This document shows positions 1 through 57,695 of a stretch of DNA of 57,695 nt, piece by piece. The stretch's first letter is position 1. The number at the start of each line of letters is the position of its first letter. The position numbers and the translations under genes were made by a program. Under the pieces are notes generated by a model. That model was not told the origin of the DNA, did not search any database, and was given only the letters and a program-made list of their open reading frames with translations. The stretch lies in assembly GCA_964560915.1 (NCBI GenBank), contig CAZLMO010000001.1, positions 1-57,695 on the forward strand. Reading direction: 5' to 3'. This DNA comes from an uncultured Oscillospiraceae bacterium (GTDB taxonomy: Bacteria; Bacillota; Clostridia; Oscillospirales; Ruminococcaceae).

Positions 1-9
1 CTTCTACAT
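1..9. repeat. terminal direct repeat CTTCTACAT (copy 1)
   Basis: First 9 nt are identical to the last 9 nt (57687-57695). This fits a circularly closed assembly or a genome-end/cos junction. Confidence 0.8.
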
Positions 10-121
10 CGCGAGGGTCCTTATATTTGCCCCGGGGGCATTTTTTGGCCTATTGTTTCATTTTTCAGCCGGAATAACTATAGTTAAAGTTTCCACAACT
101 TATAGCAAAGGAGGCAAATCT

Positions 122-463
122 ATGGCTAAATACTCTCGGCCGGAGCCGCAAGCGCGTCGAAAGGCTCCACCTGCTACTACTCCAGAAGGTCGAGAGAATC
201 AATTGATTTCTTTGGCGTATGATCTAGTAGAGAAGCGAATGTTGGCAGGCACTGCTAGCGCTCAAGAGACAACCCATTTTTTAAAACTTGGTTCTCTTAC
301 CACAAAAATAGAACGCAGAATTCTTGAGAAACAAGAAGAACTCATTACTGCAAAAACCGATTCCATTCGATCTGCAAAATCGGTTGACGAGCTTTATACA
401 AAGGCCATAAGCGCAATGCGAATTTATCGCGGAGAGCAAGAAGTCGATGATCGGGACTTTTAG
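122..463 (+). CDS. putative terminase small subunit
   Basis: ATG at 122 lies 7 nt after AAAGGAGG; the ORF-track start at 53 has no RBS. Small basic helical protein directly upstream of the HNH nuclease and large terminase. Position-based call. Confidence 0.45.
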   Translation: MAKYSRPEPQARRKAPPATTPEGRENQLISLAYDLVEKRMLAGTASAQETTHFLKLGSLTTKIERRILEKQEELITAKTDSIRSAKSVDELYTKAISAMRIYRGEQEVDDRDF

Positions 464-866
464 AACATATTCAGAACTTATAACGCTCCCAACCTTCGAA
501 GAACGATTTAACTATCTATCGCTTCGAGGATCGATCGGTGTTGCAACCTTTGGGTTTGATAGATATCTAAATCAACATTTTTATAATTCAGGACCATGGC
601 GCTCTATACGTGAGAAAATTATTGTGCGAGATAACGCGTGGGACCTTGCCGTTCCTGGCCGAGACATATACGATGCTATTCGTATTCATCATTTAAATCC
701 AATAACAATCGAAGCAGTTTGTATCGGCGACCCTGCGCTTATTGATCCTGAATTCTTAATATGCACATCAATAAACACACATAATATTATTCACTTTGGA
801 GATTCTACGCAATTACGGCGTTATTTGCCAACTGAAAGAAGAAAGGGGGATACGAAACTATGGTAA
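447..866 (+). CDS. HNH homing-type endonuclease (terminase-associated)
   Basis: IRIHHLNPI ... NTHNIIH matches the H-N-H layout. It overlaps the terS-like gene and sits beside the terminase, as in cos-type HNH phages. Confidence 0.7.
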   Translation: MIGTFRTYSELITLPTFEERFNYLSLRGSIGVATFGFDRYLNQHFYNSGPWRSIREKIIVRDNAWDLAVPGRDIYDAIRIHHLNPITIEAVCIGDPALIDPEFLICTSINTHNIIHFGDSTQLRRYLPTERRKGDTKLW

Positions 867-1231
867 GTATTCTCGATTCGATTAAGGCATTTCATGGTAT
901 TAATAGTGACGATACTGCTTTTGACGTTGAGCTCATCATGTATATTAATGGCGCATTAATGATCATGTCGAGTCTTGGTGTTGGTCCCATCGGCGGATTT
1001 TCAATTAGTTCAAAAGATGATACTTGGACCGACTTTCTTGGTGAACGAAAAGATTTAGATCTCGTTCGTACTGATGTATATCTCAGAGTTAAGCTTGTGT
1101 TCGATCCTCCAGCAAATGCATTCTTAGTTGCGGCTATCGAAAAACAAATTCAAGAATATGATTGGCGAATTGAAGAGGCGCATATTATTCGCCCGGTAAC
1201 ACCCGTCCCAATTTTGGAACCGGAGGAGTAA
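860..1231 (+). CDS. hypothetical protein, possibly head-tail connector (gp6-like)
   Basis: 123 aa. The N-terminal pattern LDSIKAFHGINSDDTAFDVELIMYINGAL resembles gp6-type adaptor N-termini. Start overlaps the HNH stop. Placement between HNH and TerL is unusual. Confidence 0.3.
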   Translation: MVSILDSIKAFHGINSDDTAFDVELIMYINGALMIMSSLGVGPIGGFSISSKDDTWTDFLGERKDLDLVRTDVYLRVKLVFDPPANAFLVAAIEKQIQEYDWRIEEAHIIRPVTPVPILEPEE

Positions 1232-1233
1232 CT

Positions 1234-2979
1234 ATGAAATTATCAAACACGGCCACTCCACGGTATTATGGAGAATTCCGGGATGCCGTGTTAAGAGGCG
1301 AAATACCAGTCTGTACCGAAATCTCTCTTCAAATGAATCGAATTGATGAACGAATCCGAAATCCTCGGTTTTATTACGACGAGGACGCAATCGAAGGATT
1401 TATTATTTTTTGTGAACAAGAATTAACCTTGACCGACGGCTCTGATCTACATCTTTTGGATTCCTTTAAACTTTGGGCCGAGGATGTTTTTGGATGGTAT
1501 TACTTTACCGATCGTTCTGTTTTCATTCCGGGAAAAAACGGAGATCTTGGACATTACGAAACAAGAAAGATTAAGAAACGTTTAACAAGTAAACAATATT
1601 TAATTGTTGCTCGTGGTGCCGCCAAATCTATGTATGGTAGTTGTATTCAAAACTATACTCTGAACATAGATACATCCACCACGCATCAAGTTACTACTGC
1701 ACCTACCATGAAACAGGCCGACGAAGTAATGTCTCCAATTCGAACGGCCATAACGCGTGCGCGAGGGCCACTATATCAGTTTCTAACAGAGGGGTCGATT
1801 CAAAACACCACTGGTTCTAGGGCAAAACGAGTGAAGCTCTCGGCAACTAAAAAGGGTATTGAAAACTTTCTAACAGGGTCCTTGTTAGAAGTTCGACCAA
1901 TGACAATAGATAAGCTACAAGGATTGCGTCCCAAGGTCTCTACCGTTGACGAATGGCTTTCTGGCGACATTAGAGAAGATGTCGTCGGCGCAATTGAACA
2001 GGGCGCATCCAAAATGGATGACTACCTGATCGTTGCGATGAGCTCCGAAGGAACCGTTCGAAACAGTTCTGGCGATACAATCAAAATGGAATTGCTCGAC
2101 ATACTTCGAGGCGAGTATCCAGCCGAGCATGTCTCTATCTGGTATTATAGACTCGACAGTGTTGATGAAGTTGGTAACCCAGACATGTGGCTAAAAGCCA
2201 ATCCGAATCTTGGTAAGACCGTATCATATGAAACCTACCAGCTTGATGTAGAACGTGCTGAAAAAGCGCCATCCACTCGAAACGATATTCTTGCAAAACG
2301 CTTTGGAATACCAATGGAAGGATACACCTATTTCTTTACCTATGAGGAAACAGAACTACATAGACGACAATCTTTTTGGAAATGCACGTGTGCGCTTGGT
2401 ATCGATCTTTCTCAAGGGGACGACTTCTGTGCTTTTACTTTCCTTTTTCCTGTAGGCCGAGGATTATTTGGAGTCAAGACCCGCTGTTATATTTCTAGTC
2501 TTACCTTATTAAAGTTGCCTGGTGCCCTACGTATAAAGTATGACGACTTTATGAATGAAGGGTCGCTAATGGTACTCGATGGCGCAGTTCTTGACATGAT
2601 GACCGTTTATGATGATTTGGATAAGTATATTGCTGTCCAAAACTACGATGTTCGCTGTGTAGGGTTTGATCCTTATAATGCAGAGGAGTTTATTAAACGT
2701 TGGCAGCAAGAAAATGGGGCAAATGCCATTGAAAAGGTCATTCAGGGTGCAAAAACGGAATCAGTACCTCTAGGCGAGTTGAAGAAAATCTCCGAAGAAC
2801 GCCAATTAATATTTGATCAAGAGTTGTTCCGTTTCACAATGGGTAACTGTGTTACCATCGAAGACACTAATGGCAATCGAAAACTTCTTAAAAAACATCG
2901 TGAAGAAAAGATTGATGCGGTGTCTGGACTTCTTAATGCTTATATTGCCTATAAATTAAACAAAAACGAATTTGAGTAG
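1234..2979 (+). CDS. terL: terminase large subunit
   Basis: 581 aa. Walker A-like VARGAAKS and Walker B-like TVDEW. Nuclease-domain acidic motifs GIDLSQGDD, VGFDPYNAEEF and KIDAVSGLLNA, as in Terminase_1-type TerL. Confidence 0.9.
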   Translation: MKLSNTATPRYYGEFRDAVLRGEIPVCTEISLQMNRIDERIRNPRFYYDEDAIEGFIIFCEQELTLTDGSDLHLLDSFKLWAEDVFGWYYFTDRSVFIPGKNGDLGHYETRKIKKRLTSKQYLIVARGAAKSMYGSCIQNYTLNIDTSTTHQVTTAPTMKQADEVMSPIRTAITRARGPLYQFLTEGSIQNTTGSRAKRVKLSATKKGIENFLTGSLLEVRPMTIDKLQGLRPKVSTVDEWLSGDIREDVVGAIEQGASKMDDYLIVAMSSEGTVRNSSGDTIKMELLDILRGEYPAEHVSIWYYRLDSVDEVGNPDMWLKANPNLGKTVSYETYQLDVERAEKAPSTRNDILAKRFGIPMEGYTYFFTYEETELHRRQSFWKCTCALGIDLSQGDDFCAFTFLFPVGRGLFGVKTRCYISSLTLLKLPGALRIKYDDFMNEGSLMVLDGAVLDMMTVYDDLDKYIAVQNYDVRCVGFDPYNAEEFIKRWQQENGANAIEKVIQGAKTESVPLGELKKISEERQLIFDQELFRFTMGNCVTIEDTNGNRKLLKKHREEKIDAVSGLLNAYIAYKLNKNEFE

Positions 2980-3006
2980 ACCAACTTAGTAAAAGGAGGA
3001 GTTGCT

Positions 3007-3648
3007 GTGCCTAACAAATTAATATCAACTGCAACTTTCAACAGAGATCAAGGAAGTAATCCAGTATATCCTAAAAAGGGGGTGGGCTATAATATGTCTG
3101 ACGATAATGTCACTTTTACAAAAAAACAAATAGAGGTAATTCTGCTTCTTATGGGAGACCTGCTTCAAAACGGCGAAGATGATTCGGAAACGGATAGTTT
3201 ACAACAGTCTGCAATCGGCCCATATCTTGATTTGCTTTCTGATGAGGAACTAAAGCACTTTGGTGTCATGGGTATGAAGTGGGGCGTATGGCGGACAAAT
3301 AGACGGAATAATAAGCAACAATACGCTGTAGAAAAACTGGAAGAGCGACAAGGGTATGGTCGTCTCACAGGGGCGAGAGGCAAAAAGAAAGTTCGTGCCC
3401 TAAGTCGACGCAATGCACGATATTCAGCGGACACGACAAAAAGAGTTCGTAAACTTACTCGTTATTTACACCGCGATGCAAATGGTGGATATAAAATACT
3501 AAAACCTTTTTTTAAATTTAAATCTAACCCTGTAAAGGTAGCGGCCGTCAAAGAAGCACTGGCAAAGTTGGAAGTTCACAAAGCTTCATACAAATCCCTT
3601 GGGGACAGACTCAACTCTTTAAAGTTGGACGTTCTTTTAGAAGGATAA
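3007..3648 (+). CDS. head-module protein with HFGxxGMKWG motif (paralog 1)
   Basis: GTG start 7 nt after AGGAGG. Motif KHFGVMGMKWGVWR at nt 3253-3294. Basic C-terminal half. Confidence 0.6.
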   Translation: MPNKLISTATFNRDQGSNPVYPKKGVGYNMSDDNVTFTKKQIEVILLLMGDLLQNGEDDSETDSLQQSAIGPYLDLLSDEELKHFGVMGMKWGVWRTNRRNNKQQYAVEKLEERQGYGRLTGARGKKKVRALSRRNARYSADTTKRVRKLTRYLHRDANGGYKILKPFFKFKSNPVKVAAVKEALAKLEVHKASYKSLGDRLNSLKLDVLLEG

Positions 3649-3696
3649 TATTTCCTGTAAGTTTATATTCAACCCTCATGAAAGGAGGTATCGCCA

Positions 3697-4389
3697 ATGG
3701 CAAATAGAGTTGTTAAACGATCAGAACTTCTACACTATGATTATGATTATGATTATGATATGAATGTCGCTAAATCAGTGCAATATCCTATAATCCAAAC
3801 CGAAGTCGATAAATCTAAGTCTATTTCTGAATTAAGCGACGAAGGATTACAAAAATTAATATATCGACTTCGAAATGAGCGAGAGGCGGAAGATAGTATT
3901 CGTTCTTTGCGTCGATCCGCGGGTGAAAAGGATAGTTATGAAAATCCAGCCAAAATTGATACAATTACACCCGTTAATCAACTGTATCATTTTGGTGTTT
4001 TAGGCATGAAATGGGGGGTTCGTAGATTTCAAAAAAAAGATGGAACACGAACCGCGGCTGGGAAAAAACGGGATCGTGCGGCCGAAGCTGTAAAATCTGA
4101 CGACCATATCAAAAGTCGTGAAAACAAGGAAAAAACACCAGAAGCCCTTTCTAACGAAGAGCTTCGAAAATTAAATGAACGACTCCAACTTGAGGCCACA
4201 TATAAAAGCCTAACTACAGATAAGACTGTGAAAAGTCAGTCATTTGTTAGAAAAGCACTTACAGATGCTGGCGGAAAGGCACTAACAGAATTTAGTCAAG
4301 GACTTATGCTAGGTGGAGCTAAGTTGTTAGTTAGAGAGCTTTCGCCGATGCTTGCAGAAACCGCGTTTAATATGAAAGAAAAGAAATAA
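3697..4389 (+). CDS. head-module protein with HFGxxGMKWG motif (paralog 2)
   Basis: RBS GAAAGGAGG. Motif YHFGVLGMKWGVRRFQKKDGTRTAAG begins at nt 3985. (YD)4 run near the N-terminus. Confidence 0.65.
   Translation: MANRVVKRSELLHYDYDYDYDMNVAKSVQYPIIQTEVDKSKSISELSDEGLQKLIYRLRNEREAEDSIRSLRRSAGEKDSYENPAKIDTITPVNQLYHFGVLGMKWGVRRFQKKDGTRTAAGKKRDRAAEAVKSDDHIKSRENKEKTPEALSNEELRKLNERLQLEATYKSLTTDKTVKSQSFVRKALTDAGGKALTEFSQGLMLGGAKLLVRELSPMLAETAFNMKEKK
3736..3759 (+). repeat. hexanucleotide tandem repeat (TATGAT)x4
   Basis: Four perfect tandem copies encode YDYDYDYD within CDS 3697-4389. Confidence 0.9.
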
Positions 4390-4404
4390 AAGGGAGGGTT
4401 TAGT

Positions 4405-5400
4405 ATGAACGGGTTAGCCCCAACAGAACTTAAGACTTTTAATGGTTTGTCTCAATTTTATGACCCTAGTATTAAATTGGGTGATAAAATACAAGAAGTT
4501 ATTACCGCGCTTAACAATTTGACACCAGCACCGATAGTTGATCCAATAGAGGAAGGCACTCCTATTAATGCCATTGCAGCAAAAGGAACCTTAACGCTTA
4601 CCGGCGTTGTTGTTCATGGTGAAACTGTTGAAATTGGTGAGGATGTTTATCAATTTTCCGCAGACGATCTACAAACAATAACTCGTCCAGAATTTATCCC
4701 AGTCAATATTACACCGCACGTTGTAGAGGCAACGGGGGAACTTACAATGGCCGTCCAACCCGTTGCCGGAGATACGCTTACTCTCGCAACGAAAGTCTTT
4801 ACGTTTGTTCCAGTTGGAACAGACACAGCAGATGGAGAAGTTTCTATCGGTGAGGATCTTGCCGGAGCACAAGCCGCCCTTGTTGCGGCAATTAATGGAA
4901 CAGACGGAGTCAATGATCCTCATACATTAGTTTCTGCTGGTGCGTTTGTTGCTAATGTTTTAACGCTTTCTGCCCTTATCGGAGGTATTGCTGGTAACGA
5001 CATTGACACCACCGAAACATTTACCGCTGAAACAAATGTTTTTGCTGCGGCTAAACTTGCAGGCGGTGGGGATTGCACGGCACCAAACGCCATTCTTGCC
5101 CTTGTTGCAGCTATTACAGCGTTTGACACACAAGGTGTTGGAGCAGTTGATGGCGCAGACGATACCATAGTTTTAACTGCAGATATTGCCGGAGTAGCAG
5201 GAAATGCTATTACGATTGCGACCGATATGATCAATGCTTCATTTGGTCAAGGCGTCACTACGTTAAGTGGCGGGACTAATGGCACGGTTGCTATTGGTAA
5301 AAAGTTTATGGTGGACGCTACTTATTTGTATATTTGTCTAAATGGTAACGCTGCTACCGGAACAAATTGGCGTCGCGTATCTCTTGGAGCCGCCTTTTAA
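4405..5400 (+). CDS. Ala/Gly/Thr-rich virion-module protein with internal repeats
   Basis: RBS AAGGGAGG. Recurring segments GETVEIGEDVY / GDTLTLATKVF and IGGIAGNDIDT / IAGVAGNAITI. Embedded between the HFG-motif paralogs. Function unknown. Confidence 0.55.
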   Translation: MNGLAPTELKTFNGLSQFYDPSIKLGDKIQEVITALNNLTPAPIVDPIEEGTPINAIAAKGTLTLTGVVVHGETVEIGEDVYQFSADDLQTITRPEFIPVNITPHVVEATGELTMAVQPVAGDTLTLATKVFTFVPVGTDTADGEVSIGEDLAGAQAALVAAINGTDGVNDPHTLVSAGAFVANVLTLSALIGGIAGNDIDTTETFTAETNVFAAAKLAGGGDCTAPNAILALVAAITAFDTQGVGAVDGADDTIVLTADIAGVAGNAITIATDMINASFGQGVTTLSGGTNGTVAIGKKFMVDATYLYICLNGNAATGTNWRRVSLGAAF

Positions 5401-5434
5401 CGCTATCCAAAATCTCAAATAAGGAGGGCGTGAT

Positions 5435-5914
5435 ATGAATCAAACGGTCCTTCAACATTTTGGAATTTTAGGGCAGCAATGGGGCATTCGAAGATTTCAA
5501 AATCCCGATGGCTCTTTGACGCCTAGGGGCCAGGCTCGTCTTGATAGGAAGGACAACAAGTGGGCCGCAACAAAGGGCGAAAAAATTAAACAGCGAGTTC
5601 AAAAAAGCGTATCAAAAGATATGAATGAGTTTATTCGTACTCAACTTGAAATATCCTATACTTCCAAAGGCAAACTTTCGTCAAGTACCATTCTTCAATA
5701 CAACAATAAGCTTGCGCAACTTATGAATTCACAAATTTCTGATATTTCAGCACCTTCGGGAAGAGTTTTACGATTTGTTGCTAAGCGGGGACAAATTGGA
5801 GTTCATACTGCGGTTGCGGATGCTGGATATGATATGAAACAACTTAGTCGCGGAGTCTTTAAAACTGGTAAAGTGGCGTATAAGACGGAAAATCTTATGA
5901 AAGGTGGTGATTAA
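5435..5914 (+). CDS. head-module protein with HFGxxGxxWG motif (paralog 3)
   Basis: RBS AAGGAGGG. Motif at the extreme N-terminus: QHFGILGQQWGIRRFQNPDGSLTPRG (nt 5453-5530). Confidence 0.65.
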   Translation: MNQTVLQHFGILGQQWGIRRFQNPDGSLTPRGQARLDRKDNKWAATKGEKIKQRVQKSVSKDMNEFIRTQLEISYTSKGKLSSSTILQYNNKLAQLMNSQISDISAPSGRVLRFVAKRGQIGVHTAVADAGYDMKQLSRGVFKTGKVAYKTENLMKGGD

Positions 5915-5916
5915 TA

Positions 5917-7158
5917 TTGGATTCTGTTGGACAAAGACTTGCTCGTGTGTGGAATGTTTTTCGCGCTCGCGACGAAACAGGTTCTGATTTTTACGTTCAC
6001 CAAACCACCGGCCAGTTTAATTCTTCACAAAACCCCACACGAATTAGATCTTCTTCTCGAAACGAAAAATCAATTCTAACTACAATTACCAATCGAATCG
6101 CGGTAGATGTAGCAAGCTTTAACATTGAGCACGTAAGGGTCGATGAACATGGTCAATATCTTGAGACCATCAACAGTACATTAAACCACTGTTTACGAAT
6201 CGAAGCCAATAAAGACCAAACAGGTCGCGTTTTAATTCAAGATATTGTTATGAGTATGTTTGATGAAGGATCCGTTGCTGTTGTTCCTGTTGAAACCAGC
6301 ATTGACCCAACATTAAGTGGCTCTTATAATATTCTTTCATTGCGAACTGGAAAAATTATAGACTGGTATCCCGACTTTGTTCGAGTAGAAGTTTATAATG
6401 ATCGAACCGGGCAAAAAGAACGAATACTAATGCCAAAAAATATTGTTGCCATTATCGAAAACCCTCTTTATGCGGTTATGAATGAACCGAACTCAACCTT
6501 AAAGCGACTTATTCGGAAACTTAATCTTTTAGATACGGTAGATGAAGCGGCAAGTTCTGGAAAACTTGATTTGATTATTCAACTTCCATATACAATTAAG
6601 TCCGAAGCTCGACAAATTCAAGCAGAAGAACGCATAAAAGCTATGGAAAATCAACTTAAGGGTAGTAAGTATGGCGTTGCTTATGCCGATGCTACCGAAC
6701 GCATAACGCAGTTAAATCGTCCTCTTGAAAATAATCTTCTTACGCAGATTCAATATTTAACGCTTCAATTTTATAACCAACTCGGTTTTACAGAAGATGT
6801 TTTCAATGGTAAAGCAACAGAGCAAAGCTTACGCAGCTACTATGATCGAACAATCGAACCAATCGTGACGACCATTGTTGAGGAGTTACTCCGAAAGTTC
6901 TTGACAAAAACAGCAAGAGCCCAAGGACAACGAATCATGGGCTTTCGTGATGTGTTTAGATTAATACCGGCCGATGAAATTGCGAACATCGCGGATGTAT
7001 TTAGTCGTAACGAAATATTAACCCCCAATGAACTACGTCAAATTGTTGGACGTAAACCTTCAGACGCGCCGCATGCGAATCAACTTCAAAATAGAAACAT
7101 GCCCAATGGTCAACCTTTAAATAATAATACAGGAGGAAACAGTAATGGCAAAGAGTAG
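5917..7158 (+). CDS. putative portal protein
   Basis: TTG start after GGTGGTGA. 413 aa, immediately upstream of and overlapping the protease-capsid gene. Call rests on size and position; family not verified. Confidence 0.5.
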   Translation: MDSVGQRLARVWNVFRARDETGSDFYVHQTTGQFNSSQNPTRIRSSSRNEKSILTTITNRIAVDVASFNIEHVRVDEHGQYLETINSTLNHCLRIEANKDQTGRVLIQDIVMSMFDEGSVAVVPVETSIDPTLSGSYNILSLRTGKIIDWYPDFVRVEVYNDRTGQKERILMPKNIVAIIENPLYAVMNEPNSTLKRLIRKLNLLDTVDEAASSGKLDLIIQLPYTIKSEARQIQAEERIKAMENQLKGSKYGVAYADATERITQLNRPLENNLLTQIQYLTLQFYNQLGFTEDVFNGKATEQSLRSYYDRTIEPIVTTIVEELLRKFLTKTARAQGQRIMGFRDVFRLIPADEIANIADVFSRNEILTPNELRQIVGRKPSDAPHANQLQNRNMPNGQPLNNNTGGNSNGKE

Positions 7159-8995
7159 TAAAAAAAAATATGACTTTAGCGGATACGCCACCAAAGTTGG
7201 GCTGAAATGCTCGGATGGTCGCACCATTCTTCAAGATGCTTTTGAGTCTGTCAATGGAAAAACCGTTCCATTGGTCTATCAGCATATGCATAATGATCCA
7301 AAGAATATCCTCGGACATGCGGTTTTGGAAAATCGTAAAGATGGGGTATATGCATACTGTTCGCTTAATGATACCGAGTCGGGCAAGACAGTGAAAACGC
7401 TTGTTCAGCATGGGGACGTTACGGCGCTTAGTATATATGCCAATTCCTTAGTGGAAAAAAACAAAAATGTTATTCATGGGGTTATTCGTGAAGTTTCTAT
7501 TGTGATTGCTGGCGCTAACCCAGAAGCATATATTGACAATCTTGCTTTTGAACATGGCGATGGTAGTATCACTACCGATGAAACAGAAGCAATCATTTGC
7601 GCGGGAGTACTGGCTCACGATGCGTTTGATGTTGAAGAAGAGGAGGAAGAAAAAGAAGAAGCGATTGTTCATAAGGAATCGGATTCCGAAACAGTTGGGG
7701 ATGTGTTTGAGACCCTCTCCGAAAAACAAAAAAACGTAGTATATGCTATGATCGCAACGGCCCTTGAGAATGTTGAAGAAGACGATGAAGACGAAGAGCC
7801 CGTTAAGCATTCTATTAATGAAAAAGGAGATAACACAATGAAGAAAAATATTTTTGATAAGACCGCCGCTGGTGGTGCTAGAGAACAAACCGCCCTAACT
7901 CGTACCGAACTTCGCGCAATCTTCGAGGACGCTCGGTCTTCTCAGTCGACTCTTAAGAATGCGTTTCTTGCCCATGGCTATGCAACCATTGCCGACGCTT
8001 TAGTTGTTTATGAAGATCGCGAAAATGTTTTAATGCATGCCGGTACCTATGGGATTGAGAACATTGACTATTTGTTCCCAGATGCCCGCACTACCACCAA
8101 CACACCGGATTTTATTAAGCGCAACACCGAGTGGGTAGCGAAAGTCTTTGGCGCCGCCAAACACGTTCCCTTTAGCCGTATTAAGTCTATTGCCGCCGAC
8201 ATCACTGCGGACGAAGCTCGCGCACGAGGCTATATTAAGGGTAACGAGAAAACAAATGAGGTCTTTACGTTATTGAAACGTACTACGGATCCAACCACCG
8301 TATACAAGAAACAAAAACTTGATCGCGATGATGTTATTGACATTACCGATTTCGACGTTGTTATTTGGCTGCGTGCGGAAATGCGTATGATGCTTGAAGA
8401 GGAAATTGCTCGTGCACAAATTGTTGGCGACGGTCGCGACTCTGCTTCGGATGACAAAATCAAAGAAGATAAGATTCGCCCAATTGCTACCGATGCTGCC
8501 TTGTATACTATTCCGATCACCATTATTGAAGCCGCAACCGTTTCTCAGACAATTGATGAGATTATCAAAGGTCGTAAGAGCTACAAAGGTAGCGGCACCC
8601 CAACCTTCTTCACTACTCCGGATATGGCCGGCGATATGCTTCTTCTAAAAGATACTACTGGTCGTCGTCTTTACAATACCGAGTCCGATTTAGCTGCTGC
8701 TCTTCGCGCTCGTGAGATCGTTGAAGTTCCTGTTATGGAAAACCAAGTTGTTGTAATCACTCCGGCCGAAGTTGGTGTTGCGGGTAGTCAAAAACGCTTA
8801 ATTGGAGTTTCTGTTAACATGAGTGATTACTCTCTCGGCGCCGATAAGGGTGGCAATATTGCAATGTTTGATGACTTTGACATCGACTTCAATCAATACA
8901 AATATTTGATCGAAACTCGTTGTTCTGGCGCATTAACCATGCCGCACTCTGCCATTGCGTATTGGAAACTCGAAACGATTCCTGCGCTTACTTAA
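7145..8995 (+). CDS. prohead protease - acidic linker - major capsid protein fusion (HK97-like)
   Basis: RBS AGGAGGAAA. The N-terminal ~150 aa resemble HK97-family prohead proteases (SGYATKVG...VPLVYQHMH...REVSIV). Two acidic linkers follow (EEEEEEKEE, EEDDEDEE). The C-terminal ~370 aa have an HK97-fold capsid-like pattern (ARARGYIKG...KKQKLDRDDVIDITDFDVV...IVGDGR). Confidence 0.7.
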   Translation: MAKSSKKKYDFSGYATKVGLKCSDGRTILQDAFESVNGKTVPLVYQHMHNDPKNILGHAVLENRKDGVYAYCSLNDTESGKTVKTLVQHGDVTALSIYANSLVEKNKNVIHGVIREVSIVIAGANPEAYIDNLAFEHGDGSITTDETEAIICAGVLAHDAFDVEEEEEEKEEAIVHKESDSETVGDVFETLSEKQKNVVYAMIATALENVEEDDEDEEPVKHSINEKGDNTMKKNIFDKTAAGGAREQTALTRTELRAIFEDARSSQSTLKNAFLAHGYATIADALVVYEDRENVLMHAGTYGIENIDYLFPDARTTTNTPDFIKRNTEWVAKVFGAAKHVPFSRIKSIAADITADEARARGYIKGNEKTNEVFTLLKRTTDPTTVYKKQKLDRDDVIDITDFDVVIWLRAEMRMMLEEEIARAQIVGDGRDSASDDKIKEDKIRPIATDAALYTIPITIIEAATVSQTIDEIIKGRKSYKGSGTPTFFTTPDMAGDMLLLKDTTGRRLYNTESDLAAALRAREIVEVPVMENQVVVITPAEVGVAGSQKRLIGVSVNMSDYSLGADKGGNIAMFDDFDIDFNQYKYLIETRCSGALTMPHSAIAYWKLETIPALT

Positions 8996-9037
8996 CTAAT
9001 AAGCGCATACTTCAAAATGGAAAGAAGGTAGTCTATT

Positions 9038-9358
9038 ATGGCTAAATTTAATGGCGAAATAGGCTACGCCATCCAAGAAGAAACTGCCCCTGGTGTATGG
9101 ATCGATCAGATAACCAAAAAGAATTATCGAGGAGATGTTATTTCGTATTCTCAGAGATGGGAAAAAAGCGAGAACGTCAATGATAATTTCACGATCGATA
9201 ATTCTATCTCGATTATTGCCGACGAATATGCATATGCGAACAGTGGGCGCATCAAGTATATTATATGGCAGGGGCAGAAATGGAGTATTAAATCCCTCTC
9301 AGTTAATAGACCTCGAATTGTTTTACAGATCGGAGGGGTTTATAACGGCGAAGAGTAG
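9038..9358 (+). CDS. putative head-tail joining / head closure protein
   Basis: 106 aa after the capsid gene. The C-terminal pattern GRIKYIIWQGQKWSIKSLSVNRPRIVLQIGG resembles head-tail joining proteins of the SPP1 gp16 / HK97 type. Confidence 0.4.
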   Translation: MAKFNGEIGYAIQEETAPGVWIDQITKKNYRGDVISYSQRWEKSENVNDNFTIDNSISIIADEYAYANSGRIKYIIWQGQKWSIKSLSVNRPRIVLQIGGVYNGEE

Positions 9359-9359
9359 A

Positions 9360-9668
9360 TTAGACCTACACGAGATCCTTGTTGATATTCTTGGAACCAA
9401 GGGAAAACCTATATCGCGTGTATATTTTCAACCCCCATCTACGATAAAACTTGAATACCCGTGTATTATCTATAAGCGTTCCAATCATAAAGATTTCTTT
9501 TCGAACGATCGCAAATATATAGGTATGAAAGAGTATTTAATTACTGTCGTAGATAAAAATCCGGATTCCTTAATTCCCGATAAAGTGCTAGAATTACCAT
9601 ATTGTTCTTTTTCTACGAACTTTACAATGGATGGTCTTAATCACGATGTGTACAAAATTTATTATTAA
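9360..9668 (+). CDS. putative tail-terminator / head-tail module protein (start unresolved)
   Basis: Open frame with a phage-typical pattern (RVYFQPPSTIKLEYPCIIYKR...YLITVVDKNPDS). There is no ATG/GTG/TTG between the upstream stop (9356-9358) and codon 9531. The only upstream ATGs (9135-9234) would overlap gene 9038-9358 by at least 125 nt. Coordinates begin at the first codon after the upstream stop. Confidence 0.4.
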   Translation, partial: LDLHEILVDILGTKGKPISRVYFQPPSTIKLEYPCIIYKRSNHKDFFSNDRKYIGMKEYLITVVDKNPDSLIPDKVLELPYCSFSTNFTMDGLNHDVYKIYY

Positions 9669-9683
9669 AAAAGGAGAATAACA

Positions 9684-10370
9684 ATGAGTAAATTAGTTTG
9701 GGATGCGGTTGGAGAAAGAATCGGCGAGACCGGCGTTAAAAACGCAGTTCTATATCCTATTGTTGGCGGTGTCTATGGCACTGGAGTAGCTTGGAATGGT
9801 CTAACTTCTGTTGGCGAAGCACCAACCGGTGCCGAAGCAACTCCCTTTTATGCCGATAATCAAAAATACCTTGAGTTTATGTCTGCAGAAGAATTTGCTG
9901 GAACCATTGGGTGTTATACCTATCCAGATGCATTTAAAGCCGCTATCGGCGAGGCAGATTTGATCGCTGGCGTTGTTGTTACACAACAAAACCACGATAA
10001 ATTTGGTTTGTGTTACCGTACCGAAGTTGTTAACGATACAAACGGCATGGAGCACGGATTCAAACTTCATCTTGTTTACGGTGCGCTTGCTGGCGTTTCT
10101 GCTCGCGATCACGCAACCATGAACGAGACCCCAGAGCTTGAAGAAATGAGCTTTGACTTTACTGCAACCAAAGTTGCTGTTACCGGCAAAAAGCCTACTG
10201 CACATTTGATCATTGATAGTACCAAGATTCCTGTTGGCTCCGCTGCTAAACTTCAATCTGTACTTGATATTCTTTATGGGCTGGACGCTTCTGTAGATCC
10301 GGTAGTAGCGGCCATTGAGCCTAGACTTTTGTTGCCGGATGAAATCTATGCCATTTTTAATGCCGCTTAA
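9684..10370 (+). CDS. major tail protein
   Basis: RBS AAGGAGA. 228 aa. The pattern WNGLTSVGEAPTGAEATPFYADNQKYLEFMSAEEF is typical of siphovirus major tail proteins. A strong terminator follows. Confidence 0.65.
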   Translation: MSKLVWDAVGERIGETGVKNAVLYPIVGGVYGTGVAWNGLTSVGEAPTGAEATPFYADNQKYLEFMSAEEFAGTIGCYTYPDAFKAAIGEADLIAGVVVTQQNHDKFGLCYRTEVVNDTNGMEHGFKLHLVYGALAGVSARDHATMNETPELEEMSFDFTATKVAVTGKKPTAHLIIDSTKIPVGSAAKLQSVLDILYGLDASVDPVVAAIEPRLLLPDEIYAIFNAA

Positions 10371-10392
10371 AAGTAAGAATAAATGAAATATA

Positions 10393-10441
10393 TTACCCGG
10401 GGTTCTACTAGTTGATGCACTAGTATCCCCGGGTAATTTTT
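10393..10441 (+). terminator. rho-independent terminator after major tail gene
   Basis: 10-bp GC-rich stem TTACCCGGGG / CCCCGGGTAA with a nested stem TACTAGT / ACTAGTA, followed by T5. Confidence 0.8.
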
Positions 10442-10471
10442 AATACCTGGGAAAGAAGGAGAATGCATACT

Positions 10472-10888
10472 ATGCTTAAAAAATCTGTCAACTACACAAA
10501 CTATGATGATCAGCCGGCGGTAATGACTTGTTATTTTAATCTAAATAAGTTTGAATGGTTAGAACTTGAGGCGTATACCAAAGGTGGCCTTATTGAAAAC
10601 CTTCGGAATGCGTTGGAAACAAATAACCTCAAAAAGGTTATCGATATTCTGAAAAAGATCATTCTTACGTCTTATGGCGAGAAAAATCCAGAAACCGGAA
10701 TTTTTGAAAAGAGCGATGAAATTGCCATTCGGTTTAGCAGAACAGAGGCTTTTAGTGAACTCTTTTTAGAATTAGCATATGATGAAGAGAAATCCCAAGA
10801 GTTCTTCTTAGCGCTTATTCCTGCCGAAATGCGAGACAAAGCATTAGCTGAGTTAGCCAAAACGAAACCTGTAAGACTCCAGGAATAG
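10472..10888 (+). CDS. putative tail assembly chaperone
   Basis: The second ATG has proper spacing to GAAGGAGA; the track start at 10463 abuts the RBS. Acidic 138-aa protein between the major tail and tape measure genes. Confidence 0.4.
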   Translation: MLKKSVNYTNYDDQPAVMTCYFNLNKFEWLELEAYTKGGLIENLRNALETNNLKKVIDILKKIILTSYGEKNPETGIFEKSDEIAIRFSRTEAFSELFLELAYDEEKSQEFFLALIPAEMRDKALAELAKTKPVRLQE

Positions 10889-10900
10889 GAGAGATTTTAA

Positions 10901-11446
10901 ATGCTCGAGATACGTGTTCCTGCGAGTGAAGTATATCAAGCGTGGAATAATACATTTATTAACGTCCAATCTTGCGTGCTAACACTCGAGCATTCTTTAA
11001 TCTCGGTAGCAAAATGGGAAGCTAAATGGCATATTCCATACTTGAACGCGAGAAAAAAAACCACTGCGCAAGATTTGGATTATATTCGCTGCATGGTTAT
11101 TGGACCTGTGAAGGACGATGCTATATTTGCAGCACTTTCTTCAGAAAATATCGCGGATATTCGAAAATATATTGATGACACAATGACCGCGACAACCTTC
11201 TCAGAAAGTTTAAATACCAAAAAACACTCCAAAGAAGTAGTCACAGCAGAGATTCTTTATCATCGAATGTTTACAAATAATATTCCTATGGAGTGTCAAA
11301 AATGGCATTTAAATCGTTTACTTACATTAATACGGGTGTGCGATACAAAGAATTCACCGCCTTCAAAAATGAATAAGAAACAAACAGCGTCGCATTATGC
11401 AGAACAAAATGCGCTTCGGCGAGCGAAGTATAATACCAAAGGATAA
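10901..11446 (+). CDS. hypothetical tail-module protein (possible second chaperone)
   Basis: RBS TAGGAGAG. 181 aa with a basic C-terminus. Lies upstream of the tape measure gene. Confidence 0.3.
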   Translation: MLEIRVPASEVYQAWNNTFINVQSCVLTLEHSLISVAKWEAKWHIPYLNARKKTTAQDLDYIRCMVIGPVKDDAIFAALSSENIADIRKYIDDTMTATTFSESLNTKKHSKEVVTAEILYHRMFTNNIPMECQKWHLNRLLTLIRVCDTKNSPPSKMNKKQTASHYAEQNALRRAKYNTKG

Positions 11447-11486
11447 TCTTAGTCTATAAATTTTAAAATAAGGAGATACGATAGGC

Positions 11487-11858
11487 ATGATTAAAATGAC
11501 TCAACGTGGGTCCTTTAGGAATGCCGAACGGTTCTTCGATAATAGCAAAGATCTCAATCGTAGGCTTAGAACCGCGTTCGAGAGATATGGCTCTCAGGGA
11601 GTCGAAGCGCTTCGATCGGCAACCCCAACAAATAGTGGGCTAACTGCCAATAGCTGGTCCTATACCATTGAGGACTGGGGAATTGGTTTTAACAATTCGA
11701 ACATCCAAAACGGCTACTCTGTTGCACTATTAATTCAATATGGACACGCCACACGCAATGGCGGATATGTCGAAGGTATTGACTTTATTAATCCTGCCCT
11801 TCGTCCTATATTTGAAAAAATTGCAACAGAGTGCTGGAAGGAGGTTCGTAGTCTATGA
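11487..11858 (+). CDS. HK97 gp10-like tail/neck component
   Basis: VALLIQYGHATRNGGYVEGIDFINPAL matches the gp10-family signature (eyGh...g..v.g..f). Position directly before the tape measure gene is unusual. Confidence 0.5.
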   Translation: MIKMTQRGSFRNAERFFDNSKDLNRRLRTAFERYGSQGVEALRSATPTNSGLTANSWSYTIEDWGIGFNNSNIQNGYSVALLIQYGHATRNGGYVEGIDFINPALRPIFEKIATECWKEVRSL

Positions 11859-14800
11859 GCGACAAAATTGATCAAAGAATAGTGGAAATGTCCTTTGAAA
11901 ATCAAAAGTTTGAGAAGGGTATTTCGCAATCTAAAAATAGTTTGAAAGAATTTGCCAACGCTTTGCAAAATTCAGACTTAAATAAAGGTTTTAATGGTCT
12001 TGAGCAATCCGTTGGTGCAGTGTCGAACTCCTTTTCTATATTAGAGCAAATAGGCATAGGTGCTTTACGACGACTTGGCGAAACAGCAATGAACACTGGA
12101 ATGAATATGATTAAAAGTTTATCTGTTGATCAGCTTTCCGCCGGGTGGACTAAATATGCTCAAAAAACAGCATCTGTTCAAACGATAATGAACGCAACCG
12201 GGAAGAGTGTATCTCAGGTTAACGATTATTTAGATCGTTTAATGTGGTACTCAGACGAAACGAGTTACGGATTTACCGATATGACACAAGCGCTTGGACA
12301 AATGACCTCGGCTGGTGGTAATATCGATAAATTAATCCCAATGATTACGGGTGTCGCTACTGCGACCGCATATGCAGGTAAAAGCGCCACCGAATTTAGC
12401 CGAGTAATGTATAATTTAAACCAATCATATGGTAGGGGCTACCTTGAGTTTAGGGATTGGTCAAGTGTAGAACAAGCGGGTGTAGGCGGACAAGCTCTTA
12501 AACAAGTATTTATCGATACTGGCAAAGCTCTTGGTAAACTCAATGCCGAAGGACGTACTGCTCAAGGCACTCTTGTTAATATTGGCACCTTTGGTACTAC
12601 TCTGCAAGATAAATGGGCCAATACTGCTGTTATGGAAGCCGCCTTTAGTAAATTCTCTGAACTTTCTGAAGCCGCATATAAACTTGTTAAAGATGGAACA
12701 TATGAAACCGCGGGGGAGGCAATGGAATTTCTTGCGGGAAAATATTCCGAAGTTGCCGAGAAAGGTTTTAATTCTGCTCAAAAAGCCAAAACATTTAGCG
12801 AAGCTATCATTGCAACAATGGATGCGGTTAGTAGTGGCTGGATGCGCACATACGAAATCATATTTGGATACTTTGATGAAGCAACGGTCAATTTTACAAA
12901 TCTTTCAAAGGTTCTGTGGCAGGTATTTGCTAGTGGAGCAAAAGAACGAAATGACATGCTTGCTTGGTTAAAAGAATTTGGAGGAGTTGCTAATATTTTT
13001 GGGGGCCTTAAAGACATTCTAATCGGCCTTCTTAATGTTGTACTTCCAATTTCTAAAGCGATTGATCAAATCTTTCCTCCTCGAACGAAAGAGCAGTGGC
13101 TAGCTATAACCAAATCGTTTAAAAGTTTTACTGAAACTTTGATCATTGGAGAAGAAACTGGAGATAAAATTCGACGTACTTTTGCTGGTCTATTTTCTGT
13201 TATTGATCTTGGGATACAAATAGTAAAATTCTTAGGCTCTGCCGCTTTTGATGTTATTAAAATTTTTATTCCCTTAGGAGATGGCGTCCTTGGAGTTACT
13301 GCGTCCATCGGTGACTTCTTGTTCAACGTCACAAGAGCCATTAAATCAACGGGGCTTTTTCAATATGCATTACTTGCGATTAAAGTTGGAGCAGTCGTTC
13401 TTCGAGAAAATATTATACGACTAGCTGATTCTGTGTCTGGGTTTATTACTGGATTATGGAACGCTGAAGATCCTTTTGAATATATTCGTAAGACAGGTAT
13501 TCAAATCTTTACCGATCTTCTTACAAGAATCAAAATGGTAACGAATTGGCTCTCTGTTAATTTAACAAAGGCGGTTCAAAATTTTACCGGTCTTTTTGAT
13601 TGGAAAGCTATTGGGGAAAATATTAATGTTTTGCCCACAATAGTTGCTATTTTAAAAGATGCAGTAGAATTTATTGGTGGCAAAGCCGTTAAAGGTTTTA
13701 AAGACTTTAGTGATGCGGTTGACAATATTGATTTTAGCAAAATTGCGACATTTGTCGTTGGTGGCGTGTTATTGATATTTTTTAAACAACTTTCTGACCT
13801 AACCGGGGCAATGACGAGCTTTACTCTTTCTGTTACCGGCGCAATCAATGGGTTTACTAAAAAATTTGTCGGACCTAAGACAACAACGTTGGTTCGTGAT
13901 ATGGCTTTTGCTTTTGGTGTACTTTCGGCAAGTCTGTGGGTTTTATCTCGTATTCCGGCCGAAGATCTTAATCGTAGTTTTGTTACAATGGCCAAAGGTG
14001 TTGCAGTGTTTGTTACGGCATATGGCTTACTTCAAGGAATTCAAGTTGCTGCTTCTAATCTTACAAAAAACAAAGATATGGCAACATCGGCGTTCGGACT
14101 TACCGGAATTGCGGCATCCTTATTAATTATGTCTTTTGCCGTTAAAAACATTGGTCAAATTGACGAAGCCCGTATTTGGGATGCGACAATGGCCCTAGGT
14201 GCACTCCTTGGGTTTATGACTACATATCAGATATTATCTGCATATATTAGTAAAATTCCAAACCAACAAAAAGTTACAATGAACCTTACTGGCATGTCGA
14301 TGTCCATTTTAACACTTGTCGGCGCCTTAGTTCTTCTTGATAAAGTTAGCTTTAACGACCTTCAAATCAGTCTTGCTAAAATGGCATCGATTTTGGCCGT
14401 TATTGGTAGTTTTCAACTTCTTCTCGGGGCTACAGCTCGACTTGGAGGAGGTAAGTCGGCTTCAACGAGCATTCTTGGAGTGGCTGGCGGAATTGTAGCA
14501 ATGATTGCGGTTTTAAAGCTTCTTGCTTTTATGGATCCTCAGATAATTACACAAAGTATTGCTAATTTAGGACTTATGGTTCTCCTTCTTGCAGGAATAG
14601 AAATTATAATGGGGGCTGCTGGCCGTTTGGGCGGGGGTAAGAAATTTAATACTGACATCTTTGGAGCCCAACTTGGCTTACTTTCCTTGACGGCATTGAT
14701 TGTAGTTCTAGGTGCAATAAATCAAGAAACTATTGATCGTGGAATTATCAGCCTTGCTAAAATGGCAGGTATTCTTGGTGGAATTCAAATAATGACAGCA

Positions 14801-17800
14801 GGTGCTGCTCGTCTTGCTAAAGGAGAAAAAACTCAAAAAATTCTTGGGGCAGTAACTCTATCCATACTTACATTTACAGCAAGTATTGCGGTACTTGGTA
14901 ACGTTCCCCAAGTAGTTATCGATAAAGGTTTCTTAACCCTAACCAAACTTATTGGGTTAATTGGCGCTATTCAAATAATGACCGTCGTTGCTGCACATAT
15001 CGGTGGTGGAAAGTCCACATTTACATCGCTTCTTGGCATCACTGCTTCTATTGTTGCTCTTACGGGTTCGCTTATATTGTTAAGTATGATTGATCAGGTG
15101 GCTTTACGCGAATCCATTAAATCTTTAGCCATTGCTTCTACAGCAATTGCGGCACTTGGGTTTGCAATAAGTCAAATTTCGGGAGCTATGAATCTCGTAT
15201 CAAAAGGATATAGTGGATCTAGTGGATTTCTTGCTAAAGTTAAACAATTTGGAGTGACGCTTCTTGCCATTGGAGGGACGCTTCTTGCCGTTGGTGCTCT
15301 TCTTGGCACAACCGTTGCATTCTTTGGTATTTTATCTTTCTTATCGAAAGATATTGATAATATAAGTTGGGAAAGCCTTACTAAATTTACGGCCGGAATA
15401 GCCATTGTAAGTACTCTTATGACGGCCATGGCTTTATTAGCAAAACCACTTTCTCTGGTTGGAGCACTTGGTAAAAATATGTTTTCTGGAGTATTGGTGT
15501 CACTAGGGGCACTAGCACTTGTTGTTATTGGTACGGCCGGCCTCGCTCAGTTATTGAGTTTACTAATTGTGGACGCAACGATACTCACAAGAGGTCTCGA
15601 TCTTCTCGTTCAAGTTGGAGATGGAATTGGCCGCTTTATTGGCTCGGCAATGGGCGGAATTGCGGGAGGAACGCTTGAATCGATTGGTGGAAGTCTCGCA
15701 GCCTTTGTTCAATTACTCGATGGATTCTCTCCTGAATCATTACAGGGCATAAAAGCGCTTGCAGAAGCAATACTTATTATTACTCAATCTTCGATCTTAA
15801 CGGGAATTGCTGGTTTTGTAACCGGTACCAATTCAATGGATATATTCGCCAAACAACTTACTCAATTAGTAAAAGCCATTAAAGTTGTTTCGAGTACTGA
15901 TGTTCATATTGCTTCTATGAGATTGGCAGATATGGTACCGATGGCCACAAATTTAAAAATCTTTGCGGAAGCGGCGAAAGGAATCCCAAATAGCGGAGGT
16001 TTTGTTGGTGGCTTTATGGGTAATAATAACATCGACACCTTTGGTGTTATGCTTACTAAATTTGTTGCCGCCTTTGGATTTACCACCCCTATCCAAGTAA
16101 CTCGTGCCACAGAAGTTCTCGATGCTATGACCCCAATGGCTGCAAATCTAAAGATATTTGCTGAGGCAGCACAAGGTATTCCGAATAGTGGCGGATTCAT
16201 GGGCCGATTCTTGGGAGAGAACAACATAGACACCTTTGGAACTATGCTTTCAGGGTTTGTTGAAACACTCGGCATGGTCCCATCTGCTCTTGCGGTTAGA
16301 GCATCTGAAACGCTTGCTGCTATGAAACCAATGGCGGATAATCTTAAGTTGTTTGCAAAAGCTGCTCAAGAAATTCCAAATACTGGAGGCGCGTTAAGTG
16401 CCTTCTTTGGTACAATTGATCTGGCGACGTTTTCTTCTCAGGTGCAGGGCCTTACGGAGTTATTTGGAACAATCGATCAAACCAAACTTGCTAACGCAAC
16501 GTCATCGCTTTCCCTGATGAGCACATCAATGCTACCGGCTCTTATTTTATTTTCTGAATTTACCAATACTTTGAAAGCCTCCGGTGGATTGGCACAATTA
16601 TTTTCAGGAAATACAACTCTTTCTGAGTTTGCTATAGATCTGCGGTTATTTATTGACCAACTACATGCTATTGATTTTACTATTGTAGGGCCAGCAATGG
16701 ACGCATTAAGTCGAATCACAACTGCTTTCGAAACTGTTGGTGCCACCGTTCTTGCAAACGCCAAGGCCTCTTTTGATAATAATAGAAAGCCCTTCCAAAC
16801 ATCAATTGCTACAATTCTTCATGAACCAATTAGACAACTTGAAGGACAAAAAAATACACTTGCGCTAACAATTGGTACCATTTTTAAAGCCGTGTTAGCC
16901 AGTGGCGATCCATACATAAATGATTTCCGAATTCTTGGTGGAAATCTTATTTCAGGATTGAAGTTTGGTATTGAAACTGGTAAAACAGGAGCCGTTAAAT
17001 CCATAGAAACTGTTATGAATGCCGTTGTAGAAGCCGCAAATGAGGTGGTTGATACAGGGTCTCCGAGTCGTTTATTCGCAACAATTGGTGGTTGGTGCAC
17101 CAAAGGGTTGGCCGTTGGCATTAGTAAAAACACAAATATTGCTGCCAAGGCCGGTTCTAACTTAGCAACAGCAGTTGAAGATTCTATCCGCAATGGGTTG
17201 GATATCCATTCTATAAGCCCTAAACTTAGGGATGACGTTGGGGCAATGGTTCCCAAATCACTTGTTGCTGGGTGGGAAGGCTTGAAAGGATGGATGAACA
17301 ACTCGGCGGAACAGCTTGGAATAGACGCAGGCACTATTACAATGGAAGGCGTTGTCTCCGCAGTAGCTAATAATACTGGTGGTATCACTACCGGCGTCAC
17401 TGGTCTTCTGGATATTTTAACGGACACGACTCGCCCTCCAGCAGAAAAAGCCGGTGAAGATATTGGCAATTCGTTAACTGAAGGGTTCGGAAATGCGATA
17501 ACGAACGATGCCACAGGAATCAAACAAGTTGTAAAAACCGAACTCGATAAGCTTAAAGCACTTATTGAAGAGCGACAATTCTATGGAACCATTACACTTG
17601 ATGAAGAACTCTCAATGCTTCAAACGCTTCGGTTATCTTATATCGAAGGTTCCGAAGAACGAAAACAAATCGATCGTGAAATCTATTCTCGACTAAAGAC
17701 AATCAATGATGCGCAACTTGCATATATTAACGGAGTTGCTAAAGCGCAAAGCGATGCGGCCGAAGCACAGTCAAAACTTAATTCCGATCGTTTTAAAGCT

Positions 17801-19624
17801 TCCAAAGTTGCAAATGCAGACGCGGTTAAAGCACATAAGGATCTCTGGGAAAAATATGAAGAAGATGTGGCTGATGCCAAGGCAGATGCAAAGGAAAAAG
17901 CAGAACGCGAAGAAAAAAGACATGCTGATAATTTGGCTCGAATTGCGGAGGACGCAGAGAGAGACCGAATAAGTATTCGTGAACGATATGCTTCTGATCA
18001 AATGGCCATTAATGATCGTCTATTGGCCGACATTGATGCTAAAAACCAAGCGTATGAACAAGCCGTTAAATCTCGTACAAGTGCCATTTTTGGTTCGTAT
18101 GATTTGTTCGCTGTAGTTCCACATGACGTTGCTCTTACTGGAACTGGACTTTTAACAAAGTTGCAAGATCAAGTTGCTGCGGTTAGTGATTGGAAAACGT
18201 CGCTTAACGCGCTTGAAAACCGAGGCATTAGCACCGCTCTAATGGAAGAGCTTCAAGCCATGGGCCCTTCTGCAAAATCTCAAATTAAAGCCCTTCTCAC
18301 TCTTACAGATGAGCAATTAACAGAATATGATAGTTTGTTTGAGACCAAATTTGTACTTGCTAATACTATTGCTGTGGACGAGTTGGAAGGATTAAAGACC
18401 GAAACAGCTTTGGCAATACAGAGCCTCAATGCTCAAGCCGCTAATGATCTCGTTGGGTTGGAGGCAGCATTTCTTGATTCTTTAAATAGTATCGATGCAA
18501 ATCTACAGTTGGATATGGATAAATTAAACACCACCCACAATGAGGCGATGACTGTAATTGAGAACGACCTTAAAACACAACTTGGTAAACTAGTAACTGC
18601 ATGGAAAGTTGCAGATGATAAAGTTAATACCAATTTGGCAGAAGATCTTGCTGCTCTCGATGTAACCTTTAATGAATCCATGACTACGATCAATGGCGAT
18701 TTGAAAACAAAACTGGGAGAGTTAGAAACTGCATTTACAGGAACGATGAAAACGATTACGGGATTAACTGAAGCCGAACTAAACGCCTTAATTGCAGACA
18801 ATCGGGTTAAACTTACTCAATTAAACTTAGATACTGAATCAAAATTAAACGTTGTTGCGAAGACGTACGAAAAGGGTGGCGCTAAAGCAACAACGTCTTT
18901 CGATACGTCTCTTAATAACTTAATTCCCAATACCCAATCTACTCTTGGAGATTTAATGACAACGGTTAATGCCGCGTTTACAGCAGCTATTCCAGATTTT
19001 GAAACTGCTGGTCGTAATGTTGCTGCCGGGTTTGCTGATGGTATTCGCAATGGAACTTATTTAGCAATTGCCGCAGCCGAAGAGCTTGCTAGCTCGGCAG
19101 CCTCAGCTGCTAAGAAGGCGCTCGACGAACGGTCTCCTAGTAAAATCTTTGAAGGTATTGGTAGATTTGTTAGTATGGGTTTTGCAGATGGAATCTCGGA
19201 CTATGCGTATTATGCTGAAAAGGCTGCTCAAGAGATGGCACAAGGACCTCTTGCTGCGGTTTCACAAGTCTTATCCGATATGGAGGACTCAGAGGATTGG
19301 ACATTTACCATTACCCCAGTGATTGATCTAAGCGCGATTCGACCTAAAACCATACCCCAACTCTTCACTGCACCAGTTCACCTCGGCGCAACCTCAAGTA
19401 AACTTGCAGTTGAAACAATTCAAAATGGAAATAGAAAAGCACTCCAACAATCAGAGCATGCAACGAAGGAGGATCTTGTCGAACTTCGAAATTCACTGCA
19501 ACCCCGAAATCAGAAGCCGGGTATTACCCAAAATCTAACTATTAATAGTCCAAAAGCTTTAAGTCCTGCAGAAACCGCACGACAAAATCGACGCGTCTTA
19601 CAAGAGTTGGCATTAGAGTATTAA
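11855..19624 (+). CDS. tail tape measure protein (2589 aa)
   Basis: Very long ORF after the chaperone-like genes. It has hydrophobic repeat blocks, long coiled-coil-like Ala/Glu/Lys stretches, and the TMP-typical motifs GSPSRLFATIGGW and ERSPSKIFEGIGRF. Confidence 0.85.
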   Translation: MSDKIDQRIVEMSFENQKFEKGISQSKNSLKEFANALQNSDLNKGFNGLEQSVGAVSNSFSILEQIGIGALRRLGETAMNTGMNMIKSLSVDQLSAGWTKYAQKTASVQTIMNATGKSVSQVNDYLDRLMWYSDETSYGFTDMTQALGQMTSAGGNIDKLIPMITGVATATAYAGKSATEFSRVMYNLNQSYGRGYLEFRDWSSVEQAGVGGQALKQVFIDTGKALGKLNAEGRTAQGTLVNIGTFGTTLQDKWANTAVMEAAFSKFSELSEAAYKLVKDGTYETAGEAMEFLAGKYSEVAEKGFNSAQKAKTFSEAIIATMDAVSSGWMRTYEIIFGYFDEATVNFTNLSKVLWQVFASGAKERNDMLAWLKEFGGVANIFGGLKDILIGLLNVVLPISKAIDQIFPPRTKEQWLAITKSFKSFTETLIIGEETGDKIRRTFAGLFSVIDLGIQIVKFLGSAAFDVIKIFIPLGDGVLGVTASIGDFLFNVTRAIKSTGLFQYALLAIKVGAVVLRENIIRLADSVSGFITGLWNAEDPFEYIRKTGIQIFTDLLTRIKMVTNWLSVNLTKAVQNFTGLFDWKAIGENINVLPTIVAILKDAVEFIGGKAVKGFKDFSDAVDNIDFSKIATFVVGGVLLIFFKQLSDLTGAMTSFTLSVTGAINGFTKKFVGPKTTTLVRDMAFAFGVLSASLWVLSRIPAEDLNRSFVTMAKGVAVFVTAYGLLQGIQVAASNLTKNKDMATSAFGLTGIAASLLIMSFAVKNIGQIDEARIWDATMALGALLGFMTTYQILSAYISKIPNQQKVTMNLTGMSMSILTLVGALVLLDKVSFNDLQISLAKMASILAVIGSFQLLLGATARLGGGKSASTSILGVAGGIVAMIAVLKLLAFMDPQIITQSIANLGLMVLLLAGIEIIMGAAGRLGGGKKFNTDIFGAQLGLLSLTALIVVLGAINQETIDRGIISLAKMAGILGGIQIMTAGAARLAKGEKTQKILGAVTLSILTFTASIAVLGNVPQVVIDKGFLTLTKLIGLIGAIQIMTVVAAHIGGGKSTFTSLLGITASIVALTGSLILLSMIDQVALRESIKSLAIASTAIAALGFAISQISGAMNLVSKGYSGSSGFLAKVKQFGVTLLAIGGTLLAVGALLGTTVAFFGILSFLSKDIDNISWESLTKFTAGIAIVSTLMTAMALLAKPLSLVGALGKNMFSGVLVSLGALALVVIGTAGLAQLLSLLIVDATILTRGLDLLVQVGDGIGRFIGSAMGGIAGGTLESIGGSLAAFVQLLDGFSPESLQGIKALAEAILIITQSSILTGIAGFVTGTNSMDIFAKQLTQLVKAIKVVSSTDVHIASMRLADMVPMATNLKIFAEAAKGIPNSGGFVGGFMGNNNIDTFGVMLTKFVAAFGFTTPIQVTRATEVLDAMTPMAANLKIFAEAAQGIPNSGGFMGRFLGENNIDTFGTMLSGFVETLGMVPSALAVRASETLAAMKPMADNLKLFAKAAQEIPNTGGALSAFFGTIDLATFSSQVQGLTELFGTIDQTKLANATSSLSLMSTSMLPALILFSEFTNTLKASGGLAQLFSGNTTLSEFAIDLRLFIDQLHAIDFTIVGPAMDALSRITTAFETVGATVLANAKASFDNNRKPFQTSIATILHEPIRQLEGQKNTLALTIGTIFKAVLASGDPYINDFRILGGNLISGLKFGIETGKTGAVKSIETVMNAVVEAANEVVDTGSPSRLFATIGGWCTKGLAVGISKNTNIAAKAGSNLATAVEDSIRNGLDIHSISPKLRDDVGAMVPKSLVAGWEGLKGWMNNSAEQLGIDAGTITMEGVVSAVANNTGGITTGVTGLLDILTDTTRPPAEKAGEDIGNSLTEGFGNAITNDATGIKQVVKTELDKLKALIEERQFYGTITLDEELSMLQTLRLSYIEGSEERKQIDREIYSRLKTINDAQLAYINGVAKAQSDAAEAQSKLNSDRFKASKVANADAVKAHKDLWEKYEEDVADAKADAKEKAEREEKRHADNLARIAEDAERDRISIRERYASDQMAINDRLLADIDAKNQAYEQAVKSRTSAIFGSYDLFAVVPHDVALTGTGLLTKLQDQVAAVSDWKTSLNALENRGISTALMEELQAMGPSAKSQIKALLTLTDEQLTEYDSLFETKFVLANTIAVDELEGLKTETALAIQSLNAQAANDLVGLEAAFLDSLNSIDANLQLDMDKLNTTHNEAMTVIENDLKTQLGKLVTAWKVADDKVNTNLAEDLAALDVTFNESMTTINGDLKTKLGELETAFTGTMKTITGLTEAELNALIADNRVKLTQLNLDTESKLNVVAKTYEKGGAKATTSFDTSLNNLIPNTQSTLGDLMTTVNAAFTAAIPDFETAGRNVAAGFADGIRNGTYLAIAAAEELASSAASAAKKALDERSPSKIFEGIGRFVSMGFADGISDYAYYAEKAAQEMAQGPLAAVSQVLSDMEDSEDWTFTITPVIDLSAIRPKTIPQLFTAPVHLGATSSKLAVETIQNGNRKALQQSEHATKEDLVELRNSLQPRNQKPGITQNLTINSPKALSPAETARQNRRVLQELALEY
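14363..15140 (+). repeat. tape-measure internal repeat family A (about 4 units, ~62 aa each)
   Basis: Units of the form SLAKMAxILGxIQxxxGAAxRLGGGKxxxxxxLG followed by a hydrophobic helix (RLGGGKSAS, RLGGGKKFN, RLAKGEKTQ, HIGGGKSTF). Period is about 186-190 nt. Boundaries are approximate. Confidence 0.7.
15911..16665 (+). repeat. tape-measure internal repeat family B (3 clear units plus 1 degenerate, ~65 aa each)
   Basis: The three clear units are MVPMATNLKIFAEAAKGIPNSGGFVGGFMGNNNIDTFG, MTPMAANLKIFAEAAQGIPNSGGFMGRFLGENNIDTFG and MKPMADNLKLFAKAAQEIPNTGGALSAFFGTIDLATF. Boundaries are approximate. Confidence 0.75.
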
Positions 19625-19639
19625 AAGGAGCTGAGTTGG

Positions 19640-20503
19640 TTGAAACGAGTAACCTTTGTTAATGCGTTAGGGGCCGAACTAGTTTTTACTAATTCGGCTC
19701 CCTTTCTCTTAGAAAAATTCACGGAAAACGAAAGTGTAAACATATATTCATCTAAAGGTGTAAATCAGGATGGAGCTACATATTCTGGCAATACTCTTGA
19801 GGTCAAAGATATAACTCTAGAATTTGCCGTAATTGCATCTTCTGAAGAAGAACTTATTCGTCTTCGAAATCAGATATATAAGGTTTTTAATCCGCTATTA
19901 GAAGAGGGTACTTTATTCCATAAAGATATTCTGAATGAACGTAAGATTAAGTGTGTGATTAATAAAAAACCTTCGTTTAATAATTTTAATGAGCATATTA
20001 GTCGTGGGCTAATTTCTTTAACTGCTAGCGATCCCCAATGGATGGCGCTTATAGAGGAGCGCCGAGATGTCATAACAATAGAAGGCGCCTTCGAGTTTCC
20101 ATTAGAAATTCCAGCAGAAGGAATAGAAATGGGACGACGAATTGGCACAGACATCACAAATGTTATCAACGTTGGCGATTCTGCGTGTGGCATGCGCATT
20201 GTCCTTACGGCGGTAAACACCGTGGTAAATCCAACCATTACTCATTTAGCTACAGGGGAATATATTACACTTGAAAAGACCTTGATAGCGGGCGAAGTCA
20301 TTACCATATTTACCATAATCAATAATAAAAAGGTTGAAAGCTGTATTGATGGAATAGTTACAAACGCTTTCAACAATATTACGGGAGGCAGTACGTTCTT
20401 TGCTCTTCGTTCTGGGGATAATTTACTTCAATACAGTGCTGTTTCTGGAAAAGACAACTTGGATGTTAGCATCTACTATCGACCTGTGTATTTGGGGGTG
20501 TAG
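19640..20503 (+). CDS. putative distal tail protein (Dit)
   Basis: TTG start after AAGGAGCTGAG. 287 aa, immediately after the tape measure gene, which is the canonical Dit position. Confidence 0.5.
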   Translation: MKRVTFVNALGAELVFTNSAPFLLEKFTENESVNIYSSKGVNQDGATYSGNTLEVKDITLEFAVIASSEEELIRLRNQIYKVFNPLLEEGTLFHKDILNERKIKCVINKKPSFNNFNEHISRGLISLTASDPQWMALIEERRDVITIEGAFEFPLEIPAEGIEMGRRIGTDITNVINVGDSACGMRIVLTAVNTVVNPTITHLATGEYITLEKTLIAGEVITIFTIINNKKVESCIDGIVTNAFNNITGGSTFFALRSGDNLLQYSAVSGKDNLDVSIYYRPVYLGV

Positions 20504-20506
20504 TAT

Positions 20507-21670
20507 ATGTTGGATTTAGTTATCTTTTCCCCTACTCTTGCTAAATTAGGAATAATAGATTCATATATTTCTTTTCGATGGACTCGTAAATACTCTAAAT
20601 GTGGTTCGTTTGAACTTCATTGCGCTTCCACCACGTCTGGTCTTGAATATCTAGTTCGCGATAACATTATTTATAAGCCGGGAGACGTTGAAGCAGGGGT
20701 TATTAACACGATTCATGTAAAAACAGACGCCGAAGGCAAGGAGATTACCATTGCAAAAGGGACGTTCTTAACAGGATATTTGGCTAGAAGACTTATTTGG
20801 GGATCAGAGATTCTAACTGGCGCCGCCGAACTTTCTATGCGAACATTAGTAACAAAGAATTGTATAGCTCCTAGTGACTCCGCACGGATCATTCCATTGC
20901 TTGAACTAGCTCCGATTCAAAATCTTGTAGAAGCGATCGACTATCAATCTAGTTATAAGAATCTACTGGAAGAATTGGACATTATGGCAAGTGTAACACA
21001 ACTGGGCTATCGAATACGTTTTGATCTGACCAATAAGAAATTGATATTTGAAGTGTATAAGGGTTTAGACCGTACAGAAGGCCAGAGCACCAATCCACGT
21101 GCTATATTTTCAAAAGAATTTGATAATATTCTTGAATCAGAGTATATTGATAGCTTAAACAACTACGCAAATGTTGTACTAGTGGGCGGGACTCAGGACG
21201 ACCCATATTACGAAAAATTTATGACAGTTGGAAATGCGGTCGGCTTAGCACGTTTTGAAATATTCAACGATCAAAGCGGTATTCCAACACAGGATGAGAA
21301 TGGATATTTAACAACTACTGCTTATAACAATTTATTGATCGGTAAAGGAAATGAGGTATTGGCCGAAACCACCGAATTAAAAACTTTTACTAGTACGATC
21401 AGTACTGATGGAAATCTTAAATATAAAGTCGATTTTGACCTTGGTGATATTATCACAATTGTTTCGAAACGACTAGGGTTAACATTAGATACCCGTATTG
21501 CAGAGATTGAAGAAGTTTATGAGGTTACAGGGCTTAAGATTAATGTTATTTTTGGTAATAACATACCTACAATTTTAGATAAAATTAAGGGTATGAATAA
21601 AAACCAATCAGCATCCGGAGGGATTAATATTCCACCACTAACGAAAATTGATGGTGGAACATTTGTTTAA
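20507..21670 (+). CDS. putative tail-associated protein (Sipho Gp37-like)
   Basis: The N-terminal ISFRWTRKYSKCGSFELHC resembles the ReqiPepy6 Gp37-like family signature. It occupies the Tal position after Dit. Confidence 0.5.
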   Translation: MLDLVIFSPTLAKLGIIDSYISFRWTRKYSKCGSFELHCASTTSGLEYLVRDNIIYKPGDVEAGVINTIHVKTDAEGKEITIAKGTFLTGYLARRLIWGSEILTGAAELSMRTLVTKNCIAPSDSARIIPLLELAPIQNLVEAIDYQSSYKNLLEELDIMASVTQLGYRIRFDLTNKKLIFEVYKGLDRTEGQSTNPRAIFSKEFDNILESEYIDSLNNYANVVLVGGTQDDPYYEKFMTVGNAVGLARFEIFNDQSGIPTQDENGYLTTTAYNNLLIGKGNEVLAETTELKTFTSTISTDGNLKYKVDFDLGDIITIVSKRLGLTLDTRIAEIEEVYEVTGLKINVIFGNNIPTILDKIKGMNKNQSASGGINIPPLTKIDGGTFV

Positions 21671-21684
21671 AAGGAGGAAAACCC

Positions 21685-22431
21685 ATGCAACATAGTGGTT
21701 TCTTTATTTCTATTGCGGGAGATCGTCGCTACCAAGCGAGCGATTATGCTGCATATTTTAGTACATTAGTTTCAAATGGTGTGTTTCCTGTTCCGGGTAC
21801 GGGATTGGGAGTCATTACCAATAATGATATGACAGTGACGGTGAATTCGGGAAAGGCCTGGATAAATGGTTATATTTATCATAATGACTCTGAGTTGGTC
21901 CTTACTTGCGACCCTGCAGAGAGTATATTAGACCGGATTGATCGCGTTGTAATTCGATTTAGTATTACCGATCGATCAATTGTTGCGGTTGTGAAAAAGG
22001 GCATACCTGGAAGTTCCCCGGTCGCGCCAACTCTGCAACGAGACAATGATATTTACGAATTGGGTATTGCAGATATGTTTATTCTACATGGATCAACGAT
22101 GATTTCTCAGGTCGTTATTACGGATCTGCGGATGAATACAACATATTGTGGTTGGGTTAATAGCCTGATTCAAGCCGACACAACCTCCATATTCAATCAA
22201 TATCAAGCATGGTTTAATCAGTTAGTTATAACCGGACAAGCACAAATAGATGAACTTGAATCGGAGCTTCAATCGGATTGGGATATTTGGTTTGCTGATG
22301 TACAATCGCAACTAAGCGGAGACATTGCAGCCAACCTCCTTCTTCAAATTCAAGCTATTCCTAGAGTTTATCGAGGATCGACCGATCCCGTATCTACAAG
22401 AGCCATTGATTTTTGGTTTAAAGAGGTCTAA
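21685..22431 (+). CDS. baseplate/tail fibre-associated protein
   Basis: RBS AAGGAGGAAA. The N-terminal GFFISIAGDRRYQASDYAAYFSTLVSNGVFP pattern recurs in Firmicutes phage tail modules. Position-based call. Confidence 0.35.
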   Translation: MQHSGFFISIAGDRRYQASDYAAYFSTLVSNGVFPVPGTGLGVITNNDMTVTVNSGKAWINGYIYHNDSELVLTCDPAESILDRIDRVVIRFSITDRSIVAVVKKGIPGSSPVAPTLQRDNDIYELGIADMFILHGSTMISQVVITDLRMNTTYCGWVNSLIQADTTSIFNQYQAWFNQLVITGQAQIDELESELQSDWDIWFADVQSQLSGDIAANLLLQIQAIPRVYRGSTDPVSTRAIDFWFKEV

Positions 22432-22449
22432 GAAAAGAGGTGGCAGCAT

Positions 22450-22884
22450 ATGGCCGAAACCCAGTTAATTCAAGTAAGACGCGGAAACAAAGCAGATCTA
22501 CCGATACTTGCAGATGGGGAAATCGGTTTCTGTATGGATACGCAGGAAATATTTATCGGTAATGGCGGAGTCAATGTCGCCACAACTTCGGTCTATGTAC
22601 ATCCAGAAACTCATCCTGCTTCTATGATTACTGAATCGGAAGATCGTGTATTTCTTACCTCAGCAGAGAGAACAAAACTTCTTGCATATAAAGACGACTA
22701 TGTGCATATACAAATGATCGCAGCCCAAACGTGGATAGTCTCACATGGTCTACATAAATACCCAAGTGTAACTATTATGGATTCTAGTGGGGCGCATATT
22801 ACGGCCGATGTCGAATATATCGATATAGATGTCCTGCATATTCATTTCACCGCAGAGATTGGTGGAAGGGCATATTTAAGTTAG
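22450..22884 (+). CDS. tail fibre protein (hyaluronidase/Mtd-type N-terminal domain)
   Basis: IQVRRGNKADLPILADGEIGFCMDTQEIFIGNGG matches the conserved N-terminal fibre motif (RRG...L..GE.GF..DT....IG.G). Confidence 0.5.
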   Translation: MAETQLIQVRRGNKADLPILADGEIGFCMDTQEIFIGNGGVNVATTSVYVHPETHPASMITESEDRVFLTSAERTKLLAYKDDYVHIQMIAAQTWIVSHGLHKYPSVTIMDSSGAHITADVEYIDIDVLHIHFTAEIGGRAYLS

Positions 22885-22893
22885 GAGGATTTT

Positions 22894-25128
22894 ATGAAGC
22901 ACGGATCTAATTATGATTTTATAAGGAACGAGATTCAGAATTTCGTTATACATAAATTGCCCGCACCGCCAGCTAACCCAATTGCGGGCATGGTTTATTT
23001 TAATACGTCCGCCGGCGTATTAAAATTTTATGGGTGCACCGTTGGTGGAGCAACTCCGACGTGGGTTGATCTAGGACAAGTATTAACCGGCGACAATATT
23101 ATTGCGCTACTTAACGCCTCCGCGTCTCTTATTGATGATGATAATCTAAGTGCGGCGGTCAATGATGCGCTTACTAAAAGACACGCACATAGTAATTCTA
23201 CAGCTCTAGATGCAACGCAAGAAGCATTTACTACTATACTTAAAAACAAATTAGATGGAATTGCCACTAACGCCAATAAATATGTTCACCCAGCAAACCA
23301 TCCGCCATCTATTATTACGCAAGACGCAAGTAATCGGTTTGTAACGGATGCCGAGAAGAGTACTTGGAATGCTAAACAAAATGCTCTTGGTTTTACTCCC
23401 GTTAAGAATGGCAGTAATACCCCAGAAATACAAGCAGGTCTAGAATCAGCAAGGCCTGCTGCTACGGGCAGTGGAATTTTATATTTTGCCATAGACACCA
23501 AAAAAATATGGAAAGACACGGCGACGGGCGTATGGACTCAGATGGGGGGACAAGATTTACCAATAGCGTCGAGTTCTGTTCTTGGTGGCATTAAAGTTGG
23601 AGCTAATCTTACCATTGGAGGAGACGGGACCCTTAACGCTAATGATAATCCCGCCAGTTTTGTTATCAAACACCAACGATTTACTATATCTGGAGGTCAA
23701 ACGGCGTTCACTCTTACTGGGGGTACATATAAACCCAACTCTCACACTATATTCTGGTTTCTAGATGGAATCAAACAAGATAGCGATGCATTGACGGAAT
23801 CATCTGCTACGACATTTAGCGTTCCTGCCGGGTTACCAAATGGAGCAGAAATACTTATTGAGTACTATGAGACTATTAATGCAAATCCATATCCTACTCA
23901 TGCGACCGAGCATATAAGTACCGGGGTTGACGCTATTCCTAATGCAACGGCAACTCAAAATGGTTTATTAAGTGTTGCCGATAAACTTCGATTAGATGGA
24001 ATGGCTGATAACGCCAATAAATATGTTCACCCAGCAAACCATCCGCCATCTATTATTACGCAAGACGCAAGTAATCGGTTTGTAACGGACGCCGAGAAGA
24101 GTACTTGGAATGGTAAAGAACCATCAATTACAGCAGATTTGGTAACAAAGTTTTGGAGTGGCACTAAAACATGGAGAACCTTGGCGACAGACGTACGCGC
24201 CGTGGTTTTAACCGGGTTGTCCACCGCCACAAATGCAGTAATCGCAGCAACTGACAGCATATTAGTAGCACTTGGCAAATTACAGGCTCAGATAACTGGG
24301 CATACCGGAAATACATCAAACCCACATGGCGTTACAAAGACTCAATTAACTTTAGGTAATGTGGATAATACGTCAGATGCAAACAAACCCATTTCTACGG
24401 CGCAACAATCCGCTCTAAACCTAAAAGCGCCTCTCGCTTCCCCCGCATTAACAGGAACCCCAACGGCGCCCACTCCGCCGGTAGGAGATAATGATACTTC
24501 CATAGCCACAACCGCTTTTGTTGCAGCAGAAATTGCCAGTAAATTAGCATCCAATGACGCAATGATATTTAAAGGTACTGTTGGCACTGGCGGCACCCAC
24601 ACAATTGCTGCATTCAATGCCCTCGTCATATATAATGCTGGCTGGGCGTATAAAGTGATCGAAGCCGGAACTATTAAGGGTAAGGTCTGTGAGGTTGGGG
24701 ATCTATTAGTGGCCACTGTTGACAGAGCAAGTGCCGGGGTCGATGCCGATTGGTTAGTATTACAAACTAATGCAGACGGATTGGTTACTGGTCCAGCACT
24801 TTCCACTGATGGAAATTTAGTATTATGGAACGGCGCAACAGGTAAAGTAGTTAAGAATAGTGCATATTCACCAGCAAGTTTCGCACCGGCAGTACATAAT
24901 CATGATACGGTATATCCTAAAAAGTATACAACCACCATTGGTGGTGCCACAAGTATCCTTGTCACACATAACCTTAATACTCGCGCACTAGTCTGGAGTA
25001 TTTATGACACAGCAACGCCGTGGGAGGCTATTATTACAGACGTGGCATTAACATCTCTTAACACTGTTACTGTCTCGTTTGGATTCGCACCGGCCGCTGG
25101 GGCATATACAATTGTCCTTATCGGATAG
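22894..25128 (+). CDS. tail fibre protein 1 (744 aa)
   Basis: Duplicated NANKYVHPANHPPSIITQDASNRFVTDAEKSTWN module. Fibre-typical motifs LGNVDNTSDANKP and LTGTPTAPTPPVGDNDTSIATTAFV. Confidence 0.8.
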   Translation: MKHGSNYDFIRNEIQNFVIHKLPAPPANPIAGMVYFNTSAGVLKFYGCTVGGATPTWVDLGQVLTGDNIIALLNASASLIDDDNLSAAVNDALTKRHAHSNSTALDATQEAFTTILKNKLDGIATNANKYVHPANHPPSIITQDASNRFVTDAEKSTWNAKQNALGFTPVKNGSNTPEIQAGLESARPAATGSGILYFAIDTKKIWKDTATGVWTQMGGQDLPIASSSVLGGIKVGANLTIGGDGTLNANDNPASFVIKHQRFTISGGQTAFTLTGGTYKPNSHTIFWFLDGIKQDSDALTESSATTFSVPAGLPNGAEILIEYYETINANPYPTHATEHISTGVDAIPNATATQNGLLSVADKLRLDGMADNANKYVHPANHPPSIITQDASNRFVTDAEKSTWNGKEPSITADLVTKFWSGTKTWRTLATDVRAVVLTGLSTATNAVIAATDSILVALGKLQAQITGHTGNTSNPHGVTKTQLTLGNVDNTSDANKPISTAQQSALNLKAPLASPALTGTPTAPTPPVGDNDTSIATTAFVAAEIASKLASNDAMIFKGTVGTGGTHTIAAFNALVIYNAGWAYKVIEAGTIKGKVCEVGDLLVATVDRASAGVDADWLVLQTNADGLVTGPALSTDGNLVLWNGATGKVVKNSAYSPASFAPAVHNHDTVYPKKYTTTIGGATSILVTHNLNTRALVWSIYDTATPWEAIITDVALTSLNTVTVSFGFAPAAGAYTIVLIG
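23269..23371 (+). repeat. 103-nt direct repeat, copy 1 (inside tail fibre 1)
   Basis: Identical to 24010-24112 except one T/C difference (GAT vs GAC). Similarity extends about 18 nt further upstream with 4 mismatches. Confidence 0.9.
24010..24112 (+). repeat. 103-nt direct repeat, copy 2 (inside tail fibre 1)
   Basis: See 23269-23371. Confidence 0.9.
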
Positions 25129-25137
25129 GAGCAACAT

Positions 25138-26685
25138 ATGAAGATATTTGGAGTAGAACTTAAATTTAAAGCTAGTGATATTTGGCATGCTGGAAATTTT
25201 GATCCTAATACAAAAGTTGACAAAAGTGTTAGCGAAATCCCATTCGTTATTGGTACACAGACCACTACAACGGCCTCTTGGACGGGTGTTGCAGATTCTA
25301 TAGATGGTTTATATAATGGGCTTACTATTAGATATTGGCTACCAAGAACGAGCGCATCGAATGTAACTTTAAACTTAACGTTAAAGGGCGGGGCAACGAC
25401 TGGTCCTATAAATTGTTATTACGGCGGCGTGTCCAGACTAACCACGCATTACCCAGCTGGTAGCTTTATTATGTTAACCTATATTGTTAATGGTCTTATT
25501 AATGGAACGGCGTACACTGGTTGGTGGGCCAAAGCCAATTATGTAGACGGCACCGAATCATATGCCATTAGATGGAATTCGACGCACAAGGTTGGGGCGG
25601 CAGTCTATTCCTATAAACTTTGTATGTTTGGAACCGACGGATTGTTATATCCACTAACATTAGAGACCGGAACTGGAACTACTAAAACAGTATCGGTTGT
25701 AGAATTTGCCATTGATTCGCCAATTCTATATTATGGAACCACTACCACAATAGCCGCTAACGGGACGAGTAGCTCCTATTGGTATAAAGGCGTTTCTATG
25801 GGAAGGTTGCATTACACGGCAAACATCGCTAGCGGATGGACTGCTTACAAGCCAATTTATTTGAAAGGAATAATAACCGCAGCGGGAAATTTTAAATTAG
25901 ACAACACCACTTTTACTAGTTGGTTAACACAAACCTTACCGACAAGTGACGATGGTTTTGTTTATATGTTAGTTGGGCATATGTATGATACAACGGTAAC
26001 GATGCGGTTATTAGAATCTAATCTACTACTTCAATACAAAAATGGAAAAATAAGACCCTATGTCTCAGTTTCTGCATTGGATGTTGGTTTAGGGAATGTG
26101 GACAACACAGCTGATGCAAATAAGGCTGTCCTAAGCGCTACAAAGCTAGCCACACCAAGAAAAATTAATGGGGTAAACTTCGATGGCACCGCAGCGATTA
26201 CTATAGCAGACAGCACAAAAGAACCCTCAATTACAGGTAGTACCGTTTCGACTTTTTGGAGTGGTCTTAAAACATTCAGAGACTTAGCAACAGATGTACG
26301 CGCTATAGCATTAACAGGACTGTCTGTCGCTACTAATTCTGCTATCGTCGCAACGGACACCATATTAGTGGCTCTTGGTAAATTGCAAGCACAAATAACA
26401 GGTCATACTGGTAGCACATCTAATCCTCATAGTGTTACGGCTACACAAGTTGGATTAGGGAATGTTACGAATGAATCTAAAGCGACAATGTTTACTAATG
26501 CTGCGTTGACAGGCACGCCAACCGCCCCGACACCAGCAACGGGAGATAATGATACTTCTATTGCCACTACTGCTTTTGTTAAAGCACAGGGATATATTAC
26601 ATCGTCATCAGCTGCTAAAATTACGGTAAGTGCTACCGCTCCAGCTTCTCCTATTGTTGGAGAATTCTGGTATCAAGTTTTATAA
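25138..26685 (+). CDS. tail fibre protein 2 (515 aa)
   Basis: Shares with fibre 1 the module EPSIT...FWSG.KT.R.LATDVRA..LTGLS.ATN..I.ATD.ILVALGKLQAQITGHTG.TSNPH...LGNV.N and LTGTPTAPTP..GDNDTSIATTAFV. Confidence 0.75.
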   Translation: MKIFGVELKFKASDIWHAGNFDPNTKVDKSVSEIPFVIGTQTTTTASWTGVADSIDGLYNGLTIRYWLPRTSASNVTLNLTLKGGATTGPINCYYGGVSRLTTHYPAGSFIMLTYIVNGLINGTAYTGWWAKANYVDGTESYAIRWNSTHKVGAAVYSYKLCMFGTDGLLYPLTLETGTGTTKTVSVVEFAIDSPILYYGTTTTIAANGTSSSYWYKGVSMGRLHYTANIASGWTAYKPIYLKGIITAAGNFKLDNTTFTSWLTQTLPTSDDGFVYMLVGHMYDTTVTMRLLESNLLLQYKNGKIRPYVSVSALDVGLGNVDNTADANKAVLSATKLATPRKINGVNFDGTAAITIADSTKEPSITGSTVSTFWSGLKTFRDLATDVRAIALTGLSVATNSAIVATDTILVALGKLQAQITGHTGSTSNPHSVTATQVGLGNVTNESKATMFTNAALTGTPTAPTPATGDNDTSIATTAFVKAQGYITSSSAAKITVSATAPASPIVGEFWYQVL

Positions 26686-26698
26686 AGGAGAAATCAAA

Positions 26699-27088
26699 AT
26701 GGCTAATAAAAATATTCAAATGACCCAGCGTAACGCTGCTAATACTGGCTGGGATAATTTATATCCTATTAGTATTATCGGCAACATTACAGGATTGCAG
26801 ACGGCCTTGGACAATCTTAAGCCGTTACGATTTACTAATACCGCGGTTACAACAGGCGCTTGGTCAGCAAATGCTACGTATGCAGGATATGGCTTTAGAG
26901 CTTCTATTACGTTAAGTGGCTGTTTAGCCACAATGATTCCCGAAGTTATCTTTGCACCTGCTGACGCAGATAGCGGTAATTTCTGTAGCGTAGCTGATAG
27001 TTACGCAGGTGGAGTTTACATTTATGCTAAAACTGCTCCTACTGCTACAGTAACGATTCCTACAATCACATTAGAAAAGGCGGTGTGA
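26699..27088 (+). CDS. hypothetical tail-fibre-module protein
   Basis: ATG at 26699 lies 8 nt after AAAGGAGA; the track start at 26630 lies inside the previous gene. 129 aa. Confidence 0.5.
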   Translation: MANKNIQMTQRNAANTGWDNLYPISIIGNITGLQTALDNLKPLRFTNTAVTTGAWSANATYAGYGFRASITLSGCLATMIPEVIFAPADADSGNFCSVADSYAGGVYIYAKTAPTATVTIPTITLEKAV

Positions 27089-27092
27089 TATT

Positions 27093-27557
27093 ATGGCTGT
27101 AGGTAGAACAAATGCTAAAGGTGCAAGTGGTGGAGGAGCGAACACAATACTCCTTACTGGGCCCATAGAAAATGTTTCATTTGACGGCGGAGTAGACCAG
27201 GGGGTTTGCAAATTGGTTTGGACTAGTGGGACAGATGTGGACGTTTCTTTTGTCACTACCGACCCAATAGATTTAACACCTTATTCAAAATTATGGATTT
27301 CTTGGGAAGGCAAGGACTATGAACCGAACTATAATGAAGAACACGCAATTGTTGTTTCGACTATAAAAACGGCAACAAGAGCCACCTACGACGCAAGAAT
27401 TTTAAGGGTCGGAGGTTTTTATGATAATCAAGGTAAAATCGAATCGCTGGACATCTCAGCACTGAATGGGTCTTATTATATAAGGGCGCACGTTTGGAAC
27501 GATAGCCCGCCCGCCACTGCATATACTAAAGTGTATTCTCTATGGTTGGAGGTGTAA
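27093..27557 (+). CDS. hypothetical tail-fibre-module protein
   Basis: 154 aa with a Gly-rich N-terminus (GRTNAKGASGGGANT). Tightly packed after 26699-27088. Confidence 0.45.
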   Translation: MAVGRTNAKGASGGGANTILLTGPIENVSFDGGVDQGVCKLVWTSGTDVDVSFVTTDPIDLTPYSKLWISWEGKDYEPNYNEEHAIVVSTIKTATRATYDARILRVGGFYDNQGKIESLDISALNGSYYIRAHVWNDSPPATAYTKVYSLWLEV

Positions 27558-27602
27558 ATGGTTTTGCACTTATTCTATTTATAAGCTATAGGAGGTAACA
27601 AA

Positions 27603-28766
27603 ATGCCAGAATTCAACCCAGTATTTAACCTTATAAAATCGCCACCAGACAAGAGGGATTTCACTGTTTTACAAGCAGGTATTTGTACCGCCGACTTGCC
27701 TAAAGTTGTAGCTAATTCCAAGTATCGTGGAATTATCCGCAATCAAGGTAATTTCGGGTTATGTGTTCCGCACAGTGGACGAAGCACAAGCGTTAGCTTA
27801 GAGAATGAAGCACATCCGAACAGTAATCACGACTTCTCTCCTTTGTGGTTGGCAAAGCAACTGAAGCAATCTCCTTACACAGATTATCCAGACATTGAAG
27901 GAGATACGTTACGGGCTTTATTAAAGCTTATGACCCATTCTCCTTCGATTGTTCCAGAATCTCTTTACCCATATTCTCTCTACAAGGGTGGTTTATATTT
28001 CCCAGAGTTAGAAGTAAACTATGACCCACAGATATTTCAATGGGGAGCATATTACAAAGTAGAAACCCACGAAGAAATGCTTGGCGCGTTAGCTTCTGGG
28101 TATAGAATTTTACTAGGCATGTATTGTGGAAGTGATATTAGAACCAACCCGTGGGTAAGATATCCTGATGGAACATTTTTAGGCGGTCACGCTATTATGC
28201 TTGACTCCTATGGAGAAGTTAGACCAGATTACTATGACGGGCCAAATTCTTGGGGTAAAGAATGGGGCGACAACGGCGTTATCCATATTCACAAAGACTT
28301 TATCGACGGGAAATTCGACGACAACCAAGGCTCGCCCTTTGTTATGGAAGCGTATGCAGTATCCGATTATAAGCAACCAATGCAGGCAAAGAAAGTTGTG
28401 ATTCATGCTGGGGATCAAGTGGCCCTGGTTGACTATGTCGAATATAAATTAGACCAGGTTCCTTTTATCACAAGCAATGATCGACTAGTTCTCCCCGTTC
28501 GCATGATATCTGAGTATTTTGGGTATTCTGTAATTTGGGACGAACGACAGAACACCGTTACTATTTACGGTAATGGGAAGACTATTGTTCTTTTTATTGG
28601 TAGCAAATATGCGACCGTTAATAATGATACTATATTATTAGACCAAGAACCATTTATCACAGAAGCTGGCCGAACAATGTTGCCTCTTCGATTTGTATCC
28701 GAGCAACTCGGAAACAAAGTAGAATGGTTTGATTCAACTAAAACCGCGGTTATTACTCGACTATAA
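27603..28766 (+). CDS. putative endolysin: papain-like (C1) cysteine peptidase plus two copper-amine-oxidase-N-like wall-binding repeats
   Basis: Catalytic-triad contexts NQGNFGLCV (Q-x5-C), GGHAIMLDSYG and NSWGKEWGDNGV match papain-family signatures. The C-terminus has two repeats (LVLPVRMISEYFGYSVIWDERQNTVTI and TMLPLRFVSEQLGNKVEWFDSTKTAVI). It lies between the fibres and the holin. Confidence 0.6.
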   Translation: MPEFNPVFNLIKSPPDKRDFTVLQAGICTADLPKVVANSKYRGIIRNQGNFGLCVPHSGRSTSVSLENEAHPNSNHDFSPLWLAKQLKQSPYTDYPDIEGDTLRALLKLMTHSPSIVPESLYPYSLYKGGLYFPELEVNYDPQIFQWGAYYKVETHEEMLGALASGYRILLGMYCGSDIRTNPWVRYPDGTFLGGHAIMLDSYGEVRPDYYDGPNSWGKEWGDNGVIHIHKDFIDGKFDDNQGSPFVMEAYAVSDYKQPMQAKKVVIHAGDQVALVDYVEYKLDQVPFITSNDRLVLPVRMISEYFGYSVIWDERQNTVTIYGNGKTIVLFIGSKYATVNNDTILLDQEPFITEAGRTMLPLRFVSEQLGNKVEWFDSTKTAVITRL

Positions 28767-28793
28767 TCTTTATTAGATTGGGGGCCTGCTAAT

Positions 28794-29180
28794 TTGATAG
28801 AAAAACTTCAGCCGCTCATAACATTCTTTACGCCTATCATATCGGCACTATTAATTTGGTATATTCAACATTGCCATGCAGAATATGATAAGCGAAGAGA
28901 TTTAGATTTAGAGGAAGAACGTCGACTGCAAAGAGATTTTAATAAACTTGTTGAAGAGAAGTCCCTAAAGAGGGCAGACGCGAGACGAACTGAAAGTTTA
29001 CTTACCATGCAAATGATACGAGCTGTTGGAAAACTAGCATATGCAAACGCCGTTGCTTTAAAGGATGGAAGAGTTAATGGTGTTATGGGTGACGCAATGG
29101 ATTACTACACAAAAACAAATTCGGAATTTTCTCGCTTTCTTGATCAACAAGCAATAGACAATTATTCTAGCCCCACATAA
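28794..29180 (+). CDS. membrane protein in lysis cassette (possible holin/antiholin partner)
   Basis: TTG start. One N-terminal TM helix (LITFFTPIISALLIWYI), then a charged helical region. Confidence 0.3.
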   Translation: MIEKLQPLITFFTPIISALLIWYIQHCHAEYDKRRDLDLEEERRLQRDFNKLVEEKSLKRADARRTESLLTMQMIRAVGKLAYANAVALKDGRVNGVMGDAMDYYTKTNSEFSRFLDQQAIDNYSSPT

Positions 29181-29195
29181 AAGGAGTACGCACGC

Positions 29196-29804
29196 ATGAA
29201 GATCACTGTTATTAAAGGCCATACTCCGGAAAATGATTACGATGGATATTCACCCCATAATCACTGGGAAGTTATAACTATTCCTGTAAGTGAATATATT
29301 ACTAAAGTTGTTAATCTAGGATTGGTGTTTCCTCCTCCGGCGCTGTCTAAATTTATAATTAATCCGTGGGATATTTCATGGATTAAAAAAAATGTTAAAA
29401 AGACATATGATGGATATGATTTTAAAGAGTATGTTATGCCGGCGCACTTTCATTTATATGCATTCGATAATTACCATGATGGGGTCGATGCAGTACCAAT
29501 GAGTGGCGGGCCTGGAAAATTTGTTACACGAGTTCAAAGTACATACATTCGCCGAAACAAGCACGCGACCGCTGATATTTATGAGTTAACTCTTTATGAA
29601 GGAGGTGGTGAGATGCCCCCACTAGCACCGTGGCAAGAGCATGAGGGATTGGCGGCTATAGAGTATCTTAGTTCTCTCCCTGATATACTTACAGATCCCG
29701 AACAGTGGAAAGTTAAGTTGGATCAACCTGTTCAGCAATGGCAATTATGGCTAATGCTGGCTCGAATTGCAAAGTTAATACAAGAAAAGGAGGGTTCAAA
29801 ATGA
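29196..29804 (+). CDS. hypothetical protein in lysis cassette
   Basis: RBS AAGGAG. 202 aa, soluble. Stop overlaps the next start (ATGA). Confidence 0.5.
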   Translation: MKITVIKGHTPENDYDGYSPHNHWEVITIPVSEYITKVVNLGLVFPPPALSKFIINPWDISWIKKNVKKTYDGYDFKEYVMPAHFHLYAFDNYHDGVDAVPMSGGPGKFVTRVQSTYIRRNKHATADIYELTLYEGGGEMPPLAPWQEHEGLAAIEYLSSLPDILTDPEQWKVKLDQPVQQWQLWLMLARIAKLIQEKEGSK

Positions 29805-30307
29805 ACACAGAGACAATGAATGTTCTGATTGTGTCGGTTCTTATTCCATTTTTAGTAGCCTTCGTTGCACTCTTCCAGCAATTTGCCGCTTCTAAGTCAG
29901 CCGAACTAAAGGTTAAAATGCATAACGACGAGATTGCTAAATATGTTGATATTGCAGAAGATGCAGTGATCACCGCCGTTGGTGCAGTAAGTCAGGTATT
30001 GGTAGACTCACTTAAAGATCTGGCAGAAAATGGTCAACTAACAGAAGAACAAAAAGAATTAGCTTTCACAGAAGCTAAACACCGCGCATTACTTATTATG
30101 GGAATTGCAGCCAAAGCCGCGGTGACAGAGCTCTATGGTAGCTTTGATGATTGGATTAATAATAAGATTGACTATTATGTTGGGTTGAATAAAACCGCCA
30201 AAGCAGCAGGGGTTGTTCTTTTACGACCAAGTCAAATGTCGCGAGGTATTCTACCTAATACCTTTGTGCTCGGGGCTCCGGACGCAAACATTCATCTTAT
30301 TAAATGA
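29801..30307 (+). CDS. holin (LL-H-like, superfamily 6-type)
   Basis: ATG at 29801 lies 7 nt after AAGGAGGG; the track start at 29738 is inside the previous gene. N-terminal TM helix NVLIVSVLIPFLVAFVALF, then a helical tail (DAVITAVGAVSQ...EEQKELAF) typical of LL-H holins. Confidence 0.55.
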   Translation: MNTETMNVLIVSVLIPFLVAFVALFQQFAASKSAELKVKMHNDEIAKYVDIAEDAVITAVGAVSQVLVDSLKDLAENGQLTEEQKELAFTEAKHRALLIMGIAAKAAVTELYGSFDDWINNKIDYYVGLNKTAKAAGVVLLRPSQMSRGILPNTFVLGAPDANIHLIK

Positions 30308-30317
30308 TATTTGAAGG

Positions 30318-30354
30318 CCCCTTGCAGAAAATACAAGGGGTCTTTTTTTTTTTT
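30318..30354 (+). terminator. rho-independent terminator ending the late/lysis operon
   Basis: Stem CCCCTTG / CAAGGGG followed by a T-rich tail (TCT12). Confidence 0.85.
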
Positions 30355-30380
30355 CATTAAAAACATACTCTATAATGAAA
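30354..30380 (+). promoter_or_regulatory. phage promoter-like motif copy 1 (variant)
   Basis: TCATTAAAAACATACTC-TATAAT-GAAA. Matches the family consensus except the first base. Confidence 0.5.
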
Positions 30381-30403
30381 TAATATTTGAAAGGATGTTT
30401 GAG

Positions 30404-30538
30404 ATGGAATTTAATATAGCAATGATAGTTTGGTTGTTTGGTACCTTTATAGGTTCGGCAATTATAGCTGCAGGAGTTGTAAAATTCTGTACAAGAAACG
30501 ACGATAAAGAAGATGATTTCGAAGAAGAAGCTAACTAA
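30404..30538 (+). CDS. small membrane protein (44 aa)
   Basis: GAAAGGA RBS. TM helix IAMIVWLFGTFIGSAIIAAGVV with an acidic tail. The stop lies in the terminator loop. Confidence 0.55.
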   Translation: MEFNIAMIVWLFGTFIGSAIIAAGVVKFCTRNDDKEDDFEEEAN

Positions 30539-30550
30539 GCTTCTTTCTTT
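30525..30550 (+). terminator. intrinsic terminator
   Basis: Stem AAGAAGCT / AGCTTCTT, loop AACTA containing the TAA stop, T-rich tail. Confidence 0.65.
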
Positions 30551-30577
30551 GCAATAAAAACACGGCATATAATGAAA
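30551..30577 (+). promoter_or_regulatory. phage promoter-like motif copy 2
   Basis: GCAATAAAAACACGGCA-TATAAT-GAAA. Confidence 0.6.
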
Positions 30578-30660
30578 AGGAATAAGTATCCTGAGACGAT
30601 TTGAATAAGTGCGCAACTTATTGGCAGATCTGTGGAACTTATTCTTTTCTTTGTTTTTCT
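30578..30660 (+). ncRNA. candidate small RNA / attenuator (no ORF)
   Basis: Lies downstream of motif copy 2 with no RBS-led ORF before the next promoter. GAATAAGT occurs at 30580 and 30603; ACTTATT(C) occurs at 30616 and 30637. These allow nested or mutually exclusive hairpins. The outer stem is followed by TTTTCTTTGTTTTTC. Confidence 0.4.
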
Positions 30661-30764
30661 CATATTTTTAAGCGTTTTCTCTGAAAAAGTGACCCTCGAG
30701 GATGCCCTACAAACGATTTTTATTTGAAACGAATACTATTGTATAGGCCCTATTTCTAACAAAT

Positions 30765-30791
30765 GCAACTTAAACATGTTCTATAATGAAA
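30765..30791 (+). promoter_or_regulatory. phage promoter-like motif copy 3
   Basis: GCAACTTAAACATGTTC-TATAAT-GAAA. Confidence 0.6.
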
Positions 30792-30816
30792 GAATAATTC
30801 GAAAGTGGTGGATTAG

Positions 30817-30915
30817 ATGGGATTAGTATTAAGCATAGTTGTGTATACATTTATGATGGGAGTACTGGTGATATTAGGAAGCCTCGAAAAAGGTTCATAT
30901 CAAGGGAAGCACTAA
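30817..30915 (+). CDS. small membrane protein (32 aa)
   Basis: Not in the ORF track (<60 aa). GTGGTGGA RBS-like. Sequence MGLVLSIVVYTFMMGVLVILGSLEKGSYQGKH. Shares its GKH-stop-terminator end with 30998-31150. Confidence 0.45.
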   Translation: MGLVLSIVVYTFMMGVLVILGSLEKGSYQGKH

Positions 30916-30927
30916 GCTTCTCTTTTT
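30904..30927 (+). terminator. intrinsic terminator
   Basis: Stem GGGAAGC / GCTTCTC, loop ACTAA containing the stop, T5. The 25 nt at 30903-30927 are identical to 31138-31162. Confidence 0.65.
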
Positions 30928-30947
30928 GCGTTATATTTCTTTCCTTT

Positions 30948-30974
30948 GCAATTAAAACATGGCCTATAATGAAA
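30948..30974 (+). promoter_or_regulatory. phage promoter-like motif copy 4
   Basis: GCAATTAAAACATGGCC-TATAAT-GAAA. Confidence 0.6.
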
Positions 30975-30997
30975 GAATAATTAAAGGAGAGATTTAA

Positions 30998-31150
30998 ATG
31001 ACAATGGATATGCAAATTTTAAATGCTGAACTACAAAAATTATCAATGCAAACCGCGAAGGTTTATTTGGTGTTTATGGTAGCCATGGCAGTAGTACTTG
31101 TAATCCGTACATTAAATGAGAAAGGTTATTTTTATAGAGGGAAGCACTAA
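30998..31150 (+). CDS. small membrane protein (50 aa)
   Basis: Not in the ORF track. RBS AAAGGAGAG. TM helix VYLVFMVAMAVVLVI. Ends in GKH-stop inside the terminator loop. Confidence 0.5.
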   Translation: MTMDMQILNAELQKLSMQTAKVYLVFMVAMAVVLVIRTLNEKGYFYRGKH

Positions 31151-31162
31151 GCTTCTCTTTTT
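31139..31162 (+). terminator. intrinsic terminator (duplicate of 30904-30927)
   Basis: Same GGGAAGC-ACTAA-GCTTCTC-TTTTT sequence. Confidence 0.65.
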
Positions 31163-31175
31163 CTATCGATCGATC

Positions 31176-31202
31176 GCAACAATTACACGGCACATAATGA
31201 AT
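31176..31202 (+). promoter_or_regulatory. phage promoter-like motif copy 5
   Basis: GCAACAATTACACGGCA-CATAAT-GAAT. Confidence 0.5.
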
Positions 31203-31268
31203 AGGGGGCATGGAATAATATGGCCTCTTAAATTTTTCAAAAGGAAGGTGTTAATACTATGCAAGACC

Positions 31269-31343
31269 GCGAGCCTATTTGGGATGAGATTGAGGCTGAT
31301 GTTAATGCTGTTGCGAAAAACAAGGGTATGTAACTGAGACACA
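31269..31343 (+). CDS. possible 24-aa leader peptide
   Basis: AAGGAAGG RBS 8 nt upstream. Sequence MQDREPIWDEIEADVNAVAKNKGM. Very short, so speculative. Confidence 0.2.
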
Positions 31344-31373
31344 AATTTCCAAAAAACGTAGGAGGACAAACGA

Positions 31374-32168
31374 ATGGACTTTAGTTCAGTGCAGCGAGGC
31401 GTAAAAAACCTCGGGGGAGTAATTTCTAAAAACAGTCCACATATTTTAACAGGGTTAGGATGCGCAGGAGTATTTACAACTGCCATTTTAACAGGCCGTG
31501 CAACTTTAAAAGCGCATACCATTTTAGAGCGAGAAGAGGAATATAGAAAAGAGCAGAATAAAGACTCTTATTCAGAACCTCTTCCCCCAATGGAAGTTGT
31601 GCAATTAACATGGAAGACCTTTGTTCCCCCAGTACTTATGGGATTAACTTCTATTGCATGTATCGTAGGGGCCAACACAATCAGTGCAAATCGCAATGCG
31701 GCTATTGCAGCGTTATATTCTTTAAGCGAGACTGCGTTTCGCGAATATAAGGACAAGGTTGTAGAAGAAGTTGGTAAAACAAAAGAACGAGCAATTCGAG
31801 ACAGCATTTCACAAGATCATATTAATGCGCGTCCGGTGAACACAAGCACCGTTATTGTCACTGGTCAGGGGGATGTACTGTGCCATGATGCGATGTCAAA
31901 AAGATATTTTAGATCCAGTCCGGAAAAAATCCGTCAGGTGGTGGCAGATTTAGACGATTTGCTTCGATTGGAGTCCTGGATACCACTTAATGAATTTTAT
32001 TATCGATTACATATGGATACATGCGATCTTGGTGCAAATTGTGGTTTTAATCCTTATAAGGGGAATGGACGAGTTGAAATTGATTATAATAGCAGCCTCA
32101 CTCCAGAGGGCATTCCTTGCCTTGAAGTTAGTGCGAAAACATATCCTAATCCAAATTGGATACCATAA
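31374..32168 (+). CDS. membrane-anchored protein, paralog A of 41177-42121
   Basis: RBS TAGGAGGA. Shares with the 41177 product P.IL.G.G..GV..T..L...ATLKA..IL.E and N.A..AAY.L.E.AF..Y...V..E.G. Resembles an uncharacterised phage family (possibly DUF6353-type; unverified). Confidence 0.6.
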   Translation: MDFSSVQRGVKNLGGVISKNSPHILTGLGCAGVFTTAILTGRATLKAHTILEREEEYRKEQNKDSYSEPLPPMEVVQLTWKTFVPPVLMGLTSIACIVGANTISANRNAAIAALYSLSETAFREYKDKVVEEVGKTKERAIRDSISQDHINARPVNTSTVIVTGQGDVLCHDAMSKRYFRSSPEKIRQVVADLDDLLRLESWIPLNEFYYRLHMDTCDLGANCGFNPYKGNGRVEIDYNSSLTPEGIPCLEVSAKTYPNPNWIP

Positions 32169-32171
32169 AAC

Positions 32172-32198
32172 GCACATAAAACTTGCCCCATAATGGAA
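32172..32198 (+). promoter_or_regulatory. phage promoter-like motif copy 6
   Basis: GCACATAAAACTTGCCC-CATAAT-GGAA. The 29 nt at 32167-32195 are identical to 35256-35284. Confidence 0.55.
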
Positions 32199-32215
32199 AG
32201 AAAGGAGATGGGAAA

Positions 32216-32500
32216 ATGACAATTAATTTACCCAAAACAATGAAATCAAAAATCAAAGACGAGAGGTCTAAGGTTTTCACACAGATGTGTAAACCAGAAA
32301 TTTCTCCCCAAGAATGGGAGCTATTAAACAGAAAGTATCAAGCATATTCGGACATGATTAAACCATCATGGACGATTACGCCTGACGCAATCTTGTTTGC
32401 GGCTACTAATTTGGGCGGGATCTTGTTGGTACTCAACTATGAGAAACTGGACATTATACGTAGTAAGGCGTTTGGCTTATTGTTCAAGGGAAGGGTTTAA
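32216..32500 (+). CDS. small protein with C-terminal TM helix (94 aa)
   Basis: ATG at 32216 lies 8 nt after AAGGAG. The stop lies in the terminator loop. Confidence 0.55.
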   Translation: MTINLPKTMKSKIKDERSKVFTQMCKPEISPQEWELLNRKYQAYSDMIKPSWTITPDAILFAATNLGGILLVLNYEKLDIIRSKAFGLLFKGRV

Positions 32501-32518
32501 AGGGCCCTTCTCCTTTTT
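32490..32518 (+). terminator. intrinsic terminator
   Basis: Stem GAAGGG / CCCTTC with the TAA stop in the loop, then T5. Confidence 0.6.
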
Positions 32519-32558
32519 GTGTCGCCTCATAAATAAACGAAACGAAAGGAAGAACGAA

Positions 32559-32819
32559 ATGAAAAAACAATTAGTTACTTTAGGTCTGATCGCAGGTGGC
32601 GCTTATATTATGGGGAAGGTTATATGGATAGTCGCCGAGGTTAGTTTTAAATTCGGAGAAATGGTCGGCGAAGTAGAAGCGACAGCTAATGAATTGGATA
32701 GACAGCGACAAGAAAGTTATTACAATGATACGTACAAAGCAACTAGAAGACGTAATCGTGATCGCCGTATTACTTACAGAACATACTCTGAAAAAGGAGA
32801 GGGTGAGGGTGATATCTAA
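32559..32819 (+). CDS. small membrane protein (86 aa)
   Basis: RBS AAAGGAAG. TM helix LVTLGLIAGGAYIMGKVIWIVA with a basic/acidic tail. Confidence 0.55.
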   Translation: MKKQLVTLGLIAGGAYIMGKVIWIVAEVSFKFGEMVGEVEATANELDRQRQESYYNDTYKATRRRNRDRRITYRTYSEKGEGEGDI

Positions 32820-33075
32820 CGAATTTGATCGCCTATTCGAGGTACTAGGTGAAACAGGAGAATCTTTATTGCGATTGGCTGAACAGATATCGGCATATTG
32901 CTCCGCGGATTCGATGGCTACGCTATTTTGTTACGTTGACAATATTGATCTTTTTTATACTCCATCCAAGCCGTATGCTATGTATTTACCTTGTAGATAT
33001 CATAAACCCCGATGGCTTACAAAGGTGTTTTATCAACGGGTTCGTAGGGAACCCTATCAGCAAAGAAAATACTAA
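32809..33075 (+). CDS. hypothetical protein (88 aa)
   Basis: GTG at 32809 lies 8 nt after AAAGGAGAG and overlaps the previous stop. Confidence 0.45.
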   Translation: MISNEFDRLFEVLGETGESLLRLAEQISAYCSADSMATLFCYVDNIDLFYTPSKPYAMYLPCRYHKPRWLTKVFYQRVRREPYQQRKY

Positions 33076-33120
33076 TACACAAGAAACATGTGAAATTGAT
33101 TAAAAGAAAGAGGAATAAAA

Positions 33121-33291
33121 ATGAAATTAACTGAAGTATTAATTACCACTCTGCTCAAGCACGGTGCCTTTGGCGAAATGAAAAATTTCAAAACCGAAAT
33201 CTTTATTCCGGGCGAAACCAAGGATGAAAATGTTAAAATTGTCGTCACAGCAGATGCTTTACAAATTCGTATGGATAGGGAGGCAAAATAA
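33121..33291 (+). CDS. hypothetical protein (56 aa)
   Basis: Not in the ORF track. RBS AAGAGGAA. Stop overlaps the next start (TAATG). Confidence 0.45.
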   Translation: MKLTEVLITTLLKHGAFGEMKNFKTEIFIPGETKDENVKIVVTADALQIRMDREAK

Positions 33292-33665
33292 TGTTACAGG
33301 ATCAACAAATAGGGATATATATTGGCGACAATGCTGCTAAATATACATGCGTTTTTAAAGGTTTTCTTGGCTCATCGAGCACGATTACTGCTTTACCAAC
33401 CACATATGAAATGGGGTGGATGTATATTGTAGATAATTCGGGGAAGTTAAAAACGTACGCTGGACAGCTTGTTGACGTTGGCGATTGTATAATGGCAATG
33501 GTTGATCGAAATGGTGTCGATAATCAAGACGACGACTGGCTTGTTCTACCCATAAACTGGCAGCCTTCGAGCAAGGAATGTGCGGCCTTAATCATTAACG
33601 AAAAAATTTCAGCACTTGACCATCAAGCAGAAATAAACAGAAATGAACGAAAGAAAAATGTTTGA
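33291..33665 (+). CDS. hypothetical protein with tail-fibre-like domain
   Basis: GWMYIVDNSGKLKTYAGQLVDVGDCIMAMVDRNGVDNQDDDWLVLPIN aligns with fibre 1 GWAYKVIEAGTIKGKVCEVGDLLVATVDRASAGVDADWLVLQTN. Confidence 0.55.
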   Translation: MLQDQQIGIYIGDNAAKYTCVFKGFLGSSSTITALPTTYEMGWMYIVDNSGKLKTYAGQLVDVGDCIMAMVDRNGVDNQDDDWLVLPINWQPSSKECAALIINEKISALDHQAEINRNERKKNV

Positions 33666-34224
33666 TCCATTTGCTTCGCAAAGGAAGGCCATCGTACTAT
33701 ATCGCGATATCTTTTGGATCTGCCTGACAATCGTAACATTTTGGCTATTCTTCTCGTGGTCCCCCGTACTCTCTACAACTGTCGAGCCCCTTCCTCCCTT
33801 TGAGATTTCTAAATCCGTGATATTTACGCCGTCTCCTCCACCTCGATATGGATTTACAGATAGTGATATTTACTTAATGTCTGTACTCTTGACCGGGTCG
33901 AAGGACGTTGGTGGGGATGGAGAGTTTGACTTTGATTATGGCCGACAGGATGAGTTTGATCAAATTTCTTTAGTTTTATGTGTAGTTATGAACCGAGTTC
34001 AATCCAATTTATACCCAAATACTGTAGCCGAGGTTATTTGGCAACGAAATCAGTTTTCTCCAATGGTTCTATGGAAGGATGCACTTCCACAAGTTAGTGA
34101 TATTTCTCTTACAACCGTAACACATTGGTGTAATGCGTATGACGCCTATGATATTAGTATACAAACTATCCCAGAAGACCATTTATATTTTACAGGAGAC
34201 GGATTTAAAAATTATAGTCGATAA
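33643..34224 (+). CDS. membrane-anchored SleB-like cell wall hydrolase
   Basis: N-terminal TM helix IFWICLTIVTFWLFF. LVLCVVMNRVQSNLYPNTVAEVIWQRNQFSPM matches the SleB/Hydrolase_2 signature (VV.NRv.s..fP.tv..V..q..QFs). Confidence 0.65.
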   Translation: MNERKMFDPFASQRKAIVLYRDIFWICLTIVTFWLFFSWSPVLSTTVEPLPPFEISKSVIFTPSPPPRYGFTDSDIYLMSVLLTGSKDVGGDGEFDFDYGRQDEFDQISLVLCVVMNRVQSNLYPNTVAEVIWQRNQFSPMVLWKDALPQVSDISLTTVTHWCNAYDAYDISIQTIPEDHLYFTGDGFKNYSR

Positions 34225-34234
34225 GGAGGACGCC

Positions 34235-34609
34235 GTGCATATTTTTACATTTGTAATAGACTATTGGAGCGACATTCTTGTGATATTACTATTACTTATC
34301 TTGACGCTGATCGGGATTCATCACTGGCTCAAGATATTAATTCGAGCATCTCGAAGAATGCCTGTTAAAGAAAAAATTGCATACACAACACGACTTCTTG
34401 CCAACTTAGTGCCGATGGTTGCAGTTCTTAAAACCGAAGCATTTCGTAAATATGGCCCAGATGATGAAGCTGGTAAGAATTCGATACTTTATCGAGCGTA
34501 TCTAATTGATGAGCTCTATAAAAGGGTTCCGGATGAGTATAAAAAATATATAAGTATTGAAAACCTTGATGCAATTATTGCCGGAGCTAACCGTACAGAC
34601 GAGATCTAA
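34235..34609 (+). CDS. membrane protein (124 aa)
   Basis: GTG lies 4 nt after TAAGGAGGA. TM helix ILVILLLLILTLIGI. Confidence 0.5.
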   Translation: MHIFTFVIDYWSDILVILLLLILTLIGIHHWLKILIRASRRMPVKEKIAYTTRLLANLVPMVAVLKTEAFRKYGPDDEAGKNSILYRAYLIDELYKRVPDEYKKYISIENLDAIIAGANRTDEI

Positions 34610-34614
34610 GGCTC

Positions 34615-34641
34615 GCATATAAAACCTCCCGTATAATGGGA
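34615..34641 (+). promoter_or_regulatory. phage promoter-like motif copy 7
   Basis: GCATATAAAACCTCCCG-TATAAT-GGGA. Confidence 0.55.
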
Positions 34642-34670
34642 GTTATAATAAGAAAGGATGGAGAAAGATT

Positions 34671-34937
34671 ATGAAAAAAATTGGAAAACTTGTGGTAGGA
34701 GGAATTGAGGCGCTCACGGCGATTGGCGTGGGTACGTTAGTAGGCGGCGCACTTGTATTGGTGACACCGGCCAACCCTAACCTAATTAAAAAAATGGGTA
34801 TAGGCTTGGCGGGGTTCGCTATTTCATGTATGGCGATTGAAAACGTTAACGCATATGTTGACGAGCAACTCGAGGAAATTATCAATCCGTTTAAGGATCA
34901 AAAACTAGACGAAACTGTCAAAGGAGTAGAGGCGTAA
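34671..34937 (+). CDS. small membrane protein (88 aa, 2 TM)
   Basis: RBS AAAGGATGGAG. Gly/Ala-rich TM helices. The stop lies in the terminator loop. Confidence 0.6.
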   Translation: MKKIGKLVVGGIEALTAIGVGTLVGGALVLVTPANPNLIKKMGIGLAGFAISCMAIENVNAYVDEQLEEIINPFKDQKLDETVKGVEA

Positions 34938-34954
34938 AGCCTCTCTTCTTTTTT
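34928..34954 (+). terminator. intrinsic terminator
   Basis: Stem AGAGGC / GCCTCT, loop GTAAA containing the TAA stop, T-rich tail. Confidence 0.65.
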
Positions 34955-34974
34955 AAAAAGAAAGGAATAAAATC

Positions 34975-35268
34975 GTGGAAGTTTTAGTAATGAGTATAAT
35001 TGCATTTTTGACACTGATAAGCTTCTCGGTATTGAATGGTATGAAGAAAGTACAAAAAATGCATCGACATCTAGAGGAAGAAGTCATTCCTCCACCAGCA
35101 CCTCCGATGCCGCCAACCCCAGAAGAGATAGCAGGGTGGGTTTTTCCAAATAAAGACGAAGCTATCAGCATGTGCACTTATATTTTGTGTACAGATTTAT
35201 ACGAGGTGGTTCGAAATAGGAAAAATGGTAAACTTACTAAAGGTTGGGTACTTAAAAAACGCACATAA
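34975..35268 (+). CDS. small membrane protein with Pro-rich linker (97 aa)
   Basis: GTG after AAAGGAA, or ATG at 34990. TM helix IIAFLTLISFSVL, then PPPAPPMPPTPEE. Confidence 0.5.
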   Translation: MEVLVMSIIAFLTLISFSVLNGMKKVQKMHRHLEEEVIPPPAPPMPPTPEEIAGWVFPNKDEAISMCTYILCTDLYEVVRNRKNGKLTKGWVLKKRT

Positions 35269-35287
35269 AACTTGCCCCATAATGAAA
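35261..35287 (+). promoter_or_regulatory. phage promoter-like motif copy 8
   Basis: GCACATAAAACTTGCCC-CATAAT-GAAA. Overlaps the stop of the upstream CDS and drives the tRNA-like element. Confidence 0.55.
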
Positions 35288-35375
35288 GAATATGCTAAAT
35301 GTATGGAGTAATGGTAACTCGCCGATTCGTCGGAGACGTGGTTCGAAGCCACTAACCATATTCTTTCATTTTTAA
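35288..35375 (+). ncRNA. tRNA-like structured RNA (non-canonical, no anticodon loop)
   Basis: The closing stem is GAATATG (35288-35294) with CATATTC (35357-35363), extendable to 14 bp. The D-arm-like element is GAGT-AATGGTA-ACTC (35306-35320). The UUCG-capped mini helix is CCGA-TTCG-TCGG (35322-35333). The T-arm-like element is GTGG-TTCGAAG-CCAC (35338-35352). A T5 tail follows, and the region has no ORF. Confidence 0.4.
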
Positions 35376-35402
35376 CATTATTAAAGAAAGGAGAAAGGCT
35401 CT

Positions 35403-36290
35403 ATGCAATTAACCCCAATGCTTGGTGAAAACCTAAAGAACTATCCTATATCTGTGCTAGAGGGCAAACTCTGGCGCATGTCGGAAAAAGTTGATGGAAC
35501 CCGTAGATTATTTTATAAATCTGCGACGGCTGATATTTCGGCATGGAGCCGTGCAAATATCGAAGACCCATGGCTAAAACATATCGCAGATCATGTTAGT
35601 GCTCCGTGGTTTCCACATGACACTGTTTATGACTGCGAACTGGTAGATCGAGAATTATATTTTAAACATGCTCCAAGTTTTATTCTGAGATCTGTAACGA
35701 ACGCGAAGGCGTCACAACAGTATCCTGATAATAAAACAGATCTTATGTCGGTTTGTTTTGATATGTTCCGCCCCGGTGGAGATCTTCGTTTGGGAAGAGA
35801 GCGCGATGCCGAATTATATGCTCTGTTTAATGGAACCTCTCAGCGCGACCCAATGGTACGCGTTCCTATATTTGGAAACGTGTTTGGTGGAGATTCGGAG
35901 ACAATTCAAAAAACCATGTCTGAAGTTACCGCTCGAAATGGCGAAGGACTCATGCTTATGGATATGGGTTCTATTTATATTCCAGGCAGAAGCACTGCGC
36001 TTCTAAAGGTAAAACGACTGCAGGAGTTTATTGGTCAAGTAATTGATGTTGAAATGGCACGACCCGGAACAAAAATTGCGGGTATGATTGCGGCAGTTGT
36101 CTGTATTGTAGACGGTTGTACGGTGCCTGTTCGAGTTGGTACGGGATTTAACAATTCCGAAAGAATCGCCATGGTAAACGATTCACCAATTGGGAAAAAG
36201 ATTGAAATCGAAGCGTTTTCATATTCTCAAGATAAACGCGGCGCGGTCTCTTTAAATCTACCAGTATTTAAACAATTTGTAGGAGGATAA
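35403..36290 (+). CDS. lig: ATP-dependent DNA ligase
   Basis: Nucleotidyltransferase motifs are present: I EKVDGTR, III VYDCELV, IV GEGLMLMD and V ALLKVKR. A compact T7-like size of 295 aa. Confidence 0.85.
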   Translation: MQLTPMLGENLKNYPISVLEGKLWRMSEKVDGTRRLFYKSATADISAWSRANIEDPWLKHIADHVSAPWFPHDTVYDCELVDRELYFKHAPSFILRSVTNAKASQQYPDNKTDLMSVCFDMFRPGGDLRLGRERDAELYALFNGTSQRDPMVRVPIFGNVFGGDSETIQKTMSEVTARNGEGLMLMDMGSIYIPGRSTALLKVKRLQEFIGQVIDVEMARPGTKIAGMIAAVVCIVDGCTVPVRVGTGFNNSERIAMVNDSPIGKKIEIEAFSYSQDKRGAVSLNLPVFKQFVGG

Positions 36291-36294
36291 GCGA

Positions 36295-37014
36295 ATGAAT
36301 GAACAAAAATTAGCCCGCGGACTGAATGATATTGCCCCTAGTAATTCCGATAAGGTTGTACGAAGCAAGCCTGCTGCCGAGAAAGTCAATCGAGCCTATC
36401 AATCAGTGCAGGACAAGAAGTCGGAAACAAGAAAAAAAATGACACCGGTAGTTAAAGGCCCCGTTCAGCAAATAAAACCAACTTTCTGGGATAAGGTTAA
36501 AACCACTTTTCTTGGAGAGGGCGTTAATGCGCGCGATTTTGTTTTGTATGATATTTTGGTTCCCGCATTTCGAAATACTATGAGCGACATGGGAATTGGG
36601 CTTGTAGAAATGGTGTTTGGTGGGGGAAGGGTCCGTGGACGCGACTATGATAGTCGAATTATTCGAGATCGGGGTCGCTCTTACATTGACTATAATTCAG
36701 TAGCAGATAGAGATCGAAGAAGTGGTAGGGTTGACGGACGTCGAGAAATGGATCGAGGCGACCGAGCACGACATGAATTTAGTAATATTCGCTACAATAG
36801 TCGCGGAGAAGCTGAAGATGTTTTAGCTCGACTAGTAGCCCTTACTATCCAATACCAAGAAGTTACGATTGCGGCATTCTATGAACTCTCAAACATTGAT
36901 CCAACTCCTTCGGACGAAAATTATGGGTGGACCGATCTACGAGAAGCATATGTCGAACAAGTTCGAAACGGGTATGTTATTCGACTTCCGCATCCTCAAC
37001 CATTATTAATATAA
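36295..37014 (+). CDS. hypothetical protein (Arg/Asp-rich centre)
   Basis: 239 aa, tightly coupled to the ligase gene. No recognisable motif. Confidence 0.5.
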   Translation: MNEQKLARGLNDIAPSNSDKVVRSKPAAEKVNRAYQSVQDKKSETRKKMTPVVKGPVQQIKPTFWDKVKTTFLGEGVNARDFVLYDILVPAFRNTMSDMGIGLVEMVFGGGRVRGRDYDSRIIRDRGRSYIDYNSVADRDRRSGRVDGRREMDRGDRARHEFSNIRYNSRGEAEDVLARLVALTIQYQEVTIAAFYELSNIDPTPSDENYGWTDLREAYVEQVRNGYVIRLPHPQPLLI

Positions 37015-37033
37015 AGAAAGAAGGTATTTGATA

Positions 37034-37234
37034 ATGCAAAATGTTCATGATGCGCTTCTATGCGAAATTACGCGAGTTCAAAACTTAATAAAATTATATG
37101 AAACAATTCCCCTCGGATATTTGGCGGTACTCCTGATGCAAGAGGAGATTTGTCGTGCTCAAAAAGCCATATCAGATGGAGATACTGTTACAATGATCAC
37201 GAGCTTACGAGATCTTAAGCTTTTTAAAGAATAA
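37034..37234 (+). CDS. hypothetical protein (66 aa)
   Basis: ATG after GAAGGTATTTGATA. The same AAGAAAGAAGGTATTTGA junction recurs before 37252. Confidence 0.45.
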   Translation: MQNVHDALLCEITRVQNLIKLYETIPLGYLAVLLMQEEICRAQKAISDGDTVTMITSLRDLKLFKE

Positions 37235-37251
37235 GAAAGAAGGTATTTGAG

Positions 37252-37488
37252 ATGGCGAGACCAATTGAAAACGGCCCTTTGGATTTTTGTCCACTGGAGT
37301 GTCCTCATATGGATATTAGTATTGAGAAAAGCGTTACATACGCCAATTTACAACCCTATTTAATCACACACATGCTTGTTTGTAGCCACGAAGAAGCATG
37401 CATAATGTGGCGAAATAGAGGAAATAAAACGTTCCTTGCTGGAACCTCTGCGAGCCAAACTATTGATGATCCAGGAAAGAAAGTATAA
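37252..37488 (+). CDS. hypothetical Cys-rich protein (78 aa)
   Basis: Shares the RBS junction with the previous gene. Stop overlaps the next start (TAATG). Confidence 0.45.
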   Translation: MARPIENGPLDFCPLECPHMDISIEKSVTYANLQPYLITHMLVCSHEEACIMWRNRGNKTFLAGTSASQTIDDPGKKV

Positions 37489-37640
37489 TGCCTCCGACGG
37501 TGCCGGAGATGCGAGACTGGATATTGGCGGCATATCCTGGAGGGAAAGAATGGAAAAAGAAAATCGAAAAGAAAACCGATGCCCAGGTTCTAGCTATGTA
37601 CAAAAACCTTGTAAAACAAGGTAAAATTAAAGGAGCATGA
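37488..37640 (+). CDS. hypothetical small protein (50 aa)
   Basis: Not in the ORF track. The frame is coupled by TAATG at its start and ATGA at its end. Sequence MPPTVPEMRDWILAAYPGGKEWKKKIEKKTDAQVLAMYKNLVKQGKIKGA. Preferred over the uncoupled track ORF 37436-37624. Confidence 0.5.
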   Translation: MPPTVPEMRDWILAAYPGGKEWKKKIEKKTDAQVLAMYKNLVKQGKIKGA

Positions 37641-37642
37641 AA

Positions 37643-37972
37643 ATGTCAGAGCCAGTTAATGGTTTTATGATCGGCATCGATCGCCAAAATGCGACCGACA
37701 TTCAAGTTGTACAAGTTGTCCGCTATCTTAAAGGAGGAATTCACGAGGTTGTCGACACCTTCTACGGGGATACGGCCGAACAAATGTATAAATTTATGAC
37801 GGAACAACCAATTGCATTCAGGCAAATGATTAATTCTTCATATGGTTTAACAGGACCCGTATGCACGCTTGAAGAAGCAAACGCAGTATGTTCAAATAAG
37901 GAAATTAAAGGTTTTAAGTATTTACGAGTAGGAAAGGAAGAAAGAAATGAGAAAAACAACTCTGATTTATAG
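37643..37972 (+). CDS. hypothetical protein (109 aa)
   Basis: ATG lies 7 nt after AAAGGAG; the track start at 37637 is too close to the RBS. Confidence 0.5.
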   Translation: MSEPVNGFMIGIDRQNATDIQVVQVVRYLKGGIHEVVDTFYGDTAEQMYKFMTEQPIAFRQMINSSYGLTGPVCTLEEANAVCSNKEIKGFKYLRVGKEERNEKNNSDL

Positions 37973-38300
37973 TATCTTGGTTATTATTGTGTTGGTTGTT
38001 TCGGGGTTATTTCTTACGGGGCTTGTGGACGGATATAATAAACGGGTGGTCCAAGAAGAAACCTTAAGTTATATTCTTGTTCAAGAAACCAATACTTACT
38101 ATTTACATAAACTTGAGTCATGGAGCAAACCAGACGCCAACACCGTTATTTTTACATGCGCTGTGTGTAAAAATACAATTCGCGTACCAGAGTCTCGTGT
38201 TATTATGTACGAAAAAATAACCGTTAATACAATATGGGCAAATTATGTAGATGTGTGTAGCGGAACCGCGGCCGATTGGCACGAACTATTAGGAGAATAG
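37947..38300 (+). CDS. membrane protein (117 aa)
   Basis: N-terminal TM helix LIYSILVIIVLVVSGLFLTGLV. Confidence 0.5.
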   Translation: MRKTTLIYSILVIIVLVVSGLFLTGLVDGYNKRVVQEETLSYILVQETNTYYLHKLESWSKPDANTVIFTCAVCKNTIRVPESRVIMYEKITVNTIWANYVDVCSGTAADWHELLGE

Positions 38301-38313
38301 GGGGATCCAGTAA

Positions 38314-38730
38314 ATGCGCATAACAAAAACCGTAACGGCAGTGACCCCTAGATATGCCGATAACGGCTCGGCGGGTATGGATTTATATGTAGATACTGCT
38401 GAATCATATACCCTTCAACCAGGCGAAACCTATTATTTGCCAACAGGAATTCGAGTAGAAATACCGCGAAATTTCTTTGGGGTTATTTATCCGCAATCTA
38501 ATCTCTTTAGAAAAGGGTTGGTACTAGCAAATGCGGTGACAGTCCTTAATGCTACAGATCGCGGAGAGATAATGTTGGCGGTAAAGAATGTGTTCTCTGA
38601 TATAGTTCGGATCAACGGCCAATGGGGACTTAGATCTCCATTGGCGCAATTGGTTATTCAACCCTATCGTTTTGAAAAAATTGAATTGGATGATATTCTT
38701 GAACAAGAGTCGCTAAGCATTAAGATTTGA
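38314..38730 (+). CDS. dut: dUTP diphosphatase
   Basis: GSAGMDLY, GVIYPQSNL and TDRGEI match trimeric dUTPase motifs. Confidence 0.8.
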   Translation: MRITKTVTAVTPRYADNGSAGMDLYVDTAESYTLQPGETYYLPTGIRVEIPRNFFGVIYPQSNLFRKGLVLANAVTVLNATDRGEIMLAVKNVFSDIVRINGQWGLRSPLAQLVIQPYRFEKIELDDILEQESLSIKI

Positions 38731-38731
38731 T

Positions 38732-38758
38732 GCAATAAAAACATGACCTTTAATGAAA
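38732..38758 (+). promoter_or_regulatory. phage promoter-like motif copy 9
   Basis: GCAATAAAAACATGACC-TTTAAT-GAAA. Confidence 0.5.
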
Positions 38759-38771
38759 GGAAGTGTTTTAA

Positions 38772-39005
38772 ATGTTAGAAAATAAAAAGGTGAATGGAGT
38801 TCATGCAAGCAGATATATTGCTAGTTGGGGGCGAGTTGGGGGAAGCCTGCGATACGGTACGGGACTTGAGGATTTTAGCGATTGGCTGAGATCATTAGGG
38901 ATTTCGGATGATGATGTCGCGGATATCCGCGAAATGGCCTCAATGGGGCGATTGGAGTTGGAACAATCGGCACGATATTTTATACACATGCAGAACAACA
39001 AATGA
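38772..39005 (+). CDS. hypothetical soluble protein (77 aa)
   Basis: RBS AAAGGAAG. Has its own promoter motif and terminator. Confidence 0.55.
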   Translation: MLENKKVNGVHASRYIASWGRVGGSLRYGTGLEDFSDWLRSLGISDDDVADIREMASMGRLELEQSARYFIHMQNNK

Positions 39006-39013
39006 AAAAAGAA

Positions 39014-39038
39014 GAAAGGGCATTGCCTTTTCTTTTTC
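39014..39038 (+). terminator. intrinsic terminator
   Basis: Stem GAAAGGG / CCTTTTC (one G-U pair) followed by a T-rich tail (TTTTTC). Confidence 0.6.
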
Positions 39039-39065
39039 GCAATTAAATCCTATGTTATAATAGGA
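39039..39065 (+). promoter_or_regulatory. phage promoter-like motif copy 10
   Basis: GCAATTAAATCCTATGT-TATAAT-AGGA. Confidence 0.5.
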
Positions 39066-39092
39066 ACTAATAAAATTTAGGAGGAACCGGAA

Positions 39093-39299
39093 ATGACTAA
39101 ACTGGGAGCAAGAATTATATTGGCGGTATCCGTATTTAGCGTTGCAGCTGGAAGTGCTATGATAATTGCGTTATCAGAGCAGATTGGCTATGCGCAAGGT
39201 CGCAGTGATACCTATCAAGAATTAGTAAGGCGAATACGTGAAATGGCTGCCGAGGACGATCAAAAATTAGAAGACCAAAAGAATGAAGAAGCTGAATAA
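39093..39299 (+). CDS. small membrane protein (68 aa)
   Basis: RBS TAGGAGGAA. TM helix IILAVSVFSVAAGSAMIIAL with an acidic tail. The stop lies in the terminator hairpin. Confidence 0.6.
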   Translation: MTKLGARIILAVSVFSVAAGSAMIIALSEQIGYAQGRSDTYQELVRRIREMAAEDDQKLEDQKNEEAE

Positions 39300-39316
39300 G
39301 CTTCTCTTTCTTTTCT
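39287..39316 (+). terminator. intrinsic terminator
   Basis: Stem AGAAGCT / AGCTTCT, loop GAATA, with the TAA stop spanning the loop/stem boundary. T-rich tail. Confidence 0.65.
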
Positions 39317-39353
39317 TGCACAGGTTGACGGAACATACAATCATTAAGCCCTC

Positions 39354-39380
39354 GCGGAATTATCTCCTCCTATAATAGAA
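39354..39380 (+). promoter_or_regulatory. phage promoter-like motif copy 11 (divergent upstream half)
   Basis: GCGGAATTATCTCCTCC-TATAAT-AGAA. Confidence 0.45.
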
Positions 39381-39402
39381 GTAAAATAAAAGGAGGAATA
39401 GT

Positions 39403-39546
39403 ATGATTACACTACTGATTATGGTGGTTCTTTTGAGTGTAATATGCGGATTGTTGTGTAAATTTGTATCGGCCCTTGTGGGTGTGATATTTATAATGGC
39501 AGCGATGGCATTTACACTTCGAATGGCCAAAGAGATCTTAAGGTGA
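39403..39546 (+). CDS. small membrane protein (47 aa)
   Basis: Not in the ORF track. RBS AAAGGAGGAA. Sequence MITLLIMVVLLSVICGLLCKFVSALVGVIFIMAAMAFTLRMAKEILR. Confidence 0.55.
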   Translation: MITLLIMVVLLSVICGLLCKFVSALVGVIFIMAAMAFTLRMAKEILR

Positions 39547-39567
39547 GAGCTACGGCTCTCCTTTTTT
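39545..39567 (+). terminator. intrinsic terminator
   Basis: Stem GAGAGC / GCTCTC with a TACG loop, then T6. Confidence 0.75.
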
Positions 39568-39573
39568 CGCCTC

Positions 39574-39600
39574 GCAGAATCTTCTTACCCTATAATGGAA
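39574..39600 (+). promoter_or_regulatory. phage promoter-like motif copy 12
   Basis: GCAGAATCTTCTTACCC-TATAAT-GGAA. Confidence 0.55.
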
Positions 39601-39626
39601 TGAATATTTGAAAGGAAGGTATTATT

Positions 39627-39812
39627 ATGAACACGAGACAGAGAGAAACGAGTCGGGAGATTAGGCTTTGGATCACAACAATTATTAGCCCGGTCGTAAC
39701 GATCGGACTGACAGTATTGACATGTGACCCAACACTAAGAGCGAAGGTTCGCAATTACTCGAAAGCAAAAGTAGCCTGGGTCAAAAATAAATTCCACAAA
39801 AAGGAGAAGTAG
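39627..39812 (+). CDS. small membrane protein (61 aa)
   Basis: RBS AAAGGAAGG. TM helix LWITTIISPVVTIGLTVL with a basic tail. Confidence 0.6.
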   Translation: MNTRQRETSREIRLWITTIISPVVTIGLTVLTCDPTLRAKVRNYSKAKVAWVKNKFHKKEK

Positions 39813-39817
39813 GGTGA

Positions 39818-39840
39818 GAGAGCTACGGCTCTCCTTTTTT
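39818..39840 (+). terminator. intrinsic terminator
   Basis: GAGAGC-TACG-GCTCTC followed by T6. Confidence 0.75.
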
Positions 39841-39846
39841 CGCCTC

Positions 39847-39873
39847 GCAGAATCTTCTTACCCTATAATGGAA
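39847..39873 (+). promoter_or_regulatory. phage promoter-like motif copy 13
   Basis: GCAGAATCTTCTTACCC-TATAAT-GGAA. Confidence 0.55.
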
Positions 39874-39897
39874 GAAGATTTATAAGGAGGAAGCAAT

Positions 39898-40035
39898 ATG
39901 AAAAAGATTGGGTATTTTGTAGTGGGCGTGTTCGCGTCAATAATTGGCGTGTTTGCAAAGACTACAGAGCTTGGTGAAATTGTTGTTAGTAATTATAATT
40001 TCTACAAAGAATGGAATAAGAAAGGAGGAAAGTAA
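39898..40035 (+). CDS. small membrane protein (45 aa)
   Basis: Not in the ORF track. RBS TAAGGAGGAA. Sequence MKKIGYFVVGVFASIIGVFAKTTELGEIVVSNYNFYKEWNKKGGK. Confidence 0.55.
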   Translation: MKKIGYFVVGVFASIIGVFAKTTELGEIVVSNYNFYKEWNKKGGK

Positions 40036-40098
40036 ATGTTTGAATTTGCTGTTGCTGTTGCAATTATTTATTGGGTCTGGAAGGATTCCAAGAAGTAA
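40036..40098 (+). CDS. 20-aa hydrophobic micro-protein
   Basis: ATG lies directly after the upstream stop, with AAAGGAGGAA 6 nt upstream. Sequence MFEFAVAVAIIYWVWKDSKK. A terminator follows. Confidence 0.35.
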   Translation: MFEFAVAVAIIYWVWKDSKK

Positions 40099-40113
40099 AG
40101 TGATAATAAAAGT

Positions 40114-40148
40114 AAAGAGGGCAATACTTACTCCCTCTTTCTTTATTC
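40114..40148 (+). terminator. intrinsic terminator
   Basis: Stem AAAGAGGG / CCCTCTTT with an 11-nt loop and a T-rich tail. Confidence 0.6.
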
Positions 40149-40175
40149 GCAGAAAATACTAATTATATAATGAAG
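40149..40175 (+). promoter_or_regulatory. phage promoter-like motif copy 14
   Basis: GCAGAAAATACTAATTA-TATAAT-GAAG. Confidence 0.5.
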
Positions 40176-40195
40176 CGAAGTGAAAGGAGGAATAA

Positions 40196-40387
40196 ATGAT
40201 GATGAAGGCGGCTTTAAAAGTAATGGTAGGGCTCAGTGTGGGAGCGGCGATCGGAGCAACGGGAATACTCGTTGGAATGGTTTACACTGCTGCCGTTGTA
40301 CTGACAAGTCCAACCGTATTCGAGTGTGTCGAAAAAAATCATAAAGAAGTCCAAGAAGCATTGGCAGAAAAGAAAGAGGCGGAATAA
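40196..40387 (+). CDS. small membrane protein (63 aa)
   Basis: RBS AAAGGAGGAA. Gly/Ala-rich TM helices. Ends in KEAE-stop inside the terminator loop. Confidence 0.6.
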   Translation: MMMKAALKVMVGLSVGAAIGATGILVGMVYTAAVVLTSPTVFECVEKNHKEVQEALAEKKEAE

Positions 40388-40401
40388 GCCTCTTCTTTTT
40401 G
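40375..40401 (+). terminator. intrinsic terminator
   Basis: Stem AGAGGC / GCCTCT, loop GGAATAA containing the TAA stop, T-rich tail. Confidence 0.65.
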
Positions 40402-40411
40402 TTTATCGATC

Positions 40412-40438
40412 GCAACATTTACAACTCATATAATGAAA
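40412..40438 (+). promoter_or_regulatory. phage promoter-like motif copy 15
   Basis: GCAACATTTACAACTCA-TATAAT-GAAA. Confidence 0.55.
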
Positions 40439-40462
40439 CTATATGAAAGGAAGGAAATAGAA

Positions 40463-40777
40463 ATGAAAAAAGACAAAGGCAGAAAACCGGAGGTTGTGGA
40501 AGTTGTGGAACTTAATGAAGAACAGATTCCCGAAGTAGTAGAAGAAGTAACGAAAGTTGCGAAACCAAAATGGTCATTAAAGAAGAAATTAATGATCGGT
40601 GGAGGCGTACTCGCTGGATTGGCGATTGGGGCAATAGCTCTGATCAATAAACAGGGAGGCGCGAACATCGATCAGGTGGAAGCTGAAGATGATTATGCGG
40701 ATAGCGCTGACGTTGTGGAAACTACAACCGAGGAGGTCCAAGAAGAAGAAGTTAAAAAAGAACAAGGACAACTTTAG
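40463..40777 (+). CDS. acidic single-pass membrane protein (104 aa)
   Basis: ATG after GAAAGGAAGGAAA; the track start at 40433 is the ATG inside the promoter motif. TM helix LMIGGGVLAGLAIGAIALI. Confidence 0.55.
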   Translation: MKKDKGRKPEVVEVVELNEEQIPEVVEEVTKVAKPKWSLKKKLMIGGGVLAGLAIGAIALINKQGGANIDQVEAEDDYADSADVVETTTEEVQEEEVKKEQGQL

Positions 40778-40819
40778 GATGAATGTAATGTTATTGCATT
40801 ACTAACCTAAATATGGGAG

Positions 40820-40851
40820 AGACTTATTGGAAACAATGAGTCTTCTTTTTG
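40820..40851 (+). terminator. intrinsic terminator
   Basis: Stem AGACTTATTG / CAATGAGTCT (one G-U pair), GAAA loop, T-rich tail. Confidence 0.65.
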
Positions 40852-40854
40852 TCG

Positions 40855-40881
40855 TAATGAAATCCTGCTCTATAATGAGAA
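40855..40881 (+). promoter_or_regulatory. phage promoter-like motif copy 16 (variant)
   Basis: GTAATGAAATCCTGCTC-TATAAT-GAGA. Confidence 0.45.
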
Positions 40882-40909
40882 CTGATATTTAGAGAAGGAG
40901 GAAACGACA

Positions 40910-41137
40910 ATGCGAAAGGTATTAAGTTGGATACGTCAAGACTTTAGAAGAGTCTATTGGACAATAAAATATGAAAGTAATTACAAAACACCAACATGGG
41001 TGATTGTATTATGGTACATATTATTATTCCCAATAGGCGCACTATTATGGGTGGTGTATATGATTTATAGTGCATATCGCGGATATCGTCTCGAGAAGCA
41101 AATACTCGAGATATTAGGAGAAGACGAAGAGAGTTAA
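40910..41137 (+). CDS. small membrane protein (75 aa)
   Basis: RBS GAAGGAGGAAA. TM helices WVIVLWYILLFPIGALLWVVYMIY. The stop lies in the terminator loop. Confidence 0.6.
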   Translation: MRKVLSWIRQDFRRVYWTIKYESNYKTPTWVIVLWYILLFPIGALLWVVYMIYSAYRGYRLEKQILEILGEDEES

Positions 41138-41153
41138 AGCTCTCTTTTCTTTT
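41128..41153 (+). terminator. intrinsic terminator
   Basis: Stem AGAGAG / CTCTCT, loop TTAAAG containing the TAA stop, T-rich tail. Confidence 0.6.
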
Positions 41154-41176
41154 ACCAAACGAAGGAGGAAATTATA

Positions 41177-42121
41177 ATGAATTTCAAGGCAATAATGGGC
41201 GGAGTATCGTACACATTGAAAAAATACGCACCGGAGATTCTCCTCGGAGTGGGTATTACCGGCGTAGTTGTTAGCACAGTATTATCGTGCAAAGCAACTC
41301 TCAAAGCGGAAGCCATTCTAGACGAACACGCAGAACAAAGTGAACGCATTGACGACTGCGTATTGGTTCGCGAAACCTCGGACGTTAACTACTCAATTCA
41401 AGAAGAAAAACATGATCGATTGGTTCTTTTATCAGCAACCGGAGGAAAGTTTATTCGGTTATATGGTCCCAGTGGAACCCTTATGTTGTTTTCTCTCGGG
41501 TGCATTCTTGCATCTTATCGTATCATGAGAACTCGAAATGTTGCGCTTATGGCAGCGTACAAACTCATGGAAGAAGCCTTCATGAATTACAGAAAACGAG
41601 TATCCGCTGAACTTGGCGACCGTGCCGACAGTCATTTTCTGTATGGAGAAGAAATGGTTGAAGGTACTGCTCGCACTGTTACCGAAGAAGATGGTACAGA
41701 ACATGAAATGATGGTTGTAAAAAATAACCTTAGTGGGTTCCATCGCTTCTTTGAAGCAGAAAAACCTAATCAAATTGGTGGTTGGACCGGATCAACTCAG
41801 TGGAGCAAAGTTCATGAGTACAATCTTAGTTTTCTCGAACATAAAGAAGAACATTTCACCAATATGCTCGCTGTTCGAGGCCTTGTGACCATGAATGACG
41901 TATTTTCTGAACTTGGTTTTGAGCCAACAGAGGCTGGGATGGTTGTTGGATGGAAGTATAACTCCGAACGAGGCGACAATTATATTTCATTTAGACCTCG
42001 CAACGTTGACGGAAACTGGGCATTTGGACAAAACGGATGCGGGATTCTTCTTGATTTTAACTTTGATGGGGTTGTCTTTGATCCAACGGTTGCTCGTAAA
42101 GAGGTAAAACAAATCAAATAA
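41177..42121 (+). CDS. membrane-anchored protein, paralog B of 31374-32168
   Basis: RBS GAAGGAGGAAA. For the shared motifs see 31374-32168. Confidence 0.6.
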   Translation: MNFKAIMGGVSYTLKKYAPEILLGVGITGVVVSTVLSCKATLKAEAILDEHAEQSERIDDCVLVRETSDVNYSIQEEKHDRLVLLSATGGKFIRLYGPSGTLMLFSLGCILASYRIMRTRNVALMAAYKLMEEAFMNYRKRVSAELGDRADSHFLYGEEMVEGTARTVTEEDGTEHEMMVVKNNLSGFHRFFEAEKPNQIGGWTGSTQWSKVHEYNLSFLEHKEEHFTNMLAVRGLVTMNDVFSELGFEPTEAGMVVGWKYNSERGDNYISFRPRNVDGNWAFGQNGCGILLDFNFDGVVFDPTVARKEVKQIK

Positions 42122-42139
42122 AAAGCGATGTGTAAAGAT

Positions 42140-42169
42140 AGAGGGTTCCGGCCGGGCCCTCTTTCTTTT
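42140..42169 (+). terminator. intrinsic terminator
   Basis: Stem AGAGGG / CCCTCT enclosing a CCGGCCGG palindrome, with a T-rich tail. Confidence 0.65.
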
Positions 42170-42186
42170 ATAGAGGGGGATCGATT

Positions 42187-42591
42187 TTGGTGCATGATCA
42201 AATTGGAAGTATATTTTTTATCGATGAATCAGCGTATACGACCGAAGTATGCGCCACTTGTGGTAAAACGTTTCGTATGCTCCCGGGTTGGGTATATAAA
42301 TTACCGGGGGCTGTATTTTGTAGATACAATTGTATGCCCAAAACAGGAATTCTAAACGATCCATTAATCAAAACACCCGCACAAAAAGTTGATCGAGAAG
42401 ATAAGCGCCGACGAAATTGGGAAACACGAAAAAAATCTCACGGTTACACCGATGTGACTAAGTGCAAAGATTGTAATCATATGGAATTTTGGCATAAAAT
42501 GACGTGGTTTAAACCAAAAGATGGTCCAGGTCGTGGACTTTGCCGAGTGTGCTATGGTCAGGAGTATGCAAAAATGCAAGAAGGAGAGTAA
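42187..42591 (+). CDS. Cys-rich (zinc-ribbon-like) protein
   Basis: TTG/GTG start after GGGGGA. Cys pairs CATCG...CRYNC and CKDCN...CRVC. Confidence 0.45.
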   Translation: MVHDQIGSIFFIDESAYTTEVCATCGKTFRMLPGWVYKLPGAVFCRYNCMPKTGILNDPLIKTPAQKVDREDKRRRNWETRKKSHGYTDVTKCKDCNHMEFWHKMTWFKPKDGPGRGLCRVCYGQEYAKMQEGE

Positions 42592-42593
42592 GT

Positions 42594-42857
42594 ATGCAAG
42601 TTGTAAAATCAAATGTTGTGTCGCAAGTTAGAAGAATTCATGAATTTTATTGCGACGATTGCGGTTGTTTAGTAGGAACCAGCCATGAATACGAAGATGG
42701 ATACTATGAACAGCCTGGGCGCTGCGTCTATAAAGTATATTTAGGCGGTAATTGGCTTATAAAAGAAGCAACTTTTTGCGACGATTGTGGTAATAAGTTT
42801 GAGCACGCGTTAAAAAGCACACTAATCAATTTAGGATTCGGAAGAGAGGAAAACTAA
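42594..42857 (+). CDS. Cys-rich (zinc-ribbon-like) protein
   Basis: ATG lies 6 nt after GAAGGAGAG. Cys pairs CDDCGC and CDDCGN. Confidence 0.5.
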   Translation: MQVVKSNVVSQVRRIHEFYCDDCGCLVGTSHEYEDGYYEQPGRCVYKVYLGGNWLIKEATFCDDCGNKFEHALKSTLINLGFGREEN

Positions 42858-42858
42858 C

Positions 42859-43371
42859 ATGGAACAAATACCAACAACGTCCGATAGTCAACGTAAGATG
42901 CTAGACGAAGGCGTCTTCATATTAAAAGATAGTGGTGAACGAATGGTATTTCCAAGCGGTGCTGTACGTGATATTCAAGAAGGAAAGGGTCGCTGTGATC
43001 TTCTTCCTTTAGATATTGTAGGCCGTATTGTTGGAGGCTCGGAACTTAAGAATATTGAAAAATTTAAAAAAGATAAAGATGTTGAGCACTTATTCGCCGC
43101 GATTCTTGATTTTTCCGATAGAACCGGAATGGACATTTGCACATTAATGTTAGAAGCAAGTAAACAATTTGAAAGTGGAGCTATAAAATATGGCGACAAT
43201 AATTGGAAATTGGGTATGGATTTACATTGTTATATTAGTTCTGGGTCGCGCCATTTGCTTCAATATATACGCGGGGACGTAGATGAGCCGCACGATCGTG
43301 CCTTTGTATGGAATATGATATGCGCGATTTGGACGATTACCTATTTACCAGACTTTGATGATATTAAATAA
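42859..43371 (+). CDS. putative dATP/dGTP diphosphohydrolase-like domain protein
   Basis: GAIKYGDNNWKLGM...SGSRHLLQY...DEPHDRAFVWNMICAIW resembles the phage nucleotide pyrophosphohydrolase N-terminal domain (DUF5664-type). From memory; unverified. Confidence 0.4.
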   Translation: MEQIPTTSDSQRKMLDEGVFILKDSGERMVFPSGAVRDIQEGKGRCDLLPLDIVGRIVGGSELKNIEKFKKDKDVEHLFAAILDFSDRTGMDICTLMLEASKQFESGAIKYGDNNWKLGMDLHCYISSGSRHLLQYIRGDVDEPHDRAFVWNMICAIWTITYLPDFDDIK

Positions 43372-43383
43372 GGAGACGAAATA

Positions 43384-43872
43384 ATGCAATTTGCTGGTAC
43401 AATTGAATTTCAAGGACAAAAATTAAATGTTTGGGGATCGATGCAGCAGCCATGCTTTGCTGTAAACGAGGTAGCTAAGCTTCTTGGGTATACCACGGAG
43501 GCTCAAATTTTTGAAATGCTTAAAGGTCGGGAGAGAGACGAGGTTTTTCAAACGATTATAAAGCCGTTAATGCCCGTTGACCCCTTTGACCTTGGCGTTT
43601 CTATGCCGCCACTACCTGAATTGATGTTTACCGAAATCGGATTATACAATACTTTGAGCCGATCAACCAAACCGCTCGCTCGTGTATGGCGTCGAACAAT
43701 ACTTAATCAGTTGATTAAAGCCCGAAAGACCAAAAGATTAACGGTTGCAGAACAGTTTGAAGAGTGGGACGCAATGGCGGATACGGTTTATGTGGATCCA
43801 ATAACCGGAATTTTAATGCGGTCGGTAACGGTAGCCGGCGGAGGCGTTGAGCAGGTGCCTTATGTTAAATAA
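43384..43872 (+). CDS. BRO-N/antirepressor-like DNA-binding protein
   Basis: The N-terminal FQGQKLNVWGSMQQPCFAVNEVAKLLGY fits the Bro-N pattern (F....v......WF.a.dVa..LGY). Confidence 0.4.
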   Translation: MQFAGTIEFQGQKLNVWGSMQQPCFAVNEVAKLLGYTTEAQIFEMLKGRERDEVFQTIIKPLMPVDPFDLGVSMPPLPELMFTEIGLYNTLSRSTKPLARVWRRTILNQLIKARKTKRLTVAEQFEEWDAMADTVYVDPITGILMRSVTVAGGGVEQVPYVK

Positions 43873-43898
43873 TAACGAATTGTTCGCAGTAGGGTGGG

Positions 43899-44159
43899 AT
43901 GAAAATGGGCATTAGCATCTTTCCTGTAGGTCAAAAAATATCAGTTATTCTCGTTAAAACTTCAAATTCCGTTGAGGCGGAGGCGATATATCTCGGCGCT
44001 CACGCTTTTAAAGAGGCCGGAAAGATAATTAGTGATCCAGATCAAAAGTTAAACGTTCGTATAACCAATGTGCATTTCCACTACATCGAGGATCTTGAAG
44101 AGGGCCCTCAATATTCGGTACATATCGACGGAGAGGTTGTGAAAAGTGAAAAACACTAA
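43899..44159 (+). CDS. hypothetical protein (86 aa)
   Basis: ORF with a GGGTGGG RBS-like sequence. The exact start is uncertain (43899 or 43905). Confidence 0.4.
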   Translation: MKMGISIFPVGQKISVILVKTSNSVEAEAIYLGAHAFKEAGKIISDPDQKLNVRITNVHFHYIEDLEEGPQYSVHIDGEVVKSEKH

Positions 44160-45093
44160 CTTCCGTCCCCCCGAATCCTTTCTACCAAATACCGAAAGCA
44201 CTCTAGTTCTTGTGGATTGGGCAAACCTTATGTATCGTGCCTGGTTTGTATCAAGAGAACAGCCGTGGGTAGCATTTTGTAAGTTCTTTGATATGCTCCG
44301 CTTGTGTATACACAAGTCTAAACAACCCAACGTTCCAATAAATGTGATATTTGCGGGCGAAAGTCGGACAATACTAAAGCGTACACAACTTTTCTCCGAG
44401 TACAAAGGTACTCGAAAGCGCCCAAAAAATGAGGATTTCGTGATATTTCGTAAAACAATTGAAAGTTATATTGAAAAGCTTGGATACGTGTTGGTTAGAA
44501 TTGGTGGTGCTGAAGCGGACGATGTTATTGCAAGTATTGTACAGCAGGTTTGTTATCGTCCATCAGTCAACTGTACATCCGGATCTAAAAATACGACGGA
44601 CGTTATAATATTCTCTGGAGATCGAGATCTACAACAACTTCTGGCCTGGGAAAGGGTTTTGATATATCGAGCACCGGGGTTATTTGTTGATGTGGCGACT
44701 TTTGAAGAAGAAAACGGTATTCCAATCGAAAAATATTGTATTTATAAAGCTTTACTTGGGGATAAGTCGGACAACATACTCGGGGTAAAGGGATTTGGTC
44801 CTGTTAAGGCAAAAAAATCAATTAATGAAAACTCGGTTGCGGCGGATGTTTGGGACAGTGGTGGTCATGAGGCGGCTTCAACATTTAAGTTAGCACTTAA
44901 TTTAGTTAACTTAGATACAAAATTAGATATTAATTTTGCCAATCTTTATATTGGGGCGCCAAAGTTTGACGAAAAACAGTTCGATGCAAAGTTAGACCGA
45001 CGTGTTTTATTTGAAATTAAAAGATTTGCAGAGGAGTTTGATACAAATGAGTCTGGGGCGCAATCGATTACCGACCCAACAACAGTGTTATAG
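44146..45093 (+). CDS. 5'-3' exonuclease / flap endonuclease (Pol I N-terminal-type)
   Basis: LVLVDWANLMYRAWF, GGAEADDVIASI, FSGDRDLQQL and LLGDKSDNILGVKGFGPVKA match the FEN/5'-3' exonuclease motifs. Confidence 0.8.
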   Translation: MKNTNFRPPESFLPNTESTLVLVDWANLMYRAWFVSREQPWVAFCKFFDMLRLCIHKSKQPNVPINVIFAGESRTILKRTQLFSEYKGTRKRPKNEDFVIFRKTIESYIEKLGYVLVRIGGAEADDVIASIVQQVCYRPSVNCTSGSKNTTDVIIFSGDRDLQQLLAWERVLIYRAPGLFVDVATFEEENGIPIEKYCIYKALLGDKSDNILGVKGFGPVKAKKSINENSVAADVWDSGGHEAASTFKLALNLVNLDTKLDINFANLYIGAPKFDEKQFDAKLDRRVLFEIKRFAEEFDTNESGAQSITDPTTVL

Positions 45094-45286
45094 ACTTTGG
45101 TATTATCAAGATATCAATCGCTTTGTAGATGAAGAGGGTCATGTTATTCATAACTTTGCCGAAGTGTTTGATGTGTGGCAACTTGATGAGTGGAAACGCA
45201 CACAAAGCTTTAACTTTATCCAAGATCGTCAGGGTGATTGGTGTGAGTTATGTTATGCAGAAAGGATGGGGGCCGTCTATGACTAA
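45047..45286 (+). CDS. hypothetical protein (79 aa)
   Basis: ATG lies 9 nt after GAGGAG. Overlaps the exonuclease 3' end by 47 nt. Confidence 0.4.
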   Translation: MSLGRNRLPTQQQCYRLWYYQDINRFVDEEGHVIHNFAEVFDVWQLDEWKRTQSFNFIQDRQGDWCELCYAERMGAVYD

Positions 45287-45683
45287 ACGAATTGAAAAAG
45301 AAGAACCAAAAACCTTAGTGTCGGCGCGCTATCTTCCTCGCCCCGAAATGATTAACCTAGAAATTACAGCAAAAAGTGACATTATGGATAGAATACAAGC
45401 ATATGATAAGTCCAGAAGGCTATGTGCACCAACTACCTCTATAATGGAAACCCCGTTGAAGGATGTAGTGATATCTGAGTATGAAGCTAGAATTTTGCAG
45501 TCTGAAAGGATTATATCGGACGTGATTAACCATTCTGAAGGGGTTAGAAACGCTATTCAAAAAGAAAATGAAAAAGACAAACTTGTATTAACGGCGTTGA
45601 AGTTCTTAGGATGCGGGTGTGATCTATGTTTAAACCATAATAATTGGAAGTGCCCTAAAATAAAAGAGGAGGAAGTAAAATGA
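45279..45683 (+). CDS. hypothetical protein (134 aa)
   Basis: ATG after AAAGGATGGGGG. Stop overlaps the next start. Confidence 0.5.
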   Translation: MTKRIEKEEPKTLVSARYLPRPEMINLEITAKSDIMDRIQAYDKSRRLCAPTTSIMETPLKDVVISEYEARILQSERIISDVINHSEGVRNAIQKENEKDKLVLTALKFLGCGCDLCLNHNNWKCPKIKEEEVK

Positions 45684-46030
45684 AATTTAAAGTTGGGGAT
45701 AAAGTTAGGCGTAATAACCCAAAGTATGATACGCTAACGGTCTTTGAGGTTGAAAAAATTGTAGACTTTCAAACAATAAGGTTAAAAGGGGAACATGGCG
45801 ACTATAGTTCAAATTTTTACGAACTTGCGGAAGAAAAATTTATATATTTCATTGAATTCGAAGAAGGAAATCGCTTTTCAAAAGCGGAGTTTGATGCGCC
45901 ATTAGAAGATGTGATTTTGAACCGAGAGTGTTTGAACCGAGAGTATAATCAGCAAGGGTTTACTTTCATCAAAAACAAAGAAGGATACTGGCTTAACTAT
46001 GCTTTAATTAAAGTTTTTAGAAGGGTTTGA
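45680..46030 (+). CDS. hypothetical protein (116 aa)
   Basis: RBS GAGGAGGAAG. Confidence 0.5.
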   Translation: MKFKVGDKVRRNNPKYDTLTVFEVEKIVDFQTIRLKGEHGDYSSNFYELAEEKFIYFIEFEEGNRFSKAEFDAPLEDVILNRECLNREYNQQGFTFIKNKEGYWLNYALIKVFRRV

Positions 46031-46043
46031 GGGAGGTAGGGGA

Positions 46044-46220
46044 ATGAGCGTTAAAACTTTTGTTGCTACTTTACGCGAAATCATCGAAACCCAAATTTGC
46101 ACCGAAAAAATAATGATGCAGACTGAGGAGCAAAAGATGTTGCGCATCAATGTGTTCGAAGAAGTGTTGGATATTTTAGATCATATGGAAAAATATTACT
46201 CGAAGGAGGAAGTAAAATGA
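46044..46220 (+). CDS. hypothetical protein (58 aa)
   Basis: Not in the ORF track. RBS GGGAGGTAGGGG. Ends with the same GGAGGAAGTAAAATGAAA junction as 45665-45685. Confidence 0.45.
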   Translation: MSVKTFVATLREIIETQICTEKIMMQTEEQKMLRINVFEEVLDILDHMEKYYSKEEVK

Positions 46221-47017
46221 AAAAGGTATTTTTTGGAACTGTAGTTTTTGGACTTGGTGCCGTTGCTGGATATTTCACTGCTAAAAAGATGCTTAGAACC
46301 CAATATCAAAACGATGTTGCAGAAGTTCAAGCATTCTATTATCAAAAACTTGAGGAATTGGGCGTTATGGAAGAAGGTTTTGATCCTCTAGACGATAACG
46401 AAGAAGAGGAAGAGGTTGAGGATGATCCTGCTTCGGAGCTTATTACGGCATACCGGGCCGACGGACGGAAGCTTCATTACGATTATACCAAACCGCCGCT
46501 TGGAGATTTAAGACGGAAAATAGTTAGTGGTAGTGTTTTGGTTGAACCAAATGGTGAAGAATTATTGGGCGTTATTGATGATGACGAGGAAGACGAGTAT
46601 ATAGACGCCGAGTACGAAGCCGAACTTGAACAATCTGCCGAAGACTTCATGCGTCGACAAACAGAGAATATGCAGAAAGGCGAACCATATTTGATCGATG
46701 CTGACGAGTATCATCAAGGACCTAAAGAATATGAACGCCAAGCACTGTATTATTATGTCGAAGATCGTGTGCTTTGTGAAGATAATGATGAAGAAGTGGA
46801 CGATGAAGAAGCATGTGTGGGCCTGGACTACGAGGACAAACTTACAATGCAGACAACCTGTTGGGTTCGAAACGATACGTTGAAGATGCTTTATGAAATT
46901 CATCGTATTGATGATTCATTTAAGCGAGCGGTATTAGGAATTGTCGAGACGCCACGGGAACGCGAATTCCGAATTCAAGGACGACGGAAAAAAGGAATGG
47001 ATAATCATAAAAAGTAA
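46217..47017 (+). CDS. acidic membrane-anchored protein (266 aa)
   Basis: N-terminal TM helix VFFGTVVFGLGAVAGYF followed by long acidic tracts. Confidence 0.5.
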   Translation: MKKVFFGTVVFGLGAVAGYFTAKKMLRTQYQNDVAEVQAFYYQKLEELGVMEEGFDPLDDNEEEEEVEDDPASELITAYRADGRKLHYDYTKPPLGDLRRKIVSGSVLVEPNGEELLGVIDDDEEDEYIDAEYEAELEQSAEDFMRRQTENMQKGEPYLIDADEYHQGPKEYERQALYYYVEDRVLCEDNDEEVDDEEACVGLDYEDKLTMQTTCWVRNDTLKMLYEIHRIDDSFKRAVLGIVETPREREFRIQGRRKKGMDNHKK

Positions 47018-47018
47018 T

Positions 47019-47045
47019 GCAATAAAAACACCTCCTATAATGAGA
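47019..47045 (+). promoter_or_regulatory. phage promoter-like motif copy 17
   Basis: GCAATAAAAACACCTCC-TATAAT-GAGA. Confidence 0.6.
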
Positions 47046-47077
47046 ACGATAGTTCAAAACAATAGGAGGAATTTAAA

Positions 47078-47134
47078 ATGTTAGAGATTATAGCATTAGT
47101 AGTTGTACTGGTTGCAGTGGATTTTATCGGATAG
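47078..47134 (+). CDS. 18-aa hydrophobic micro-protein (or the unit is a small RNA)
   Basis: RBS TAGGAGGAA 7 nt upstream. Sequence MLEIIALVVVLVAVDFIG. The unit is bounded by a promoter motif and a terminator. Confidence 0.3.
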   Translation: MLEIIALVVVLVAVDFIG

Positions 47135-47167
47135 ATAGGGATTTAAAAGTCCTTGTCTATTTTTTTG
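47131..47167 (+). terminator. intrinsic terminator
   Basis: 11-bp stem ATAGATAGGGA / TCCTTGTCTAT (two G-U pairs) followed by T7. Confidence 0.65.
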
Positions 47168-47222
47168 CTTATAGAAACTAGGGAGACTTGTTAGGGTTGA
47201 CGTACGGAAGAAAGGAGATATC

Positions 47223-47774
47223 ATGGGTAGATCAAATGCGGAAAACGAATATATAACTTGGTTGGTTGAGGAAATGAACGTTGTTCCATATAAAAACTAT
47301 GGTATGTTATTAAGAGAATTATATCGATATGAGTTCTATGGCGTTGTTAAGTATGATGAGGACCGCGGTGCCGATGGACTTGTGTTGAGAGAGACATGGG
47401 CCGATGATGTTGGTTATACCGGTGATATTTTCTTCGGTCCACCCAGAGTTTTAGAAACGCTTATTGGTATAAGTTTAAGAATGGAAAGTCAGATTTTTGG
47501 TGGGCCCTGGGCAGATGAATGGGACTATAAAAGAATCTTCTGGGACCTGGTAAACAATCTTGGTTTAGTCAAGTATGATGAAATTTTAAGCTCCTCTGAT
47601 TATGAAGAGATTGGTACAGTTTTAGATCAATTTCTATCAAAAGTGTCACGGCGTGACAGTTTTCCTAATATTTTCAAATTTTGTGTCACTCCAAAGAACC
47701 TACGAAAAATGAACCTTTGGAACCAAATGCACCTATATATTAGTGAAAAGTGGCCTGGAAACACTTATTTGTAA
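47223..47774 (+). CDS. hypothetical protein (183 aa)
   Basis: RBS GAAAGGAGA. Conserved-looking phage protein with no assignable function. Confidence 0.5.
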   Translation: MGRSNAENEYITWLVEEMNVVPYKNYGMLLRELYRYEFYGVVKYDEDRGADGLVLRETWADDVGYTGDIFFGPPRVLETLIGISLRMESQIFGGPWADEWDYKRIFWDLVNNLGLVKYDEILSSSDYEEIGTVLDQFLSKVSRRDSFPNIFKFCVTPKNLRKMNLWNQMHLYISEKWPGNTYL

Positions 47775-47925
47775 GAATGGTGATACGAAATTACGTGTTT
47801 TTCACTCCTGTTATATTTATTCGTAGATTTTTTTTTATTAAAAATATTATATAGAGTAATAGGGAAATGTTACAAAAACGTGTAATTTTGAAACAGAGAT
47901 AAATATACAGAAAGGAGGATAAGTT
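47775..47925 (+). promoter_or_regulatory. AT-rich intergenic region with imperfect inverted repeat (candidate regulatory/origin region)
   Basis: GAAATTACGTGTTTTT (47787-47802) and AAAAACGTGTAATTTT (47874-47889) are inverted copies matching at 14 of 16 positions, both containing ACGTGT. T9 and A/T tracts lie between them. The region sits directly upstream of the replicase gene. Confidence 0.25.
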
Positions 47926-50900
47926 TTGGACTTCATTAAGGTCTATACGCGAGAGTCTAAGAATACGAGTAAAAATCGCGATGCTGGAACAACCGAGGTT
48001 TCTATCGATTTTAAAGTGTTTAATACTAAAGATTTAATGACCCGCGGTCACTCTTTTTATGCGGTTTATGATCCTAGTAAAACATTATGGTCTAAAGATG
48101 AAATGGCAGTTGTTCAACTCGTTGATGCAGAAATTATGAAAGTTGTTAATAAACTCCAAGAAGCAGACAAGCCCGTTACTTACGGATTGATGGAAGACTA
48201 CCAATCCGGTAATTGGCAAAAATATACCTCTTATATTAAAAACATGCCAGATAACTGGGTCCCTCTCGATGAAAAGATTCATTTTGCTAATGACAAACTT
48301 ACTCGAGATTCACATGCGACTCGTCGACTTCCGTACTCTCGTCAAGCCGGATCAATTGAAAACTATGATAAACTTATGTCAGTTTTATATTCTCCAACAG
48401 AACGGGATAAACTCGAGTGGGCTGTTGGGGCAATTTTAACCGGCGATAGTAGACATATTCAAAAATTTATCACTCTATATGGAACTACAGGAAGTGGAAA
48501 GTCTACTTTTCTTAATATTGTACAGAAACTTGTCGAAGGGTACTATATCTCATTTAACGCAAAATCGTTGGTTGGAAATGATGCATTTGGAGCAGAAATA
48601 TTTAAGTTTAATCCTTTAGTTGCTATCCAACACGATGGTGATTTATCAAAAATTGAAGATAATAGTACCCTTAATTCTATCATTTCTCATGAAGATATTG
48701 TAATCAACGAAAAACATAAATCTAAATACACTTATCGATCCTTATGTTTCTTATTTCTTGGAACAAATAAACCGGTGGCCATTTCAGACTCAAAGTCAGG
48801 ATTACTCAGAAGATTAATTGATGTACATCCATCTGGAGAGAAGGTCTCAAAAAATGAATATTCACGATTGGTAAAAAATATTAATTTTGAATTGGGCGCG
48901 ATTGCGGACTATTGCATTGTTAAATATTTAAAAATGGGAGAAGACTATTATCAAAACTACCAACCAAAGGAGATGATGTTTGAAACCAACACATTATATA
49001 ATTTTGTATTTGAGAATTTTTTAGTTCTTGAAAATGGTGAATACTTTCAATTACGACAATTATATGATATGTATAAACGGTATTGTGACGATAGTGGAGA
49101 ACAGTTTCCTTTAAAGAAGCGCGTGTTTCGTGCTGAAATGAAATCATATTTTGAATCGTTTCACGATATTGCTAGACTTGATGATGGTAAGCAAGTTCGC
49201 TCTATCTATCGCGGATTTAAAGGTGATATTTTCAATCCAGGTCAAAAAGACAAAGACGCCGAACCAGTCGATACGGGGTGGTTACACATCGACAAAACAG
49301 AATCATTGTTTGATAAAACTTTTGCGAATATTCCTGCGCAATACGCCAATGATGCGGGTACCCCAGAACATCGCTGGGTTAATTGCTCCACAACTCTTAA
49401 AGATGTTGATACTTCCAAACTTCATTATGTGTTAGGAATGCCTGAAAACCATATAGTTATTGATTTTGATATTCCTGGAGATGATGGAGAAAAATCGTTA
49501 GTTAAGAACTTAGAAGAAGCTAATAAATGGCCGCCAACGTATTCGGAACTTAGTAAATCCGGAGCAGGAATACATCTTCATTATATGTGGGAAGGAGGAA
49601 GAGTCTCCGAACTTAAGCGACTATATGCTCCTGGAATTGAAGTTAAGGTTTTTACTGGAAACTCTAGTTTGCGTAGAAAATTAACTTGGTGTAACACAGA
49701 ACCAATTGCTTGTCTTACCTCTGGGCTCGAATATGATGAAAAGAAAGGAGGAGATACTTTGTTGAATAAGAAAAACGTTGAAGACGAAAAGCATTTACGA
49801 ATAATGATCAAAAAATGTATGAATAAAGAGTTTCATGGATTTACTAAGCCAGAATGCGAGTTCATATATAAACTTCTTTCCGAAGCATATTCAAGCGGAA
49901 TGGTATATGATGTAAGTGATATGCGGGCCTCTGTTTTTGCATTTGCTGCATCCTCTTCACACCAAGCAGCAGCTTGCATCGACTTGGTGAATAAAATGAA
50001 GTGGGCATCAGAAGTCACACAAACGATTGGACCTCTTGCTGATGATAATGGAGAGATAGTATTTTATGACGTCGAGGTCTTTAAAAATTTATTTCTTATC
50101 TGCTATAAACTTAGAGGAAAGGGTCGAAAAATTGTTACATTAGTTAATCCCTCTCCATCAGAAGTAGGAAAACTATTCGGATTAAAACTCGTTGGTTATA
50201 ATAATAAGCGGTATGACGATCATATACTGTATGGGCGTTATCTTGGATACACGAATGAACAACTTTATGAGTTAAGTAAGAAAATCATTTCAAAAGAAGG
50301 ATCTGTTCATAGTGGATTTAGAGAAGCATATAATATTGCATTCACAGACATTTATGATTTCTGTTCAGAGAAAAAATCTCTTAAAAAATGGGAAATCGAG
50401 TTAGGGATTCCACATCAAGAATTAGAATTTGCCTTTGATGAACCTATTCCAGAAAAGTATTGGCCAAAAGTAATTGAATATTGCTCGAATGATGTTGTCG
50501 CATCTGAGGCGGTATTTGAACATCGGTATGCCGATTGGATCGCAAGAGAAATCTTGGCCGATTTAGCAGGCGGAACACCGAACATGACCACCAATCAATT
50601 GACTACAAGAATCGTGTTTGGAAACGATCGGAACCCCCAACTTGAGTATACTAACCTTGAAGAACTTTTCCCTGGATACGAGTTTGTGCGTGGCGACGAC
50701 AATAAAATGCATAACATGTATCGCGGAACAGATGTCGGTATGGGTGGCTACGTCTATGCGGAGCCAGGAATGTATTATGAAACAGCACTTCTGGATATTC
50801 AGAGTATGCATCCAACCAGTCTTATTAATATGAATTATTTTGGTAAGTACACACAGCGATATGCAGATCTTAAAGATGCTCGCGTAGCAATTAAAAACGG

Positions 50901-51891
50901 AAACTTTATTATGGCTAGAGCGATGCTTGATGGTAAATTGGCTCGATATTTAGATGATGAAAGTCAAGCAGAGGGACTATCATATGCATTAAAAATTGCA
51001 CTAAACAGTGCGTATGGTTTAACTAGTGCTTCATTTGATAATCCGATGAGAGATCGACGAAATAGTAATAATATTGTTGCTTTGCGGGGTGCGTTATTCA
51101 TGCGAACATTACAAGATGCGGTGCAAGCACGTGGGTTTACCGTAGCGCATATTAAGACCGACTCCATTAAAATTCCAAACGCAACTCCCGAAATTATTAA
51201 TTTTTGTAAAGAGTTTGCTCAGCAATATGGGTATATATTTGAGCACGAGGCAACATATGAAAAGTTTTGTTTAGTAAACAATGCTGTTTATATCGCTAAG
51301 TATGGTTGGGCTATGAAAAGAAATAAGATTGGAACATGGTCGGCCACTGGAGCGCAGTTCGCCGAGCCATTTTTATTCAAGAAGCTATTTTCAAAAGAAC
51401 CAATTGTGTTTGACGATTATAAGCAAACCAAAAGCGTTACCTCTCCTGCAGTAATGTATTTAGATTTCAACGAAGGTCTCCCAAAAGATGAGCATAATTA
51501 TCTTCATGTTGGCCGCGTTGGATCGTTTGTTCCTGTAGTCGATGGTGTTGGGGGTGGCGTTCTTTTACGCAAGAGCGGAGATACCTATACATCAGTCACC
51601 GGAACGAAAGGATATCGATGGAAAGAGAGCGAGGTTGTTAAAGCACTTGGAAATGAAGACCAAATTGCGTTATCATATTTTTATCGATTAATGGATGCCG
51701 CAATTACGTCAATAAAAACGTATGGCGCCATTTCAGATTTTTTAGATGATTGGGGGGAAACCGATGAGGAAGCAGACTATCCTATAGGTTTTAATGATAT
51801 CCCTCCGCTTCCTACCGTTGCATACGGTGTACTTATGAAAGAAGGAGACGATTATTATGGCTCAGACCGACAACCTAGAAGTGCGAATTGA
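47926..51891 (+). CDS. fused replicase: SF3 (D5/P4-like) helicase + AEP primase-polymerase-like domain + family B DNA polymerase with 3'-5' exonuclease
   Basis: TTG start after AAAGGAGGA. The P-loop is GTTGSGKST (aa ~186). The AEP motifs are VIDFD and SGAGIHLHY (aa ~510-552). The exonuclease motifs are YDVEVF, YNNKRYDDHIL and YCSNDV. PolB motif A is LDIQSMHPTS, motif B is KIALNSAYG and motif C is HIKTDSIKI. Confidence 0.75.
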   Translation: MDFIKVYTRESKNTSKNRDAGTTEVSIDFKVFNTKDLMTRGHSFYAVYDPSKTLWSKDEMAVVQLVDAEIMKVVNKLQEADKPVTYGLMEDYQSGNWQKYTSYIKNMPDNWVPLDEKIHFANDKLTRDSHATRRLPYSRQAGSIENYDKLMSVLYSPTERDKLEWAVGAILTGDSRHIQKFITLYGTTGSGKSTFLNIVQKLVEGYYISFNAKSLVGNDAFGAEIFKFNPLVAIQHDGDLSKIEDNSTLNSIISHEDIVINEKHKSKYTYRSLCFLFLGTNKPVAISDSKSGLLRRLIDVHPSGEKVSKNEYSRLVKNINFELGAIADYCIVKYLKMGEDYYQNYQPKEMMFETNTLYNFVFENFLVLENGEYFQLRQLYDMYKRYCDDSGEQFPLKKRVFRAEMKSYFESFHDIARLDDGKQVRSIYRGFKGDIFNPGQKDKDAEPVDTGWLHIDKTESLFDKTFANIPAQYANDAGTPEHRWVNCSTTLKDVDTSKLHYVLGMPENHIVIDFDIPGDDGEKSLVKNLEEANKWPPTYSELSKSGAGIHLHYMWEGGRVSELKRLYAPGIEVKVFTGNSSLRRKLTWCNTEPIACLTSGLEYDEKKGGDTLLNKKNVEDEKHLRIMIKKCMNKEFHGFTKPECEFIYKLLSEAYSSGMVYDVSDMRASVFAFAASSSHQAAACIDLVNKMKWASEVTQTIGPLADDNGEIVFYDVEVFKNLFLICYKLRGKGRKIVTLVNPSPSEVGKLFGLKLVGYNNKRYDDHILYGRYLGYTNEQLYELSKKIISKEGSVHSGFREAYNIAFTDIYDFCSEKKSLKKWEIELGIPHQELEFAFDEPIPEKYWPKVIEYCSNDVVASEAVFEHRYADWIAREILADLAGGTPNMTTNQLTTRIVFGNDRNPQLEYTNLEELFPGYEFVRGDDNKMHNMYRGTDVGMGGYVYAEPGMYYETALLDIQSMHPTSLINMNYFGKYTQRYADLKDARVAIKNGNFIMARAMLDGKLARYLDDESQAEGLSYALKIALNSAYGLTSASFDNPMRDRRNSNNIVALRGALFMRTLQDAVQARGFTVAHIKTDSIKIPNATPEIINFCKEFAQQYGYIFEHEATYEKFCLVNNAVYIAKYGWAMKRNKIGTWSATGAQFAEPFLFKKLFSKEPIVFDDYKQTKSVTSPAVMYLDFNEGLPKDEHNYLHVGRVGSFVPVVDGVGGGVLLRKSGDTYTSVTGTKGYRWKESEVVKALGNEDQIALSYFYRLMDAAITSIKTYGAISDFLDDWGETDEEADYPIGFNDIPPLPTVAYGVLMKEGDDYYGSDRQPRSAN

Positions 51892-52351
51892 CAACGCTCA
51901 AGTAATGTTTCGAAACTTTGCAGGGATAGCTAAAAAGTTTAATCAACCTGGCGATAGGAATTTTTGCATATTCCTGTCCGATGAGGTTGCTAAAAAGTTA
52001 GCGAAAGATGGATGGAATATTCGCTGGCTTACTTCGCGATCAGAAGAACCACCGCAGGCAATGCTTGCTGTGAAAGTTAATTTTGGAAACCGCCCACCAA
52101 ATATTGTAGTGGTGTCAGATGGAAAAATGACAAAACTCACGGAAGCCACAATTAAAGAACTTGACTTTGCCGAATTTAAGCAGGTCGATCTTATTCTAAG
52201 AGGTTATAAGTGGGACGTAAGTGGACAAAAAGGAGTAAAAGCCTATCTTAAATCTGGGTATTTTGTTCTTGTAGTTGATGAGTTGGCAAAGAAATACTCA
52301 ACTACCAGCGATTCTGACCAAGAGGAAGTTGTGGAATATGCAATAGAATAA
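51857..52351 (+). CDS. putative ssDNA-binding protein (T7 gp2.5-like)
   Basis: 164 aa between the polymerase and helicase genes. OB-fold-like pattern and an acidic C-terminal tail (SDSDQEEVVEYAIE). From memory of the gp2.5/DUF2815-type layout. Confidence 0.45.
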   Translation: MAQTDNLEVRIDNAQVMFRNFAGIAKKFNQPGDRNFCIFLSDEVAKKLAKDGWNIRWLTSRSEEPPQAMLAVKVNFGNRPPNIVVVSDGKMTKLTEATIKELDFAEFKQVDLILRGYKWDVSGQKGVKAYLKSGYFVLVVDELAKKYSTTSDSDQEEVVEYAIE

Positions 52352-52380
52352 GTTAGAAAATATGAAAAGGAGGTGAGAGT

Positions 52381-53583
52381 TTGAACATACAACTTACTGA
52401 ATATCAGGTTGAGGCCGTTGAGAAAATGCATAATGGTTGTATTCTGCGAGGCGGTACGGGTTCTGGGAAAACTCTTACCTCTTTAGTTCATGTATTTGAA
52501 AAAATTTTGAAAGGCAGTTCCCCTTTATATCCGGGGCACACATATAAGAAAGCCGCTGTTAACCTTTCCATATATGTTATTACTACTCCAAAAAAACGGG
52601 ACAGTCTTGATTGGACCAGAGAAGCGGCTCTTGTTCCTATAGGTCTTACGGTTGTTGATTCGTGGAATAATATTAAAAAATATGAGCATCTTAAAAACGC
52701 CGTATTTATTTTTGATGAGTCAAAAGTTATTGGGTATGGAGCATGGACGCAGTCGTTTCTTAAAATTACGAGACATAATGCGTGGATGCTTTTATCTGCA
52801 ACGCCAGGAGACACTTGGTTAGAATATATGCCAGTATTCATTGCCAATGGATTTTATAAAAACAAAACCGAATTTGAGCGAGAGCATGTGATGTGGAGTC
52901 GCTTCTCTAAATATCCAAAGGTTGAACGATATCTTGGTATATCTCGTTTAATTCGTCAACGAGATCTTATTACGGTGGATATGGGAGACCAACGAGCAAC
53001 AACGCAACACCATAAGGACGTGCTTTGTGATTTTAACGCAATTCATTATGAAATACTAGCAAAGGATAGATGGAACCTCTTTGAAAATAAACCAATTCGA
53101 GACATATCGCAGCTATGCTTTGCGCTTCGTAAGGTTGTAAATTCTGACGAATCAAGACTTGCCGCCCTCTCTACCATTTATGCTAGACATAAGAAAGTAA
53201 TCGTTTTCTATAACTTTAACTATGAATTAGAACTACTTCGCAGTTGGTGCGATTCTAATAAAATTGTGTATTCTGAATGGAATGGCCGTAATCATGACGA
53301 CTTACCCACAAGTCCACTTTGGGTATATCTTTGCCAATACACGGCCGCAAAAGAAGCATGGAATTGTATTGAAACTGATTGTATTGTATTTTATTCGCAA
53401 ACCTACTCATACAAGGCCCTTGTGCAGTCAGCGGGAAGAATTGATAGGATGAACACCACCTTCTTACATTTATACTATTATCATCTAATATCCTCTGCAC
53501 CAATTGAATTAGGCATACAAAAAGCTTTATATCATAAAGAAAACTTTAATGAAGGGCGTTGGCTTATGGCCGAAAGCTCTTAA
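52381..53583 (+). CDS. SF2 (SNF2/DEAD-like) helicase
   Basis: TTG start after AAAGGAGGTGAG. Walker A GGTGSGKT, Walker B-like IFDES, SAT-like motif LSATPG, and a C-terminal QSAGRIDR motif VI. Confidence 0.7.
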   Translation: MNIQLTEYQVEAVEKMHNGCILRGGTGSGKTLTSLVHVFEKILKGSSPLYPGHTYKKAAVNLSIYVITTPKKRDSLDWTREAALVPIGLTVVDSWNNIKKYEHLKNAVFIFDESKVIGYGAWTQSFLKITRHNAWMLLSATPGDTWLEYMPVFIANGFYKNKTEFEREHVMWSRFSKYPKVERYLGISRLIRQRDLITVDMGDQRATTQHHKDVLCDFNAIHYEILAKDRWNLFENKPIRDISQLCFALRKVVNSDESRLAALSTIYARHKKVIVFYNFNYELELLRSWCDSNKIVYSEWNGRNHDDLPTSPLWVYLCQYTAAKEAWNCIETDCIVFYSQTYSYKALVQSAGRIDRMNTTFLHLYYYHLISSAPIELGIQKALYHKENFNEGRWLMAESS

Positions 53584-53585
53584 TC

Positions 53586-53612
53586 GCAACAAAAACATAG
53601 CCTATAATGAGA
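53586..53612 (+). promoter_or_regulatory. phage promoter-like motif copy 18
   Basis: GCAACAAAAACATAGCC-TATAAT-GAGA. Confidence 0.6.
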
Positions 53613-53676
53613 GAGTAAGGTGTCGCTAAACCAGCGCATCTTCTTTTCTTATATTTTTTGAGAAAGGAGCGTGGCT

Positions 53677-53979
53677 ATGGCTAAAAAAGAGTCTGAATTT
53701 AAGGGTAAACTCTATAAAGAAATCCGGGAACGATTCCCAGGAGCTGAAGTTCTTCCAAATGATCCTAACTATCTTCAAGGGATTCCCGACGCAACGGTCT
53801 TTTTTCCAAACGGGAGATATGTTATGCTTGAGAGCAAAAAAGCTGCGACCTCAAAAAAACAACCAAACCAAGAATACTATGTATACGAATCTCCTTTAAG
53901 TAAAAACGCAATGTTTGCATGCCCCGACAATCGCAAAGAAGTTCTTACTGAACTAGAAAGGAGATATCATTTGCAGTGA
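53677..53979 (+). CDS. PD-(D/E)xK nuclease (VRR-NUC / resolvase-like)
   Basis: ATG lies 7-8 nt after AAAGGAG. GIPDATVFF...VMLESKK fits the D...ExK motif. Confidence 0.45.
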   Translation: MAKKESEFKGKLYKEIRERFPGAEVLPNDPNYLQGIPDATVFFPNGRYVMLESKKAATSKKQPNQEYYVYESPLSKNAMFACPDNRKEVLTELERRYHLQ

Positions 53980-54524
53980 AATTTAATTATCATTCAAATC
54001 TTGAAGGCACTCATGCTTTTCTTTCTCCTAGTCGATATTCGTGGGTCAATTATGATGAGCAAAAACTAGATTCCGTCTATGCTAATTGGCGCGCTTCGCA
54101 GCTAGGCACCGAGCTCCATGAGCTTGCCTCTAAACTGATCAATCTTGGTGTTAAATTACCAAAAACCAATAAAACATTAAACATGTATGTCAATGATGGA
54201 ATTGGTTTTCGAATGTCGACCGAGGTATGTTTGTTTTATTCGATTAATGCCTTTGGTACAGCCGATGCAATATCTTTTAAAAATAATACCCTTCGTATTC
54301 ACGATTTAAAAAATGGTCGAACCCCGGCATCTATTAAACAATTGGAGATCTATACCGCTTTGTTCTGTCTCGAATACAGCTTTAATCCGCGCGATATTGA
54401 TATTGAACTTCGCCTTTATCAATTGGACGAGGTGCTTGTTTCAAACCCCATTCCTGAAGATATTTTATTTATTATGGAACGAATTATGGTGTTTGACAAA
54501 AGGATAAACGACATTAAAGAATAG
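53976..54524 (+). CDS. PD-(D/E)xK family nuclease (recombination exonuclease-like)
   Basis: GTG start overlapping the upstream stop. GTADAISF...IHDLKNG fits the D...D-x-K motif. Confidence 0.4.
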   Translation: MKFNYHSNLEGTHAFLSPSRYSWVNYDEQKLDSVYANWRASQLGTELHELASKLINLGVKLPKTNKTLNMYVNDGIGFRMSTEVCLFYSINAFGTADAISFKNNTLRIHDLKNGRTPASIKQLEIYTALFCLEYSFNPRDIDIELRLYQLDEVLVSNPIPEDILFIMERIMVFDKRINDIKE

Positions 54525-54540
54525 GGGTGTAAAACAACCA

Positions 54541-57411
54541 ATGGCATATTTAAAGCATTTCGGCACCCCTCGACATAGTGGTCGATATCCTTGGGGTTCC
54601 GGAAAAGATCCTCAAAGATCTAAATCGTTTGCCACTCGTGTATCTGAGTTAAAAAAAGAAGGCCTATCCGAAGCCGAAATTGCTAAAGGTTTTGGATTTA
54701 AAACAACAACGGAGCTTCGTGCAAAAATACATACTGAATCAGAATCACGATATGCAGCGCAAGCGGCCATGGCCTCTCGATTAAGGGCTAAAGGAAATTC
54801 CGATGTCGCAATTGCCAGAAGAATGAACGTTAGTCCTAACACCGTTAAGAATTTACTTCTTCCTGAAACAAAAGAGCGGCATAAGGCAACCGAAGCCACT
54901 ATGGAAATGTTACAAGCGGCAGCGGATAAAAAGGGTATGGTTGACATTGGTACAGCAGCTAATTTAAGAATTGGGGTAACAAAAACAAAATTAGATGTTT
55001 CTGTTTTACAACTGCAAGAAAAAGGATATGTTGCTGTTGCCATTCAAACCCCTCAACTTGGAACCTCTAATAAGACAACCGTTCGTTCTTTACTTTCACC
55101 CGCAACCATGGAGAAAGCTAGAGCCGAATACGTTATAAAAGATCCAGATAAATGGCGAAGATTAACTCCACAAGAACAAGAAGCAAAAATTGCGTATTTA
55201 TATGCTTCTAAACATGCAGATGAAATTCGTCTAATTGACGACTGGACCTCTGATGGTGGACTTACATATAAACAAGTAAAGCCGCCAGTCTCGATCGATT
55301 CAAAACGTATTATGGTTCGTTTTAGTGATGATAACCCTTCTGGTGCAAGTATGGACGGAACTATACAAGTAAGAAGAGGCGTTCCAGACTTAGCCCTTCC
55401 ACCCGACAAACACTATGGTCAAGCACGTGTTGCTGTTGACGGAACACATTATATGAAGGGTATGGTTATTTATGCATATGAAGACATGCCGCCTGGCATT
55501 GATGTTATTTATAACACAAATAAAGACTCTTCTGTAGGGAAACTTGGTGCTCTGAAAAAAATGAACACGGTGTTGGATACCGAAGATGGTGGCGCAATAT
55601 TCATTGATAAAGAGGGTAAACAAAAAATTAATGAATTTGGCGCTTCAATTCGTCAAACTACATATATCGATAAGAAGGGAAAAGAACAACTATCTGCTCT
55701 AAACATCGTTGGCTTTGTTGGAAAAACAGATTCTGGTGTAGAAGGCGGATGGGAAACCTGGAGTAAGACCCTTTCTAGCCAATTTTTATCGAAACAAAAT
55801 TCCGAACTTGCTAAACAACAACTCAATTTGGCCTATTTGGATCAAAAAGACACATTCGATTCGTATGCCCAAATTACACAACCCGCTGTTAAGCAGCGAT
55901 TATTAGATGCATTTGCTGACGACTGTGATTCTAAAGCCGTTCATTTAAAGGCTGCTGCTTTACCTCGACAAACATCAAATGTTATTATTCCAATCATGTC
56001 ATTAAAAAAGAATGAATGCTATTCTCCTAACTATAGAGATGGAGAACAGCTGGTTCTAATTCGTTATCCGCATGCAGGAACCTTTGAAATTCCCGTTGTT
56101 ACAAATAACTTACGAAATAAAGAAGCCAAGGCCGTTTTAGGTGGTGGATTAGATGGTCTTGGAATTACACCGCATGCTGCGGAGCAATTATCTGGTGCGG
56201 ACTTTGACGGCGATACAGTCATTGCGATTCCATATAACCCAAAAACGATTGCGATCTCTCCTATAAACAAAAGCCTTTCTGATTTTACCGAAACCTATCG
56301 AAAACAATATGCTAAAGTTCCAGGCATGGCCGTTATTACAACAAAACAAAAGGGTCAAGAAATGGGTAGAGTATCAAATCTTATTACGGATATGACAATT
56401 AAGGGCGCAACAGTTGATAAGATTGTTAGAGCAGTTAAGCATTCAATGGTGGTTATAGATGCCGAGAAGCACGAACTGAACTATACCCAGTCCTATATTG
56501 ATAATGGGATAGCTGAATTAAAGGTTGAATATCAAGGAGGCACGCTTACAAATCCAAGAGGTGCTTCAACATTAGTTAGTCGAGCTTCTTCAGAACAACG
56601 CGTTGACAAAAGAAAAGCCCTTACTAAAGAAGAGGCTCTTGCAACCGGTCGCACTCTTATTAGAAAAAATGCCTATTCCGTCGATGTCAATACCGGCGAG
56701 AAAGTCTACATCCCTACTGGTGATGGTTATACAAATAAAAAAGGGAAGTTTATTAAGTCGCAAATCAAATCAACAAAGATGGCCGAAGTTTCAGATGCTC
56801 GAAAACTTATGAGTTCTCCTGCCACTCCGATTGAAATCATCTATGCCGATTATGCCAACTCAATGAAAGCGCTTGGCAATAAAGCTCGAAAAGAGTCAGC
56901 TAACATTAAAATGACTGCTTATGACCCATCTGCTAAAAAAGCATATGCTCCCGAAGTTGCCGCACTTAACAAAAAATTAAAGGTCGCTTTAGCTAATGCC
57001 CCACTTGAGCGACAGGTGCATCTTATCGGTAATAAAAAACTTCGAACAACCATAGATGCGAACAACAACATGGATGCAAGTCAAATTAAGAAACTAAAAG
57101 GTCAAATCTTGGCGCAAACACGAGAACTGGTTGGAGCAAAGAAAACACCAATTCAGATTACTCAATCGGAATGGCATGCGATTGAATCTGGTGCAATCAG
57201 TAATGCTCTATTAAAACAAATCTTAGATAATACAAATTTGGATGTTGTACAATCATATGCAACTCCGCGAACTAGAGTTCTCATGTCTCCAAGTAAGGTT
57301 GCCCGTGCTAAGATATACCGTGCTCAAGGAAGAGAGATGTCCGAAATCGCAGAAGCGCTCGGCGTTTCGGTTTCCACTTTATCTCAATCACTGAAAGGAG
57401 AAGGGTCATGA
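54541..57411 (+). CDS. single-polypeptide two-barrel RNA polymerase (YonO/RdRP-like) with HTH-like termini
   Basis: The beta-like barrel signature THYMKGMVIYAYEDMPPGIDVIYNTN spans nt 55444-55521. The beta-prime-like signature LVLIRYPHAGTFEIPVV...SGADFDGDTVIAIPY spans nt 56050-56235, with DFDGD at 56200-56214. HTH-like segments are NSDVAIARRMNVSPNTVKNLL (aa 86-106) and REMSEIAEALGVSVSTLSQSL (aa ~931-951). The N-terminal motif KHFGTPRHSGRYPWGSG is related to the head-module paralogs. Confidence 0.65.
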   Translation: MAYLKHFGTPRHSGRYPWGSGKDPQRSKSFATRVSELKKEGLSEAEIAKGFGFKTTTELRAKIHTESESRYAAQAAMASRLRAKGNSDVAIARRMNVSPNTVKNLLLPETKERHKATEATMEMLQAAADKKGMVDIGTAANLRIGVTKTKLDVSVLQLQEKGYVAVAIQTPQLGTSNKTTVRSLLSPATMEKARAEYVIKDPDKWRRLTPQEQEAKIAYLYASKHADEIRLIDDWTSDGGLTYKQVKPPVSIDSKRIMVRFSDDNPSGASMDGTIQVRRGVPDLALPPDKHYGQARVAVDGTHYMKGMVIYAYEDMPPGIDVIYNTNKDSSVGKLGALKKMNTVLDTEDGGAIFIDKEGKQKINEFGASIRQTTYIDKKGKEQLSALNIVGFVGKTDSGVEGGWETWSKTLSSQFLSKQNSELAKQQLNLAYLDQKDTFDSYAQITQPAVKQRLLDAFADDCDSKAVHLKAAALPRQTSNVIIPIMSLKKNECYSPNYRDGEQLVLIRYPHAGTFEIPVVTNNLRNKEAKAVLGGGLDGLGITPHAAEQLSGADFDGDTVIAIPYNPKTIAISPINKSLSDFTETYRKQYAKVPGMAVITTKQKGQEMGRVSNLITDMTIKGATVDKIVRAVKHSMVVIDAEKHELNYTQSYIDNGIAELKVEYQGGTLTNPRGASTLVSRASSEQRVDKRKALTKEEALATGRTLIRKNAYSVDVNTGEKVYIPTGDGYTNKKGKFIKSQIKSTKMAEVSDARKLMSSPATPIEIIYADYANSMKALGNKARKESANIKMTAYDPSAKKAYAPEVAALNKKLKVALANAPLERQVHLIGNKKLRTTIDANNNMDASQIKKLKGQILAQTRELVGAKKTPIQITQSEWHAIESGAISNALLKQILDNTNLDVVQSYATPRTRVLMSPSKVARAKIYRAQGREMSEIAEALGVSVSTLSQSLKGEGS

Positions 57412-57650
57412 AAGATGACATAATGTTAACAACAATAGATAATCCATTTGACCCCTTTACTCAGTGGGACGATTGGAAGCGATACGACGAAGACATGAAG
57501 TATTTTACATGTAATTACCTTGCAAGAATTGCGAAGACATCTGATGATTTACCAGCTGTTGACAATGAAATAGCGATTGAGAATGCAATTAATGAAATTG
57601 TAAACCTCAATATCTTAGGAATTTACAGAAAAGTATATAAAAAAATATAA
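57408..57650 (+). CDS. hypothetical small protein (80 aa)
   Basis: Start overlaps the RNAP stop (ATGA). Acidic, conserved-looking phage protein (IDNPFDPFTQWDDW). Confidence 0.5.
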   Translation: MKDDIMLTTIDNPFDPFTQWDDWKRYDEDMKYFTCNYLARIAKTSDDLPAVDNEIAIENAINEIVNLNILGIYRKVYKKI

Positions 57651-57695
57651 TATCATACCGGGGGGGGTCTATTTATCACACCCCCTCTTCTACAT
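57651..57695. other. genome-end region with G8 / C5 tracts (candidate cos/packaging region together with 1-121)
   Basis: A G8 run (57660-57667) and CCCCC lie 13 nt apart. Across the junction there is GAGGGTCC and the palindrome GCCCCGGGGGC followed by T6 (31-47). G/C tracts stand out in an otherwise AT-rich non-coding stretch directly upstream of the terS-like gene. Confidence 0.35.
57687..57695. repeat. terminal direct repeat CTTCTACAT (copy 2)
   Basis: Identical to nt 1-9. Confidence 0.8.

Follow-up and report, generated by a model that had tools for sequence, protein, structure and literature searches.

A HelPrimPolB-type replicase related to GP55 of Lactococcus phage 1706, encoded on a contig of an uncultured Oscillospiraceae bacterium

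A single open reading frame in a contig from an uncultured Oscillospiraceae bacterium (CAZLMO010000001.1, positions 1 to 57,695, here called the window) appears to place a helicase, a primase and a DNA polymerase in one polypeptide. This raises the questions of whether the gene is intact, whether its domains may be active and how the protein relates to known replicases. A preliminary description of the DNA had proposed a single-polypeptide replicase of 1321 residues, and the frame reads as described. It is preceded, on direct reading of the sequence, by a Shine-Dalgarno motif 7 nt 5' of the start codon.

47913..47918, + strand: AGGAGG Shine-Dalgarno motif
47926..51891, + strand: complete open reading frame with TTG start, 1321 residues plus stop codon; HelPrimPolB / GP55-type replicase
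51760..51888, + strand: variable C-terminal tail, residues 1279-1321

The Met-Asp-Phe sequence with which the protein begins is also the beginning of its homologues. The tail has a pLDDT below 50, is predicted to be disordered and lacks conservation; the end of the frame that encodes it overlaps the next gene, which starts at 51857, by 35 nt. An assembly or frameshift artefact, joining separate helicase-primase and polymerase genes into one long frame, had been raised as a concern, for which the general caution due to a metagenome-type contig is the sole ground. Against it, of the 120 best homologues in the database, 116 are colinear proteins of 1250-1350 residues that stem from independent assemblies, and in 252 records of the phage collection at least 80% of the protein is matched, by a single gene where annotation is shown. 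Full-length GP55, moreover, is active as a purified recombinant protein (Zhang et al. NAR 2025, PMC12205980). Because the homologues are colinear, we regard an artefact as refuted, its probability being close to nil.

The product of the open reading frame is very probably the enzyme with which a siphovirus-type phage replicates its DNA, and a member of the HelPrimPolB family, of which GP55 of Lactococcus phage 1706 is the founding member and exemplar. A megablast search with positions 40000-57695 of the window against phage genomes gave no match, so that the collection holds no close sequenced relative, and protein-level searches were therefore used. BLASTP aligned the protein with GP55 (820 bits, 37% identity over residues 1-1267), colinear from end to end, while residues 1-1279 matched positions 1-1291 of the 1304 positions of the phrog_4210 profile with 1698 bits. 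The closest cultured relative in the phage collection is Faecalibacterium phage FP_oengus (49%). The window protein and GP55 are similar in length (1321 residues against 1317) and share the domain order, a helicase followed by a PriS-like AEP, a helical domain (aHD) and an exonuclease-PolB unit. They diverge most in the N-terminal 150 residues (23% identity) and in the thumb and C-terminal part (28%); the disordered tail of the window protein is unrelated, and the host of the window phage differs from that of phage 1706.

All motifs quoted in the preliminary description were located where it had placed them, and their key residues show no variation in alignments of 41 and of 47 homologues. The residues that inactivate GP55 when mutated are likewise identical in the window protein and invariant: K189 corresponds to K192, D509 to D515, D712 and E714 to D715 and E717, D949 to D957, Y655 to Y661 and F667 to F673. 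From these conserved residues, tested in GP55, we infer helicase, RNA primase, DNA polymerase and 3'-5' exonuclease activities for the window protein. The three-way fusion that had been proposed is thus real, with all three domains upheld, but the novelty implied for it is not: the architecture was described and catalogued in 2016 for phage 1706 gp55 (Kazlauskas et al. NAR 2016, PMC4889955), the name HelPrimPolB was given in 2020 (Kazlauskas et al. NAR 2020, PMC7544198), and GP55 was shown in 2025 to possess the four activities just named, as a "four-in-one replicase" (Zhang et al. NAR 2025, PMC12205980). Since the family is already published and its exemplar characterised, the window protein is an ordinary new member and carries little weight as a discovery. 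It adds one diverged sequence (37% identity to GP55, 49% to the nearest cultured phage) and confirms the family-wide fixation of catalytic residues, accessory helical domain and K-T-D-S motif C. Its practical value lies in correct gene annotation and in providing another candidate for engineering self-priming polymerases. The only labels that databases give to its relatives are "DUF5906", "hypothetical" and even "EcfA2 transporter ATPase".

Sequence and structure models together reveal, from the amino- to the carboxyl-terminus of one chain, a conserved N-terminal region, an SF3/D5-like helicase, a PrimPol-type AEP, a four-helix domain and a PolB with an intact DnaQ-type exonuclease.

47926..48375, + strand: N-terminal region, residues 1-150, with invariant F44, Y45, W55, D67 and Y137
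48376..49245, + strand: SF3 (D5/P4-like) helicase, residues ~151-440, from Pfam, family profile and motif alignment
49273..49746, + strand: PrimPol-type AEP (PriS-like) catalytic domain, residues ~450-607, from AlphaFold2 fold search and motifs
49786..49995, + strand: four-helix domain (aHD) between AEP and PolB, residues ~621-690, from the AlphaFold2 model
50056..50625, + strand: DnaQ-like 3'-5' exonuclease subdomain of PolB, residues ~711-900, from motifs and model fold
50626..51759, + strand: family B polymerase palm, fingers and thumb, residues ~901-1278, from profile, motifs and model fold

In the helicase, the Walker A motif GTTGSGKST spans residues 186-194, with G186, G189, G191, K192 and T194 invariant. 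The Walker B residues D237 and D239, sensor-1 N281 and the arginine finger residues R295 and R296 are also invariant, and the Pox_D5 C-terminal winged-helix region lies at residues 354-411. Pfam, run on the whole protein, matched DUF5906 (E=3.9e-13) and Pox_D5 (E=1e-5), and the family profile matched the helicase half of the 7ola primase-helicase over residues 152-437 (E=6.8e-9), bearing out the D5/P4-type NTPase proposed earlier. With the N-terminal 150 and the C-terminal 191 residues, Pfam gave nothing significant; in GP55 the N-terminal region is counted as part of a "helicase domain" of residues 1-439 (Zhang et al. NAR 2025, PMC12205980). The family is so divergent that no Pfam model for PolB or AEP matched significantly; as Pfam found helicase parts only, profile and fold methods were needed for the remainder.

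For the AEP, motif I (D513-x-D515, within VIDFD, residues 511-515), motif II (S545-G-x-G-x-H550, within SGAGIHLHY, residues 545-553) and the candidate motif III residue E572 are all invariant. The AlphaFold2 model of residues 430-700 has a pLDDT of 85, and each of the ten PDB entries that match its fold best is a PrimPol-type AEP of NrS-1 (N300) or pRN1 (ORF904) (E 2e-4 to 3e-3, probability 0.92-1.0; the next match has E=0.36), which upholds the AEP-like block named in the preliminary description. TM-scores of these matches are low (0.25-0.35), with alignments that take in a differently placed helical domain. Alternatively, the block could be a degenerate, non-catalytic linker, with priming being protein-primed or intrinsic to the PolB as in primer-independent PolB (piPolB). 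The absence of significant AEP matches in Pfam and PDB profile searches and the weakness of the PHROG AEP matches (E ~0.006) would fit such a linker, but the significant fold-search matches are to PrimPol AEPs only, the DxD, sGxGxH and third acidic residue do not vary among 47 sequences, and the D509A substitution deprives GP55 of RNA primer synthesis as well as of de novo synthesis (Zhang et al. NAR 2025, PMC12205980). We therefore consider an inactive block very improbable and a catalytic AEP the better reading.

Between the AEP and the polymerase, the earlier list of domains, verified for the three that it named, had overlooked a further one. Helices 192-204, 211-228, 235-246 and 252-261 of the model, equivalent to residues 621-690, form a four-helix domain in which Y661 and F673 are invariant and align with Y655 and F667 of GP55. 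Priming by GP55 requires its helical domain, and both of these residues are essential (Zhang et al. NAR 2025, PMC12205980).

The exonuclease subdomain contains invariant ExoI (D715 and E717, in YDVEVF, residues 714-719), ExoII (D764, in YNNKRYDDHIL, residues 758-768) and ExoIII residues (Y852 and D856, in YCSNDV, residues 852-857). Polymerase motif A is LDIQSMHPTS (residues 956-965, with D957), motif B is KIALNSAYG (residues 1023-1031, K1023-x3-N-S-x-Y-G) and motif C is HIKTDSIKI (residues 1075-1083, H1075-x-K1077-T-D1079-S). The AlphaFold2 model of residues 690-1321 (pLDDT 86) gave 201 PDB matches at E<=1e-3 with Foldseek, the top ones all being PolB enzymes aligned over ~700 columns. The family profile matched E. 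coli Pol II with E=5.7e-6, the AEP being missed in the same search, and a single-sequence PDB search gave a borderline match to Pol II only (E=0.06). The DnaQ-type exonuclease and family B polymerase first recognised from their motifs are thus supported by fold and by profile. In GP55, the D712A/E714A substitution abolishes exonuclease activity and the motif A substitution D949A abolishes polymerase activity (Zhang et al. NAR 2025, PMC12205980).

The first acidic residue of motif C is indeed replaced, KTDS standing for DTDS as had been pointed out, but the replacement is family-wide and includes the active GP55. With K1077 in place of the canonical first Asp, the PolB module might be impaired or specialised, for example serving, like the C-terminal half of Pol epsilon, as an inactive scaffold or acting as a translesion enzyme like archaeal PolB2, leaving bulk synthesis to the AEP or to a host polymerase; groups that lack this Asp were once held to be inactive (Kazlauskas et al. 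NAR 2020, PMC7544198). Yet GP55, with the same H-x-K-T-D-S sequence, polymerises efficiently at 1.25 nM and needs only minutes to replicate M13 ssDNA, an activity that D949A in motif A abolishes (Zhang et al. NAR 2025, PMC12205980). No variation occurs in motifs A and B, in the second Asp of motif C or in any of the exonuclease motifs. An impaired module thus has very little chance of being the correct explanation. Because the active GP55 has the same motif C, KTDS can go together with robust polymerase activity; the lysine is a fixed trait of the family and, by analogy with GP55, no bar to catalysis. The divergence of HelPrimPolB motif C is merely noted in the 2020 study (PMC7544198), and the lysine is not mentioned in the GP55 paper (Zhang et al. 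NAR 2025, PMC12205980). It is unlikely, though less so, that K1077 marks a mechanistically distinct active site, in which the lysine might act, for example, in catalysis or on the termini of RNA primers, or that residues ~1-150 form a module for origin recognition or loading; should one of these hold, the family would not be just a string of standard modules.

Among other known systems, poxvirus D5, phage P4 alpha and the SaPI5 primase-helicase (7ola) share with the window protein the SF3 NTPase, the D5-type winged-helix region and the fusion to a primase. There, however, the primase is N-terminal to the helicase and no polymerase is present, whereas in the window protein the helicase comes before the AEP, with a PolB added after it. 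The primase precedes the helicase in 94% of fusions (Kazlauskas et al. NAR 2016, PMC4889955), so the order found here, previously called unusual, is the minority one. Assignment as a D5/P4-type primase-helicase was rejected: the AEP (450-607) is C-terminal to the helicase (151-440), the PolB follows, and the helicase module alone is common to both. NrSPol of phage NrS-1 and ORF904 of pRN1 are the closest solved folds for residues 450-607 and resemble the window protein in their AEP motifs and helicase fusion. In these enzymes a single AEP active site both primes and extends, while here a separate PolB would extend, and their accessory domain is a six-helix bundle, unrelated to the four-helix unit described above. 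The other known triple fusion, Pas55 of Actinoplanes phage phiAsp2, combines an SF3 helicase with a DnaG primase and a PolA (Kazlauskas et al. NAR 2016, PMC4889955), its primase (DnaG/TOPRIM) and polymerase (family A) modules being non-homologous to those of the window protein. A piPolB was also rejected: a conserved AEP is fused to the PolB, de novo synthesis by GP55 needs the AEP domain and NTPs (PMC12205980), and the sole trait in common is that motif C lacks its first Asp (PMC7544198).

Transposing the biochemistry of GP55 to the window protein, the AEP and helical domain would synthesise short RNA primers on single-stranded DNA, which the PolB domain would extend and the exonuclease proofread. 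Hydrolysis of NTPs by the helicase may drive DNA unwinding and confer strand-displacement capacity. GP55 is a dimer, primers are also handed off in trans between its molecules, and its helicase uses UTP/dTTP (PMC12205980). For an SF3 enzyme a hexamer would be expected. The sequence recognised by the GP55 primase is 5'-CCAAC-3'. Lagging-strand processing may be completed by the products of three other genes of the genome.

35403..36290, + strand: ATP-dependent DNA ligase, candidate Okazaki fragment sealer (phrog_114, PF01068)
44146..45093, + strand: FEN-type 5'-3' exonuclease, candidate RNA primer remover (PF02739, PF01367, phrog_107)
51857..52351, + strand: phage ssDNA-binding protein, directly downstream of the replicase (PF24083, E=5.6e-50)

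A MazZ-like domain is present at 42859..43371. A modified-base (2-aminoadenine) genome was considered because of this domain and rejected, a PurZ-type gene not being found among the larger open reading frames. The neighbourhood resembles that of phage 1706, including an ssDNA-binding/annealing protein, an SF2 helicase, nucleases and a gp75-like RNA polymerase. The replication module is syntenic with phage 1706 and with a related contig, in which the ssDNA-binding protein gene also follows the replicase.

The 1321-residue replicase is a diverged new member of a known and characterised kind of protein, HelPrimPolB, in which helicase, primase and family B DNA polymerase (PolB) share one chain. 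From residue 1 to about 1267 it aligns, with 37% identity, to the family exemplar, the 1317-residue GP55 of Lactococcus phage 1706, and the PHROGs family phrog_4210, named 'DNA polymerase', covers residues 1-1279 (1698 bits), making the match full-length. The three-way fusion, called unusual in the preliminary description, has been documented since 2016, with biochemistry published in 2025. Kazlauskas et al. 2016 (PMC4889955) list two helicase-primase-polymerase fusions as known, the GP55 type among them; they also state that the primase comes first in 94% of primase-helicase fusions, so placement of the helicase before the primase is indeed uncommon. The group was named by Kazlauskas et al. 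2020 (PMC7544198), who assign it to the EpsilonN-like PolB clade as a divergent member, call its motif C and KxY motif differences "profound" and find it prevalent in metagenomes. Database names of close relatives ('DUF5906 domain-containing protein [Alphaproteobacteria bacterium]', 'hypothetical protein', 'energy-coupling factor transporter ATP-binding protein EcfA2') are uninformative or wrong; family-level annotation of GP55-type replicases lags behind the literature.

The reading frame (47926..51891, + strand, 1321 codons) is uninterrupted and starts with TTG, 7 nt downstream of a consensus Shine-Dalgarno AGGAGG (47913..47918). The Met-Asp-Phe amino-terminus is common to homologues, GP55 included. 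An assembly artefact is excluded as the origin of the frame, because homologues from independent assemblies are colinear: 116 of the 120 best database homologues are colinear and 1250-1350 residues long, and 252 records of the phage collection contain a match spanning at least 80% of the protein. The closest cultured relative is that of Faecalibacterium phage FP_oengus (49%); megablast with positions 40000-57695 of the window gave no nucleotide-level match among the sequenced phages of the collection.

The SF3/D5-type helicase is recognised by Pfam DUF5906 (residues 184-296, E=3.9e-13) and the Pox_D5 C-terminal region (residues 354-411, E=1e-5), and the helicase half of the primase-helicase 7ola matches the family profile over residues 152-437 (E=6.8e-9). 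For the archaeo-eukaryotic primase (AEP), sequence gives only two PHROG matches (E about 0.006), and Pfam and PDB profile searches returned no AEP match. Being barely visible to sequence methods, this region (residues 430-700) was therefore modelled with AlphaFold2 from an alignment of 45 homologues (mean pLDDT 85.3). The ten best PDB matches found with Foldseek are all PrimPol-type AEPs, bearing out the AEP-like block proposed from motifs; they are structures of the phage NrS-1 N300 domain and pRN1 ORF904 (E 2e-4 to 3e-3, probability 0.92-1.0), and after these ten the E-value jumps to 0.36, with unrelated proteins. TM-scores are modest (0.25-0.35), the alignments extending into a differently placed helical part. 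C-terminal to the AEP core, four helices (residues 621-690) form a unit that the preliminary description overlooked.

Residues 690-1321 were modelled with a pLDDT of 86.2 and a pTM of 0.79, and 201 PDB entries match this model at E<=1e-3. Family B polymerases alone take the top ranks (9°N, KOD, Tgo, Pol alpha and E. coli Pol II; E 2e-15 to 1e-12), aligned along some 700 columns that include both exonuclease and polymerase parts. The family profile also matches Pol II from motif A to motif C (E=5.7e-6); together with the invariant motifs, these fold and profile matches uphold the exonuclease and PolB assignments. The N-terminal ~150 residues are conserved within the family but gave no significant Pfam match, and the C-terminal 43 are predicted to be disordered and lack conservation.

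Conservation was read from family alignments of 41 and, again, 47 members. All motifs quoted earlier are present where they had been placed, and their key residues are invariant in both alignments:
Walker A: G186, G189, G191, K192, T194
Walker B: D237, D239
SF3 sensor 1: N281
AEP: D513, D515, G548, H550
ExoI: D715, E717
ExoII: N759, Y763, D764
ExoIII: Y852, D856
PolB motif A: D957, S960
PolB motif B: K1023, N1027, Y1030, G1031
PolB motif C: H1075, K1077, T1078, D1079, S1080

Each residue validated in purified GP55 (Zhang et al. 2025, PMC12205980) is identical in the replicase and invariant in the 47-sequence alignment:
GP55 K189, replicase K192: UTP/dTTP-dependent helicase, gone in K189A
GP55 D509, replicase D515: RNA primase, gone in D509A
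GP55 Y655 and F667, replicase Y661 and F673: in the essential four-helix "aHD", both needed for priming
GP55 D712 and E714, replicase D715 and E717: 3'-5' exonuclease, gone in D712A/E714A
GP55 D949, replicase D957: DNA polymerase, gone in D949A

A degenerate AEP is contradicted by the PrimPol-type fold, the invariant AEP motifs and the GP55 D509A phenotype. In motif C, a lysine does replace the first aspartate (K-T-D-S), but this is not special to the window protein: GP55 has H-V-K-T-D-S. The lysine is thus a fixed family trait, which in GP55 coexists with efficient polymerase activity. That K-T-D-S makes the PolB inactive or specialised is contradicted by the activity of GP55 with the same motif, and active piPolBs without the first aspartate provide a precedent (Kazlauskas et al. 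2020, PMC7544198). The GP55 paper does not mention the invariant lysine. The GP55 primase prefers 5'-CCAAC-3' and GTP initiation, and GP55 dimerises and replicates M13 ssDNA de novo (Zhang et al. 2025, PMC12205980); at 37% identity, nucleotide preference, primase recognition site and oligomeric state may differ.

The four folds and conserved catalytic residues are established here for the replicase. Transposing the GP55 activities, the AEP and aHD would lay short RNA primers on exposed ssDNA and PolB would extend them, possibly with transfer from one subunit of a dimer to the other; the exonuclease would proofread and the helicase would unwind DNA and displace strands. Other replication genes of the window fit RNA-primed replication:
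35403..36290: ATP-dependent ligase, about 12 kb upstream of the replicase
44146..45093: FEN-type 5'-3' exonuclease
51857..52351: ssDNA-binding protein, the only one directly adjoining the replicase
52381..53583: SF2 helicase
53671..53979: VRR-NUC-like endonuclease
53976..54524: exonuclease (phrog_3953), read as Cas4/RecB-like
Judging from gene content, the FEN-type exonuclease and ligase presumably mature the lagging strand. Gene order 3' of the replicase parallels gp66 to gp75 of phage 1706. The related metagenomic JGI contig Ga0498930_0001796 (L002) encodes a replicase 81% identical to this one, in the same local synteny.

The window has the appearance of a complete genome of siphovirus type. 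The 9 nt at 1..9 (CTTCTACAT) recur at 57687..57695, there is a G8 run close to the 3' end, 68 of the 69 ORFs read in the + direction, and the structural (terminase, portal, tape measure protein, tail fibres) and replication gene set is full, which suggests a complete phage genome, circularly closed or terminally repeated. The tape measure protein (11855..19624, + strand; phrog_4372 and phrog_1686) is very long, at 2589 residues; by the usual length rule the tail would be unusually long.

A 956-residue protein (54541..57411, + strand) is homologous to phage 1706 gp75 (33% identity) and matches phrog_4291, 'RNA-dependent RNA polymerase' (1020 bits). It contains GADFDGDT, similar to the DxDGD motif that binds metal in RNA polymerase beta' and in YonO/QDE-1-type enzymes, and has helix-turn-helix or sigma-70 region 4-like matches at either end. 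Probably, the phage here encodes a single-subunit RNA polymerase that has DNA-binding domains built in. A 170-residue ORF (42859..43371, + strand) contains a dATP/dGTP diphosphohydrolase N-terminal (MazZ-like) domain (E=6.6e-12), of which the relative has a 309-residue version (L002:1195-2124). None of the larger window ORFs was recognised as a PurZ-type gene, so nothing points to a 2-aminoadenine genome. Two DUF6353 paralogues (31374..32168, E=5.6e-67, and 41177..42121, E=2.8e-55, both + strand) lie in the early/replication region. In the replication region of the relative, a small gene (L002:181-546) encodes an Acb2/Tad1 hairpin domain, of the family of anti-CBASS/anti-Thoeris nucleotide sponges.

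Follow-up and report, generated by a model that had tools for sequence, protein, structure and literature searches.

A family of phage proteins with helix-turn-helix (HTH) domains at both ends has previously been reported as putative RNA polymerases (RNAPs), with an HHpred match of 95.68% to PF05183 (Koert et al. 2021, bioRxiv 10.1101/842583). Neither promoters nor transcription nor a link to the virion are mentioned in that description. The family, PHROG 4291, counts at least 8,000 proteins, is present in 250 sequenced phages, includes proteins of the actinobacteriophage supercluster (AM, AU, AW, BI, CC, DJ, EL) and of the Lactococcus 1706-like and Faecalibacterium Oengus phages, and supplies the signature gene of a lineage of siphophages with hosts among Actinobacteria and Firmicutes. 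RefSeq and PHROG name its members RdRP, and most phage records, including most SEA-PHAGES ones, call them 'helix-turn-helix DNA-binding domain protein'.

By analogy, the best functional precedent for such a protein is YonO of the Bacillus prophage SPbeta, a demonstrated DNA-dependent RNAP (Forrest et al. 2017, PMC5467207). YonO, too, is a single chain of ~100 kDa that shares homology with multisubunit RNAPs and is grouped with RdRP homologues, and its gene is found immediately upstream of the late packaging/structural operon. To our knowledge YonO has not been described as containing HTH domains, and we know of neither HTH ends nor promoter-type motifs for QDE-1 of Neurospora and plant RDR2, the eukaryotic two-barrel silencing polymerases, which are RNA-dependent or ssDNA-dependent. 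The crAss-like phi14:2 gp66 and the Thermus P23-45 gp96 and gp64, the last a non-virion enzyme, are two-barrel RNAPs that use phage-specific promoters without sigma, and the P23-45 promoters were assigned partly from the co-occurrence of a motif with the polymerase gene among relatives, which is also the logic used here. Both gp66 and gp96 are virion-delivered, as is the N4 vRNAP, which has a T7-like rather than a two-barrel fold.

The window considered here is a stretch of 57,695 nucleotides with a GC content of 40% that belongs to an uncultured phage, and in it an ORF of 956 aa with an ATG start occupies 54541..57411 on the + strand, stop codon included. Cultured supercluster and 1706-like phages encode proteins 33-45% identical to it over the full length with the same HTH ends, DxDGD loop and right-end synteny, whereas the closest relatives among the matches listed are metagenomic proteins of at most 79% identity. 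Relative to the actinophage proteins, the polymerase of the window has a ~30-aa insertion at ~aa 190-220 and another at ~aa 345-365. The kind of protein is thus not new, since the family has already been predicted computationally to be an RNAP, but the lineage-wide motif and the hints of virion association described below appear unreported in the literature searched. On balance we favor the proposal that this is a sigma-independent single-chain phage transcriptase that reads its own promoters and is possibly delivered with the virion.

Catalytic core, fold and HTH modules

The earlier note on this DNA had read the ORF as a single-chain polymerase with a beta-like barrel followed by a beta-prime-like one, and the ORF and the quoted motifs are found exactly at the residues given. 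The beta-type signature THYMKGMVIYAYEDMPPGIDVIYNTN (aa 302-327, nt 55444-55521) is situated inside the N-terminal, beta-type barrel region, where R296, K306, G307, K328 and K339 of the beta-rich segment are invariant, and LVLIRYPHAGTFEIPVV (aa 504-520) and ITPHAAEQLSGADFDGDTVIAIPY (aa 542-565) belong to the beta-prime-type barrel that follows it in the chain. In the structural model the DFDGD loop is preceded by helix 544-549 and followed by strand 559-564 within a beta-rich domain (aa 478-565). K306, G307 and S551-G552-A553-D554-F555-D556-G557-D558 are invariant together with many neighbors in 64 homologues of 54-100% identity, the catalytic-motif residues remain so in comparison with four phage homologues of 37-49% identity, and SGADFDGD and K306, with dozens of further positions in the core, are kept from 100% down to 33-37% identity and across host phyla. 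Judged from this conservation, the signature residues are under selection and not chance look-alikes.

The AF2 model has a mean pLDDT of 76.8, with the core mostly at 80-90. An AlphaFold and Foldseek comparison, for which the earlier note had named a lack of matches as the adverse outcome, gave QDE-1 (7y7r_A, E 3.4e-6; 2j7n_A, E 5.2e-6) and maize RDR2 (7w82, E 5.7e-5) as the best structural matches in the PDB, all with probability 1.00, the same barrel order and an alignable DxDGD loop, followed by RNAP largest subunits (beta-prime/Rpb1/A' type) at E ~7e-3. The alignments with QDE-1 span 830-900 columns and hence cover both barrels, at a low TM-score of 0.24-0.27, and sequence identity to QDE-1 and RDR2 is ~10-11%. 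None of phi14:2 gp66, P23-45 gp96 and gp64 and N4 vRNAP occurs among the top 50 Foldseek matches. In BFVD the top ranks are taken by phage proteins named RdRP, along with giant-virus RNAP subunits and RlpA-like barrels, and the PHROG 4291 profile 'RNA-dependent RNA polymerase' is matched at E=0 and 1019.9 bits (aa 217-953 against positions 197-907 of 909). Pfam PF05183 RdRP scores 13.1 bits (E 0.038), below its gathering threshold of 23.8, with profile positions 427-507 aligned to aa 546-650; these profile positions give homologues 13.0-22.1 bits, 1706 ORF75 being the best with 22.1 bits, and the catalytic-loop positions (426 to ~510) are matched in five of seven family members, always below cut-off. 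By sequence, then, the polymerase is related to PF05183 without formal membership. Foldseek, BFVD, PHROG 4291 and the sub-cut-off Pfam RdRP matches all agree with a single chain of the QDE-1 structural kind, and a two-barrel polymerase fold is very probable.

The architecture had also been likened to YonO and the crAss-like enzyme, and of this comparison the QDE-1 fold match stands, whereas sequence-level membership of the YonO family was rejected. A profile of 64 family sequences gave an hhalign probability of 1% against YonO, although remote homology may have escaped so shallow a profile (Neff 1.9), and the two proteins belong to different families, phrog_8308 for YonO and phrog_4291 for the polymerase of the window.

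HTH domains are the only ones in the polymerase to pass Pfam cut-offs. At aa 75-106 HTH_38 scores 36.1 bits (cut-off 27), HTH_23 32.0 (24.6) and HTH_7 29.7 (23.8), and at aa 927-949 Sigma70_r4_2 reaches 27.0 bits summed over two stretches (cut-off 25.7), with many generic HTH families scoring alike. These two of the three HTH segments previously suggested are thereby borne out, whereas the first, aa 36-60, is a weaker case, forming a helix-turn-helix in the model and giving no Pfam match when scanned alone. The equivalent region of homologues does match CENP-B_N, Sigma70_r3 and Sigma70_r4, and a Topo V repeat match extends over aa 29-106. The same Pfam HTH families are present in nearly all homologues among the 120 matches listed, and the HTH ends are therefore not unusual, as had been thought, but family-wide and already on record (Koert et al., bioRxiv 10.1101/842583).

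Operon, genome end and a promoter-like motif

The polymerase gene is the third of an operon (Table 1) that comes after genes for a helicase, an ssDNA-binding protein and a primase-polymerase of 1321 aa, the orthologues of which in close relatives contain DUF5906. The order endonuclease, exonuclease, polymerase, small ORF, genome end is conserved in the family, the small ORF being kept in all relatives examined, and in the window a single 80-aa ORF separates the polymerase gene from the end. The terminal 9 nt repeat the first nine, and the relative ReqiPepy6 has an annotated 9-nt 3' cos overhang; whether cos or circular junction, this repeat brings the polymerase operon to lie right before the packaging genes, a position analogous to that of the YonO gene. 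In a circularly permuted relative the polymerase gene is followed by a 78-aa ORF, three small ORFs, TerL and portal. The earlier claim that this is the last large gene before the packaging module thus holds as to position, but the placement is family-wide and hence not unusual.

Table 1. Coordinates of the polymerase segments, neighboring genes and motif copies in the window.
Feature	Residues or sequence	Position (strand)	Support or remark
N-terminal peptide, predicted disordered, invariant	aa 3-27, YLKHFGTPRHSGRYPWGSGKDPQRS	54547..54621 (+)	pLDDT <50 for aa 1-26
HTH-like segment 1, weak support	aa 30-60	54628..54720 (+)	model helices 30-39, 44-50, 56-83
HTH domain 2	aa 75-106	54763..54858 (+)	HTH_38, HTH_23, HTH_7 above Pfam cut-offs
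Beta-subunit-like barrel region	~aa 255-390	55303..55710 (+)	beta strands 257-390 in model; invariant columns
Beta-prime-like barrel	~aa 478-565	55972..56235 (+)	strands 478-564 either side of loop; Pfam RdRP alignment
DFDGD metal-binding loop	aa 554-558	56200..56214 (+)	motif position; invariance in homologues examined
C-terminal HTH, sigma region 4-like	aa 917-952	57289..57396 (+)	helices 917-928, 933-940, 944-952; Sigma70_r4_2
Endonuclease, first operon gene	102 aa	53671..53979 (+)	phrog_93; syntenic with Arcadia gp94, RosaAsantewaa gp52 VRR-Nuc
Exonuclease, second operon gene	182 aa	53976..54524 (+)	phrog_3953, E 1e-73
80-aa ORF	80 aa	57408..57650 (+)	start overlaps polymerase stop codon; phrog_4303, E 4e-32
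Terminal 9 nt	CTTCTACAT	57687..57695 (.)	repeat of nt 1-9; cos or circular junction
Motif copy, weaker		30351..30382 (+)	26.1 bits
Motif copy		30548..30579 (+)	38.7 bits
Motif copy		30762..30793 (+)	36.2 bits
Motif copy		30945..30976 (+)	40.1 bits
Motif copy		31173..31204 (+)	32.1 bits
Motif copy		32169..32200 (+)	38.3 bits
Motif copy		34612..34643 (+)	28.9 bits
Motif copy		35258..35289 (+)	38.7 bits
Motif copy, TTTAAT variant		38729..38760 (+)	35.6 bits
Motif copy, weak		39036..39067 (+)	16.6 bits
Motif copy, weak		39351..39382 (+)	19.8 bits
Motif copy, terminator hairpin 39545-39560 before it		39571..39602 (+)	27.3 bits
Motif copy, terminator hairpin 39818-39833 before it		39844..39875 (+)	29.1 bits
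Motif copy		40146..40177 (+)	27.3 bits
Motif copy		40409..40440 (+)	30.7 bits
Motif copy		40851..40882 (+)	27.0 bits
Motif copy before primase-polymerase block		47016..47047 (+)	35.5 bits
Motif before polymerase operon	ATCGCAACAAAAACATAGCCTATAATGAGAGA	53583..53614 (+)	40.7 bits, top PWM score in window

A motif of ~30 nt, TCGC-N6-wwACA-N5-TATAAT-Gr, has 18 copies on the + (gene) strand of the window and one on the - strand. Seventeen of the copies are found at 30.3-47.0 kb, ahead of early and middle genes, the remaining one precedes the polymerase operon, and the PWM scan finds no copy in the structural half of the genome. An SD and an ATG follow ~25-40 nt downstream of the motif, and hairpin-plus-T-run terminators often precede the copies, as would be no less expected with an RNAP of host type. 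It should also be mentioned that the TATAAT block is perfect in most genomes, and that a host sigma-A holoenzyme could therefore use the motif, at least in Actinobacteria, in which -10-only promoters are common.

The motif is also present in relatives infecting Arthrobacter, Streptomyces, Gordonia and Lactococcus, typically with one copy ahead of the polymerase operon. The same architecture, on the + strand only, is found in Arcadia (8 copies), RosaAsantewaa (7, at 59% GC), Secretariat (11) and P078 (10), as well as in phage 1706 (7 copies at 13 bits or more). Across 80 related loci (891 kb) there are 90 matches on the gene strand against 6 on the other, and in 47 of 69 testable loci a match falls -1500 to -500 from the polymerase start, nearly always at 0.9-1.05 kb. 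Conversely, when 2.9 M viral contigs were searched with the motif, the polymerase N-terminus was encoded downstream of 83 of the 108 testable exact matches, at a median distance of 938 nt. Unrelated phages of the same host genera gave 0 matches, and the motif is absent from the yonN-yonK gap of SPbeta. The PWM was grown iteratively with its own finds and its scores are therefore partly circular, but this does not affect the strand bias, the position, the negative controls or the reverse search. Motif and polymerase are, accordingly, associated in both search directions, and the earlier suggestion of built-in promoter recognition, made with reference to a 27-nt form of this motif, gains support from its lineage-wide occurrence.

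A candidate transcriptase and the alternatives

The polymerase is probably a DNA-dependent transcriptase, and we consider it somewhat less certain, though still the better supported view, that the motif is its cognate promoter. The enzyme, whose single chain holds two double-psi beta-barrels as in the QDE-1 / YonO class of structures, would transcribe DNA independently of sigma. Of its fused HTH modules two are N-terminal and one is C-terminal, and they would dock it on a lineage-specific promoter of ~30 bp. Such a promoter would consist of the three conserved blocks TCGC, wwACA and TATAAT, placed about one helical turn apart, with initiation immediately 3' of TATAAT. In a comparison of five genomes, no covariation between the HTHs and these blocks was obvious. 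These promoters would drive the early and middle genes and the endonuclease-exonuclease-polymerase operon, and on circular or concatemeric DNA read-through from this operon may serve the packaging and structural genes. No terminator is found between the operon and the genome end, and transcription could therefore reach these motif-free genes. Since the operon is itself under the same motif, the enzyme would be needed for its own first synthesis, a bootstrapping problem that injection of the enzyme or weak firing of the promoters by host RNAP would solve.

This problem does not arise if labor is divided as for YonO, that is if host sigma-A RNAP reads the TATAAT motifs of the early and middle genes and of the polymerase operon, the phage enzyme serves the long late operon (packaging, structural, lysis) from another promoter, and the upstream blocks bind a regulator, possibly the HTHs of the same protein. 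Reading by the host enzyme would be a simple explanation for the motif ahead of the polymerase operon and agrees with the perfect TATAAT of most copies, with the enrichment of intrinsic-terminator-like hairpins in the early region (25 found against 8.7 expected) and with the motif-free structural half, and YonO transcribes late genes while its own gene is located directly upstream of them, a placement also seen here. However, the motif has no canonical -35 at 16-18 nt, the block upstream of TATAAT being 13 nt off, it has no TG extension, and its copies are not picked up by a sigma-70 scan. Furthermore, most Streptomyces-phage copies read TTAAAT or TTATAT and so lack the position-2 A on which primary sigma factors depend, the early promoters of lactococcal phage sk1 follow the canonical TTGACA-17-TATAAT pattern but 1706 and P078 do not, and ~20 motif positions outside the hexamer, not required by host promoters, are conserved across host phyla and from 31 to 59% GC. 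A separate late promoter motif was not found either, and we regard this division of labor as unlikely.

Less likely still is a role outside transcription, either as an RNA-dependent RNA polymerase or as a QDE-1-like copier of ssDNA making e.g. replication primers or RNA:DNA hybrids. Among solved structures QDE-1 and RDR2, and not bacterial RNAP, are nearest in fold, the database names say RdRP, and the operon with its endonuclease and exonuclease closes the replication/recombination module, but a dsDNA phage with its own primase-polymerase makes such a function improbable, three sequence-specific dsDNA-type HTHs and a motif 25-40 nt before SD and ATG are in better agreement with transcription, and YonO, the characterized phage member of this structural class, uses a DNA template although it, too, is labeled 'RdRP'. 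That the protein is an HTH DNA-binding or virion structural protein around a catalytically dead barrel scaffold would suit the name in most phage records, the 'structural protein' of the 1706 authors and the fact that HTH domains alone pass Pfam cut-offs, but is very improbable given the invariance of SGADFDGD and K306, along with dozens of residues in the core, to 33-37% identity, which is unexpected for a dead scaffold.

Possible delivery with the virion

Returning to the sigma-independent transcriptase, the enzyme may be carried inside the virion and enter the cell together with the DNA. The homologue ORF75 of Lactococcus phage 1706 (E 1e-148) is a 'structural protein' in the depositors' record, a label repeated in the ReqiPepy6 record, and the DUF7211-motif proteins 1706 ORF7 and ReqiPepy6 gp019 are annotated as structural too. 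These two share the prefix (D/E)x(Y/F)LxHYG(V/I/T) with the N-terminal peptide of the polymerase, in which H6, G8, S13, G14, R15, Y16, P17, G19, S20 and G21 are invariant. Peptide and DUF7211-type motif align with an hhalign probability of 94% over 10 columns, the sets having been chosen with a shared regex, and a Pfam scan of the peptide gave no DUF7211 score. The virion-delivered gp66, gp96 and N4 vRNAP are much larger or fused to other virion proteins, and for the polymerase of the window the possible virion association comes from the record annotations of one homologue only. From that annotation and the likeness of the peptide, delivery with the virion seems possible, if somewhat short of an even chance. 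More tentatively, the peptide LxHYGxxRxSGRYPWGSG may be a DUF7211 variant serving as a capsid-targeting signal common to a set of head-module proteins, in which case a packaged early transcriptase of this siphophage lineage of Gram-positive hosts would be ejected with the DNA and its three HTHs would, on the three promoter blocks, start the whole early program without host sigma. If true, a virion-packaged transcriptase would render early transcription host-independent, and it would help to explain how one lineage, with a GC content far below that of its hosts, spans two bacterial phyla.

Fold and family of the polymerase

The polymerase gene encodes 956 residues from an ATG start, and the peptide motifs quoted in the earlier note were found at the residues it gave when checked in the translation, with DFDGD at aa 554-558. 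Its reading as a two-barrel polymerase is furthermore supported in silico by an AlphaFold2 model with Foldseek matches to QDE-1 and RDR2, by PHROG 4291 and by invariant catalytic residues. The model, built with 64 homologues as input, has a mean pLDDT of 76.8 and contains two beta-rich domains, aa 257-390 and aa 478-565, the second of which holds the DFDGD loop with a helix on one side and a strand on the other. Against the PDB, Foldseek returned QDE-1 (7y7r_A, E 3.4e-6; 2j7n_A, E 5.2e-6) and maize RDR2 (7w82, E 5.7e-5), all with a probability of 1.00 and ranked above many beta-prime/Rpb1-type subunits, and matches in a viral structure library comprise RdRP-named phage proteins, giant-virus RNAP subunits and RlpA-like double-psi barrels. 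PHROG 4291 ("RNA-dependent RNA polymerase") matches with E=0 over nearly the whole length, and the catalytic residues are invariant across homologues from 100% down to 33-37% identity. Only HTH families score above cut-off in a Pfam scan; the RdRP family PF05183 stays below its threshold, with 13.1 bits and E 0.038 for an alignment of aa 546-650 to profile positions 427-507, and the protein is hence no formal member, but the homologues of Arcadia, RosaAsantewaa, ReqiPepy6 and phage 1706 each independently match the same profile region, with a top score among these four of 22.1 bits against a cut-off of 23.8. Searching the sequence against PDB chains gave zero matches, and a 64-sequence profile found no polymerase in the PDB, only HTH/HhH-type matches (Topo V repeats, a designed repeat protein and NarL); solved RNAPs are out of reach by sequence alone. 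We consider the assignment of the two-barrel fold solid, and polymerase activity is predicted.

The family comprises at least 7,986 proteins in a metagenome-scale search, nearly all with precomputed HTH matches. Homologues are carried by 250 sequenced phages, every one below 60% identity to the window copy, and the phages concerned include those of Arthrobacter, Gordonia, Streptomyces, Lactococcus, Curtobacterium, Microbacterium, Rhodococcus and Faecalibacterium as well as gut "Siphovirus" contigs. By megablast, the right 17.7 kb of the window had no counterpart among sequenced phages. Phage records mostly name the homologue "helix-turn-helix DNA-binding domain protein" and in a few cases "RNA-dependent RNA polymerase". 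The protein has been described by Koert et al. (bioRxiv 10.1101/842583) as the signature gene of an Actinobacteria-Firmicutes phage group and as a putative RNA polymerase with a DxDGD motif, HTH domains at both ends and an HHpred match of 95.68% to PF05183. The HTH ends, held to be unusual in the earlier note, are thus an already published family trait, and the gene position, likewise called unusual, is conserved across relatives, where the order is endonuclease, exonuclease, polymerase, small ORF and genome end. The kind is thus already described, and the polymerase adds a new and divergent member to it.

Layout of the phage genome

At ~57.7 kb the window has the appearance of a whole phage genome, with essentially all long ORFs on the + strand and a positive GC skew along its whole length. 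Its left part holds an HNH endonuclease, a connector-like virion protein, a TerL-sized ORF, the portal and a protease-capsid fusion that is also annotated in actinophage relatives. The ORF at the tape-measure position is 2589 aa long, as compared with ~1500-2000 aa for the tape measure proteins of relatives. Diverged long direct repeats (23250-24528 and 23991-26586; identities of 95%, 72% and 76% over 130, 212 and 84 nt, respectively) lie 3' of the tail genes within and between ORFs of 744 and 515 aa, an arrangement suggesting that tail-fibre or receptor-binding modules have been duplicated. From ~30.3 kb onwards the genes are many and small; the 1321-aa primase-polymerase comes next, then the ssDNA-binding protein and the helicase, and finally the block of endonuclease, exonuclease, polymerase and 80-aa ORF. 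A tRNA search of the window and an Rfam scan of 53000-57695 both came back empty. The last nine nucleotides (57687-57695, CTTCTACAT) are identical to positions 1-9, which would fit either a cohesive end of 9 nt or the junction of a circular assembly, and a 9-nt 3' cos overhang is annotated in the relative ReqiPepy6. A near-consensus sigma-70-type promoter (57622-57651; TTTACA, 18 nt, TATAAT; 11/12 matches) lies within the 3' end of the 80-aa ORF and points to the genome end, hence to the packaging genes; a circularly permuted relative (L004) has a weaker equivalent at 11816-11845, a partial conservation that may simply be that of the coding sequence.

Coordinates of selected features (window positions; aa, residues of the polymerase)
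Feature	Position	Strand	Remark
ORFs with DUF7211 peptide (LxHFGVxGMKWGVRR)	3007-3648; 3697-4389; weakly 5435-5914		head module, flanking portal gene
616-aa ORF	7145-8995		Peptidase_S78 prohead protease, its aa 7-132; Phage_capsid major capsid domain, its aa 350-602
2589-aa ORF	11855-19624		tail genes come next
Motif copy before polymerase operon	53583-53614	+	
Polymerase ORF	54541-57411	+	
HTH_38, HTH_23, HTH_7	aa 75-106		Pfam, above cut-off
Sigma70_r4_2	aa 927-949		Pfam, above cut-off

A promoter-like motif and its association with the polymerase

Repeat finding in the window brought up a motif confined to the + strand at 30.3-53.6 kb, which has 18 copies with the consensus yCGCAAnwAAAACAnnnCC-TATAAT-GAAAG. 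Its best-conserved blocks, TCGC, ACA and TATAAT, are spaced by ~10 bp, a Shine-Dalgarno sequence and start codon follow within 25-40 nt, and a hairpin with a T-run often precedes it. A TG extension is absent, the distance from the upstream block to TATAAT would be just 13 nt, and a sigma-70 consensus scan of the window did not pick up the copies; judged by its sequence, the motif is no standard sigma-70 promoter. Reading the ACA block as the -35 element of a further-downstream -10 was rejected because nothing is conserved downstream and the ribosome binding site and ATG are so near, and separate early and late promoter classes drawn from the bases after TATAAT (GAGACC versus AGAAGG) proved inconsistent between genomes.

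Five copies occur within ~850 nt at the late/early region boundary (30351-31204), overlapping two mechanical - strand ORFs (30251-30616 and 31163-31522). Farther on, a 56-nt cassette of terminator hairpin, T-run and motif is perfectly duplicated 273 nt apart (39545-39600 and 39818-39873), as part of a run of terminator-promoter-RBS units before very small genes at 38.7-40.9 kb; terminator-like sites at 30-42 kb number 25 against 8.7 expected.

Seed-based repeat finding gave no obvious multi-copy family in Arcadia or P078 and so suggested a motif private to the window, but their copies had been missed because they are too degenerate for seeds, and this notion was overturned when a PWM made from the window copies was scanned over distant relatives. 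The same architecture was found, on the gene strand only, in Arcadia (host Arthrobacter, 8 copies, polymerase 44% identical), RosaAsantewaa (Streptomyces, 7 copies, 59% GC), Secretariat (Gordonia, 11 copies), P078 (Lactococcus, 10 copies, without the TCGC block) and 1706 (Lactococcus, 7 copies at >=13 bits, TATAGT variant). In all of these the copies concentrate at the start of the early region, and the window, Arcadia, RosaAsantewaa and Secretariat each have an extra copy immediately before the polymerase operon. Among 80 related viral loci (891 kb, 31-58% GC) the motif matches the gene strand 90 times and the opposite strand 6 times, and 47 of the 69 testable loci have a copy between -1500 and -500 of the polymerase start, in nearly every case 0.9-1.05 kb away. 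Conversely, when all viral contigs were searched for exact matches to the operon-type motif with 20 specified bases, the polymerase N-terminus followed 83 of 108 testable matches at a median of 938 nt, and several of the other 25 are on contigs known to carry the polymerase gene. A comparison of five genomes gave nothing clear on covariation of the HTH sequences with the loss of TCGC in P078. The same co-occurrence logic was used in the P23-45 study, where promoters were given to two-barrel RNAPs by joint occurrence of motif and polymerase. Literature searches by literal sequence and phage cluster names found no published report of the motif, and the words promoter, intergenic and transcription are absent from Koert et al. 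(bioRxiv 10.1101/842583).

Around the polymerase-operon motif two relatives differ from the window, which has neither feature. In L003 (78% identity) a ~31-nt insertion between motif and first operon gene (9045-9090) contains GGTTCGAACCCGGGACC, which resembles a tRNA T-arm, and in Arcadia (L001) short GTGGCCAA / TTGGCCA-type repeats (18690-18920) fill a 440-nt intergenic gap upstream of the operon motif, with AAAAACGTGGCCAATTGGCCAAAA, for example, occurring twice; this gap may be an origin or an array of binding sites.

The prediction that we consider most likely is that of a sigma-independent transcriptase reading its own promoters. The polymerase would be a DNA-dependent RNA polymerase whose fused HTH modules bind the lineage-specific motif, initiation would occur just 3' of the TATAAT block, and the early and middle genes as well as its own operon would be driven in this way, with the motif-free late genes reached by read-through over the joined genome ends; in L004 the polymerase region runs directly to TerL and portal with no terminator between. 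The main rival is a scheme of YonO type: the motifs with their TATAAT would be read by the host polymerase, leaving only the late genes to the phage enzyme. The YonO gene has an analogous position in SPbeta, but the likeness drawn in the earlier note does not extend to sequence, since the family profile showed no similarity to YonO in hhalign (probability 1%), and YonO belongs to PHROG 8308 rather than 4291. Primary sigma factors depend on the A at position 2 of the -10 hexamer, and most copies in the Streptomyces phage RosaAsantewaa read TTAAAT or TTATAT, without that A. The motif had zero matches in sk1, phiC31 and a ReqiDocB7 fragment, which stand for unrelated phages from the same host genera, and the early promoters annotated in sk1 have the canonical form TTGACA-17-TATAAT.

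The N-terminal peptide and a possible virion link

Since the motif precedes its own operon, a polymerase reading it would face a bootstrapping problem, which delivery in the virion would solve. The first 26 residues are predicted to be disordered, yet contain an invariant HYGxxRxSGRYPWGSG, and a related peptide, (D/E)x(Y/F)LxHYGVxGMKWGxR, constitutes Pfam DUF7211, for which we found no literature. In a six-frame translation of the window the pattern H[FYW]G...WG occurs in the three DUF7211-peptide ORFs and the polymerase N-terminus and nowhere else. The same co-occurrence is seen in Arcadia and ReqiPepy6, and in the latter the DUF7211 peptide starts eight consecutive head-module ORFs. A profile-profile comparison of the two peptides gave a probability of 94% over a 10-column prefix, a value with some circularity in it, as a regular expression had served to pick both sets, and a Pfam scan of the isolated polymerase peptide gave no match, DUF7211 included. 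The record annotations independently point the same way, towards a possible virion association: the homologue in Lactococcus phage 1706, ORF75 (E 1e-148 to the window polymerase), was named "structural protein" by its depositors (EU081845) and later renamed RdRP by RefSeq, the ReqiPepy6 record reads "similar to 1706_gp75, structural protein", and the DUF7211 proteins 1706 ORF7 and ReqiPepy6 gp019 are both annotated as structural.

Forrest et al. (PMC5467207) did not settle by what means single-chain two-barrel RNA polymerases locate their promoters, nor whether YonO can do this unaided. The PHROG 4291 family offers a clean test case, an enzyme with its own HTH modules and a candidate promoter that is short, highly conserved and defined across host phyla, with several members infecting cultivable hosts of biosafety level BSL-1 (Arthrobacter, Gordonia, Streptomyces and Lactococcus). 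On the practical side, the gene is mostly labelled "HTH DNA-binding protein" in ~250 deposited phage genomes. If the polymerase reads the motif by itself, it would constitute a sigma-free transcription system of compact size (107 kDa) with no evolutionary relationship to T7 RNAP, of interest for RNAP evolution and as an orthogonal expression tool in Gram-positive bacteria. If it is also delivered in the virion, injected transcriptases of N4/crAss style would occur in ordinary siphophages of Gram-positive bacteria, and DUF7211 would gain a function. With the cognate-promoter evidence and the virion lead, the family is an attractive system that lends itself to direct testing.
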